Shown: in pieces, positions 1-64,000 of the stretch
How the letters are laid out: every line of letters starts with the position of its first letter
Position numbering within the stretch: the stretch's first letter is position 1
DNA from: Mobula birostris
Taxonomy: Eukaryota
NCBI RefSeq assembly: GCF_030028105.1
Contig: NC_092370.1
Coordinates: 80,248,969-80,312,968 of the forward strand
Length of the DNA: 64,000 nt
Direction of reading: 5' to 3'
The notes under the pieces: generated by a model
What the model saw: only the letters and a program-made list of their open reading frames with translations
What the model was told of the DNA's origin: nothing
The model's database searches: none
Made by a program: the position numbers and the translations under genes

Positions 1-502
1 TTGTAGCCTCACACGACTTCCACATCCATTCCCTTGATGGAGATGGGAATGCAGGGTGTTTTCACCTTCCTGAAGTCTACCACCAACTCCTTTGTCTTAG
101 TGATGTTGAGCTGCAGATGATTCAGCCCACACCACTCAACAAAGTTGTCCACCACTCTTCTTTACTCAAGCTCTTGACCCTGGCTGATACAGCCCACAAC
201 TGCTGAATCATCCGAAAACTTCTGTGGGCGGCAGGACTCCCAATTGTATCTGAAGTCCGAGGTGTAGATGGTGAACAGGAAGGGGGACAGGACAGACTCC
301 AGGGGTGCTCCTGTGCTGCCACCCACAGTGTCTGATACACAGCTCTGCAATCTCACATACTGCGGCTGTCTGGACACTAGTCTGTAATCCAGGACACTAG
401 TGGAGCATCCACCTGCTTCCCCATGAGCTTACTCCTTAGGAAAGCAGAGAATATGATTCTCACAGTGCTGCCTGGCTCATCCAGATGGGTGTAAGCCCAT
501 TG
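1..502 (-). mobile_element. Rex1/Babar-like (non-LTR) reverse transcriptase fragment, decayed
   Basis: Minus-strand translation WAYTHLDEPGSTVRIIF...STGAPLESVLSPFLFTIYTSDF...QKFSDDSAVVGCIS matches the RT motifs GAPQG-xx-LSPxLF and KFxDD; frameshifted. Confidence 0.75.
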
Positions 503-1745
503 GAGTTGGAGGGAGGGAAAGATGTGCTTTATGGTGGGATCCCATTGGAGAGGTTGGAAATAACAGAGAAGTATATGCTGGTTGCAGAATCTAGTGGGGT
601 GAGGACAAGAGTGGTGGTAGGATGGGGTGATGGCAGATGTGCGCGAAATGAAAGAGATGTGGATGAGAACAGCATTGATGGTGGAGGAAGGAAAGCCCCT
701 TTCTTTGAAGAAGGAGGACATTTCATTAGTTCCTGAGAACAAATGCGCTGAGACAGAGGAACTGAGAGAAGGGGATGGCATTTTTACAAGTGACAGGGTG
801 GGAAGAGGTATAGCCCGGATAGCTGTGAGAATCAGTGGATGTATAAACGATATCAGTAGATCAGATGTCTCCAGAGATAGAGACAGGGAGATCGAGAAAA
901 GGGTGGGAGGTGTCGGAAATAGACCAGATAAATTTGAGGGCAGGGGAAAGTTGCAAGTGAAGTGTGAAGTTGTTGAAACTGATGAGCTCATCGTGGGTGC
1001 AGGAAGCAGCACCAATGCAGACGTCAATGTAGCATTGGAAAAGTTGGAATTTGCTACTGGTGTGGGTTTGGAACATAGACTGTTCCACGTAGCCGACAAA
1101 CAGGCAGGCATAGCTGGGACACATGCGCGCGCCCATGGCTACACATTTTGTTTGAAGGAAATGGGAGGAGCCGAAGGAGAAATTATTGAGAGTGAGGACC
1201 AGCTCCTCCAGACTGTGGAAAGTGGTGGTGGAGGGGAATAGGTTGGGCCTGGTGTCTAGAAAGAAGCAGAGAGCTTTAAGGCCCTGTTAGGGATGGAGGT
1301 GTATAGGGACTGGACAAGCATGGTGAATCCACTGTGGTCATCAATTACTTGAACTGTCAGTACTTGCCTCCTCCCACTCGTTTACCATTCCCCATTCCCA
1401 TTTTCCACTCTCACCTCATCTCCTTTCCTGCACATCACCTCCCTCTGGTGCTTCTCTCCCTTCCCTTTCTTCCGTGGTCTTCTACCCTCTCCTATCAGAT
1501 TCCCCCTTCTCCAGCCCCTCATCTCTTTCACCCATCAGCTTCCCAGCTCTTCACCACCCCTCCCCTTCTCCAGGTTTCACCCATCACCTACCACCTTGTA
1601 CTTCTTCCTCCCCTCCCCTTCCTCTGACCACATCTTTTTTTTCCAGTCCTGCTGAAGTGTCTCAGCCCAAAACATCAACCATTGACTCTTTTCCATAGGT
1701 GCTGCCCGGCCTGCTGAGTTCCTCCAGCATTTTGTGTGTGCTCAA
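503..1745 (-). mobile_element. Penelope-like element: RT fragment (503-~1333, minus) with an inverted pyrimidine-rich terminal repeat (~1334-1745, plus)
   Basis: ORF 861..1136 MGARMCPSYACLFVGYVEQ...CYIDVCIG...PALKFIWSISDTSHPFLDL is Penelope-type RT (MGxxxxPxYAxLF, YIDD-like). The adjacent plus-strand tail ends in the hammerhead-like repeat (1644-1740). Confidence 0.75.
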
Positions 1746-2134
1746 CCTGCACAGTGGTAACTGTCATCCCTGATAATAAGATAAATAAAATAACTGGGCC
1801 CAGAACACACGCACTCTTATGACCCAAACCTTGTTTTTACTTACTTGTGCACTAAATAAACTTGCCCCATACACCTCCTTTGAACCTAGCTCCCTCTCAC
1901 CTTAAATGCATAGCCTCTTGTATTGAATGTCAACCTTAGGAGAAGCATACCAGCTGCCAATTTCTGCCTCTCATAATCAGGGCAGCAGAGCTCCTCTCAG
2001 CCTCCATCACTCAATTAACCACATTGCATTGATATGGGTCAGCATCCTTTAACAAACTTTTCCATGGATGAAGCAATTAATAAAGATTTAATTAGCAGTG
2101 ATGATAGGAGGTTCATTCAGATGCTTGTTTCCAG

Positions 2135-2165
2135 ATTGACCTTGGAATGCTATTAAGTACAAATG
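2135..2165 (+). CDS. MEP1B: MEP1B candidate small exon 2 ([10 protein letters not shown])
   Basis: tttccag acceptor, gtaag donor, phase 0 to 1 fits the next exon. Sequence is poorly conserved, so support is from splice signals and phase only. Confidence 0.55.
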
Positions 2166-5100
2166 GTAAGTATAAATTGAAGAGAAAGCTTAAACTTTCT
2201 GTATTAAATCCATCCAGCAATGTACAGAAGAATGAACATCAATGTTTCAGGTAGTCACATTCCGGAAGGTGGCTCAATAAATACATTCGAAGGGAATTGG
2301 ATAAAGACTTGGAGCAAATGATTCAGAGTTGGAGGAAATGAAGACAGCAGATGCTGGAATGCAGAACCAAAAGTAAAGTGCTGGAGGAACTCAGTGGGTC
2401 AGGCAGCAAATGTGGAGTGAAATGGACAGTCAATATTTCAGGTCAAGGTTAAGCTGAAAGGCTAGAGCGGAGTTAGCCTCCATTAAGCAGAGAGAGGAAG
2501 GGGGCCGAGAAAGTGTTGGCAAGTGATAGGTCGATCCAGGTGAGGAGGAATGATTGGCAGATGGGGGAGGGAAGAGTGAGAACAGCAGCAGCAGCTGGGA
2601 GTATATCCCCTCTTTCAAAGCTCTGGTGCAGAGGGTCAAAAATGGCTTTCTGAGCTGCACAAAGAATACTCTCAGCATTGAAAAAGATGACTGAAGAAAC
2701 CTCTTTTTGGCCTCTCATCCAGAAGAGGATGTCGACGCTGGATTAGATCAAGACATATTCGACATAAATGAAGGTAATTTTACACCATTTGTAATCATGT
2801 GTGATGTGGACGTTGTCAATATTTACTTTCAGTAAGGTTAAGGTAATGAGAGCGTGTTGTGTCAAAATTGGCTGCAACGTGACAACACCAATTCAAAATG
2901 TGCTTGGGACACCCTGTAGCAGGGGTGAAGGATGCAATCCTCTTTCTGGCTGGTTGAACTCCTCACCCCCTGCTGTGTAGGGCTCCTCTCCCTCTATTCG
3001 AAAGGCCTAGATAGAGGGAATATGGAGGGGATGTTTCCAATATTGGGAGAGTCTAAGCCTCAGAGTAGAAGGACGTCCCTTTAGAACAGTGATGACGAAG
3101 AATTTCTTTAACCATAAGGTGGAATTATTTGCCACAGGTGGCAGAGCAGGCCGAGTCATTGGGTATATATAAAGTAGAGGTTATTAGGTACTTACTTAGT
3201 AAGGGTGTCAAAGATTATGGGAAGAAGGTAGGAGAATGGTTTTGAGAATGAAAATAAAAGAGCCGTGATCAAATGGCAGAGCAGGCTCGTTGGGCTGAAT
3301 GGCCTAATTCTGCTCCTACGTTTCATGGCCGTATGGTCTTAATGCTTGCGCAGTGCACTGTGGTCTTCAGCTATTCTGACCTAGACAGCTGTGCCCCTCC
3401 ACTGCGCTTTCTATCTGCGGTGGGCCGTGACTGATTTCAGGCAAGTAATCCATGATGACAAACAAATGCTGGCTTCACTGCTGGCTCAGTTTCACTGCTG
3501 CCTGGATCCATTTTGGTGCAGCCTGCTGTGATGGAAGTATCTTCAATTTTCAATATTTTGCTTAATTTTAGATAGAATTATCAGAACATATAATGCAGAA
3601 TTGGTTCATCTCCCCTTCCTGTGTTTGTCATACACTTACCATCACTACTTTCCTCAATAGCTTGATGTGGTAGCAATCTGCACATTTTAATCACCGACTG
3701 GATGAAGCTTCTGTTGGACACACCAGTGATCCCCCCCGCCCCCCCCCCCGTGTGTTTATGGCTCCCAGGTCAAGAGCACCACACACATGTGGGAGCATCT
3801 CCTCTGCCATGGAGTCATCCAGTATGGAAACAGGCCCATTCTGAAAATTCTGTACAAGCATCTTTGCTTTAAAGACCTTTGTGAGATTCTCATTCCCTCT
3901 TTGAGACAAACTGTCTCAGTCTATTCACTTTTTATTGCTGGATATAACCTTTCCATCCAAGTACCATCCTCTTCTCCACCTTCTCCCATGCCCTTGGAAT
4001 GTGGAACTGGAATAGGTTCATTATTGACACATGTACAGTGGAAAGCTTGTCTTGCATACTGTTCACACAGATCAGATCATTACACAGTGTATTGAGATTG
4101 AATAAGGTAAAACAGTAACAGAATGCAGAATACAGCATAACAGCTACTGAGAAAGTGCGGTGCAGGAAGACAATAAGGTGGAAGATCATAACTAGGTAGA
4201 TTGTGAGGTCAAGAGCCTATCTTTTTGCCCTAAGGAACCATTCAATTGTCCTATAACAGCAGGCTAGAAGCTGTCCTTGAGTGCACTGGTTCGTGCTTTT
4301 GTATCTTCGGCCCAATGGGACAGGTGGGAAGAGAGAATATCTGGGATGGGTGGGGAGTTTGATTATGCTGGCTGCTTTACTGAGACAGCGAGAAGTATAA
4401 ACCGATGGATAATGTCTGTTTATTCTCTGCAGAACTTGGACTGGATCTCATAGAAGGAGATATCATGCACGATATGGTAAGCTCGTGACATTTTTTTCTG
4501 GTATGTTGAGAAAAGCAGAATGTTTACATAAATTTACCCCATGTATTGCTGTGAGGATGACTGAATTGTTTTGCATTACCTTTGAAATCAGACCACTGCC
4601 AGAAGTGCAATTGCTGATGAAAAATACAGGTGGCCAAAGATGATTCCATACTATCTGGAAGATAGCTTAGGTGGGTAATAACACGGAATGAAATCCAATT
4701 ATTGTGGTACTTTAACCCAGATTGCAATTAAGTGCTTTCATTTTGCATTTCTAATTTACAGGTTCATTTTATCAACTAACTATAGATGAATTTTAGCAAG
4801 GTATTATATTTCAGCTTGACTTTTTGCTTAGATAATGTGATAGTTGTTCCATGAAGCATTTATGGTTAATTAGAGAATTCTAAACTTTGTAATTTTCACT
4901 TGACCGAGATTATTAACCAGGTCACTGGCCTTAAAGGACCGTGACTATCCAATTGTATAATTCAGTGAATTTCAACCGCACCGCCAGGCCTTTGTCTAGT
5001 GAGTCCCTGTAAGTAAGATCAGAGAATTAACGAACACATAAGTTCATACGATTTAAGAGCAAAGTAGACCATTCGACTTGGCAAGTCAGCTATGCCGTTC

Positions 5101-8100
5101 AATTATAGCTAATTTTATTTATTTTCATCCCCATCTTCCCACCTTTTCCCCATAACTTCTAATCCCCTAATCAAGGACCTATCAGTCTCCGTAGTAAATA
5201 CACCCCGATGACTTGGCTGCCACAGCTCTCTGTGGCAATGAGTTCCATAGATCACCATTCTCTGGCTGAGGAAATTCCTTATTATCTCAGTTTTACATGG
5301 ACATCTTTTATTCTGTGGCTGTTCCCTAGGATTCCAGATTTTCCTACTAATGGAAACATTTTCTCCACATCACACTCTTTAGGCCTTTCAGTATCTGCTG
5401 GGTTACAATGAGATTTCCCCTACATCCTTCTGAACTCCACAGAGTACAGTCCCAGGGACATCAAACATTCCTCATACATTAAAATTTTCATTCCTGTGAT
5501 CATTCCTGAGAAATTCCTCTGAGCCCTCTCCAGGGCCAGCACAACTTTCCTTAGATGCAAGGCCCAAAATTGCTTATGATATTCCAAATGTGGCCTGGCC
5601 ATTGTCATACACAGCCTCAGCAGTACATCCTTGCTTTTGAATCCTAGTCCTCTCCAGAGTCAGGTAACTTCAGACCCAGAATATAACGCCGACCCTTTGG
5701 ATTGGTGTCACTGGTATGAAAACCATATGCTCTATATGCAGGAAATGCTCAACTGGTCAGGGAGCATCTGTCGTGAGCAATAGAAGTGAGGTTTCGAGTT
5801 GACAATCGTTCTTGGCAATTGATTTTATTTCAGATTTACATTGACTGCATACCATATTAGAGTCAAAGAAAAGTGGAGCACAGAAACAGGCTGTTCAGCC
5901 CATCAAGTCCATGCCAAACCACTTAAACAGCCCAGTTCCATCAACGTGCACCGGCACCATAGTCCTCCATATCCCCGCCATCCACATACTTATTCAAACT
6001 TTTCTTAAACATTGAAATTGAGTTCAAATGCACCACTTACGCTGGCAGCTCGTTCCACACTCTCACAAACCTCTGAATGAAGAAATCTCCCCTCATGTTT
6101 CCCTTAAACTTTTCACCCTTAACCCATGACCTCTAATGGTGGTCCCACCCAACCTCAGTAGAAAAAGCCTGCTTGCATTTATCCTACAGTATCTATACCC
6201 CTCATAATTTTTTATACCTCCATCAAATCTCCCCTCAATCTTCTACGTTCAAAGGAATAAAGTGCTAACCTATTCAATCTTTCCTTATAGCTCAAATCCT
6301 CCAGACCCGGCAACATCCTTGTAAATTTTTTCTATACTCTTTCAATCTTATTTACATCTTTCCTGTAGTTAGGTGACCAAAACTGCACACAATATTCCAA
6401 ATTAGACCTTACTATTGCCTTATACAACTTCAGCAAAACAGCCCATCTCCTGTACCCAATACTTTGATTTATTAAGCCAATATACCAAAAGTTTTCTTTA
6501 TGACCCAATCTACCTGTGACAATACTTTCAATGAATTATGGATCTGTTTTCCCAGGTCCCTTTGTTCTACCACACTCCTCAGTGTCCTACCATTCACTGT
6601 GTTAGACCTACCCTGGTTGGTCCTACCAACGTGCAACACTTCGCACTTGTCTGCATTAAGTTCAATCTGCCATTTTTGAGTCCATTTTTCCAGCTCGTCT
6701 GGATCTTGCTGCATGCTCTGATAGTCTTTCTCACTGTTTATTACACCCCCAGTCTTGGTGTCATCTGCAAATTTGCTCAGCCAGTTATCCAGATCATTGA
6801 TATTCAGATCACAAAGCCAATATCTAATCCAATTTACTACCTCATCTTGCATGCCGAGCAACTGAACCTTCTTGATCAACCTCCTATGTGGGACCTTGTC
6901 AAATGCCTTGCTGAAGTCCATGTAGACAACACCACTGCCTTGTCTCATTCTCCTTCTTGGTAACTTCCTCGAAAAACTCCATAAGATTGGTTAGACATGA
7001 CTTCCTACACACAAAGTCCAAATACTTATACATCTAGTCCCTTAGAATATCTTCCATTAACTTTCCCACTACTTATGTCAGGCTCACTGGCCTATAATTT
7101 CCTGGTTTATCTTTCGAGCCCTTCTTAAACAGCGGAACATATCCTCCAATCCTCCGGTATCTCACCTGTTGTTAAGTATGACTTAAATATCTCTGCTAGG
7201 GCCCCAGAAAATTCTGCACGCCTCCCACAGGGTCCAAGGGAACACTTTGTCAGGTCCTGGGGATCTGTCCACCCTAATTTGCCTCAAGTCAGCAAAAACT
7301 TCCTCTTATGTAATCTGTATAGGATACAGCAACATGCTGCTACTTTGCCTCACTTCTACAGACTCTGTGCCTGTCTCCCAGATAAATACACATGCAAAAG
7401 ATGTACTTAAGTCTCCCCCATCTATTTTGGCTCCATGCATGGATTACAATTCTGATCTTCCAGAGCAGTAGCCCCCAACCTCCAGGCCGTGGACCGATAC
7501 CGGGCCGCGAAGCATGCAGGAGTGCAGCGGTAGCCGCAGTGCACCCAGCACATCTTTAAGAAAAAAGCCAAAATAAACAAGTTAATTAATTAGGTGCCAC
7601 CCGGCACGTAAATGTCAGCCCAGATCAGAGGTGATTGCCGATTTCACTTGCTGTACGCGATGTTCACTCCTCTTTCCAGGGCGCTGGAGCCTTCAGCTGT
7701 TCCATTATTTGGTCAAATTAAACGCCAGCCCAGACAGGCTGAAAAGACAGGGCTATCAGGATCGAGGTGACATGTTGAATCTACACAAACTTCTCATAAA
7801 GTATAGGTGCTGCAGTGCTTTCTTTGTAATGACAGTTACGTGCTGGTCCCAGGACAGATCCTCTGACACTTTACAGAGAGAGAAACGTCGATCCTTAATG
7901 CCGAAGAATTTAAAGTTATTTACCCTCTCCACCTCAGTTCCTCTAATGAAGACTGGCTTCTGGGCAGCACCTAATTAATTAGCTTGTTTATTTCGGCTTT
8001 TTCTTAAAGATATGCTGGGTGTGCTCCAGCTACCGCTGCATCCCTGCATGCTTTGCGGCCCGGTACCGGTCCACGGCCCGGAGGTTGGGGACCACTGTTC

Positions 8101-11100
8101 CAGAGGACCAATTTTGTCCCTTGCAATTCTTTCGCTCTTAACATATCTCTAGATTTCTGTAGGATTCTCCACCTTCTCTCACCATTACTCTTAACCCCCC
8201 CCCCCCCACCAATCAATAACATACCAATTTATGCTCAAAGACTTGGCCTCCAAGTCCTCCGTGGTAACAGTTTCCACAGATTCAGCACCCTCTTGAGATG
8301 AGGGAATTCCTGGAGGTAGCTATAGCTATACAAACGCTAAAGGTAAATATTTTCCCCAGTTTATTTATTGTTTTCCTTCTTTATATTTGCAGAGTTACAA
8401 CAGTAGGGATGCCATGCAGGTTAATTGGATGCTCTTACTGTGGGATGTGGGAAGGCTGGGAGACCTCCAGCAATCCTTTCTTCTTCTTTTTCAATCTTTT
8501 TATTAGTTTCAACATCAAACACATTACAAAAAAAAGTACAGGGCAATTGGGATTGTATTAATTGATAATAATTATTGAAGTTTACAGTCAGGTAACACAT
8601 AGTTAGGAGCAATCCTGATGACTTCACCCATGCGAAGTACATCCAGCTGCAGCTTCAACACTCCATGTTAAGGAATTAGAGCTGGAAATGGATGAACTAT
8701 GGATATTCAGGAAGCTAAGGGAGTGATAGATAGGACATATAGAGAGATAGTTACACCCAAGGTGCAGGACACAGGAGACTGGGTGGCAGTCAGGAAGGGT
8801 AAAGGAGTTAAGCAGTCAGAAGAAAGTTACAGCAGTCAGGTCTGTGGCACTGAGCCTGACTCTGCAATTTATAAGGGGGGGGGAGAGGTGACCTGTGGTG
8901 ATAGGGAGATTCATTAGTTAGGGGAACAGAAAGGAGGTTCTGTGGACGGGATTGAGATTTTCGGACGGTATGTTGCTTCCCGAGTGCCAGGGTCAGGGAT
9001 ATCTCAGATCAAGTACTCAGCATTCTTAAGCATGAGGACTTGATCCAAGATGTCCCAGACCCTGCAAGTTGGGAGGAAATGTACCATTGGACCATGTAGG
9101 TACCAATGACATGGTACGAAGAGCGACGAGGTACTGCAAAATGAGTTCAGGCAATTAGGTGCTAAGTTAAAGGACGGGACTGCCAGGGTTGTGACCTCAG
9201 GATAGCTACCCATGGCATGTGCTAGTGAGGCCAGAACTAGGAAGATTATACAGTCAAACGTGTGGTTAGGGAGTTGGGGTATGAGGGAGGGCGTAAGATT
9301 TTTGGATCTTTGGGCTCTCTTCAAGGGCAGGTGGGACCTGTACAGAAGAGACTGTTTGCACCTGAACTGGAGGGGGACTAATATCTTAGTGGGAAGGTTT
9401 GCTAGTGCTACTTCGGTGGGGGGAGGGGTTTAAACTTGAGTTGCAAGGGTATGGGAACCAGAGCGCCAGAACAGACAGTGGAGAGGTTGTAGGGGCAGCT
9501 GTTGCTAAGATCTCAGACGAAGTCAGGAATCAAAAGGTTGAGCATGGTGTGACTAATGTACTGAACTGTGTATGTTTCAATGCAAGAAGTATTGTAGGAA
9601 AGGCAGATGAGCTCAAGTCTGGATGAACACATGGAATTGTGATATTGTAACCAATGGTGAGACGTGGTTGCAGGAAGAGCAGGACTGGCAGCTCGATATT
9701 CTGGTGTTCCATTGTTTCGGAATGGACAGAGTAGCAGGGATTAAAAGGGGAGAGGTGGCTTTACTAGTCAGGGAAAATGTCACAGCAGTGCTCAGTCAGG
9801 ACAGACTGGGGATCTCGTCTAGCGAGGCTCTATGGGTGGGACTGAGGAATAAGAAAAGTATGACCACATTAATGGATCTATATTATAGACCATCTAACAG
9901 TCCACAGGATTTAGAGAATAAATTTGTAGATAGTTTACAGACTCTTGCAAGAAACATAAGGTTGTGAGAGTAGGTGATTTTAACTTTCCACTTATTGACT
10001 GGGACTCCCATAAGGAATGAGGGGAATATTTTGCATCTAGTGATCATAATGCCATCTGTTTCAAAGTAAATATGGAAAAAAAATAGATCCGGTCTGCGGG
10101 TTGAGATTCGAAATTGGAGAAAGGCCAATGTTGATGGTATCTGAAAGGAACTGGCACAAGTGGTTGGGACGGCCTGTTTTCTAGCAAAAGTGTACTTGGT
10201 AGATGGGAAGCCTTCAACAGTGAAATTTTGAGAGTGGAAGTCTTGCATGTACTGGTCAGAATAAAAGGTAGAGATAACAGGTTTAAGGAATCTTGGTTTT
10301 CAAGAGGTATTGAGGCCCTGGTTAAGAACAAAAAAGGAGGTGCATAGCAGGTTTAGGCAGGTAGGAACAAATGAGGTACTTATGGAGTGTAGGATATGCA
10401 AGAGAACACTTAGAAAAAAAGTCAGGAGGTTTAAAAGAAGGCATGAGGTTTTACTGGCAGACAAGGTGAAGGAGAATCCTATAGGAATCTGCAGATATTT
10501 TAAGAGCAAAATGATTGCAAGGGACAAAATTAGTCCTCAGGAAGATCAGAATGGTAATCTATGCATAGAGCCAAAAGAGATAGGAGAGATCTTAAATGAA
10601 TTTTTTTGTGTCTGTATTTACTCAGGAGATTGGCACAGAGTTGACACAAATGAGGCAAAGCAGCAGTGAAGTAATGGACCCTATACAGATTACAGAGGAG
10701 GAGATGTTGCTGTCTTGAGGCAAATTAGGGTGGACAAATCCCCAGGGCTTGACAAGGTGTTCCCTCAAACCTTGTGGAAGGCAAATGCAGAATTTGCAGG
10801 GGCCCTAGCAAAGATATTTAAATCGTCCTTAGTGACAGGTGAGATATCAAAGCATTGGAGGATAGCTAATGTTGTTCTGCTGTTTAAAAAAGGCTCTAAA
10901 AATAAACCAGGAACCTGTAGGCCTGACATCAGTTATGGAAAAGTTATCGGAAGTTATTTTAAGGAACAGGATATATGTGTATTTGGACTGATTAGGGATT
11001 GTCAGCATGGCTTTGTGTTTGGTAAGTCACATCTAACCAATCTTTTGGAGTTTTTCTAGGAAATTACCAAATAGGTGATGAAGGCAAGGCAGTGGGTTTT

Positions 11101-14100
11101 GTCTACATTGAGTTTTACAAGGCCTTTGACAAGGTCCCACATGGGATGTTGATCAAGAAGATTCAGTTGCTTAGCATTCAAGATGAGATAGTAAACTGGA
11201 TTAGACATTGGCTTTGTGGGAGAAGCTAGAGAGTGGTAGTAGAGGGTTGCCTCTCTGACTGGAGGCCTGTGACTAGTGGAGTGCCACAGGTATCAGTGCT
11301 GAATCCATTGTTGTTTGTCATCTATATCAATGATCTGGATGATAATGTGGTTAACTGGATCAGCAAATTTGCAGATGACACCAAGATTGAGGGTGAGGTG
11401 GATGGTGAGGAAGGCTATCATGGCTTGAAGAGGGAACTGTATCAGATGGAAAAATGGACTGAAAAATAGCAGATGGAATTTAATGTAGACAAGTGCAAGA
11501 TGTTGCACTTTGGTAGGGCCAACCAAGATAGGTCTTACACAGTGAATGGTAGGGCACTGAGAAGTACTGTAGAACAAAGTGATCTGGGAATACAAGTACA
11601 TAATTCATTGGAAGTGTTGTCACAGGGTCGTTGAGAAAGTTTCTGGCATTTTGTTCTTCATAAGTTAGGATTTTAATCCTAAGGATGTGGAAGATTGAAG
11701 GGAGATTTCGTAGAGGTATACAAATTTATGAGGGGTATATATAAAGTAAATGCAAGCAGGCTTTTTTCACTGAGGTTGGGTGGGACTTCAAGCAGAGATC
11801 GTGGGTTAAGGGTGAAAGGTGAAAAGTTTAAGGGGAACATGAAAGGAAACTTCTTTATCCAAGGGGTCGTTAGAGTGTGGAACAAGACACCAGTGCAAGT
11901 GGTGTATGCGTGCTTAATTTCAACGTTTAAGAGAAGCTTGGATCGGTACATGGATGGCAGGAGATTGGAGGGCTATGGTCACAATGCAGCTCATTGGGAG
12001 TAGGCAGTTTAGGTTATTCAGCACAGACTAGATGGGCTGAAGGGCCTGCCTCTGTGCTGTACTTTTCTATGACTCCATGATTCCATCTCAGTTCTAAAGG
12101 GATATCTTTCTCTTCTGAGGTGATGCCCTCAGATCCTAGATTCTCCTGCTAATGGAAGCATCCTCTATGCATCCACTCTATCCAGGGTTTCGGTTTCAGA
12201 TTTCCACCACCTGCAGAGTTTTGAATTTCACATAAAAGTTGCTGGTGAACACAGCAGGCTAGGCAGCATCTACAGGAAGAGGTACAGTTGACGTTTCAGG
12301 CCAAGACCCTTCATCCTGGCCTGCTGCGTTCGCCAGCATTTTTTATGTGTGTTGCTTGAATTTCCAGCATCTGCAGATTTCCTCGAGTTTGAGTTCTGAA
12401 TTTCATTGGCTTATATTTTATTGGTTCAGTGATCGATAAGATACCTACCCCAAACATAATTTCTAATGGTCACTTATGTTCTTGTCATTTTTGTGGTACT
12501 GCTTTTCTGATAGTGTTTGAACAAAGTTTTTTTCAGCAACAGTCTCTAGCTGAAACTTGTTCTGCACAGACTCTGAGTTCAAATTCCAAAATTGGGGTTT
12601 TCAGTACAAACTTCTTTTGAAATCAATCAGATCAGAAGGGATTGAGAGAGGATTATTAAACTCATTGAGTGCGGCTGGTGTGGAACTTATGGTCTGAAAG
12701 GGATCTGAAGGCAGAATCACTGAACCATACCTTGATAAACCTTTGAGATGCCGTAACCTGCAATGCTTGTGATCTGGATCTGGGAAGTAGGATTAACCTA
12801 AAGTCCATACTTGGCAAGCATGAACACAATGGGCTGAATGGCCTATTCCCATGCGGCAAATTTCAATGATTCTGTGACCCTAAGGTGAAGTTTGCAAAGG
12901 CGACCATTTGAAATATGATCTCCCGTCTTTCCCACAGATGTAAATGCTAAAGGTGTCATCCTTAAAGCTTTTGAACAATATCGCCTTAAGTCTTGCATTA
13001 ATTTTAAGCCTTGGACTGGGGAAGCTAACTACATCTCCGTATTCAAGGGACGTGGGTAAGAGCATGACTTGGTATTCCTCTAAAGACTGGTTCATTTTCT
13101 TCATTCGTTGCTGTTTTATCCATTCAGTTCCTTGGGGTTGATAACTAAGTATGTACAGTACCTTGGATATTGTTCTTAATATATGGTGAGGGTTATCTTC
13201 TGCTTGTTCATGCCATATGGACTTTGCTAGTGAGGAATGTATTAATTACCCTTGGGCACATTATGGAATTGGTTTATTAATGTCATGTGCACTGAGAGAT
13301 AGTGAAAAGCTTGGCTTGCTTACTGATCAATCATTACACAGTGCACTGAGGTAGAGAGGAAGGTAAGACACTGACAATGGAGATTAATGTGTAACAGCTA
13401 CAGAGCAAGTGCAGTGCAGGTCAACAATAAGGTGCAAGACCATAATGAGGTGGAATGTGTGGCCAAGAGTTCAATTTATCATACCAGGGAATCACCTTAT
13501 TGCAGTGGGTTAGAAACTGTCCTTGAGCCTGGTGGTACGTGCTTCCAGACTTTTGTATTTTCTGTCTGATAGAAGAGGATCCTCTTAAGAAAGCAGCCAG
13601 CATATTTAATGACCCCACCCACCGTTAAGGCAGTGAGAAATGCAGACAGATTCCATGGAGTTCCTCCAGTATTTTTCCACACACAAAATACTGGAAGAAC
13701 TCAGCATGGCTGGCAGCATTTGGGAGGGAAACAAACAGTCGACATCTCAGGCCGAACCTGTTCATCAGGTTTCTTTATTTCCCTCCATAGATACTGCCTG
13801 ACCTGCTGAGCTTCTCCAGCATTGTGTGCATGTGTGTGTGCATGTTGCATAAGATTTCCAGCACCTGCAGAATCTCTTCTGCCTCACCTCTCACTGATTG
13901 ACAGTAGCCAGTCACTTCTGCCTATTCTTCTGGTTTGCAATTTCACTGATCATATCACAAGATGGTGAGACCAATGTCAACCTTGCTACCTTACAAACCA
14001 TACAATTCTACAGACCGTTGCCATGATGTGACCCAAACTGCTGCCAATTATACAGCTTGATTCTCTGCCCCACTTCTTTCAAAAAATATTTGACTCATTT

Positions 14101-17100
14101 TCCAAGAGCTTAAGAAAAAGAAGCAAGGGGGGAAATGTGGCCCTGGATCATAGTCCACAAGTCAATAAGATTATAGCTGATCTAATACTCATAGAAGAGG
14201 GCCATTCAGCCTACCACATTGATGATAACCATCAAGTACTTCACTAATTCCCTTTGCCAGCACTTGGCCCATAGGTGTTAGTGCCTGGGTGGTTCAAATG
14301 CTCATCCAGCTGTTTCTTAAATGTTGTGAGAGGACCTGCCCTCATCAGCGTGTTTAAGATTTCAACCATCTTATGGGTAAAGGGAATTAGAACATAGAAT
14401 ACAGAAGAATACAGCACAGGAACAGCACCTTCAGACCGTGATGTTGTTACAAAATGATTACGCAAATGACGCCTTTACATTAATCCTTTCTCCCTGCACA
14501 TGATCCATATCCATCCATTCTCTGCACATTCATGTGTCTATCTAAGAGCCTCTTAAACGCCTCCACCACAACCCTGGCAGGACTCTCCAGGCACCCACCA
14601 TTCTTCAGATGAAAAAACTTGCTCAGCACAACTTCCTTGAACTTCCCCAACCTCACATTAATTGCATCCCCTCTGGTCTTAAAGACATGAAGTTTTTGGT
14701 TTCTCCCTCAGATCCCCTCTAAACCTCACAAATCCATGTCCTCTGGTTTGGCATGGTTGCCTTCATCAGTCGGGGTGTTGGGCCACTATGTTGCAGTTGT
14801 ACAAGATGTGTTAGTGCGACTACGCTTGGAGTATTGAGCGCAGTTTTGGTCGATCTCTTATAGGAAAGCATTAAATTGGAAAGAATGCAGAGAAAATTCA
14901 TAAGGGTGCTGCCAGGACTCAAGGGCCTGAGGCATAGATAGAGGCTGGGCAGGATGGGATGTTACTCCTTTGAATATAAGAGATTGAGGGGTGACCTTAA
15001 GGAGATGTCTAAAATCAAGAGGGGTATATCTAGGGTGAATGCACAATCACCCTATATATGCTCCTCAAGAAAGAGAAATATACTCCTCAGGAAATAGAAT
15101 TGATAATTAGAGGGAATAGATTTGAGATGAGAGGGGAAAACATTTAAAAGAGACTGGAGGGACAACTTCTTCACCCAGGGACGGTACATATATGGAACGA
15201 GCTATCAGAGAAAGTAGTTGAGGCAGTGCTATAAAAAACATTTAAAATACAGTACATTTGGATAGGTGAATGAATAGGAAAATTTGAGAAGGATATAGGC
15301 CAAACACAGGCAAATGGGATTTAACTTGCTTCGCACATGGCTGGCATGGAGAAGTTGGGCCAAAGGCCTATTTTCATGCTTTATTAATCTACATGGAAAG
15401 AACAAACATTTCCTTTCCTCAAGCAGCCCGCAAAATTCTCCTTCTCTAATACCAACCCAATTCTCTATTATCTGACAATGCCTTTAGCTTAGTCCTCTCG
15501 CAGTTGTTTAAGAACCAGCTGCAGGTTTGACGTGAATCTCTCTGTGTGACAGGTGTTGGTCATCGGTGGGCAATCAGCAGGCTGGCAAGCAGCAGCTTTC
15601 AATCGGAGAGAGGTGTGAAAGAATTGCAACCATTGAACACGAGTTTCTCCATGCGCTGGGATTCTGGCATGAGCAGTCGAGACCCGATCGCGATGACTAC
15701 GTCCAAATAATATGGGACAGGATTGAACATGGTAAAGTCAGGTGACATCCTCCAAACAGGTGTCCCAGAGCCAGGTTTGGACACTTAGTCAAGTGTTTAA
15801 TATGAAGATGAGAAAGATGAGGGCTGGCCCTTTTGCCCAAATAATTCATGCTGTCCAAGATGCCCATCCAATCTAGTCCCATTTCGCCCATACTGTAATC
15901 TTCTGAATCTTTCCAATCCATGTACCTGTCCATGTGTCTATACTGGTAAAAAAAGAGTTACTCAAGCGAGCATAGACACAAGGGATTGCAGACTCCGGAA
16001 CCTGGATCAAGAAACAAACTGTTGGAGGAACTCAACAGTTCAAGCAACACCTGCGTTGACACTTCACGTTAAGACCCTGCATTAGGACTGAGAATGCAGG
16101 GGGAGGTCGCTGGTATAGAGTAGTGAGGGGAAGGGGTGAGGCATGGGATGGCGTGTGACATGGAGACAGGTTAGGAGGATTTATTGGTGGTGGGGTGGTG
16201 AGGGAGGTGCGGAGGGAGTGTTAGAGGCTGGAAGGTAATTGGCCAGTCAACAAAGGGCTGATGGAATCCGATGAGTAAAAATGGCAGATGGAAGTGGTTT
16301 GGAACAGTTCCCTTCAATACCCCTTCCCATCTGCCCATCATACCTTCAACATCACCTTCCTCACACCAGATGCCAGCATCTGCAGCCTTCACATCACCTC
16401 TCAGCCTCCGTCTCTACCTCCTCCTGCCCATCAACCCCCTCCTCACCTAGATCCATCGATCACCTGCTAGCCCCTACTTCCCCTCTCCTCCTCACCTCTT
16501 CATGCTGATGTAGAGTCCTGATGAAGAGTCTTGACCCAAAATTAGTCTTGCCTCTGCAGATGCTGCTCTCTAGCAGTTCATTCTTCATCCAAACTAATCT
16601 CACTTTCCAGAACTGAGCTGGTGGTATTGCAAGGTATTCAAGTGCACATTCTAGTATTATTTAAATGTGCTACCGCCTTTTCAGGAGAGTGAGTTCCAAA
16701 CTTCTACTCTCTAGATGAAGTAATGGTCCTTATCTTCCCTCTAATACTACCAACTATATATGCCCCTTACTTTGGCATCTTTCAATGCTCTACCTCAGAG
16801 ACTGGTGCTGGTTGAGACATTGAATAGATTCAATGATGAGATAGGCTTCTGAGCCACTCACCAACAAAGGACACTGGGCGAGGAAGTAGAGTTGAGGCTA
16901 AGATCATTTGATCCACAAGATTAGCCAGTGATGGAGAAGGTTCAAGGAATTGTTGGAGTAACTCAGCAGGTCAGGCGGCACCTGTAGAGGGAAAAAGACA
17001 ATCAATGTTTCAGATCGAGACTGGACTGAAATTGGGAGAGGAGAGAGAGTTAGCATAAAAAGTTTGCAGAGGATGGGTAGGGCAAGAGCTGGCAAGCCAT

Positions 17101-20100
17101 AGCTGGATCCAGATATAATGGGCAGACTGACAGATGAGCAAAGGAAGGATGGACAGAGTGACAAAGGCCCCTTATAGAATTAAAGCTTGGCAAACCTAGA
17201 CCAGGGCCATTTGGTCCAGCATGGCCAGCACCTAATTCCAGCATTCTCTTAGAAGTTTCTTGATGAGCTTTTGTTTCAATTTATTCAGGTAAGGAACACA
17301 ATTTCAATAAGTACGACGACAAGGTGACCATTTCTCAGAACATACCGTATGACTATACCTCCGTGATGCACTACAGCTCAACTGCTTTCAACAACGGCTC
17401 AGAACCAACCATTGTCACCAAGATTGCTGAGTTCAGTAAGGTGATTGGACAGCGCATGGAGTTCAGCGATTATGATCTCCAAAAAGTCAACCGACTCTAT
17501 AACTGCAGTGAGTACCAGAGTTTTGTGGGCAGGGTGAACACATGTGAAGATTAGTGAGGGTGGGGGCACAAGAGACCACAGACGCTGGGACCCAGAGGGA
17601 TTCACAAGCTGCTGGAGAAACTCAGCATCTGTGGAGGGAAATAGACAGTCAACATTTTGGGTCTTGGATCCAGATGAAAGCATCTTGACCCCAAACATCA
17701 AGTTAATATCCCAACACAGATGCTACCTGACCCACTGAGCTCCACTAGTAGCTTCTGTGTTGCTGGAGATATCGTGTGTGTTGGGAAAGATAGAGTCACA
17801 GGGACATACCGTACAACACAGCCCTTCACTAATCCCAAGTTTAAAAATTCTCTCTGTATTTGTAAACCATGTATATATGTTGTAACTGGGTTACCTGTCT
17901 GGACACGCCCCTTTGCTGACTGCTCCTGTGGCTCCTCTCACAGACCCCTGAATAAAGGGGATTGTGCCACTGCTCCTCCTCTGAGTCCAGGGCAGATACT
18001 CAGCAGGGACGAGACCCATTTTACTGTTAATAAAAGCCTTTCAGTATTTACTCTACTTCCAGTCTTTTGGAGTAATTGATAGTGCATCAGTGTTTCTATC
18101 AGCTCTCCCGCCCACCCAGATTCTTCCCCTCACCTACACAGCTGGAGCAATTTACAGTGGCCAGTTAACCCCGCTAAAGGACAGGAGGATCGGTAAGTCA
18201 GTTGGTCACTGTGTGTAGGTATAGGTGAGTGGTAAGATCTTAGCGCAGAGGGATTTATTGAAAATACATGGAGGATAAAATTAAATGGGATTTGGTCTGG
18301 GTTAGTGTTCAATAGCCTGCATCAGTTCAGTGGGCCAAAGTACCTGTTTCCTTGCTGTAGAAGGACAGCTTCTACCTCACTGTTATAAGACCAGTAAAAT
18401 GAGATGTACTTTTGAGCTCACAGTCTACCTCACATGATCTTAATACTTTATTGTCTGCCTGCACTGCACTTCCTCTGTAGCGCTTTATTCTGCATCCTGT
18501 TGTTGTTTTCCCTCCATGCACTGACATGATGAAATGATCTGTATGGATGGTATGCAAAACAAAGTTTTTGCTGCACCTCAGTCCAAGTGAGAATAATAAA
18601 CCAACCTATCTTTCTCTGATTCTCAGTGTAGAGTGTCTCTGCACTTTATTAGATAGACCTGCTCACCTGCTTGTTAATGCAAATTTCTAGTCAGCCAATC
18701 GTGTGACAGCAACTCAGTGCATAAAAGCATGCAAGTTCAGTTGTTGTTCAGGCCAAGCGTTGGAATGGGGTGGGGGAAGTAATGTAACTGGTGCTAGTTT
18801 GGGTATCTCAAGAACTGCTGATATCCTGGGATTTTCATGCCTTGCAATCTCTAGACTTTACAAAGCATGACAGAAAAACAAAAACAAAATCATTTAGTGA
18901 GCAGCAGTTCTATGGGTGAAAGCATGTTGTTAATGAGAGAGGTCCGAGGAGAATGACCAGCCTGGTTCAAGCTGACAGAAAGCCAACAAGTGACCACACT
19001 TTACGATAGTGGTGTGTAGCAGAGCATCTCTGAACAGACATGTTGAACCTTGAAGTGAATGGGCCTATAGCAGCTGAAGGCCACACCAGCTTCCACTTCT
19101 GTACCTTACAATACGGCCACTGAGTAGATATTGTCGGGCTTCATCAGCTTAGAATTGGTGACTTGGGGCTCACTCTCTGCTGTGTGGATTTGCTTGGGAA
19201 TTGGAGACTTGCGATCAGAGAGTCACATTGCATGGAAACAGGCTACTCTGCCCATCATGTTCATGCTGATCTATCTGCATGAATCCCACCTTCCAGCTGC
19301 TGGCTTGTAACCTACCTTATCTAGATAATTCAAGTGCTTGTCCAGATGCTTCTTAAGCACCATCAGTAACTCCTTCCAAGGCACTATCCAGCAGTGTGTT
19401 CCAGGTACTCACCACCCTCTGTGTGAGAAAGGTGTGAAAGGTTTATAGGGATATTGTCAAATTGGTTTATTATTGTCACATGTACTGAGATACAGTAAAA
19501 AAAAACCTTTTTTGCATGTCACCCACACAGATCATTTCACCACATCAGTGCATTAAGGTAGTACAAGGGAAGGCAAAGTATAGAATAAATTGGATGAGCT
19601 TAGGCTGGTATGACTGGGTTAGGCTGAAGGGCCTTTTTCAGTGTTGTATAACTCTATGACTCTAAGTTTCTGTGAAAGGAGAAGCAGAGTTAAACTTTCT
19701 GAGTGAAGACCCTTTGTAGGAAATCTATCGATGGACTCAGACTTGAAGCATTAACTCTGTTTCCCTCTCCACAGATACTGTCATCTTGACCACAAAACAC
19801 AGGAGCAGAATTAGGCCACTTGCCTTTCGATTTTAGCTGATTTATTTTCCCTCTCACCCATTCTCCTGCCTTCTCCCTGCGATCTTTGATGCCCTTACAA
19901 ATCAAGAAACTATCAACCTCAGCTATCAACCCAATGACTTGGCCTCCACAGCCTTCTGTGGAAATGAATTCCACAGATTCACCATCTTCTGGATAAAGAA
20001 ATTCATCTCTGTTCAAAAGGGATGACCTTCTATTCTGAGGGTGTGCTCTCTGGCCCTAGACTCTCCCGCGTTTGGAAACATCCGCTCCATGTCCACTCTA

Positions 20101-23100
20101 TCAGGCCCTGCAATATTTGGTAGATTTCAATGAGATCCACTCTTAGTCTTGTAATCTCCACTGAGTACAGATCCAGGGCCATCAAACACTCCTCATGTGT
20201 TAACCCTTTGATTTCCTAGATAATTTTTGTGAACTTACGCTGTATCCTTTCCGATGCCAACCCATTCTTTCTTAAATATAGAGCCCCAAACTGTTCATAT
20301 TACTTCCAATGTGGTCTAACTAATGCTTATTACAGCCTCAAATCCTTGCATTTATATTCTAGGCCTCTTGAAATGAGTGGCCAAGTGGTTAAGGCATTGG
20401 ACTAGCAACCTGAAGGTCGTGAGTTCGAGCCGCAGCCAAGGCAACGTGTTGTGTCCTTGAGAAAGGCATTTAATCACACATTGCTCTGCGACGACACTGG
20501 TGCCAAGCTGTATGGGCCCTAATGCCCTTCCCTTGGACAACATTGGTGTAGTGGAGAGGGGAGACTTGCTGCATGGGCAACTGCTGGTCTTCCATACAAC
20601 CTTGCCCAGGCCTGCGCCCTGGAGAGTGAAGACTTCCCAGGCGCAGATCCATGGTCTCGCAAGACTAACGGATGAAATGAATGTTAACAATTCACTTGCC
20701 TTCCTCGCTACTGACTCAACCCACAAGTTAACCTTTAGGGAATCCTGCACTAGGACCTTCAAATCCCCTTGCACCTCCAATTTCTGAATTTACTGTCTGT
20801 TTAGAAAATAGTCCCGTCCTTTATTTCATCTACCAAAGTGCACTTTCCTATACAGTATTTCATTTGTCACTTCTTTATCCATTCCGCTAAAATGTCCAAG
20901 TCCTTCTGCAGACCCCCTGCTTCCTTGGCACTATCAGTCCCTCCACCAACCTTTGTAACATTCGCAAACCTGCTGAGAGTTTCAAATATTTTCTGCTTTT
21001 AGTTACATAAATGCAAATTCTTCTTGTCAAGGTCAAAGGCAAACTCTCAGCTTTCTTCCGTCTTGTTTCTGGTTAGCCACCTCGCTCAGCTTTTTGGACA
21101 GTTGCGACTTTGAACTTGAAAATATCTGCGGCATGATACAGGATCAAAAAGACGACGCAGATTGGCAGCGAGTCTCCCAGGCCCCGGGTGGGCCTTCAAC
21201 AGACTTCACCAGCATGGGCAACTGTAAAGGTAAACACTTCCATTTCCAGCACAATTTAACGATACAGTTTAAATTTCACTGTTGTGTACTTGACAGCGTC
21301 CGCACAAGTTCAAGAGCATCTCCCAAACAAGGCAATCTCTTATTGCCTAGGACAAAGCGGCTGGTACATGGGAACACTGATCCCTGTAGAGATCCATCCT
21401 GACTTGGAAATTTGTCACCAGTTCTTCATTGTTGGTGGATCTAAATCCTGGAACTTCCCCTCCTGTGGCACGGTGAGATCACCTTAACCTGAATTAAAGT
21501 GGTTCAAGAATGTGGCTCACCAGCGCCAACTCATGGGCATTGAGAGATGGGGAATAAATGTTGTTCTTGTCAAGGATGCCCATGGCCCAGAAATGAACAA
21601 ATGATAAGTACTTCAAAACCTGAATCAGAATCTGATTTATTACCACTTATACTTATGTGAAGTGAAATTTGTTGTTGTATAGTGCAAAGACAAAATTATA
21701 ATTTATAGCAAGTAAATAGATAATGCAAAACAAAATAATAAGAAGCCACCTTCTTATTCTGGCTTCTGTCCCCTTCCTTTTCAGTCCTGATGAAGGGTCT
21801 TGGCCTGAAATGCCAACTGTTTATTCCCTTCCATAGATGCTGCCTGATATGTTGAATTTTTTCAGCATTTTGCACATGTTGCTCAAGATTTCCAGCACCT
21901 GCAGAATAATTTGTGTTTAGGAATAATGAGTTAGTGTTCATGGGATCATGAACCATTCAGAAGTCCGATGGCAGAGGGGAAAAAGTTGTTTCTGGATCAT
22001 TGGGTGTGGATCTTCAGGTGTATGTAGCTCCTCGCTGATAGTAGTAATGAGAAGAGGGCATGTCTCAGACGGAGAGACTCTTTAATGGTGGGTTCTGCCT
22101 TCCTGGAACACAGCCTCTTGACCATGTCCTTGATGGTGGGGAATGCTGTTCCTGCAATGGAACTGGCTGAGTCTGCACCCACTGCAGCCTCTTTCGGTCC
22201 TGTACATTGGAGCCTACATACCAGGCTGTGATGCAACTAGTCAGAATGCTCTCCACCACACCGACTCTACTCAAACTCCTGATCAATGCCATGTTTCCTC
22301 AGGGACAATGCACCAACAGATGGCTACAGTAGCCTGAAATGCCAGGAGGGATGGATGCTGGGGAGCAGTATTTTCTATTCCTGGGATGCACACACCAACT
22401 TGCAAACCAGTCACATTAGCTGAATATCAGCTAATACATTTGTGTGGGGAAAGGCTTTGGTCTTCTCAAAATGAGACTCTGTTTGTCATGTAAGGCTCCA
22501 CCTGTTTGCACAGGCTGGTGAAGGTGCTCCCACTGTGCCACAGGAGGGCAAGTTCCAGGATTTAGATCCCCCAACGTGGATGAACTGATGATAAATTTCC
22601 AAGTCAGGATGATCCTCCATGTGGAGGGAATGCTGAAGGATCTGTGTCCCATGTACTAGGTGTGCAGATTTTCATAGCAGACACAAGTTGGTCAATTGCA
22701 GATAGCATGCGGTGCCTGAGGAAGTGCAGCAGGGAGACCCGGAACCTCAGTGGTATGAGGAGGAGGAGACAACACACCGGAATGCAAATTCCGCAGTTGG
22801 GAGCAGCACACAGTCTGCTGGAGGTACTTGATAGGTCAATGGGTCGAGTAGCATCTGGTAGGGAAAAGGAACTGGGACCCAGATTGTCAACAGTTTCTTG
22901 CCTTCCACAGATGCAGACTGTGTGAAGAAGCATGAGGACTGGGTAGAAGAGGTGTGCTTCCAGTGGCACGTCCCTGGTCACCGTATGTGTGCGGGGGGCA
23001 AGGATTGTCTATGCAGGACATGAGAGGCTCTGTGATAGAGAGTCTCCGATAGCAGGAACATTAAAATTATGAGCCCCAGAGCAAGTCAGGTGGCCCTCCA

Positions 23101-26100
23101 CTGTAGTCCCAAAGCAAACTAGATGGTTCCCTACTTACGTGCCAAAGCAAGGCCTCCACTGTAGTCATCAAGGAAGCCAAGTAGCCCTTTACTCAAGCCC
23201 CAAAGCAAGCTAGGTGGTCCTTCTTATCACAGGACACCACTGGTCAATGTGAAGCCCAGTAATCAGTCACATGGTGCTTTGTGCTTCGCCTGCACTGATT
23301 ATTTGTTGTAACTGAATGAATACCTGAATTGATTTTCTGAAATGGTTCACTGGTCTGCTAGAGACATTGTGGGGCATGGAGCTCATTTGTGCATTGTTCG
23401 CTTTGTACATATGAAGGAGACAATGGAGTTCTAATGGATTACCTGGTTCCATCATGGCATTTGGGATGTGCTGTTGTAGGGACCCTACCTGAAACCTCAA
23501 CGATTCCTTTCCCCCAGAGACACTGCTCAACCTGCTGAGTTCTTCCAGCAGATTGGTGCATAATGGAACTGGAAGTGGAATTGAAATTAGTTCATTATTA
23601 TTGCCTGTACTAAGGTACAGTGAAAAGATAATCCTGCATTACTGCTCATACACATCAATTCATTGCACAGTGCATTATGGTAGAACAAGATAATGTTGAT
23701 AATGCTGGCTGCTTTACTGAGGCAGTGAGAAGTCCAGACAGAGTCCATGGGAGAAAATCTCATATATCTGAGCTTGGTGCCATGGCAACTTTTCGCGTCT
23801 TGTTTTAGCAATTGCCATTGTGTCTGTCTGTCTGTGTGAGCAGGTGGTGGGAGGGAAGAAAAGGATTTGTTTTGCAGTTGTTGTTTCATTGCTTATGTCC
23901 TGTGTTGTTCCGCTGAGCATCGTGGAAACACTGCGTTGGCCCCAGAGTGCGAGTCAACACTTAGCGAGCTGCCCACAGCACATCCATAGGCGTGTTGTAC
24001 ATGTGATAAATAAATCTGAATCTGACCATTGGAGCAACCCTCTCCAAAGCTGTCTCAATTTATTTTAGCTAATTCCATTACTGTTTTATTGGCGTGCCAA
24101 ATGGACATTAGTATGAAATACAGCAACTGCTTAATCCATTGAAAACAGACAACCCCCAATTTCATAACACACACACTTCACAAATGAGGCTTCTTCTGTG
24201 TGGCAGGTAATGGATACTTCATGCACTTCAGCACCAGCTCAGGCCCGGTGGGACAGAAGGCCTTCTTGGAAAGCAGGATATTTTACCCAAAGCGTGGCTT
24301 CCAATGCCTCCAATTCTACTCCTTCAACAGTGGAAGCGACAAAGACGAGCTAAACATTTGGGTCAGAGTTTTCAACGAAGAAAATCCCAATGGTACTTTA
24401 ACTAAAGTTAGAGGAGTAGAAGGTAGGTTATTGAACAACAAAGAATACATGAGTTTCAACAGTAATAAGATCATTGTCATGTAAATAATAACAATAATGG
24501 ACACAGTCAGTGGCCATTTGTTTTAGTACACCTGTATAACTGCTCGTTAATGAAAATATATGATCACACCAATCACATGGCAGCAACTCAACACGTAAAA
24601 GCATACAGCTATGCTTTGGGAAAAATGGCAGATGGAATCATATGCAGACGAGTGCAAGGTATTGGACTTCAGTATGACCAACCAGGGTAGGTTTTACACA
24701 GTGAACAGTAGGACACAGAGGAGTGTGGTAGAACAAAGGGATCTGGAAATACAGCTCCATAATTCATTGAAAGTGGCATCACAGGTTGATAGGGTCGTAA
24801 AGAAAGCCTTTGGCAGATTGACCTTCATAAATCAAAGTATTGAGTGCAGGAGATGGGATGTTATGTTGAAGTTATACAAGACGTTTGTAGGGCCTAATTT
24901 GGAGTATTGTGTGCCGTTTTGGTCACCTACCTACAGAAAAGATGTAAACAAGATGCACAGAGAAAATTTACAAGGATCTTGCCAAGTCCGGAGGACCTGA
25001 GTTATAAGGAAACATTGAATAGATTAGAACTTTATTCCTTGGAACATAGGAGAATGAGTGGAGATTTGATGGAGGTGTACAAAATTATAAGGAGTATAGA
25101 TAGGTTAAATGCAAGCAGGATTTTTCCACCGAGGTTGGGTGGGACAACAACCAGAGGTCATGGGTTAAGGATGAAAGGTGAAAAGTTATAGGAGAACACG
25201 AAGGGAAACTTCTTCACTCAAAGGATCGTGAGAGTGTGGAATGAGCTGCAGCACAAATAGTGTATACAAGCTCAATTTCAACATTTAAGAGAAGTTTGGA
25301 CAGGTACATGGATGGCAGGGGTACGTAGGGCAATAGCCCCGAAGCAGATCGATGGGAGCAGGCAGTTTAAATGGTTCAACATGGACTAGAGGGGCCAAAG
25401 AGCCTGTTTTTGTGCTGTGCTTTTCTATGACTCTATATGGTCAAGAGGTTAAATTGTTTTTCAGACTAGACATCATAATTGGAAGGAAATGTGATCTAAG
25501 TGACCTTGACCATGAAATGATTGTTGCTGCTAGATGGGATGCTTTGAGTATCTCAGAAACTGCTGATCTGCTGGGGATTTTCATGGACAACAGCCCTTAC
25601 CCTAAAGTTTGCAGAGAATGCTATGAAAAACAAAAAAAAACATCCAGTGAGTGGCAGTTCTGTGGGTAAAAACGCCTTGTTAATGAGAGAGATCAAAGAA
25701 GAATGGCCAGAATAGTTCAAGCTGACAGGAACACAGCAACTCAAATGACCACATGTTATAACAGTGATATGCAGTGAATGCACAACACTTCATTCAGAGA
25801 TGTTCTTTGAGATGGGCTACAGCAGCAGAAAACTATGAACATACTCTCAGTGGCCACTTTATTAGGTACAGGCAGCCTTACTATGCACCATCAAATGATC
25901 GCTCATTGATAAGGGTATAACTTGTGAGAAAAGATATCCGGAAAGCCTACTGATTAGAAATACGACTTGTATCCAGAAATCCCATTGATATGAGTTGAAC
26001 TTTATTGGTGGCATTTGGGAAAACTAAATTCAAATCGGTGAATGAATGTGTTGTAAAGAACAATCACTGGTAAATTGGTTTATTAATGTCACATGTACCA

Positions 26101-29100
26101 AAGTACAGTGAAAAATGTTGTTATTTTGGTAGGATTACGGCCACCACCCGACCGTAATCCATGATAAATTGGCGATAAAAGTTTGCAAACCCCAAAACCG
26201 CTGAAGTTGCTTGCGGGTCGTGGGTCTGGGCCATTCTTCCACCGCCCAGATCTTCTCAGGATCTGCCCTCACCTGCCCTCTCTTGATGATGTAGCCCAGG
26301 AAGCTGACTGAAGGGATGTGGAACTCACATTTCTCCGCCTTCATAAATAACTTGTTCCCCCACAGTCTCTGGAGGACGAGATGGACATGGTGAATGTGTT
26401 TCTGGGGGCTGCTAGAAAATATTAAGATAACATCTAGGTAGACAAACATGAAGCGATTAATAAAGTCCCTCAGTACATCATTGATTAGGGCTTGAAAAAC
26501 GGCAGGGGCATTGGTGAGGCCAAATGGCATGACCAAGTATTTGAAGTGGGCTAATGGTGTATGAAAGGCCGTCTTCCACTCGTCTCCCTCCCTCATCCTG
26601 ACTAGATGGTAGGCGCTACGAAGGTCCAACTTCAAGAAGATGGTGGCTCCGTGAAGTGGTTCAAATGCTGAGTTAATGAGGAGCAGTGGGTACTTATTTT
26701 TAAAGGTCATGTTGTTTAGGCCTCGGTAATCAATACAGGGATGAATCGACCCATCCTTCTTCTCTGCAAAGAAGAAACCGGCGCCCACCGTGGAGGATGA
26801 AGGTCAAATAATGCCCGCTGCGAGGGACTCACTAATGTATTTCTCCATGCCCTCTCTCTCTGGTTGGGATAAGTTATAAAGACGACTGGTGGGTAACAAG
26901 GCCCTGGGGAGAAGGTCGATAGCACAATCATATGGGCGGTGCGGAGGCAGGGAAAGAGACCATTGTTTGCTGAATACCTGTCCCAGGTCATGGTATTCTG
27001 CGGGGACTTCAGACAAGTTGAGGGGTTCCAAGACAGCCGGGGTCGCGGTAGTCTCCCTTCATCAGAGCTGACCGCAGACAGGTGGCGTGGCAAAACAGGC
27101 TCCAACTGGCTATCCTCCCGGTAGACCAGTCGATGTAGGGGTTGTGGTGGTTCAGCCAGGGATATCCTAGAACTACAGGGGCTTGCCGATGCAGCACCAT
27201 TGGAAGCACCCTAGAGGGCCGGCCCCAAAAAGGGCGCCAGGCCATCTTCACCAGCAGGGGGAAAATCCCGCGCGCGGAAAGGGTCTGGGAATATGCATTC
27301 CCCACAGCAGTCCCGCCCCAGGGAGGGCGGGAACGGGAAGGCTTTAAAGCAGGCCGTGCAATGTTGTTTTTCATGTTATCCTTGCAGATCATTTCATTAC
27401 AATAATCCATTGAGGTGGTACAGGGGAACGCAATTTCAGAATGCAGAATAAAGTGTTGCAGTTATGGAGAAAGTTCAGTGCAGACAGACATTAAGGTGCA
27501 AGATCATAATGAGGTAGATTGAAAGGTCAAGAGTCCGTCTTATTGTACTAGGTGATCACTCAATAATCTTCGAACCCCGGGATTGAATCTTCCCTCAAGC
27601 CTGCAGTACCTGTTTCCAGGCTTTGTGTTTTCTGCCCAGTGGAGGGGAAAGAAGAGAGAATGCTGGAGTGCTAGGTGTTTTTGAATATGTTGGTTGCTTT
27701 ACCAAGCCAGTGAGAAGTATTGACAGAGGCCAATGAAAGCATGCAGGTTTCTGGGATGTACTAAACTGTGATCATAACTCCGCAGTTTCTGTATTAAAAC
27801 TACTAGATTATTTTTTGGAGAATTCAGCCTTATGCAGAAGGAAATTTCCTAAACTGGACTGGTCAATATCTGATTCCAAATCTGCCAATGTTGTTGACTC
27901 TGAAATCGTCTTCCAGTAGGTACAGAGAGTAGTTAGAAATGAATAGTAAGTGTTGTCTCCTCCAGCGACATCCAGTTATTTGAAACAACTCTTAGATTCT
28001 AGAAAAATGAAATTTTGTTCCTTGCAACAGTTGCAGGTCTGAATTACTGGCAGATTCATCATGTCAGCCTGAATGTCTCTGGAAAGTTTCGTGTCGTCTT
28101 TGAAGGCGTGAAACAAGCAGCCTCCCCCAATGGAGGGATTTCCATTGATGATATCAACCTCTCAGAAACCCACTGTCCTGCCCATGTGTGGCACATCAGA
28201 AACTTCAACGACATTCTGAACAGAAGCCCGCCGGGAAGCGCTGGGGTTATCTACAGCCCAAGATATTACTCCAGTGAAGGTTATGCATTTCAAATCAAGC
28301 TCTACATGAACGGTACAAGTGAGTTTCCCTTCTATCTTGGTATATTCCTTCACTTGGTCAGTGGCATTAATGATGATCGTCTACAATGGCCATGCCCATG
28401 GATGCAAGGGACCATGCTTCTGATGGATCAGCACCCCGACATTAGACGACGCATGTCCCACCAGAGAACGGTAACTACGGACCCAAATAAAATCCAAACT
28501 ACAGGTCAGTCCATATCTTGCTTAGCTTTCCTGCTTGTAGTTTTAGTGTAGGCATACTAATGGCTATCTGATCTGTTTACAGGCAATGAAACAACCTTCT
28601 TCTGGGATAGACCAAATAAAGTGGGATATCTGGTGACAGGAGCTGATGGCAGTCAGTATTACCGGGGACCAAGCATGGGAATCAGTACTTTTTTATCCCA
28701 TGAAAGATTGAAAAGTAGAGAGTTTGTCAAGGGAGGTGATGTTTATTTCCTTTTGACCATGGAAGGTAAGGCTTTATTTTCTGGATACTGTTTCTTACAC
28801 TCACTGCACATCTATAAGGAGGAACAACTGGTCAGAGTTATAGAAATGTACAGCACGAAACAGGCCCTTTGGCCCAACTAGTCCATGTTGAAACCATTTA
28901 AACTGCCTACTCCTATTGACCTGCACCACGACCATAGCCCTCCACATCCATACTATCCATGCACCTATCCAAACTTGGCTTAAATGTTGAAATCGAGCTT
29001 GCATGCACCATGTGGCCTGGTAGCTCATTCCACACACTCATAATCCTCTAAGTGAAGAAGTTTCCCTCATGTTCTCCTTAAACTTTTACCTTTCACCCTT

Positions 29101-32100
29101 GACCTCTGATTGTAGTCCCACCCAACCACTGTGTAAAAAGCCTTCTTGCATTTTCCCTATCTATACCCCTCATAATTTTGTATACCTCTATCAAATCTCC
29201 TCTCAATCTTCTACGTTCCAAGGAATAAAGTCCTAACCTATTTAATCTTTCCTTATAACCCAGGTCCTCCAGACCCAGCAACATCCTTGTAAATGTTCTC
29301 TGTACTCTTTCTACCTTATTTATATCTTTCCTGTAGGTAGGTGACCAAAACTGTACACAATACTCCAAACTAGACCTCACCAATGTCTTGTACAACTTCA
29401 GCGTAACATCCCAACTCCTGTATTCAATACCTTGATTTATGAAGGTCAATGTGCCAAAAGTTTTATTTGTGACCTGATCTACCCGTGACACCACTTTCAA
29501 TGAATTATGGATCTATGTTCCCAGTTTTCTTTGTTCTACCACACTCTTCAGTGCCCTACCATTCACTGTGTAGACTTACCCTGATTGGTCCTAATGAAGT
29601 GCAACACTTCGCACTTGTCTGCATTAAATTCCATCTGCCATCTTTCAGCCCATTTTCCCAGCCAATACAGATCCCTCTACAAACGACGATAGCCTTCCTT
29701 ACTGTCCACTACACCCCCTATCTTAGTGTCATCTGCAAATTTGCTGATCCAGTTAACCACATTATCCTGCAGATTGTTGATATAGATGACAAACAACAAT
29801 GGACCCAACACCGATCCCTGCGGCACACCTCTAGTCACAGCCCTCCCGTCAGAGAAGCAACCCTCTACTACCACTCTCTGGCTTCTCCCACAAAGCCAAT
29901 GCCTAATCCAATTTATAACTTCATCTTTAATGCTGAGCGACTCAACCTTCTTGACCAACCTACCATATGGGAACTTGTAAAAGGTATCTGAGCGTTTTGC
30001 TTTAATTGGTATATAGACAAAAAATTCTGGAAGTACTCAGCAAATTTCAAGAAGTATATTGTATACATTAAATGTACATTGTACCTATTGAAGCCTATTG
30101 AAAACTGGGCAGCATCTGAAACTAGAAGTAGAGTTAACATTTCAAGTTCACAATCCTCACTATCCTCATCATCTGGGAAGAGGTACAGGATCATGAAGAC
30201 CCACACTCAATGATTTAGGAACAGTTTCTTCCTTTCAGCCAACAGATTTCTGAATGACCCACAAACCCATGAACACTACCTCCCTATTCCTCTTTTGCAA
30301 TCATTTTTAAATTGTAACTTGCAGTAATTTTTGCACTGTACTGTGCCACAAAACAAATTTCGTGACATAAATTTCATGATATACACATCTAATTCTAATT
30401 CTGATTTTGATTGAGAAAATTTGTTGGATCAGGCGTGTAGAAGTTATCGAATGTGATCTGGAGTGCAGGCTACTGCATAGAGCAGTGCCCTGCAATAAAT
30501 TTCTAAGCCCGTATATGCATCTGCCAGCCACTTGCCTCTTCTATGGGCTGTAAAAGGCCATTTAGTACATGTACATGAAGTGTGCAAAGCTGCAGCCCCT
30601 TTTCTCTTATCTAAGGGGGCTTCTCCTTGCCTTCTGGCTGCATTTTATCCCCATCTTCTTCATGTTTAGTTATCCAGTACAGAGGGAGGCAAGGGGGAAG
30701 GAGGACATCCTCGTCAACTTGCTCCAGGGGGTTGGCCGAGTTAGCTATCAATGGGTCCTGAAGACAGGCAGCTGAGGGCTCCACCTGCGCTGACTGTCTG
30801 GCCATTTTGCGAGGGTTTGTCCATGCCCAAGTAACCTTGGAGAAAAAAACATGCACTGTCCAAAGATGCAATAGAGGTGTTCTGGGACTGTTGGGTACTA
30901 CAGGGGATGAATGGCACCCTCAGTGAGGATGGGACTATTTTAATATAGTTCATGTTAGCTATCGCTGTTGTCTCCAATGTTTGTTGTAGAGTTGGAATAA
31001 ATATATTTTTGAAAAAAACAAATCTGATTGTATAAGCTATGATGTGTGCTGTTCTCTGATCTTTCAGATGCATCACATCTTGTAGCCAGTCAACCTACAC
31101 CATCAGCTCCCTACCATTCCACCACAAACAAGCTCACACCCCATCCTATCACCAACTTGACCAGCAAGCCAGCAACTGACAAACCGGTGACAAATATCCC
31201 AGAATTATGCATTGGTTTTCAATGTCAAAATGAAGGAGTCTGCATTGAACTGAATGGAGAGCCTGTGTGCAGGTAATTGCTTTTGTTACTGTACAGTTAG
31301 TTGGCTGGTGGCGTAGTGGCATCAGTGCCGGACTTCAGAGCAAAGGCTTTTGAGTTCAAATCCAGCCGGCTCCCTTGAACACTTTCCATCCATCCTGGGT
31401 TGAGCGTCGAGCTAGCAACTCGGCCTTGTAAAAATCAGAAAGCCTGCCAAAAAAACGCTATCATGCCGGCATTCCGATGACTCCACTCGGAGTTGAGGGC
31501 TTTTTTCTTTATTGTAGTGTTCCAATGACACTGATAATTTTGATTGCCATTAACTGGAAAGTACTTTATTTACGCATATGATATGTTTAGTGACTTCAGG
31601 ATGCTTTACAAACAATCAAATGCACCATGATGTACCTGTAAATTGATAACTTAGTTTATTATTGCCATGTATATGAGGTACAATGGAAAAACTTGGGTTT
31701 GCATGCCACCAATACAAATTATTTCACAACATCAGTACAAGCTGAATGCAGAATAAATTGTTACAGTTACAGAGAAAGTGCAGTACAGGCAGACAATGCA
31801 GTGCAAGGTCATAATGAGGTAGACTGTAAAGTCAAGAGTCCATTTTACTGTATTAGATAATCATTCAACAATTTTATGGCAGAGGGGTAGACGCTGTCCA
31901 TAAGACCATAAGTCCACAAGACATAGGAGTAGAATTAGGCCAATCAGCCCATCGAGTCTGCTCCGCCATTCCATCATGTCTGATCCCGGATCCCACACCA
32001 ACCCATACACCTGCCTTCTTGCCATATCCTTTGATGCTCTGACCGACCAGGAAACAGAAACTGTCAACATCCACCTTAAATATACCCACAGACTTGGCCT

Positions 32101-35100
32101 CCACCACAGCATTTCACAGATTCACTACCCTCTGGCTAAAAAAATCCTCCTTACCTCTGTCCTAAGATGTTGCTCCTCAATTTTGAGGCTGTGTCCTCTG
32201 GTTCTAGATACCCTCACCATAGAAAACATCCTCTCCACATCCACCCTATCTAGTCCTTTCAACATTCCGTAGGTTTCAAAGTGATTCCCCCGCATTCTTC
32301 TAAATTCCAGTGAGTACAGGCACATTGCTACCAAATGCTCCTCATATGTTAACCCCTTCGTTCCTGCCCTTGAGCCTGGTGGTATGTGTCTTCAGGATTT
32401 TAAATCTTCTGCCAGTGAGAGGATGGAGAAGAGAAAATGTCCAGGGTGGGTGGGATCTTTAGTTATGTTGGTTACTTTACTGAATGAGCAAGAAGTGTAG
32501 AGTCCATGGAGGGGAGCATGATGAAGGATCTCAGCCTGAAGTGTCATCTATTCATTTCTCCACAGATGCTGCGTGATCCACTGAGTACCTCCAGCATTTT
32601 GTGTGTGCGTTGCTCCAGATAGAAACATAGAAACATAGAAAATAGGTGCAGGAGTAGGCCGTTTGGCCCATCGAGCCTGCACCACCATTCAGTATGATCA
32701 TGGCTGATCATCCAACTCAGATGTCCTGTATATATGCAGTCTTTCTTGTGTCTCACAGAACATAGAACAATACAGCACAGTACAGCTCCTTCAGCCCACA
32801 ATGTTGTGCTGACCTTTTAACCTGTTCTAAGATCTAACCCTTCTGTTATAAGGATTACCCCTCAATAATAATGATTAGTTAGGCACACAGAGAATCTGTA
32901 TTTCTTGACAAGTGCCTTTATTGGCCCAGTTCACAAGCATGCAAATTTACATCTGTGTGCACACCTATTGGGTTTCTCTATCCCTCTATGAACAGTCAAA
33001 GAATAGAAAAGGTAATAAGCCAAGTAAAAGAGTCTAGGGGTTCCTTGTGGTGCCAGTGTAATTTCCATGTGTCTGAAGTGGAGTCATTCTTACTCCTTTC
33101 CTTATCAGACCAATCTATGCAACAGACACACACAATGCTGGAGGAATTCAGCAGGCCAGGCAGAACCTATGAAAAAGATTAAACGGTCAATGTTTCAACC
33201 CAAAACCCTTCATCCAGACCTGCAGATTTTGTCGTGTTTCAGATCAATCTATGATGTTTCAGTTTTGTTGGTTTAAGGTCATCTGACTGACCTGTGTCAG
33301 ATTCCCATTGGAAGTAGCCCAAGGCTACAAGCAATATTACTTTATAGCCTTTCCTCTAGCCTTGTGTCTAAGGTGACTTCCTTTGCTATTTTTTCTAACT
33401 CAGCCTGGTTCAAACTAGTCTAACCAGTTCACCCAAACACTGGGCTCAGCTGTTTCTTCTACAAATTTACATTTTACATAATAAAGAGCTTCTCATCTGA
33501 GAATGGTCTCAGGTTTAGCAGATCATTAGCAGAAATTACTTGTGTCCACGTTCAACTGTCTGATTAAGTTATCCCTGAGTAAGAAGCAGTTCACCAAACA
33601 GTTCACAAAATGGTGGCTGCAAGGACAGTTTCACAGAATGGCCACCTCCATTCCTGCCACTACACAGCAAGAACAAAGACTTTTGTTTCTGTCTGTTTCC
33701 ACTGCCCTTGCCTCATTCCTGTTCACTTATTTATAGATTTTCGTTCTTTCTGACCAATCCCTCCCTTCCAGATAGCCCTCCATTTTTCTTTCATCTACAT
33801 GCTTACCTAAGAGCCTCTTAAATGTCCCTAATGTACCTACTTCTTCCACCACCCTGGCAGTATTTTCCACACACCCACCGCTCCCTGTGTAATAAAAAAA
33901 CAAACAAACAAACAAACATCCTCCCCATACTTTCCTCCAATCATCTTAAAATCACACCCCCTCATGTTAGCCACTTCCACCTAGGGGAAAAAGCCTCTTG
34001 CTATCCACTCTATCTATGCATCTTGTCATCTTATACACCTCTATCAAGTCACTTTTCATCCTCCTTTGCTCCAAAGAAAAATGCCCGAGCTCACTCAACC
34101 TATCCTCATAAGGCATGCTCTCTAATCCAATCAGCATCCTGATAAATCTCCTCTAAAACGATACTAATTGGACAAGTACTCCATGGAGAGGAGACTGTTT
34201 TCCATGCTGTGCTGAGAGAGTTCATAACATGATGTCCACAGCCCTCTGAAGTTTCTTGCAGTCTCAGCAGAGCAGCTGCCATACCAGGTTGGGATATATC
34301 CAGATAGGATGATCTCTATGGTGTCTCAGTAAAAACTAGTGAGAGTCAAGGTGGAAATGTGAATTTCTTTAGCTTTCTAAGGAAGTAAAGGCACTGTTAA
34401 GCTTTCTTAGCCATGAGGTATATTAAATACGTTGACCAATTGCTACACTACAAGCTACCACAATGAAAATTTGTCATTTTGGTGAGATTTAAATATTGGC
34501 CCAGATCACAGGTGGAATTCCTCTTTGGGTAATTCTAAAGGATCTTTTTACCTGAGGGAGCAAATTGATAGGGTAGTTAACAAGGCATATGGTGTGTTGG
34601 CCTTCGTGAGTTGAAGGTTTGAGTTGAAGTAATGTTGCAGCTCTTTTAAACTCTGCTTAGGGCACATGGAGTATTGTATTCAGTTCTGGTTGCCTCATTA
34701 TAGGAAGGATGTAGAAGCTTTAGACAGAGTGCAAAGGAGATTTACCAGGATGCTGCCTGGAATAGAGGGCATGTCCATTGAGGAAAGGTTGAGCAAGCTA
34801 GGACTTCTCTCTTTGGAGTAAAGGAGTATGAGAGAAGACTTGATAGAAGTGTATGAGATCATAAGAGAAATAGAGTGGATATCAGTACTCTTTTACCAGG
34901 ATAGCAATGAATAATATGAAATGATTATCAGGTGATTGGACTCCGCCACGGACAGTCCCAAATCCGCCTGCGAAAGGAGGAGGGTTGGACATCGGCTAGC
35001 AACCCCATATCATAAAAACCCAGTGCTACAGAGATGCCAACAGAAGCTCCAAAGACTTCATTACTCAGAGAGGAAGGATCTTCGAAGATGGGCTACATCT

Positions 35101-38100
35101 GGGGACAACTTGAAAGTCTGGTCCAGGAGAGAGTACTCAGGTGAACTGCAGTAGGCAGACTTATGCCCCTGGAGGGGTAATGGGCTTAAAAAGAAGATAA
35201 GGTGAATGGAGGAAAATATAGGGGGGAATGTGAGAGGTAAGTTTTTTTTGCACAGAGAGTGGTAAACGCATGGGTCATGTTGCCAGGGTCGGTGGTAGAG
35301 ACAGAAATATTTAAGAGATTCTTAGATCGGCGCATGGATGAAAGAAAAACAGAGGGCTATCTAGCAACGAAGAATTAGATTGATCTTGGAGAACGCTAAA
35401 AAGTTCTGGGCTGAAAGGCCTGTACTATACCTCTCTATGTTCCTGAGCAGACAAGCTCCTGAATTGATGTCTCATCTAAGGCAGAGCAAGTATGAAAGTG
35501 TCTAGCTCATCCAGTGCTGCATTATAATGTTGACCTGGAAATCAGACTAGAATTCAAAATCTCCTGACTCAAAGTTCAGCATCCAGTTCACAGAGCCACA
35601 GCTAACATTGGGCATTCACAAAGTGTTCAATATGACATTTTTCAACTTCCAATCGCAGTTTCACCAGATACCACAGTGTATTGATTTATAGCTTGCTTAA
35701 TTATGAAATATTCTGAATTTTGGAACACTTCATAGATAGGAGGTGTAAACCTGAATGTATTTCAGTGGATCATCTTAAACTAACCCACCAAAAGTTGGAG
35801 GATTCTGCTACCGTGCACCTGCCATCACAACAAAACCATGAGCGTGTCAACGTACCTCTGGACCAGTCAGAGGAAGCTGCTGTTACTCCTCCCACGGCAC
35901 AACGGACCCCAGCTGAATGGCCCGTTGGAGCTCCGGACAGGCTCACGTGTCAGTTTTGGTGAATTCTTGGGGGGGACGGGGATGGGGGATGTGGCCTCTG
36001 TAGGATAATGTCAGGGGTGGAAATATATGCAGAATTCACAACCACCAACATTGAGTTAGGGGTTCACTTTCAGAGGCTGGTCTGACGTGGTGATGTAATT
36101 ATGTGCATTTTTTTAACCGCACTCTATGTTCTGTATTTGGTTGACAATAGGGTGAGTTGTAATGGTTTCCCTTAAACTTTAAAAGCCTCTGATGTTTTAT
36201 TTACAAAAACTTACAGTAGTCATTAAGGTACTTTGCCTGTTTTTTCTTAAGTAACTTAGTCCCACCTCCCAGTTCATTCTATAGAGTCATATAGTACTGA
36301 ACCCAACATGTTTCCAGTTGTCTCATTATAGGAAGGATGTGGAAACTTTAGAGAGCATGCATAGGAGATTTACCAAGGTGCTGCTTGGATTAAAGAGCAT
36401 GTTTTTTTGAGGATAGGTTGAATACTAGGGTTTTTCTCTTTAGAATGGAGGAGGATGAAGGCTGACGTGATAGAGGAGTGTAACACCCTGGGAAAGGTTT
36501 CACTGCTAATATAATGGTGTCTCTGTAGCAACAGTGTTTGGGTTACGACTAGAGATAACAGGGGCTTTGGAATGTGTGGCATCCAATGAGGGGAGGTTTT
36601 TCTTTCGCGTCTGCCCGAGAGCGAGGGATTTGTGGGCTTTTGTTTGGCAGAAGATGGAGAGAGAAGAGGCCAGAACGGAGAGGTCGTAGACTGCAGGATG
36701 GAGAGGACTTGGAATGCGGTCGGGAGTCGATGATGCTCGGGGGAAATTGATGGAGAATGAACAGGCGGGAAAATCGTGAGCTCCAACGTGCACATTAGGC
36801 TTTCATTAAAATGGGCCCTTTTTTCTTTTTGTTTTCTCTACTAACCCTATAGTCAAATTAAGATTTATAAAACTCAATTGCTTAATTGCATATGGTGTAT
36901 TGTTCATTATTTCATGGTACCGAGTTGTAACAGGAGAAAACAAGTTTGGTAGGGCCGGATACTATCTTCCCCTTGACAATCACCACCAGCCGACCCTGAG
37001 GGTTACAATTGTGGGGGCTCACCCAGGATTCATTTCGTTGGATGCTGTGTGTTTGCCCTGAGTATTGAACCCGTGGGTTGTGTGTTTAAGTCTGTGCTGG
37101 TATGGATGCTGCCATGTTGGAGTGGTAATTAATGCGTGCGTGTTGAATGGGGTAGATATTCGTACTCCAGATGAATGGTTAATTCGCATGTTAAGTACTG
37201 TTAAAATTGTTGGAAAAGTTACAATTGCGGGGCGAAGGTTTGATAAAATGGCAGGCACAGCCTTTGTTTTACTGCAGACTAGAGCTGATGTAACGGTAGC
37301 AGAGCGGGCTGAATCACAAGTCCAGCTTCCTGTAGCTGGGGCGGAGACTTCAAAGGCAGGGTTCTGTCATTTCTGAGGAGTGAGGGAAAGGAGTGGTTGG
37401 ATTTGGAATGGCTACTTAGTCCCTGTCCCCCAGGGAAGAGTGAGAATTCTGAGTTAGTATCTGCCCTTACCTCTCTGGCGAATAAATGGAAAAATGCCCA
37501 GCTATGGTAGGCTCTGCCTATTCTGTGGAAATACTCCAACGCCTAAAGGGTAAGAGCAGTATGAGACTTGGGTGGAGCACACCTCTCAGCTCTCAGTTGT
37601 TAGATGAGTGGCAGTGCTCTGATGATGTAAAACGACAGGGATTAGTTGAGAGTTTGAGTGGGCGGGCTGCTGGCGTGAGAGTTGTCAGGTCCTGGTATCC
37701 CCGAGCAACTATGGGAGATTACATGGGAGCACTGGAAAAGGCATTTGGCATGACAGGAAGCCCAGCGGGGCTCATGGTGGGGTTTCAGAACATGCGTCAG
37801 GAGAAGGGAGAGATCTTTCTTCCTACATCTTTCGGCTAGAGAGGTGCAGAGGGGCCATTAAGGTGGCTGAGGTGGATCAGTTAAGAATGGACCAGGTAGC
37901 AAAGGGCGCCCAGTCTCAGGACCTGATCGCTTGGGGTCTCCGACTGTCTCGTAAGATGTCCCCTCTCCCTCATTTGTTGAGCTGATCAGAGAAGTGCGGG
38001 AGGAGGAGAATGCATCAGAGGCACGGGAGGCCTCCTTCAGCACAGTACAGTCCTCGGTAGTGGTCCCCTGTGGTGAAGTGACCACAGGTAGCATGCCCTA

Positions 38101-41100
38101 GGGAATGGTAGAGGAGACTGCGGCAAAGTTAAGAACAGAGATGTCCCGGTTGTTATAAGCAGGTGTGACCCCCCCCCCATATGATGAAGCTGATAGGGAG
38201 GTGGATCCTCTAAGAGAACAGATTATACCGAGGTCTGCTAGCAGCCGGTATTGTCTGTTTTAACTGTGGTGAAGAAGGACACCAGGTGGGAGTGTGAACG
38301 ACAGGAAACCCATCGGAGAGGGAGCCCCTGGGTACCTAAGCAGAGAGAGTTGATGGGAAAACTTAAAGGACACGCAGTGGGGGGAATGGCCTGGCGTATC
38401 AGGGGCGGGGGGACACATTCCCAGGAATATATCAAGGAAAACCCTAAAGCAAAGAACCCTATTTCTGAAGGCTTAGTGGGGCCAAGTTCCAGTGTATCGC
38501 TACAGATAGTGTGTTTATGCTAGAGCCATACTTGACACAGGGTCACAGGTCACTTTGCTGTACCATTCATTTTACAATGGGTACTTGATGCATTTACCAT
38601 TCAGTGCACGAGAGATCTGGGGTCTTAGTGCGGGTGATCATCCGTATGATGGTTATTTGTCAGTGAAGCTGGAGTTTTTGGAGGCTAATGTGGGAGTGGC
38701 TGAGGCCCGTATACATTAGCGTCAGTTTGTCTGGATCCCGTTGAGAAGGGTGGCATTTCAATTCTTCTGGGGACCAACACTCCTATTGCGAGTAGGCTCA
38801 TGGGAGCCGGCAGGGAGAAAGATGGAGAGAGCTTCCTGAGGACATTGTCCATTCACCCGGTGTTTCGAGCTGCTTTTGAGGAAGTGCGTGTCTGTGCTGG
38901 GCCAGATAACGAGTTTAGACAAGGGACTGTGTGGTTCACCCAGTCCAAGTCAATCATGTTACGGCCCGGGGAAGTAGCGAGAGTAATGGGAAACTCCAAA
39001 TATCCTGGAATGCCCGAGGGTGAGGCCTGGTTGGTGGATGCTCCGGAAGACCATGAAGAGGAGTCGGGAGTGCCTGCTGGGGTACTGGTGAGACCCAAAC
39101 TGCAGAAGCTCTCTGTTGTACAGGCAAACAGGACGGCAGTGATTGTGAGGAACAGTACAAAGAGGGAGGTCATCTTCAAGCAGGGGATGCCCCTGGCGCA
39201 TTTCTTCCCAGTGACGGTAATGTCTCGTGTCCCTATGAGACAAGCCAGGGAGAAACTAGTGGAAAAAGGGGGAAGGTTGACCGCTGAGTCATTTAACTTC
39301 GGGGACTCCCTGGTTCCTGCGGGTTGGAAGAGGAGGTTGGTAGAGAAGATGCTGAAGCTGGAAGGTATCTTTTCCACTGACAAGTTTGTTCTGGATTGTT
39401 CTAAGAACACTCGTCACACTATCCAGGAGACCGAGGATACCCTGTTCAGAGAGAGGTCGCAACGACTGGCCCCTGCAGAGGTGAAAGACGTTCAGCAGCA
39501 CTTATGAAAGTTGAAGGAAGCTGGGATCATCACCGAGTCCCGAAGCCCCCATGCGTCCCCAATAGTAGTGGCCAGAAAGAAGAATGAGAAGGTACGGATG
39601 TGGGTGTACAGGCGTACTGTCCCTGACCAGTATACTGTCCCGAGGATTGAAGACGCTCTGGCCTGTTTGAGTGGTGTGAAGTGGTTCAGTGTGTTGGACT
39701 TGAGGAGTGGATATTACCAGATCCCCATGAGTGAGGCTGACAAAGAGAAGACGGCATTTATAAGTACACTGGGATTCTTCCAGTTCGAAAGGATGCCCCA
39801 GGGCATATCAGGAGCCCCTGCAACTTTCCAGCGGGTCATGGAGAAAACGGTGGGGGTACTAACTTGCTCAAGGTATTGGTGTATCTGGGTGACCTCATAG
39901 TGTTTGGGTCCACCTTGGAAGAACATGAAGCAAGGCTACTGAAGGTGCTGGGCCGCCTGAAAGCTGAAGGGTTAAAACTGGACAAATGACAGTTTCAGAA
40001 GACGTCTGTTGGCTATGTTGGGCACATAGTTTCCCAGCATGGAGTAGATACAGACCTGTCTAAGATGGATGCAGTGACCACCTGGCCAAGGCCCCAGACT
40101 GTGAGCGATTTGCACTTGTTCTTCGGGTTTTGTGGTTACTCTTGGAGGTTTGTGAAGGGCTACGTGAAAGTTAGTCACCTGTTGAATCAGCTTCTTTGTG
40201 GTTACCTTCCCTGGGGAAGAAAGGGAGGGGGACAAAAGGAGAGGAGAGCAAGGAGTACCTTAGCCCTTCGGAGCCTTTTGGACCAGGGTGGAATGCAAAA
40301 TGTGAAGAGGCCTTTCAGTCGTTGAAGGAGATGCTGACCCAGGTGCCTGTGCTAGCTTTTGCAGACCCCCGAATGCTGTATGTACTGCAAATGGATGCCA
40401 GCAGAGAGGGCTTGGGGGGATGTCCTGTATCAGGATCAGGGCACCAGGTTGAGGCCTGGGGCGTTTGTCAGTTGAAGTCTGTCCCCCTCTGAGAAAAAAC
40501 TATCCCATGCATAAGTTGCAGTTTCTGGCTTTGAAATGGGCTGTGGTGGATAAGCTGAGTGACTACTTTTAAGGTGCCAAGTTTGAGGTGAGGATGGACA
40601 ACAATCCCCTAACTTATATCCTGACCTCGGCAAAATTGGATGTCATAGGCCATCGGTGGCTGGTGGTGTTGTCTGCCTATGATTTCAGCCTGAAATACAG
40701 GCCAGAAAGTAGGAAAATTGATGCTAATGCTTTGTCCCAACATGCACATGAAGGGCTGGATAGGGAAGAGGAGTGGGAAAGCATTCCTGCCCCGGGGGTG
40801 AAAGCCTTGTGACAGTTTGTCATCACTGTGAAGGCAGACAGAAAGCAAGGACAGGATCGAGCAGTAGATCAATTGGGAGCTTCGGATGACGCCATTCCAC
40901 AAGTTTACTGTAACCTGACTGCTCTGAAGCCAAACCAGTTACCAGAATCGAATCCTGGGGAAGTGGTAGCTGCTCAGCGGTATGACCCGGGCATTGGTAC
41001 CATTTGGTCAGCGGTTGAAAAGGAGACTTGGCCCAAGCGGAGAAGACGAAACACGCTGCAGTGCCTCTATTACTGAGAGAATGGCCCAGATTGGAGTTGA

Positions 41101-44100
41101 GGAACTGGATCCTATCTCAGGTCATGTCACCTCCGGACTGACGTCAGTATTCCCAGCTGGTTCTGCCTGAGAAGTATTGGAGGATGGTGTTGAAGTCACT
41201 TCATGATTATTCTGGACATTAGGGGGTTGAAAAAACCTATGGATTGCTCAGAGACCTGTTTTACTGGCCCCAGATAAAGTCAGAGGTCAAAGAATACTGT
41301 AAGTCGTGCATTCAATGCATATGGAGGAAGACGCTGCCTACACGGGCAACTCCCTTGTCCTACTTGCAGAATGCGGGGCCCCTTGACCTGATGTATATGG
41401 ATTTCCCATCAATAGAGCCAGATGCCAGCAACATGGCGAATGTCTTAGTCATCACAGATCACTACACCAGATATGCACAGGCTTTCCCTACCAAGGACCA
41501 GAGGGCGTCCACAGTGGCCAAAGTATTTTGTTTATTATGGCCTCCTCAGGTGGATACATAATGATCAGGGACGGGATTTCGCAAAGAGGCTCATCAATGA
41601 GTTACAGAGCTTGCTCGGAGTCAAGAAGTCAGGGACTACTCCTTGTCACCCGCAGATGATCCCTAGTCCGAGAGGTTCAATTGGACCTTGCTAGACATGC
41701 TCAGAATCTTGGAGATCAGCAAGAAGAGCAAGTGGAGTCAACATATTGGACATCTGGTACACTGTTACGATTGTACACAAAATGAAGCTATCGGGTACTC
41801 GCCATATTATTTGATGTTTGGGCATTAGGTGAGATTGTCTATTGACCTTTGTCTTGGGACTGATGAGGACAACCTACTACGGAAGGTTCATCTGAAGTAT
41901 GTGTCTGATATGAGAAGGGAGCTGAAAAAGGCTTATGAATTAGTTGAGGTTGCGGCTACCAAGCAGAATCAAGGAAATAAGGGGAGGTATGATCAAAAGG
42001 TTTGTGTATTTGGGACAGATGGTCACAGAGGATGGGAAATGTGATACAGAAATTAGACAAAGAATTGAGATTGCAAGATCAATGTTCTGGAGCCTGAGTG
42101 ATGTGCTGTGTGGTGAGAGGTTGGACTTTGGGCTGCGTTATAGAATTTGGAAATGCTACGTCTGGAGCAGTCTGTTGTATGGAGTCAAATCGTGGACCTT
42201 ATGCAAGGAAGTGCAATGACGACTGGAGGCATTTGAAATGTGGTGATTAAGGAGAATGCAGAAAATTAGATGGGTGATGAAGGTCAGTAATATGGAAGTG
42301 TTGAAGACAGTGAGGAGAGAAAAGGAGTTGCTGAAGAATGTGCAGAAAAGGAAGCTGGAATATGCCGGGCACTTGTTAAGAGGTGGTGGACTGCAGAAAT
42401 TGTTATTGGAAGGGATGATAGAAGGAAAGAGGGAAAGAGGAAGGCAGTGAACCACTTGGTACAATAAGGTGAGGCAATGGACTAGGTTGAGTTATGCTGA
42501 GGCCAGAAAAAGAGTACAAGATCCAAGAAGATGGAGGTGCATAGCCACTAACCCTGGATTCGGGACGGCACCCACTGACTGACTGATGATCAAAAGGTTA
42601 GGTTCTCCCAACTCATGCCAGGAGACAGAGTCCTCATATGGAATTTGGGGCTACCTGGTGAGTATAAGTTGGCCAACTGCTGGGTGGCTACCCGCTGTGT
42701 GGTGGAGAGTCAGATACCAAATGTACCAGTTATCCAGGTAAAACCAGAGGATGGGAATGGGCCTGTCAAGATTCTCCATCGGAACCACCTTCTGCCTCTG
42801 GGACAAGAGGTGGGGGTTAACCCAGAGCCCAAACTGGAGCCTACACCTAGTCAGAGGACTCTGCAGTGATGTGGGGAGACTGCAGGACCAACAGCAGGAG
42901 AGATTAGACCGGCCCCCGCCCCTGACTGGGATACTGATTTGGAGGATGAGCACATAGGGGTGCAGTATATGCTGCCTTTTGCTAACTCCCCATTGATTGA
43001 GAAAGAGACTCCCAACCCTTCTCACACAGAGTCGGGTGAAATCGGAGGCCGGGGTGGGGGGGGGAGGGGGGAGGGGTGGAGGCTATCTGTGGACAGACTA
43101 GGTTTCAGCAAGACCCTGCAAGTGATGAAGCGGGGCTCAGCCAAGGGACAGAGGGGTCCAAGTTGCAGGTGGGCACAAGTGATAGGCCAGGGAGGCCTCG
43201 CCAGGTAGACCAGAAGTATCACCAGTAGTGTCGGAACATGAAGAGGTAGATGAGAGGTAACGGAGATCTCAGAGAATTAGGAGACCACCAGATAGGCTGG
43301 CCTATGTAGCACCGGGTGAACAGAGTGTGGCCCCTAGCGCTTTGGGGAGCTATATTACTCCCTTTTACACCTGGGTTGGACTTTGTGTTTTGCAGGAAGG
43401 GTTGGCAAATTATCTCAAGGTCATGAGGATATGACTAAATTTAGTCGGGGGGGGGAAGGGAAGGAGAGTGTAACGCCCCGGGAAAGTTCACTGCTAATCT
43501 GATGGTTTCTCTATGGCAGCAGTGTTTGGGTTATGACGAGAGATAACAGGGACTTTGGAATGTGTGGCATCCAATGAGGGGAGGTTTTTCTTTTGTGTCT
43601 GCCCGAGAGCGAGGGATTCGCGGGCTTCTGTTCAGCAGAAGATGGAGAGAGAAGAGGCCAGAACGGAGAGGTCATAGACTGCAGGACGGAGAGGACTTGG
43701 AATGGAGTCAGGAGTCGAGGATACCCGGGGAAAATTGATGGAGAACGAACGGACAGGAAAATCATGAGCTCCAACATGCAGATTAAACTGTTTCATTAAA
43801 ATGAGCACTTTTTTTTCCCTTTTTGTTTTCTCTACTAACCCTATAGTCAAATTAAGAATTATGAAGCTCTGTCATTTAATTGCATATGGTATACTGTTCA
43901 TTATTTCATGGTTCTGATTTGTAATGGAAAAACATCACGCAGCATCCACGCAAACGAGATTTCACAAGTTTGGCAGGGCCAGATACTATCTTCCCCTTCA
44001 CTATTGCCACCAGCCGAACCTGAGGGTTACAGGGGTATAAGATGATAGAGGCAGAGATTGGGTGGATAGCCAACGCTTTTTTTCCCAGGGCGGAAATAGC

Positions 44101-47100
44101 TAATAAAGAGGACGTAATTTGAAGGTGATTGGAGGAGAATATAGGGAGGATATCAGAGGTAGGTTTGTTTTACACAGAGCGGTGAGAGGAGGAAAGTGTT
44201 ACCAGAGATGGTGGTGGAGGCAGATACATTTGTGACACAAGAGAAAAATGGAGGGTTATGTAGGAGGAAAGGGTTAGATTGATCTTGGAGTAGTTTAAAA
44301 GGTTAGTACAACATCGTGGGTTGAAGGGCTTGTACTGTACTGTTCTATGCTCAGCCTTCAACACAAAGGTTGGTGATGTTGTAGCTAGTGTAGAGGATTG
44401 TCAAAGATTGCAGAGAGACATTGATAGGATGCAGAAGTGGGCTGAGAAGTGGCAGATGGAGTTCAACCCGGAGAAGTGTGAGGTGGTACACTTTGGAAGG
44501 GCAAACTCCAAGGCAGAGTACAAAGTAAATGGCAGGATACTTGGTAGTGTGGAGGAGCAGAGGGATCTCGGGGTACATGTCCACAGATCCCTGAAAGTTG
44601 CCTCACAGGTGGATAGGGTAGTTAAGAAAGCTTATGGGGTGTTAGCTTTCATAAGTCGAGGGATAGAGTTTAAGAGTCGCAAGGTAATGATGCAGCTCTA
44701 TAAAACTCTGGTTAGGCCACACTTGGAGTATTGTGTCCAGTTCTGGTCACCTCACTATAGGAAGGATGTGGAAGCATTGGAAAGGGTACAGAGAAGATTT
44801 ACCAGGATGCTGCCTGGTTTAGAAAGTATGCATTATGATCAGAGATTAAGGGAGCTAGGGCTTTACTCTTTGGAGAGAAGGAGGATGAGAGGAGACATGA
44901 TAGAGGTGTACAAGATAATAAGAGGAATAGATAGAGTGGATAGCCAGCGCCTCTTCCCCAGGGCACAACTGCTCAATACAAGAGGACATGGCTTTAAGGT
45001 AAGGGGTAGGAAGTTCAAGGGGGATATTAGAGGAAGGTTTTTTACTCAGAGAGTGGTTGGTGCGTGGAATGCACTGCCTGAGTCAGTGGTGGAGGCAGAT
45101 ACATTAGTGAAGTTTAAGAGACTACTATACAGGTACATGGAGGAATCTAAGGTGGGGGTTTATATGGGAGGCAGGGTTTGAGGGTCAGCACAACATTGTG
45201 GGCTGAAGGACCTGTACTGTGCTGTACTATTCTATGTTCAAAGTCAAAATCGAGTTTATTGCATATGTACAAGTCTATACTGTACATGCACAGATGCAAT
45301 GAAAAAGAAAACTTACTTCCAGCAGCCTCATGAGCACATAGCATTAGATAGGCAGCATTCACAAGAAAAACAAATTTTAGAGCCCTTTTGCAATAACCCA
45401 CAATTAGCACAAAGCAAAGCAATATCCATTTAGTGTAAAGTGGTCATAGTGTTGCGATTAGGGTTGTGCAGGTTGGTTCAAGAACTGAATAGTTGAAGGG
45501 TTCTTGAAGTAGCTGTTCTTGAGCCTGGTGATGTGGACTTCAGGCTTCTGTACATCATGCTGGATGTTAATTCATTGCCCGGATGGTGGAAATCTTTGTG
45601 TCTTTTTTGAGGCAGTGCTTCCTGTAGATACTATTGCAGTGAGGAGCGGTATACCCATATTATTTTGGGCAGAGTGCACTACTCTCTGCAGCTTCTTGCG
45701 TTCTTTCGCCATTGAAATGCTGGACAGGACCATGATGTTACAAATCAGGATACTTTCAATAGGTGAGTAATATAAACAATGTCAACCAGTTCGGCCAAAT
45801 AGACCTACATCTGACTGTTGTCTTACAGGTGTCAAACAGGCGATAATTGGTGGTATTCAGGCAAATACTGTGAAAACCTTAGTGAACAACAGGATACCGT
45901 TGTAATTGCTGTGACTTCATCTGTAGTCATCTTCCTGGCCATGCTGCTGATCACGCTGTTCACCGCATACTGCATGAGGAAGAAGTATCAGAAGCAAATG
46001 ATCAAGTCTGGCAAAGGAGTCGGTTTAGTCAATGTGAGTATTCAAAACTAATTTGTAAAAAACAAGTTGTGCAGATCCCCCATATTTATTTTTTTTTCTG
46101 TGCAACCATTGGAAGTCAACGTTCACTGGGATGGCATGGTAGTGTGGCAGCTAGAGTAACACTTTACAGCACCAGCAATGAGAACGTACAAACTCCCTGC
46201 AAACAGCGGCAGGAATTGAACCACCATCATTGGTGCTGACTATTATTGACACTAGTTTTATAGGCAAGAAGGATGAACTTAAAGTGTGGATCAATACATT
46301 GATGAATGTTGTGGCCATTACAGAGACTTGGATGACACAGGAGCAGGAATGGCTGCTGAGTATGCCGGGCTTTAGATATTTCAAAAAGGATAGGGAAGGA
46401 GGTAAAAAATGGTGAGGGAGTGGGACTGCTAATTAGGGATAGTATCACGGCTGCAGAAAAGAAGGAAGTCGTGGAGGGATTGTCTACTGAGTCATTGTGG
46501 GTGAAAATCAGAAACAGGAAGGAGCAATAACTCTAATGGGTGTTTTCTCATAGACTCTCCCAGTAGTAACAGAGACATTGAGGAACAGATAGGGAGGCAG
46601 ATCCTAGAACGATACAACAATAATAGGATTGTTGTGATGAGTGATTTTAACTTTCCTAATATTGACAAGTATCTCCTTAGAGCAAGGAGTTTAGATGGGG
46701 TGGAGTTTGTTAGGTGTGTTCAGGAAGGTTTCCTAATGCAATATATAGATAAGCCAACTAGAGGAGAGGCTGTACTTGATCTGGTATTGGGAAATGAACC
46801 TGGTCAGGTGTCAGATCTCTCAGTGGGAGGGCATTTTGGAGGTAGTGATCACAATTCTATCTCCTTTACCATAGTGCTGGAGATGGATAGGAGCAGACAA
46901 GTTAGGAAAGCGTTTAATTGGGGTAGGGGGAAATATGATGCTCTTGGGCAGGAACTTGGGAACATAAATTGGGATCAGATGTTCTCAGGGAAATGCATGG
47001 CAGAAATGTGGCAAATGTTCAGGGAATGTTCTGCATAGGTATGTTCCATTGAGACATGGAAAGGATGGTAGGGTAAAAGAAACATGGTGTACAAAGGATG

Positions 47101-49725
47101 TAGAAAATCTAGTTAAGAAAAAGAAAAAAAGCTTATGAAAGGTTCAAGAAACTAGGTACTGTTAGAGCTCTAGAAGATTACAAGGGCGCCAGGAAGGAAC
47201 TCAAGAATGTAATTAGGAGAGCTAGAAGAGGCCATGAGAAGGCCCTGGTGAGCAGGGTTAAGGAAAACCCCCAGACATTCTACAAGTATGTACAGAGCGA
47301 GAGGATGAGGCATGTGAGAATAGGTCCAACCAGGAGTGAGAGTGGAAACGTGCATGGAGCCGAAGGAGGTAGTGGAGGTACTTAATGAACACTTTTCTTC
47401 AGTATGCCCCAGTGAAAAGGACCTTGGCAGTTGTGGGGATGAATTACAGCGACTGAAATGCTTGACTGAATAGACATTAAGAAAGAGGACGTGCTGGAGC
47501 TTTTTAAAGGTATTAAGTTGAATAAGTCACCTGAACTGGACAAGATATACCCAGGCTACTGTGGGAAGCAAGGGAGGAGATTGTTGAGTCTCTTGCGATG
47601 GTCTTTGCATCATCAATAGGGACGAGAGGAGTACCCGAGAATTGGAAGGTTGCAAATGTTGTTCCCTTGTTCAAGAAAGGGAGTAGAAATAACCCATGAA
47701 ATTATAGACCAGTTAGTCTTACTTCACTGGTGGGCAAGTTGTTGGAGAAGATTCTGACAGGCAGGACTTATGAGCATTTGGAGAGACATAATTTGATTAG
47801 GGATAGTCAGCATGGCTTTGTCAAGGGCAGGTTATGCTTTACGGGTCTGATTGCATTCTTTGAGGATGTAACAAAGGACATTGATGAAGGTAGAGCAATG
47901 GATGCAGTGTACATGGATTTCAGTAAGGCATTTGATAAGATTCCCCATGCAAGGCTCATTCAGAAAGTAACGAGGCATGGGATCCATGGAGACCTTGCTT
48001 TGTGGATCCAGAATTGGCTTGCCTACAGAAGGCAAAACGTGGTTGTAGATGATTCGTATTCTGCATGGAGATCGGTGACCAGTGGTGATCTGCAGGGGCC
48101 TGTTCTGGCACCCCTCCTCTTTGTGATTTTTATAAATGATCTGGAGGAGGAAGTAAGAGTGTGGGTTACTAAGTTTGCTGATGACACAAAAGTTGGGGGT
48201 GTTATGGATAGTCTGGAGCATTGTCAGAGATTACAGCGGGACATCGATAGGATGCAGAACTGGGATGAGAAGTGGCAGATGGACTTCAATCCAGGTAAGT
48301 GTGAGGTGGTTCATTTTGGTGGGTCAAATGTGAAGAAAGTATATAATATTGTCTTTAGTAAGACTCTTGGCAGTGTGGAGGATCAGCAAGCCCTTGGGGT
48401 CCATGTCCATAGGACATTCAAAGCTGCTGCGCAGGTTGACAGTGTTGTTAAGAAGGCATATAGTGCGTTGGCATTCATCAACTGTGGGATTGAGTTCAAG
48501 AGCTGTGAGGTAATGTTACAGCTATACAAGACCTTAGTTAGACCCCAGTTGGAGTACTGTGTTCAGTTCTGGTCACCTCATTAGAGGAAGAATGTGGATA
48601 CTTTAGAGAGAGAGCAGAGGAGATTTACAAGGTTGTTGCCTGGATTGGGGAGCATGCCTTATGAGAATAGGTTGCGTGAACTTGGCTTTTTCTCCTTGGA
48701 GTGACGGAGGATGAGGTGACCTGATAGAGGTGTATAAGATGATGAGAGGCATTGATCGTGTGGATAGCCAGAGGCTTTTTCCTGGGGCTGAAATAGCTAA
48801 CATGAGGGGGCATAGTTTTAAGTGCTTGGAAGTAGGTACAAGGGGGATGTCAGAGGTGAATTTTTCCACACAGTGGTGGATGCATGGAATGTACTGCCAG
48901 CGAGGGTGATAGAGGCAAATACAATAGGGTCTTTAAAGAGACTCATAGTATATAGAGCTTAGAAAAATAGAGGGCTATTGTAAGGAAATTCTAGGTAGTC
49001 TGTAGAGTAGGTTACATAGTTGGCACAACATTGTGGGCTGAAGGGCCTGTAATGTGCAGTAGATTTCTATGTTCTAATCCTATTGACTTGCTTTTGGTCT
49101 GTTGCACACCATGCTTCTTAAACACGCACAGTGAGTCCACCACTTGCTCAGGCATTGCGTTTCTGATCAAATTCACCCACCAACCTGCACATGTCAGGGC
49201 GGTCGGAGGAAATTAGAGCACCCAGAGGAAACTCAAGATCTCAGGGAGAACGTGCAGACTCCACACAGACAGGAACTGAGGCCAGACTCAAACTCACGTC
49301 TCTGGAGCCATGAGCCAGTGGCTCCACCGCCTGCACAAATGTCATCCATTGTGTAATTACGATGCTTGAGGGTTCATACTTCAGAACAGTGAGCGAGACA
49401 GTTGCCAAACCATCAGTATTTCTAAACAATCAGAAACCTGGTAACAATTCTGGACACCTTGGCTGTCAGATCCCAGTGAGGTAGTGCATTTTCCAAGTAG
49501 AGCCCATCCAGCTCCAGCTGTGATCTGAGAATTCAGCCCGTCTGGCTGAGCGGGATCTACTTGTCTGTGAAGTCCAGCTCCAACCCGGGCTATGCATTTG
49601 CCAATAGATCCATTAAGGGAACTGCTTATGAAGACTCAATTGCATTGCTTGGAACTATACTCATAACATTATCAATTTCCAATGTCAACATTGTTGCATT
49701 GTTTTTTTGACAGACCCAATTCTGA
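2135..49725 (+). CDS. MEP1B: Meprin A subunit beta-like astacin metalloprotease, spliced CDS lacking the signal-peptide exon: 2135-2165, 2723-2773, 4433-4476, 4592-4670, 12938-13055, 15553-15731, 17289-17507, 21077-21229, 24207-24422, 28031-28504, 28583-28765, 31068-31272, 45829-46033, 49714-49725
   Basis: Exons sum to 2169 nt (722 aa + TGA), with compatible phases and GT-AG introns. Domain order: propeptide ([13 protein letters not shown]), astacin ([20 protein letters not shown]), MAM, TRAF/MATH (WPCPW), EGF, TM, basic tail. The TM/tail ([22 protein letters not shown]...RKKY), the absence of a furin-cleaved I domain and basic active-site residues (CER, GKEH, GQR) point to beta rather than alpha. 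Confidence 0.93.
2723..2773 (+). CDS. MEP1B: MEP1B exon 3, propeptide ([17 protein letters not shown])
   Basis: ctcatccag acceptor (CAG-AAG tandem acceptor), gtaatt donor, meprin propeptide motif. Confidence 0.9.
4433..4476 (+). CDS. MEP1B: MEP1B exon 4, propeptide with Asp-switch ([15 protein letters not shown])
   Basis: ctctgcag / gtaagc, 44 nt, astacin propeptide xEGDI motif. Confidence 0.92.
4592..4670 (+). CDS. MEP1B: MEP1B exon 5, activation site and start of protease domain ([26 protein letters not shown])
   Basis: aatcag / gtgggt, 79 nt, RWP-x-IPY motif. Confidence 0.93.
5035..5655 (-). mobile_element. CR1-type LINE 3' fragment
   Basis: ORF 5420..5608 RPHLEY..QFWA.HLRK...LERAQRNF is the CR1 ORF2 C-terminal motif. 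Confidence 0.8.
5857..8200 (-). mobile_element. CR1 LINE, 5'-truncated and decayed, interrupted by a hAT MITE
   Basis: ORF 6472..6948 [14 protein letters not shown]...SKFADDTK; CR1 3' UTR near 5860-5960; host sequence resumes after the MITE TSD. Confidence 0.85.
7466..8097. mobile_element. Non-autonomous hAT (Charlie-like) MITE with ~135 bp TIRs and 8-bp TSD
   Basis: Ends CAGTAGCCCCCAACC...GGTTGGGGACCACTG; long imperfect inverted repeats at about 7466-7600 and 7965-8097; perfect TSD TTCCAGAG at 7458-7465 and 8098-8105. Confidence 0.88.
8320..12085 (+). mobile_element. Near full-length decayed CR1 LINE (ORF1 zinc finger + SGNH esterase; ORF2 endonuclease + RT)
   Basis: CSYCGMWE; GDSLVRG, GTNDM and RDCLHLN esterase motifs; CFNARSI, ETWL, YYRP endonuclease motifs; [21 protein letters not shown] motifs; many stops and frameshifts; CR1 tail near 12060-12085. 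Confidence 0.9.
8478..8607 (-). mobile_element. Short 3' end of a non-LTR retroelement (L1/Tx1-like) inserted into CR1 ORF1
   Basis: 9-bp TSD AGCAATCCT (8469-8477, 8608-8616); minus strand ends AATAAAAAGATTGAAAAAGAAGAAGAAA. Confidence 0.65.
12938..13055 (+). CDS. MEP1B: MEP1B exon 6 ([40 protein letters not shown])
   Basis: cccacag / gtaaga, 118 nt, strong meprin similarity. Confidence 0.95.
14760..15395 (+). mobile_element. CR1 LINE 3' fragment
   Basis: Decayed LQLYK...LEY..QFWS...LERMQRKF segment followed by a CR1 3' UTR. Confidence 0.7.
15553..15731 (+). CDS. MEP1B: MEP1B exon 7, zinc-binding motif [21 protein letters not shown]
   Basis: gtgacag / gtaaag, 179 nt, astacin HExxHxxGFxHExxRxDRD signature. 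Confidence 0.97.
17289..17507 (+). CDS. MEP1B: MEP1B exon 8, Met-turn SVMHY and GQR
   Basis: ttattcag / gtgagt, 219 nt, [10 protein letters not shown]...IGQRMEFS...LYNC. Confidence 0.96.
17861..18089 (+). mobile_element. Probable solo LTR
   Basis: TG...CA ends, internal AATAAA, flanking GTATT/GTGTT (5-bp TSD with one mismatch); interrupts a SINE-like host. Confidence 0.55.
18635..19128 (+). mobile_element. Non-autonomous Tc1-derived element
   Basis: Decayed Tc1 N-terminal HTH ([11 protein letters not shown]...[18 protein letters not shown]); same family as 24500-25875. Confidence 0.6.
19790..20960 (-). mobile_element. CR1 LINE 3' fragment, interrupted by a SINE
   Basis: Reverse CR1 tail (ggagcagaattaggccac) and ORF2 remnants [24 protein letters not shown]. 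Confidence 0.75.
20377..20672 (+). mobile_element. tRNA-derived SINE with CORE-like central segment
   Basis: A box TGGCCAAGTGG, B box GTTCGAGCC, GTGTCCTTGAGAAAGGCATTTAA core-like motif, perfect 8-bp TSD TGAAATGA (20369-20376, 20673-20680). Confidence 0.85.
21077..21229 (+). CDS. MEP1B: MEP1B exon 9, MAM domain N-terminal part
   Basis: ggttag / gtaaac, 153 nt, [16 protein letters not shown]...MGNCKG. Confidence 0.95.
21750..21910 (+). repeat. Penelope-derived short repeat containing a minimal hammerhead-ribozyme-like motif (best-preserved core in the window)
   Basis: 21782-21819 CAGTC-CTGATGA-A-GGGTCTTGGCCT-GAAA-TGCC-AACTG; the same family recurs more than ten times in the window. Confidence 0.65.
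21920..22280 (-). mobile_element. Rex1/L2-like LINE 3' fragment
   Basis: ORF 22065..22292 [23 protein letters not shown] is a typical ORF2 C-terminal motif. Confidence 0.7.
23072..23225 (+). repeat. Degenerate ~33-bp minisatellite (about 4-5 units)
   Basis: Recurring CCCAAAGCAAG(C/T)AGGTGGCCCTCCACTGTAGT-like units. Confidence 0.55.
24207..24422 (+). CDS. MEP1B: MEP1B exon 10, MAM domain
   Basis: gtggcag / gtaggt, 216 nt, GYFMHF...[18 protein letters not shown]. Confidence 0.96.
24500..25875 (+). mobile_element. Tc1-derived element split by a CR1 3' fragment (~24610-25437, plus)
   Basis: Tc1 N-terminal [32 protein letters not shown] follows the CR1 tail; CR1 ORFs 24611..25000 and 24907..25191. 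Confidence 0.8.
26123..27359 (-). mobile_element. Gypsy (sushi/Tf2-like) pol fragment: end of protease + RT, no paired LTRs
   Basis: [15 protein letters not shown]; [14 protein letters not shown]; [21 protein letters not shown]...DLRSAYH...[13 protein letters not shown]...YLDV; frameshifted. Confidence 0.9.
28031..28504 (+). CDS. MEP1B: MEP1B exon 11, end of MAM and TRAF/MATH domain
   Basis: gcaacag acceptor (an in-frame alternative ttgcag lies 6 nt downstream) / gtcagt; [16 protein letters not shown]...WPCPW...DQHPDIR. Confidence 0.95.
28583..28765 (+). CDS. MEP1B: MEP1B exon 12, TRAF domain C-terminal part
   Basis: tttacag / gtaagg after a 78-bp intron; FWDRPNKVG...[22 protein letters not shown]. 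Confidence 0.96.
28835..29985 (-). mobile_element. CR1 LINE 3' fragment (RT to tail)
   Basis: ORFs 29093..29500 and 29677..29958 with [30 protein letters not shown]. Confidence 0.92.
31068..31272 (+). CDS. MEP1B: MEP1B exon 13, S/T/P-rich stalk + first part of EGF domain
   Basis: ctttcag / gtaatt, 205 nt; DASHL...[24 protein letters not shown]. Confidence 0.93.
31298..31510 (+). mobile_element. tRNA-derived SINE
   Basis: A box TGGCGTAGTGG, B box GTTCAAATCC, T-rich tail; starts about 25 bp after the exon 13 donor. Confidence 0.7.
31900..32365 (-). mobile_element. CR1 LINE 3' fragment
   Basis: [24 protein letters not shown] motif and reverse CR1 tail. Confidence 0.8.
34560..35445 (+). mobile_element. 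CR1 3' fragment containing a short RTE-derived non-autonomous insertion (34941-35199)
   Basis: CR1 [17 protein letters not shown] motif; inner insert flanked by AGGTGATTGGA / AGGTGAATGGA (11 bp, one mismatch), with an RTE-like GGAGGGTTGG...GCTAGCAACCCC segment and an AAG tail. Confidence 0.7.
35710..36215 (+). mobile_element. Gypsy 3' remnant: integrase C-terminus, polypurine tract and putative 3' LTR
   Basis: [15 protein letters not shown] resembles the integrase-tail motif ISVDRLK; G-rich tract at ~35968-35990 followed by TG...TTACA. Confidence 0.55.
36479..37007 (+). repeat. 5' LTR
   Basis: Direct repeat of 43469-44031, TG...CA ends. Confidence 0.93.
37012..37029 (+). other. Primer-binding site complementary to the tRNA-Pro 3' end
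   Basis: TGGGGGCTCACCCAGGAT versus canonical Pro PBS TGGGGGCTCGTCCGGGAT (15/18), 4 nt after the 5' LTR. Confidence 0.8.
42003..42585 (+). mobile_element. 5'-truncated RTE-clade LINE inserted in the Gypsy integrase
   Basis: FVYLG...[12 protein letters not shown]...[10 protein letters not shown]...LEAFEMW...[13 protein letters not shown]; (ACTG)n tail; perfect 14-bp TSD ATGATCAAAAGGTT (41989-42002, 42586-42599). Confidence 0.92.
43469..44031 (+). repeat. 3' LTR
   Basis: Direct repeat of 36479-37007, preceded by a polypurine tract. Confidence 0.93.
44357..45240 (+). mobile_element. Young 5'-truncated CR1 LINE with uninterrupted ORF2 C-terminus
   Basis: ORF 44321..45181 is open for about 270 codons of CR1 ORF2 ([20 protein letters not shown]...[18 protein letters not shown]), then a CTATTCTATGTT tail. 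Confidence 0.92.
45829..46033 (+). CDS. MEP1B: MEP1B exon 14, end of EGF, transmembrane helix, cytoplasmic tail
   Basis: tcttacag / gtgagt, 205 nt; [15 protein letters not shown]...[30 protein letters not shown]. Confidence 0.95.
46260..49078 (+). mobile_element. CR1 LINE ORF2 (endonuclease + RT), decayed
   Basis: VAITETW, SDFNFP, LDLVL, SDHN endonuclease motifs; ORF 47730..48584 RT ([19 protein letters not shown]); CR1 tail. Confidence 0.92.
49714..49725 (+). CDS. MEP1B: MEP1B terminal coding exon (TQF-stop)
   Basis: ttttttgacag acceptor, phase 0, very short F-terminated last exon as recalled for mammalian MEP1B, followed by poly(A) signals. Confidence 0.75.
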   Translation, partial: TQF

Positions 49726-49895
49726 AAGGCTCCATTCACAGAAAAGGGACAGGAAACTCCAAGTGAGGACATTTCAGCAGAAATCCAAATCAAACTGGAC
49801 AGATCTGTGAATTGTGACTTAGCTTTACCGATATTTGACTTCTAGTTAAAAATTGTACTAAAGGAGCTGATTGTAATAATTGATGGTGTTTGAAC

Positions 49896-49932
49896 ATTAA
49901 ATGTACAGCATTACATGAAAATGTTAAATAAA
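49896..49932 (+). terminator. Candidate MEP1B polyadenylation signals (ATTAAA 49896, AATAAA 49927)
   Basis: Hexamers 170-200 nt after the stop codon in an AT-rich non-repeat UTR, with GT-rich sequence downstream. Confidence 0.6.
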
Positions 49933-50589
49933 AATGATTGCAAAACAATCATAACGAGGTTGGATTGTGACTGCAGGATGATTTAGATAGAGGTGCCATT
50001 TAATCATTTGTAGTTATGTGATAGAATTTAAAATTGAAAATGGTTTTATCAATCAGTGTCAGCGGTGAATTTAATAGTGACTCAAGAGCATGAGGTAGAG
50101 GAATCAGGAGCAAGGGTAGGAAACCCACTCCTTTGGATCTACTTTGTCATTAAGATCATTACTGACATATCTCAGTGCTGTATATCCTTAGATTCCATCA
50201 ATGTCCACTCCTCTCCTGTCATTGACATTGACCTCTGCTCTGATGCAGGTAATGGAGCCATCACAGTCATTTGGGGGGTGGGGGGGAGGGGAGAGAGACT
50301 TCCAACATTCACCATACTCTGCCTGATAGAAATTCTCCTCACCTCAGCCTGAACAGCCTACCGCTTAACTTCAGGCTGTGCCCCTGGTCCTAGACTCCTC
50401 AGCCAGGGGAAATTTCTTCCCTGCATCTGCCCTTCAAGAATTTTGTAAGGGTCAATAAGATATCCACTCAATCTCCTAACCTATGGAGTCCAGTCCCAGA
50501 TTATTCAATCTCCATTCATATGGTAAACCCACCATTTCTGGAACCAGTCTGGTTAAACCTCACTGAAACCCCTCAATGGCAAGTTCATC

Positions 50590-51585
50590 TTGACCCTCAC
50601 CAATTTTTATCAATGCACCACAGAAAGCATCCTATCCAGATGCATTGCGGCTTGGTATGGCAACTGCTCTGCCCATGATAGCAAGAAGTTGCAGAGTTAG
50701 AGGACATCTTCAAAAGGTGATGCCTCAAAAAGGTGGCATACATCATTAAAGGCCCCCCATCACCCAGGACAAGCTCTCTTCTCATTGCTGCCGTCAAAGA
50801 GGAGGTACAGGAGCCTGCAGACACACTCTCAATGTTTTAGTTACAGCTTTTCCCCCACCTCCATCAGATTTCTCCACAGACAATGAACCCATGTACCTCA
50901 ATATTTTTTTCTCTATTTTTGCTTTTTGTTGCACTACTTATTTAATTCCTTTAAAATATATTTCTTATTGCAATTTATAGTTTTTAAAATTATTATGTAT
51001 TGCAATCTACTGCTGCCACATAACGACAAATTTCATGATATATGCTGGTGATATTAAACCTAATTCTGATTCTAAAAAGGGATGTGTTGGCATTGGAGAT
51101 CATTGAAAATAATTTCAGGACTGAAAGGTTTAATGTACAAAGAGTGTTTGATGACTTTGGGCCTATACTCACCAGAGCTTAGAAGAATGGGGGGGAGTGG
51201 GGGGGGGATCCTCAATGAAACCTACTAAATATTGAAAGACCTAGAGAGAGCGGATGTGGAGAGGATACTTCCAATAGTGGGAGAGACTGGGACCGGAGTG
51301 CACAACCTCAATAGAATCCCATTAGAACAGATGAAGAAGGTTTTCTTCAGCCAGAAGGTGGTGAATCTGTAGAATCCATCTTGGCTGTGAAGGCCATACA
51401 TTAGGTGTATTTAAAATGGAGGTTGTTAGGTTCTCAATTAGTAAGGGCGTCAAAGATTGCAGGAAGAAAGCAGGAGAATAGGTTGAGATGGAAAGTAAAT
51501 CAGCCATGATCTAATGGCAGAGCAGACTCAATGAGCCAGACGGTCCAATATTGCTTCGATATATTAGTCTTCTGTCCTTATGGAC
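50590..51585 (+). mobile_element. Adjacent Rex1/L2-like (~50590-51070) and CR1 (~51075-51585) 3' fragments
   Basis: TNFYQCTTESILSRCIAAWYGNC motif, then LGLYSPELRRM and a CR1 tail. Confidence 0.7.
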
Positions 51586-53059
51586 TGGTTGTTACGAACT
51601 ATATAGAGTGAGTTAAGTAAGCCATTTGTAGCCACTGCACTTACTGAACACATCAGCAGCTATAGACTGCATCCTCTGACTGGAGGACAGCACATCCCAG
51701 TGCCTGGTCCTTTCCCCCAACAGATGCTGTTCAACTCACTGAGTTCCTCCAGCAGAATCTGTGTTGCTCAAGAATCCAGCAGCTGCGAACTCCGTTGTCT
51801 TGACCACACATCACCTACATGTCAGATTCAGATTTATTTATCACAAGTGTATGGAAACATACAGCAAAATGCATTGCTTGCATTTACAATCAGTACAACC
51901 CAAGGATGTGCTAGGGGCTGCCTCCAAGTGTGGTCACACATTCCGGCACCAATGTAGCAGGCCCACATTGCTCAGCAAAAAAATACAGAACATAATAAGC
52001 AATGAATCAGCAAAAGAAGCCTCTTTCCTCCCTCCCATCCACCCACACACTTGGGCAGTCCTCCAACTCCAGGACAGACCTCAGAGCCTTCAGTTTCCAA
52101 CTCCGGGCTTCAGCCACTGGGCTTCAACTTATGATTGACCTTTGAGTTTTGATCTTTAGTATCGATCCCAGACTCGCCGATAATGGGATACAGGCCTTGA
52201 ACTCCAGGCTCGCTGACTGACCTCATGCAGCAACACACAAAAATCTGGAGGAACTTAACCCTAAGCACCAAGACCTGGGCCTCAATACCTCCCTCTGCAA
52301 CTGGATCCTCAATTTCCTCACTGGCAAACCCCATATAGTACAGATTGGCAACAACAACTTCACCACATTCATCATCAGCATAGATTTACCACAAGGCTGT
52401 ATGCTTGCCCCCTGCTTTTTACCCAAGATTGCATGTCTAAGTACAGCACCAATATTGTATTTAATTTTGCCAATGACATACTGTTCTTGGCCAAATTAAA
52501 GGTGATGATGAATGAGCATATAGGCAGGAGACTGAAAATCTGGTTGAGTGGTACAACAATACAAGAGCTGATTGTCAACTAAACGAGGAAGAGGCTGGAG
52601 GTCCATGAGCCTCATTAGGGGATCAGAGGTGGAGTCAGTAGCTCACCTTTTTATTCTGGCGCCTTTCCTCCCATCCTTTCCAGTCCTAAAGGAGGATCTC
52701 AGCAGGCAGGCAGCATCCTTGGAAAAGAGTAAAACAGTCAATGTTTTGGGCCAAGACCAGATGTTTATTCTTTTCCACAGCTTCTGCCTCACCTACTGAG
52801 TTTCTCTAACATTCTATTGTATTTCTTTATTTTCCTCTAAATTCCTGCAAGGAAATTAATTTCAAGGCAGTATATGGTAGCATATATATACTTCGATAAT
52901 ACATTTCCTTTGACTCGGAGAGCATCTGTGCAAGGAAATGGACAGTCGTTGTTTGAGGTTGGGACCCTTCATCTAAATTGAGAATACTGGTAGCCAATGA
53001 TTACATGTAAACTGTTCGTTTTCCTCCACAGATGCCTCCCTTAGCCGCTGAGGTCCTCC

Positions 53060-53950
53060 AGCATTCAGCACGGTGAGATTGGGACTCCGATGACAGTATC
53101 CCCCCACCGTTGTCGGAGGCCCACATGGGTGAGCCGGCCTCCCCGTCCTCCTACCGCCCCTCCGGTCGGAGGACGTTACAAGTGAGCCGGCCTCCACGTA
53201 CAGCGCACGTCCCCCAACCCCTCCCCCTCGTGGCCGGAGGACCACACAGCACCGGTTATATAGCGGGCTGAGGCAGGTGTGCGCGCCGCTGCGGTCGGAG
53301 GGTTACCTCGCAGGAGCGGGAGGGCCGGCTGTCGAGCGACGGGTGTGGAAGCTGCCGAGTTAGCGGCCTGCTTACTGGATGCGGGAGGCGGCGTTGGCAG
53401 TGTTTTAGGCTCGGAGTGGGACGAGCCTGGCTCCCCAGGCCATGTGGCCGGCGGTCTAGCGCGGGCCGGCGGGTCGAGGGAGGGGTGGAGGTGGAGATGG
53501 CAGCGAACTGGCACGACGTACTGGCCGACAAGGCCGAGCTCCTGCTGGGGCGGCTGGAGGAAGGAGTATGGGCTGGCCTGGGCCTTCTCCGCACCGGCCT
53601 GGGCATCGATTTGGGCCTGGAGCCGTGGCTCAGACGCCAGTCCCCCGGCTCAGCCGGCTGGCTGTTGCTACTGGCGGCGGCGGCGGGCGGCCTGTTGCTG
53701 CTGCTCGCCGGGCTGTGGACGGCCGCCTGTCGCCTTGGTCGATGTCTGGGCTTTGGCAAGCGGTCCAGCAGCGGAACCCCACTCGCGGGTGCCGGCGGTC
53801 GGAGGAGTGGCAGCGGCGCCAGGAACAGGGATAGGACGCCGGCAGAGGTGCAACTACAGCGAGCCGAGGAGCAGAGGAAGAGGAGCCGCAAGAAGGAGAA
53901 GCCAAAGGTAGGAGAGAAACTGCAGCATTACCCCGTGAAGGGGTAACCAA
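53060..53950. promoter_or_regulatory. CpG island / MTDH promoter and first exon
   Basis: Abrupt GC- and CpG-rich segment in a CpG-depleted background; CCGCCC box near 53154; TATATA at 53257-53262. Confidence 0.85.
53497..53907 (+). CDS. MTDH: Metadherin / LYRIC / AEG-1, first coding exon (137 codons); remaining exons not found in the window
   Basis: MAANWHDVLADKAE...GLGLLRTGLGIDLGLEP...GWLLLLAAAAGGLLLLL..LWTAAC...RAEEQRKRSRKKEKPK matches the LYRIC N-terminus, TM segment and basic NLS region; Kozak GAGATGG; donor AAG|GTAGGA, phase 0. Confidence 0.92.
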
Positions 53951-56900
53951 CCCCATCATAAATCTTCCAGCCCCTTTAAATAGCCATATAACGCATTAAT
54001 CCTCATTGAAAAGGTAATCAACTCCTTTATAATTTTCCCAACTCTCTAAAATGGTCACCCTTCCGTTATTAATTTCCCCCGCCCGAATGGGTAACCCACC
54101 CTTTTATATTTCTTCCGGCTGTTTAACATGCTCAATTGCCCTTGTTAATTGAATGGGTAACTAACACCTTTATAAATCTCCCAACCCTTTAAAATAGTCA
54201 ACGCCCCCTTATTATTCCCCCTCTTGAATGTGTAGCCATCCTCTTTATAATCCTCTTTTTTTCCGCCACCCTGAACGTTTTTAAAATGGTTGAAACCCTC
54301 AAATGAATTAACTATCCTAGTGCTAGATCCACTCTGGCCTTTACAAAAGTGATTAGTCAGCCTACGACCTCTCTGAATGGAGCGATCCACGTCCTTATTA
54401 ATCCCCAGACCTCCAAATTTTCATACTCGGCCCTTAAATTTGAATTTCTTATGCCAAATGTAGCCCCATTAAAATGAATACTCCCTGATTTATACCGTCT
54501 GGAAAACAGCTCCCTGCTAACACGCCCTAAAACCCAACCAGACACTCAAGGTATAACAATTCTTTTATCCGTCTTGAGCCCTTTACTAAACTCAATATGT
54601 TTAAATCTGAGCCTCTTTAACTGAATGATCCCCTAAACCACGTTACCAAATAATTAATAAACCTGCTGTCGGTGCGCTTTTACCCTATATAAATTCTAAA
54701 ATAAAAACCCTTATAACCTCCGTGATTACCCGTAGCTCTTGTTTAGCTTGTTCCATGACAGCCCTGAGCCCCTCCTAATGTGTAATCGCTGTCTATCCTC
54801 CATACCCTGTACTCCATGTAGGCTGAGCAACTGATAATCATTATGTGGCCATAATTCCTTAAAACTGAGCAACTTCCTTGTAACCACCACCAACTCCTTG
54901 CATTTAACAGCCTGGTCGCCTGTTCTGGCCGTATGTCATTAATAATCTCGGTTTGAAATGCTGCGTTCTTTCTAATACTTAACACTTTGCTGCAACGCCG
55001 TTTAGTGGCCGAGTATATTTTGTGTTGGATTGGAGACGGACATATTTTCCTATTGCCCTATCCCTCTTTGAAACCTGAAAGATTTCATCTGTGCACTGAT
55101 GGAGTTTGGGAGAGGCGGGGTGGGGGGGGTGGAGTGGAATTTGCAGTGGCCTTTCTCTGCATCTGCCTGGGATGGGCCAGGCTTTGAGTGCATTTTGTGT
55201 AGTTGGGCCGGTGCCAGACCCTAGTTGTGTGATGTGGCAGTTCTCGCAGTAACTGCGCGCAAGAAGATCGTGTCCGGGCTCAATTTGCCAACGCATGATA
55301 GTTGCGTTTTTTTGTGTGTGTAATCTCGTACTTGGAGACAAATTTATTTTTAGATACGTTACCTAGTTGCTCCCTGTGAATGAATAGATGTTTCGCTGAA
55401 TAAGAATGAAAGCCTGTCATTAATTTTTCCCTTTTATTTGCTACTGTGTCTAGGTACAGGACTCTGCCAAAATGCCAACGACTTGCACGCTAATGTAGGG
55501 AATTTCTCAGTCTATTTCCGCTTTAAGAAATATTTAATACCATAGCTGCTGGAAATCTGAAATTAAAAGTGATCATTGGAAAATTATTCCGATCAGCCAG
55601 CGTCTGCTTGGAGAACAAGTTAATGTTTTATGTAGCCTCATAGAGCATAGGAACAGGTCCTTAGGTCCAACTGGCCCATGCCTATCAATATTCCAGTCTA
55701 ACCTATCCCCATTTGCTTGGGGTTTGGGAGATTTTGGATCTCACCCTCCCCCTCCCCCTCCCCCTTTCAAATCTCTTACTAACTCTTCCTTCGGTTAGTC
55801 CTGACAAAGGGTCTTGGCCTGAAATGTTGACTATCTCTTCCTAGAGATGCTGCCTGGCCTGCTGCATTCACCAGCAACTTTGATGTGTGTTGCTCCCATT
55901 TGCTTGTGTTTGGCTGATGTCCCTCTAACCTTCCCTATCCATGAACCTATCCAAGTGCCTGTTAAATATCATTGTTGTACTTGCCTCGACCACTTCCTCT
56001 GCCAGCTCCTTTTATACACTGAGCTTCCTTGGATAAAACGTTGCCCTTCAGGTTCCTAATTAATTAAGATTAAAAAAAAAAATTGTTACATCTACCTTGA
56101 AATATACAGTGAAATGTGTTATTTGTGTCGGTGATCAACACAGTCCGATGATATGCTGGGGCATCCTACTAACCTGTAAGGCTTTGGAATGTGGGAGGAA
56201 ACTGGAGCAGCTAAAGGAAGCCCTTGCTGTCACAAGGAGAACATACAAACTCCTTACAGACAGTGGCAGGAATTGAACCCTGATTGCTGACGCTGTAAAG
56301 TGTTACGCTAGCCACCTTGCTGCCTTCTCCCCCTCACCTTAAACCTGTGTTCTCTGGTTCTTAATTCCCTAACCCTAGAAAAAAGATCGATCTTTCAGCC
56401 TGTCTTTGCCCCTCATGGTTTTATACATTTCTGATAAGATCACCTCTCCTTCTACACTCCAATGCAGAGTCCCAATCTGGTTAACCTCTCTCCATAATTC
56501 AGTCCCTCAAGTCTGGCCAACATCCTTATGATTCTCTGCATTCTTTCCAGCTTAATGGCATAGAGCCTGGAAGCAGGCACTTCGGCCCGACTGGTACATG
56601 CCGACCAAGATACCCTGTCCAAGTTAGTCCCACTTGCCAGTTTTTAGCCCATAACTTTCTAAACCATTCCAATCCATGTACCTCTTAAACTGTCTTTTAA
56701 GTTATTATACTGTACATGCTTTAGTCAGTTTCTCTGGCAGCTGATTCCACCTGGTTCTGTAGATGTAATAAAAGAGTGACCCTCAAGTTTTTGATACTTG
56801 GTCTCTTGGGTGGGAGACAAATGACAGTGAATTTTGAGGCACACCCTTAAAATTGAGGGGCTACCCTTTAGAACAGAGACAAGGAGGAATTTTTTTAGCC

Positions 56901-57509
56901 AGAGAGTGGTGAGTTTGTGGAATGCTCTGCCACATACTGTGGTGGAGGCAAAGTCCGTGAGTATATTTAAGGCCAAAGTTGATTGTTTCTGGATCGGTCA
57001 GGGCATAAAAGGATAGTTACAGGGAGGCAGATGTATGGAGTTGAGAGAGATCCAGGATCAGCCATGGTGAGTCAGAACAAACTCGATAGGCTAAGTAGCC
57101 TAATTCTGTTCTTGTGTCTTATGGTCTTTAAACCTACGCTGTCAAGTTTTTGGTACTCAATCTCTTGGGTGGGAGACAAAAGACAGTGAATTGACCATAT
57201 GAATGCGCCTCATGTTATACACCTGTAAGATCAGCAGTCTCTTGTGTGCTAAGGAATGAAGTACTAACTTCTCCCTATAATTCAGTTCCTCAAATCCTAG
57301 TATCATCCTTGTAAACCTTTTTTGTACTCTTTCCAGTTTAATAATATATTTCCTATAGCTGGGCGAACAAAACTGAACACATTACTCCAAATGTGGCCCT
57401 ACCAGTGTCTTATACAACTGCACCATGACCTCGAACTATTATGCTCAGTAACCCTGAAGGCCAGCGTGACAGTCAAAGTCTAACTATGCCTTCACATTGA
57501 GGGAACTAG

Positions 57510-58315
57510 TTACAAGAGAAAGTTAGTGAACCCTTTGTAATTACCTGGTTTTCTGCATTAATTCCTTATAAAATGTGGTCTGATCTTCATCTAAGTCATA
57601 ATAATAGACAAACACAATCTAACTAAACTAATAACACACTTAAAATTATACTTTTCCTGTCTTTATTGAATACATTATTTAATTATTTACAGTCCAGGCT
57701 GGAAAAAGTATGTGAACCCTTGTATTTAATAACTGGTAGAACCTCCTTCAGCAGCAATAACATCCATTAAATATTTCCTGTAGCTGCTGATCAGACTTGC
57801 ACAACAGCGAGGAGGAATTTTAGACCATTCCTCCATACAACCTGTTTCAGTTTGTCATATTTCTGGGATATCTTGCATGAACAGCCCTCTTCAGGTCATG
57901 CCACAGCATCTCACTTGGTCATTTCAAGACAAAAATTTTCTTCTTTCTAAACTATTCTGTTGTTGACTTACTCTCGTGTTTCGGATTAATGTCTTGTTGT
58001 GTCATCCAATTTCTACTATGCTTCAGGTGACAGACTACTACCCTGACATTCTGTAAGATGTCTTGATACAATTTTGAATTAATGATTGCAAGCTGATTGC
58101 AATCAGTGATTGTAAGCTGTCCAAGCCCTGAAGCAGCAAAGCAGCCCCAAACAATGATACTCCTTCCATCATGCTTCTCAGTTGGGATGAGTTTTGGTGT
58201 TGGTGTGCATGCCACAGCATCTCAGTTGGTCTCCTCCAAACATGGTGGTATGCATTTCTACCAAAAAGTTCCAATTTTGTCTCACCTGTCCATGGAGCAT
58301 TGTCCCAGAAGTGTC
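57510..58315 (-). mobile_element. Tc1/mariner remnant (one TIR + partial catalytic domain)
   Basis: PTEKHDGRSIIVWGCFAASG...QQDINPKH; repeated AAAGT(T/A)(A/T)GTGAACCCT motif near 57520 and 57705; truncated by a CR1 fragment (58315-58780). Confidence 0.78.
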
Positions 58316-59812
58316 ACAGAATGATTCTGGGAATGAAAGGGTTAACATATGAGGAACATTTGATAGCTCCTGGCTTGTTCTCACTGAAGTTTGAAGTAGG
58401 GTTGCATTGAAATCTACTGAATATTGAAAGCTCTAGATAGAGTAGATGTGGAGAGGACATTTCCAATAGTGGGAGACTCTAGGACCACAGAGCACAGGTT
58501 CAGAATATAAGGATGTTCCTTTAGAACAGAATTGAGGAGAAATTTCTTTAGCCAGAGGGTGATGAATCTATAGAATTCATTGCCACAGACAGATGTGGAG
58601 GTGAAGTCATTGGGTATATTGAAAGCAGGGGCTGATTGGTTTTTGATTAGTAAAGGGGTGAAAGGTTATGGACAGAAAGCAGGAGAATGGGTTTGAGAGG
58701 GAAATTAAACCAGCCATGATTGAATGGTGGAGAAGACTCGATGGGTCGAATGGCCTAATTCTGTTCCTATGTTGTAAGGTATCACAAAAAAAAACACCGG
58801 TTCATAAGAAATAATTTCCCATGAACAAAACTATGCTGCCAACTTCTGTCTGTGTCCAGATGTGTGTATATCCTATCTCTTCGAATACCATCCAGTAACT
58901 TACACAGATGTTTGCCTTGCTGGCCTACCCTTTATTTTGCCACCCTTCTGAAGTAAAGGCCTATCATACCTGCCAGTCTACCAGCATCTCACCTGTGGCT
59001 AACGATGCAACTATCTCAGCCAGGGCTCCTGCAATTTCTTCTTAAGCCTTTCACTGTGCGCTTGGATAAACCAGGTTAGGCCTTGGAAATTTGTCTACCT
59101 TCATACTTTTTAAGACATCTAACACCACCTGTAATCCAGTCTCTCCCAAAAGCCCCTCCATTACTTTTCCTAGTTCTAAAGTTTTCTCTGTTAAAAGCCA
59201 GAAAAATATTCACTAATGCCCTTGCCCATCTCCCTCAGCTACACACTGATGTTCCCTTTGAACTTTAAGGGCTCTATTGTCTCCCTAGTTGTTCTTTTTC
59301 CCTTAATGTTTTTATGGAAATGTGTAATTATACAATAAGGGACTGTGTAGTAATTTTTAAAAATAGTCAAATGTTTCAGGTTGAACCTATTTTGTCAGAA
59401 TCAGACCCAGTTCTGGCAAAGAATTTCTGACCTGAAACATTAACTTCATTCTCTGCCCACACAAGTGGCATGACTTGCTGTGTATTTTCACCGTTTTCTG
59501 TTCTTATTTTGGATTTCTAGCATCTGCAATTTTTAAAATTTTCGTTTACTGGCTGAAGTTTCGACTCTGGCACTCATCTAATACTATATGAATTCTGCTT
59601 GGAAGTTTATCTGGTTAGCAGCAAGTGTTAAGATACTAATGGTTTTCACAACCACAGCATCACACCTATTGTATATCTATATGAGACCATAACACAAAGG
59701 AGCAACATTAGGCCATATGGTGTCCTTGTTGTGAAATGCTGCTCAGAATGGATATGTGGGTATGAGAGGTGAATTGAATTGAATTGACTTTATTACTTAC
59801 ATCCTTTACGTA

Positions 59813-61413
59813 TAGTAACATGTAAAAGTTTGGGCACCCGGTCAAAATTTCTGTTACTGTGAATAGCTAAGCGAGTAAAAAAAAATGACCTGATTTCCAA
59901 AAGGCATAAAGTTAAAGACGCCACATTTCTTTAATATTTTGAGCAAGATTATTTTTTATTTCCATCTTTTACAGTTTCAAAATAATAAAAAAGGAAAAGG
60001 GCCTGAAGCAAAAGTTTGGGCACCCTGCATGGTCGGTACTTAGTAACACCCCCTTTGGCAAGAATCACAGCTTGTAAATGCTTTCTGTAGCCAGCTAAGA
60101 GTATTTCAATTCTTGTTTGGGGGATTTTCGCCCATTCTTCCTTGCAAAACTCTTATAGTTCTGTGAGATTCTTGGGCTGCCTTGCATGCACTGCTCGTTT
60201 GAGGTCCATCCACAGATTCCCAATGATGTTTAGGTAAGGGGACTGTGAGGGCCATGGCAAAACCTTCAGTCTGCGCCTCTTGAGGTAGTCCATTGTGGAT
60301 TTTGAGGTGTGTTTAGGATCATTATCCTGTTGTAGAAGCCATCTTTTCATCTTCAGCTTTTTTACAGATGGTGTGATGTTTATTTCAAGAATTTGCTGGT
60401 ATTTAGTTGAATTCATTCTTCCCTCTACCATTGAAGTGTTCCCTGTGCCACTGGCTACTGCAACACGAGCCCAAAGCATGATCGATCCATCCCCATGCTT
60501 AACAGTCGGAGAGGTGTTCTTTTCATGAAATTCTGCACCCTTTTTTCTCCAAGCATACCTTTGCTCATTGCGGCCAGAAAGTTCTACTTTAACTTCATCA
60601 GTCCACAGGACTTGTTTCTAAAGTGCATCAGGCTTGTTTGGATGTTCCTTTGCAAACTTCTGACGCTGAATTTTGTGGTGAAGACGCAGGAAAGGTTTTC
60701 TTCTGATGACTCTTCCATGAAGGTTATATTTGTGCAGGTGTCACTGCACAGTAGAACAGTGCACCACCACTCCAGAGTCTGCTAAATCTTCCTGAAGGTC
60801 TTTTGCAGTCAAACAGGGGTTTTGATTTGCCTTTCTAGCAATCCTATGAGCAGTTCTCTCGGAAAGTTTTCTTGGTCTTCCAGACCTCAACCTGACTGCC
60901 ATCATTCCTGTTAACTGCCATTTCTTAATTACATTATGAACTGAGGAAACTACTACCTGAAAGCACTTTGCTATCTTCTTATAGCCTTCTCCTGCTTTAT
61001 GGACATCATTTATTTTGATTTTCAGAGTGTTAGGCAGCTGCTTCGAGGAGCCCATGGCTGCTGATTGTTGGGACAAGGTTTGAGGAGTCAGGGTATTTAT
61101 AAAGCTTTGAAATTTGCATCACCTGGCCTTTCCTAATGATGACTATGAACAAGCCATAGCCCGAACAAGCTAATTAAGGTCTGAGACCTTGGTAAAAGTT
61201 ATCTGAGAGCTCAAATTTCTTGGGGTGCCCAAACTTTTTCCTTTTTTCCCATTCTGAAATTGTACAAAACAAAACAAAAATAATACACTAATCTTGCTTA
61301 AAATGTTGAAAAGAATGTTTCATCTTTAACTTTATGACTTTTGGAGATCAGTTCATCTTCTACTTAACTATTCACAGTAACAGAAATTTTGACCAAACTT
61401 TTGCATGCCATTG
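59813..61413 (-). mobile_element. Full-length decayed IR/DR-type Tc1 (DD34E) transposon
   Basis: ~200-bp TIRs with internal direct repeat AAAAGTTTGGGCACCC; TA on both sides (59811-12, 61414-15); transposase MGSSKQL...GEGYKKIAK...RSGRPRK...WTDE...QQDNDPKH...WPSQSP with a stop, frameshifts and the catalytic E read as G. Confidence 0.93.
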
Positions 61414-61415
61414 TA

Positions 61416-61945
61416 CACGAGGAGTAAAAATCTTTGCCTTAAGTCTCTGTCTAAATGTACAATGTGCAATTTTTAGTCGTTTGTAATAGTATGTACCACA
61501 GGACAGTCAATATGACACAGAAATACAATTGTATCAACGTTCATTAATCAGTCTGATGGCATGGTGGAAGAAGCTGTCCTGGAGCCTTTTGGTCTTGGCT
61601 TTTATGCTGTGGTACCATTTCCCGGATAGTAGCAGCTGGATCAGTTTGTGGTTGGGGTGACTCGAGTCCCCAATGATCCTTCAGGCCCTTTTACACATCT
61701 GTCTTTGTAGATGTCCTGAATAGTGGGAAGTTCACATCTACAAAGGCACTGGGCTGTCCGCAGCACTCCCTGCAGAGTCCTGCGATTGAGGGAAGTACAG
61801 TTCTCATACCAGGCAGTGATGCAGCCAGTCAGGATGCTCTCAATTGTGCCCTGTAGAAATTTCTTAGGATTTGGAGGCACATACCAAACTTCTTTCACCG
61901 TCTGAGGTGAAAGAGGCGCTGTTGTGCTTTCTTCCACCACATATC
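61416..61945 (-). mobile_element. Rex1/L2-like LINE 3' fragment (host of the Tc1; its tail continues at ~59770-59810)
   Basis: ORF 61641..61940 TIESILTGCITAWYENC; (GAATT)n tail on the other side of the Tc1. Confidence 0.75.
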
Positions 61946-64000
61946 CGGTATGTACAGACCTCGTGGATCCTCAGTGATGGGAACAATAGACATGATGCTT
62001 TTAGAAGTCATGACTCATTTAAAAAGACAAATGTAGAAATATTTTGGAGGGAAAATCCAGACAATAGGAGGTTTAACAAACAATCTGATGGAGAGCTCAA
62101 CAGGTCAAATAGCACCTGTGGGAGGAAAGTAATTGTCAACCCTGCACCAGGACCTTTTATTTTTCCCAACCCCTACAGATGCTGCTTGACTCAGAGTTCC
62201 TCCAGCAGATTTTGTTGCTCCAGATTCCAGCATCCACCAATGCTTGTATCTGAATGGTAGATTCAACATTGGAAGAATAGATGAAATGCAATGAACAATA
62301 GGAGTAGGAGGTTTGAAGGCACTGAAATGGCAGAAATAGATCATCAAGGGATTTGGGATAAATAGCTTTATTGTAGCACATTGGGGAGCAATTGTAGTTC
62401 AGGTAGAACATAAATAGCAGTTGGTGTACACCAGAGAATGGCACTGGATGGTTAATGATTCAGTGAAAATGAGATGAGTCCGTGCATTGCTGTTAAGATG
62501 GAGCTGGTCTGCTCTGATGATTGCCAATATAGACTTAAATACCCCACGAACCTAATACCAAATTTTCTAATGCCCTAACTAAAATCAAGTGACAGGAGCA
62601 GAGGAAATTGTTTGAAAACATAGATAGAATTTGTGGTGCAGGCAGAATGATGGTCTGAGAACATGCTTCTGTGTTTTTTTTTAAAGTATGCATCAAACGT
62701 TAGGTGTTGATGTACTTGTGACAAAATACAATACCGGTGGTTTGCTGTTAACCCTGATGGAATATACATAAGAGACTGGTAATTAGTTACAGATGACACT
62801 TCAAGAAGTACAGAGCAATTCCATTATAGTTTTATTTCAGGACGACTTTTGAAATGCCTGGTATCCTGGTAGGCAGAGATGAAGCGTACTGTTGAAGGAG
62901 AAAACAAGAAAATTTGCAGATGCTGGAAATCCAAGCAACGCATTTAAAATGCTAGAGGAGCTCAGCAGGCCAGGCAGCATCTAGGAAAAGAGTATAGCTG
63001 ACATTTCAGGCTGAGACCCTGCTGAGTTCCTCCAGCATTTTGTGTGTGTTGAGGGAGAAAAATTGCTTTAAACAGAAAGCTTGAGTGTTTTGTCTCCGTA
63101 ATTGACTGCAGAGTGGTCACCATTATTTTTAAAGTGACATAACTGCTTTAAAAAAACAAAAAAAAAATCAACTTTTTTAAAGTTAAAGATTTTCACAGCA
63201 CGTATTAAATAATCCTATCCTGGTCTGTGTAAAACAGTATAAATTGCATAGTTTTTCCATGTGAATCAAATTAGTAGAAAACAAACTGTTGATTTAATCC
63301 TAAATCTGCTGTTAGTATTTTCTGTTGTTTACTATGGAAAAATTGTGTAATTTCCAAATTTTTTTTTTGGCACATGGGCCCCTGTATGTCCCTTGTATTG
63401 GATGTCTTGCATTGCATGCTGTTGTGTTGGTGGCCAGTTCTAACTTTCAACCTTGTCTCAGCAGACTTGTTGCTTTCCTTCATCCTGACCAGTCTGAACA
63501 AAAGGGCTACTGTAATAAAATTACTTTCTGAGCGAGTTGGAGAAATGCTGATTGGAAACATTTTCACTGGACAATAGTGGATTTTGTTTTGTAGTTTTCC
63601 TAGTTGCTGTTAACTACAGTTTTCAGCCCACTGTCGCAAAGTTCATAAGGAATATTGTGGTGGAAAGGGTATATGATATTCATCACCAATTCTAGTTATA
63701 ATCTTAATCAGCGTTTCTTGCGGTATATTATACAGGAGAAAGGTTTGCATCCCCAGCTTTCCCTGGAAGTGACATATTGGAATGAACATTGGCCATTTGA
63801 CCCATTGAAGTCATCCTTTCAATTGATGATTCCTGTCAGGGTTTACTTGCCTTAAGCCATTTAAGACAGTATGTAACACACAAAATGTTGGAGAAACTCA
63901 GCAGGGTAGGCAGCATCTATGGAAAAGAGTACAATCAACGTTTTGGGCCGAGACTCCTTGGCAGGACTGGAGATAAAAAGCTGAGGAGTAGATTTTAAAG

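Follow-up and report, generated by a model that had tools for sequence, protein, structure and literature searches.

CpG-decayed minimal hammerhead motifs as probable relics of a Neptune-type Penelope-like element in Mobula birostris

The window, by which we mean the whole 64-kb stretch of Mobula birostris DNA analysed here, contains a dispersed repeat with a decayed hammerhead ribozyme motif. We consider it very likely that these repeats derive from the pseudo-LTR end of a Neptune-type Penelope-like element (PLE), as short insertions that are truncated on their 5' side and have undergone CpG decay, where the type is assigned by linker and domain layout and the linker is also common to Nematis. 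The master of the family, with its minimal hammerhead, is predicted to cleave only as a dimer. The copies in the window are, as judged from their sequence, most likely inert passengers.

The earlier note on this DNA had listed six copies and supposed a high-copy family. All six were found at the positions and strands given for them, and the family proved to be larger than that list. A first round of nhmmer, with a profile made from the listed copies, yielded 29 matches at E<=0.05 (1 in the reversed-window control), and a second round yielded 31 at E<=0.01 (0 in the control). An extended model of about 149 columns, which includes the 3' extension, gave 33 matches at 24 loci; these occupy 2,818 bp, or 4.4% of the window, which corresponds to one locus per 2.7 kb. 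The 3' ends of copies were taken from local alignment to this model. The shared repeat unit consists of a 38-nt hammerhead region followed by about 65 nt 3' of the cut site, or by about 105-110 nt if an optional tail of about 40 nt is counted. Two of the listed copies are visibly incomplete: an inversion junction truncates the copy at 12285-12315(-), so that its stem I 5' arm and C3/U4 are missing, and part of the 3' half of the 16514 copy is gone. Coordinates are collected in Table 1. As an additional observation, a pyrimidine run ending in AG, followed by ATG, lies just 3' of the hammerhead (21820-21850 and equivalent positions) and resembles a splice acceptor. This stretch could lead to exonisation of sense intronic copies, or it may be the mark of an intron in the PLE's 5' UTR.

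Table 1. Features of the repeat family and of the associated reverse transcriptase fragment (window coordinates).
Feature	Position	Strand	Remark
Focal decayed minimal type I hammerhead	21782..21819	+	5 differences from the CpG-corrected master, 4 at CpG positions
Focal stem I 5' arm	21782-21786	+	
Focal CUGAUGA	21787-21793	+	
Focal extra A	21794	+	
Focal stem II hairpin	21795-21806	+	
Focal GAAA	21807-21810	+	
Focal mini helix III and cleavage triplet	21811-21814	+	U16.1 changed
Focal stem I 3' arm	21815-21819	+	
Remainder of pseudo-LTR end common to the family	21820..21882	+	
Optional PLE tail of focal copy, ~40 nt	21883..21923	+	
Short remnant of upstream pyrimidine-rich segment, as before the 1644 copy	21749..21781	+	z 4.3; 0/200 block shuffles reached the score
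Broken, inverted PLE reverse transcriptase fragment (RT core to thumb/linker)	512..1321	-	About 70% identity to ray proteins
Presumed 3' UTR and pseudo-LTR with decayed hammerhead (1644-1681)	1345..1741	+	5' limit approximate
Solo copy with tail	2324..2447	-	
Solo copy	5734..5802	-	Strongly decayed
Solo copy with tail	15965..16091	-	
Solo copy in meprin intron	16514..16567	+	G12 changed, 3' part deleted
Solo copy	16948..17022	-	
Solo copy	19739..19781	+	Short
Solo copy	23469..23555	+	
Copy in two same-strand pieces	30015..30150	-	Probably one copy with an insertion
Solo copy	32517..32611	+	
Solo copy	33119..33221	-	
Solo copy with tail	51708..51807	+	Without hammerhead part
Solo copy, second subfamily	55796..55891	+	Sister of 12322(-); G8 changed
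Solo copy with tail	59407..59550	+	
Solo copy	63874..63970	-	A6, G8, G12 changed
Head-to-head pair	12225..12396		12322-12225(-) without tail, 12315-12396(+) with tail
Head-to-head pair	13676..13880		Tail on + arm
Head-to-head pair	17557..17765		Tail on - arm
Head-to-head pair	22787..22916		Partial tail on - arm
Head-to-head pair	52691..52816		No tail recognised
Head-to-head pair	52921..53065		No tail recognised
Head-to-head pair	62071..62265		Tail on + arm
Head-to-head pair	62890..63050		Tail on - arm

The majority consensus of 25 window copies, corrected for CpG decay, is a complete minimal type I hammerhead. It consists of a 5-bp stem I, CUGAUGA, an extra A, a 4-bp stem II, GAAA, an ACGU palindrome and a GUC triplet. 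Both stems are paired, and the master has the G10.1-C11.1 pair, the extra nucleotide after A9 and the palindromic 15.1-16.1. With both core and stems complete, the parse proposed in the earlier note was correct; relative to its consensus, the stem II pyrimidines become C and N7 becomes U once four CpGs are restored. At these four positions, the column counts of the 25 copies show the mutually exclusive TG/CA pattern that is left by a decayed CpG. CpG-type transitions had already been remarked upon, and the counts bear this out: among 91 CpG dinucleotide instances, only 8 are intact, while 70 carry a single transition and 4 a double one. Differences from the master occupy 90 of 185 cells at CpG positions versus 96 of 528 at other positions. 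Three of the four master CpGs fall on C11.1-G12, C15.2-G16.2 and C17-G1.1.

Independent support for the 3' half of the motif comes from the contigs of four public runs, which were aligned over 450-1800. The four DNA loose-end rows each comprise 1,165-1,367 contigs, with an agreement of 0.57-0.59. Among seven loose-end consensus rows at 1690/1692, two have an intact 3' half, and the other five differ at CpG positions only. These contig rows cover the 3' half of the hammerhead, and the CUGAUGA half rests on the window copies. The repeat is also contained in contigs that were guessed to be RNA, which may be DNA; as contigs, they do not reveal transcript ends, and we draw nothing about expression from them.

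It had been suggested that every copy carries at least one change in its core or cleavage site and is of doubtful activity. This holds for all 13 copies that cover the 12 core positions, as none of them has an intact core, and a strict descriptor found no intact motif in the entire window. The core does not exhibit excess conservation either: non-CpG differences number 29/186 in the core, 63/311 in the stems and 153/937 downstream. A non-CpG core that is no better kept than the downstream sequence is the pattern that neutral relics would show.

The predicted folds of single window copies are not better than those of shuffled sequences. For the master monomer and for the motifs of two related loci introduced below (L001 and L018), our in-script folding predicts that a self-paired, non-catalytic hairpin is preferred. 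The best predicted monomer fold pairs core G5-G8 with the CGUC segment (L001:3578-3613, L018:3122-3157 and the master), and this hairpin, which has no bearing on activity, is possibly a mere consequence of the core sequence. In Rfam searches, the window copies did not match a hammerhead at either gathering or E-value thresholds. However, Rfam also overlooks the intact motifs in 6 of 6 control loci, and its negative result is therefore uninformative.

Covariation within the window is limited to one pair that alternates between U-G and U-A (10 versus 6). Two isolated double changes are explained by deletion or by CpG decay. The earlier note had read the TAGTC/GACTA arms of the 55796 copy as compensatory, but a 2-nt deletion explains them better: in the alignment to the sister copy 12322(-), this deletion brings an A into register, which creates an apparent terminal T-A pair.

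We turn next to covariation across families, which is where the stem covariation called for in the earlier note is present (among stem-selected rows), with little of it in the window. An alignment of ray and shark proteins retrieved 66 metagenome loci with 26-61% identity in the best segment. In these related PLE loci, the strict descriptor found 12 motifs, versus 1 in 20 shuffled sets. Where a locus reaches the end of the endonuclease, a motif lies within 320 nt in 13 of 22 cases, and in 4 of the 9 loci that lack one, the downstream sequence is shorter than 100 nt. A covariance model trained on 10 related-locus motifs and 2 window copies matched the 66 loci 27 times, where 10 of these matches are training sequences: 21 are sense and downstream of the ORF match, 1 is sense and upstream, and 5 are antisense, all of the latter upstream of the ORF match. 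In L001, for example, an inverted copy is followed by an RT-linker-EN ORF and then by a sense copy 139 nt downstream. Across families, the hammerhead core hardly varies, while changes in the stems are paired. Of the stem cells, 84% are paired, with 30 double-sided changes (0/500 shuffles as high; slid controls 24-50%), although the paired-cell figure is inflated because the rows were selected with a descriptor that requires stems. A search with the core only recovered further stem-bearing motifs, plus unrelated matches. In one locus, L010:2750-2922 is a long, near-perfect inverted repeat with weak matches to miRNA families in Rfam that lie below the gathering score. No intact motif emerged when metagenome, viral and prokaryote contigs were scanned by pattern.

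These data bear on the idea that the likeness to a hammerhead arose by chance within an ordinary repeat. Such an origin would fit the lack of an Rfam match, the unremarkable folding of single copies and the scarcity of covariation within the family. However, Rfam is blind to intact motifs as well, and the same core, with covarying stems, occurs at the same position in divergent PLE families. We assign next to no probability to a chance resemblance, which is already largely refuted.

The repeat is directly linked to a PLE reverse transcriptase (RT) at one locus. The best homologues of the RT fragment at 512-1321(-) are ray and shark proteins with up to 71% identity (28 matches; also with tblastn), and the fragment is joined head-to-head to about 400 plus-strand nucleotides that end in the 1644 hammerhead copy. 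This junction is not an artefact of the assembly, because contigs of a related organism span it (X5 record 32, with 3 differences, and X22 record 21). In one further contig, the pseudo-LTR end is likewise joined to RT sequence. Longer homologues of the fragment extend through a C-x3/4-C-x2-C linker to a GIY-YIG domain; a scan of 12 homologues detected this domain in 4, of which 1 exceeded the curated cut-off. A CX2-5CxxC linker between RT and endonuclease is present in P0004, P0005 and the L001 ORF. The window itself contains no GIY-YIG endonuclease and no full-length PLE ORF between two pseudo-LTRs; the latter arrangement was encountered in distant relatives such as L001. A candidate remnant of the endonuclease's last codons at about 1340-1400, where the + arm starts, is not significant, and we therefore infer the continuity from endonuclease through 3' UTR to hammerhead in the window family. 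Coding sequence is attached at 1 of the 24 loci only. When the upstream sequences of the other copies were compared with the segment 1345-1643, 1 of 23 scored above z 4; thus, the copies probably represent a mixture of several subfamilies, and that any individual copy is linked to the RT ORF is presumptive. The translated 3' UTR/hammerhead frame, used as a query, found nothing beyond one unrelated repeat protein (P0029), and by eye no target-site duplication was recognised around the 512-1741 insertion. A LINE-type RT fragment adjoins this insertion at window positions 1-430 (-).

The arrangement of neighbouring copies provides further evidence. All 8 adjacent opposite-strand pairs within 100 nt are head-to-head; random placement gives 0.6 on average, and 0 of 20,000 placements reach 8. 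A tail is found on one arm in 6 of these 8 pairs (in one case partial) and never on both arms. This geometry and the one-sided tail match published hallmarks of PLEs, which, in the available parts of PMC8557442 and PMC3846280, include a neighbour that is inverted and 5'-truncated, head-to-head order and a tail of 30-40 nt on one side. Short inverted, tail-like remnants lie upstream of solo copies at 33222-33245 and 55533-55560 (-), which suggests further, more truncated head-to-head pairs. By family position, the 3' ends fall at 96-103 (11/33), 127-149 (11/33), 88-91 (5) and 60-82 (6), while the 5' ends are scattered over positions 0-68, with upstream remnants that vary. The cut site (position 33) is spanned by 22 of the 33 matches and is the 3' end of none of them. 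Since copies run through the cut site and do not end there, the template appears to have been uncut RNA.

The earlier note had called the family retrozyme-like, and a non-LTR retrozyme would consist of tandem units of 150-450 bp that are cut by the hammerhead into circular RNAs, which then reinsert. A type I hammerhead and dispersed monomers would be expected of such an element, and the available part of bioRxiv 10.64898/2026.07.22.740005 reports retrozymes derived from PLE pseudo-LTRs in one chondrichthyan genome. However, there is no tandem array with the motif in the window (Tandem Repeats Finder gave 4 rows, with periods of 19-24). Close neighbours are inverted rather than direct, so a cis dimer is not formable at any window locus, and the copy ends avoid the cut site. 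Moreover, the motif is minimal, whereas retrozymes carry canonical hammerheads according to the portion of PMC7229834 at hand; the loop 1-2 contacts and helix III loop of a canonical hammerhead are absent from the window master. Given also the direct link to a PLE RT, the label does not fit, and we view a retrozyme as very improbable. The Penelope-like alternative that the same note offered is the right one, in view of the RT link, the pair geometry and the related PLEs with the same fold after their ORF.

Published work on Poseidon and Penelope allows the likely course of events for a PLE to be outlined. Target DNA would be nicked by the RT/GIY-YIG protein of the element, and reverse transcription of uncut RNA would begin internally at two sites, one about 65 nt and the other about 105-110 nt 3' of the position of ribozyme cleavage, which would generate the two classes of 3' ends, without and with the tail. 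Synthesis would usually stop early and would often add an inverted second copy. After insertion, methylation-driven CpG decay at C11.1-G12, C15.2-G16.2 and C17-G1.1 would inactivate the ribozyme, and any role of cleavage would lie with RNA from intact master elements elsewhere. Lunse et al. reportedly described the cleavage of PLE hammerheads as dimers.

Most copies might instead stem from a non-autonomous, SINE-like element that consists of the pseudo-LTR only, still carries the minimal hammerhead and makes use of the PLE protein in trans. This would account for the 23 of 24 loci without coding sequence. It would also agree with the summed contig depth, which is about 10-fold or more higher over the pseudo-LTR end than in every RT bin, where such depth is not a copy number and depends on likeness to the queried copy. 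PLE cis-sequences can indeed be mobilised in trans, as described in the available part of PMC3846280. However, the 5' ends and upstream remnants are variable and not fixed, and heavy 5' truncation to a single terminal repeat is a normal outcome for PLEs according to the accessible parts of PMC8557442 and bioRxiv 10.64898/2026.07.22.740005. We judge such an element to be distinctly improbable, and continue to favor truncated insertions of the PLE itself.

The window also includes host genes, with meprin beta exons on the + strand from about 4.6 to 31.3 kb, and a LYRIC/MTDH-like first exon, also on +, at about 53497-53907. The earlier note had pointed to sense copies inside MEP1B and MTDH introns. 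The 16514 and 21782 copies are indeed in sense orientation within meprin introns, and the 55796 copy is in sense orientation downstream of MTDH exon 1. Because a scan of 67 stop-free plus-strand frames downstream did not reveal MTDH exon 2, the location of 55796 in intron 1 is presumed. A special meaning of this orientation is not supported: there are 8 sense versus 9 antisense copies in the meprin span and 4 versus 3 after MTDH exon 1, so the decayed intronic copies have no strand bias. Other features of the region are a CpG island over the MTDH-like first exon (53000-55500; CpG o/e of 0.6-0.8 versus 0.2 around it), a decayed LTR retrotransposon of the Gypsy type with PNMA-like gag, RT and integrase matches (37486-41558, +), and Tc1/mariner transposase fragments (DDE_3, Sleeping Beauty HTH; 60156-61118, -). 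Related repeats bearing LINE RT occur at 5851-7597, 10459-12078, 24620-25441, 28834-29984 and 44361-49077, some of them in meprin introns.

A far bolder scenario deserves mention, to which we give only a slim chance. If the window is typical, the genome would hold hundreds of thousands of hammerhead-bearing PLE ends, and young, intact sense copies in introns might cleave host pre-mRNAs as trans-dimers or with the aid of the PLE protein. In that case, the CpGs at G12, at helix III and at the cut site would serve as a built-in decay switch, and head-to-head pairs would form Alu-like intronic hairpins, which would affect editing and back-splicing. A family of such high copy number would make it easier to test for selection against intact sense intronic ribozymes.

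A hammerhead in a PLE pseudo-LTR is an arrangement published in 2014 by Cervera and De la Pena, and the window family is a new example of it. Our literature search, which covered few subscription papers, found no description of this elasmobranch PLE hammerhead family. According to the available part of PMC4209133, minimal hammerheads in PLE pseudo-LTRs occur in Neptune elements of fishes and a coral, with thousands of dispersed solo motifs, and these minimal motifs showed no cleavage as monomers and weak cleavage as dimers. The window motif resembles those minimal hammerheads in being type I, with an extra nucleotide between 9 and 10.1, a G10.1-C11.1 pair, a palindromic 15.2-16.2 and no helix III loop. 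The elements are also alike in that motifs are mostly single, truncated and dispersed, with some inverted pairs. In contrast to the Schistosoma motif described there, whose stem II has 7-8 bp, the window's stem II has 4 bp and a 4-nt loop. Compared with the systems in the accessible portion of that work, the density of relics in the window is very high, and no elasmobranch is named in its text or in two of its supplements.

At the protein level, the part of PMC8557442 available to us describes Neptune-clade PLEs as having an RT, a Zn-finger linker and, at the C terminus, GIY-YIG. The RT, linker and GIY-YIG of the homologues found here correspond to this Neptune/Nematis layout; unlike the elements described there, the family has no full-length copy in the window. 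Non-LTR retrozymes, as far as the available parts of PMC7229834 and bioRxiv 10.64898/2026.07.22.740005 describe them, share with the family a type I hammerhead and an origin from PLE pseudo-LTRs. However, they form tandem units, contain canonical ribozymes and are expressed as circles, none of which was seen for the window copies.

The comparison that most directly concerns mechanism is with PAc, a Poseidon element of Anolis (PMC11167929, Frangieh et al. 2024). Its protein nicks the target and initiates at two internal positions, which mark the limits of the tail; the template is mainly uncut RNA, and the ribozyme cleaves only with the protein. PAc belongs to a different PLE clade, and its start lies in an AC-rich stem-loop within the ORF, whereas in the window family the first 3'-end class lies in a stretch that is GU-rich on the sense strand. 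CpG decay in the window family falls on catalytic positions. As in PAc, two RT start sites downstream of the hammerhead would define the tail and uncut RNA would serve as template, and the window family thereby offers genomic support, from a second PLE clade, for two internal start sites and for copying through an uncut ribozyme.
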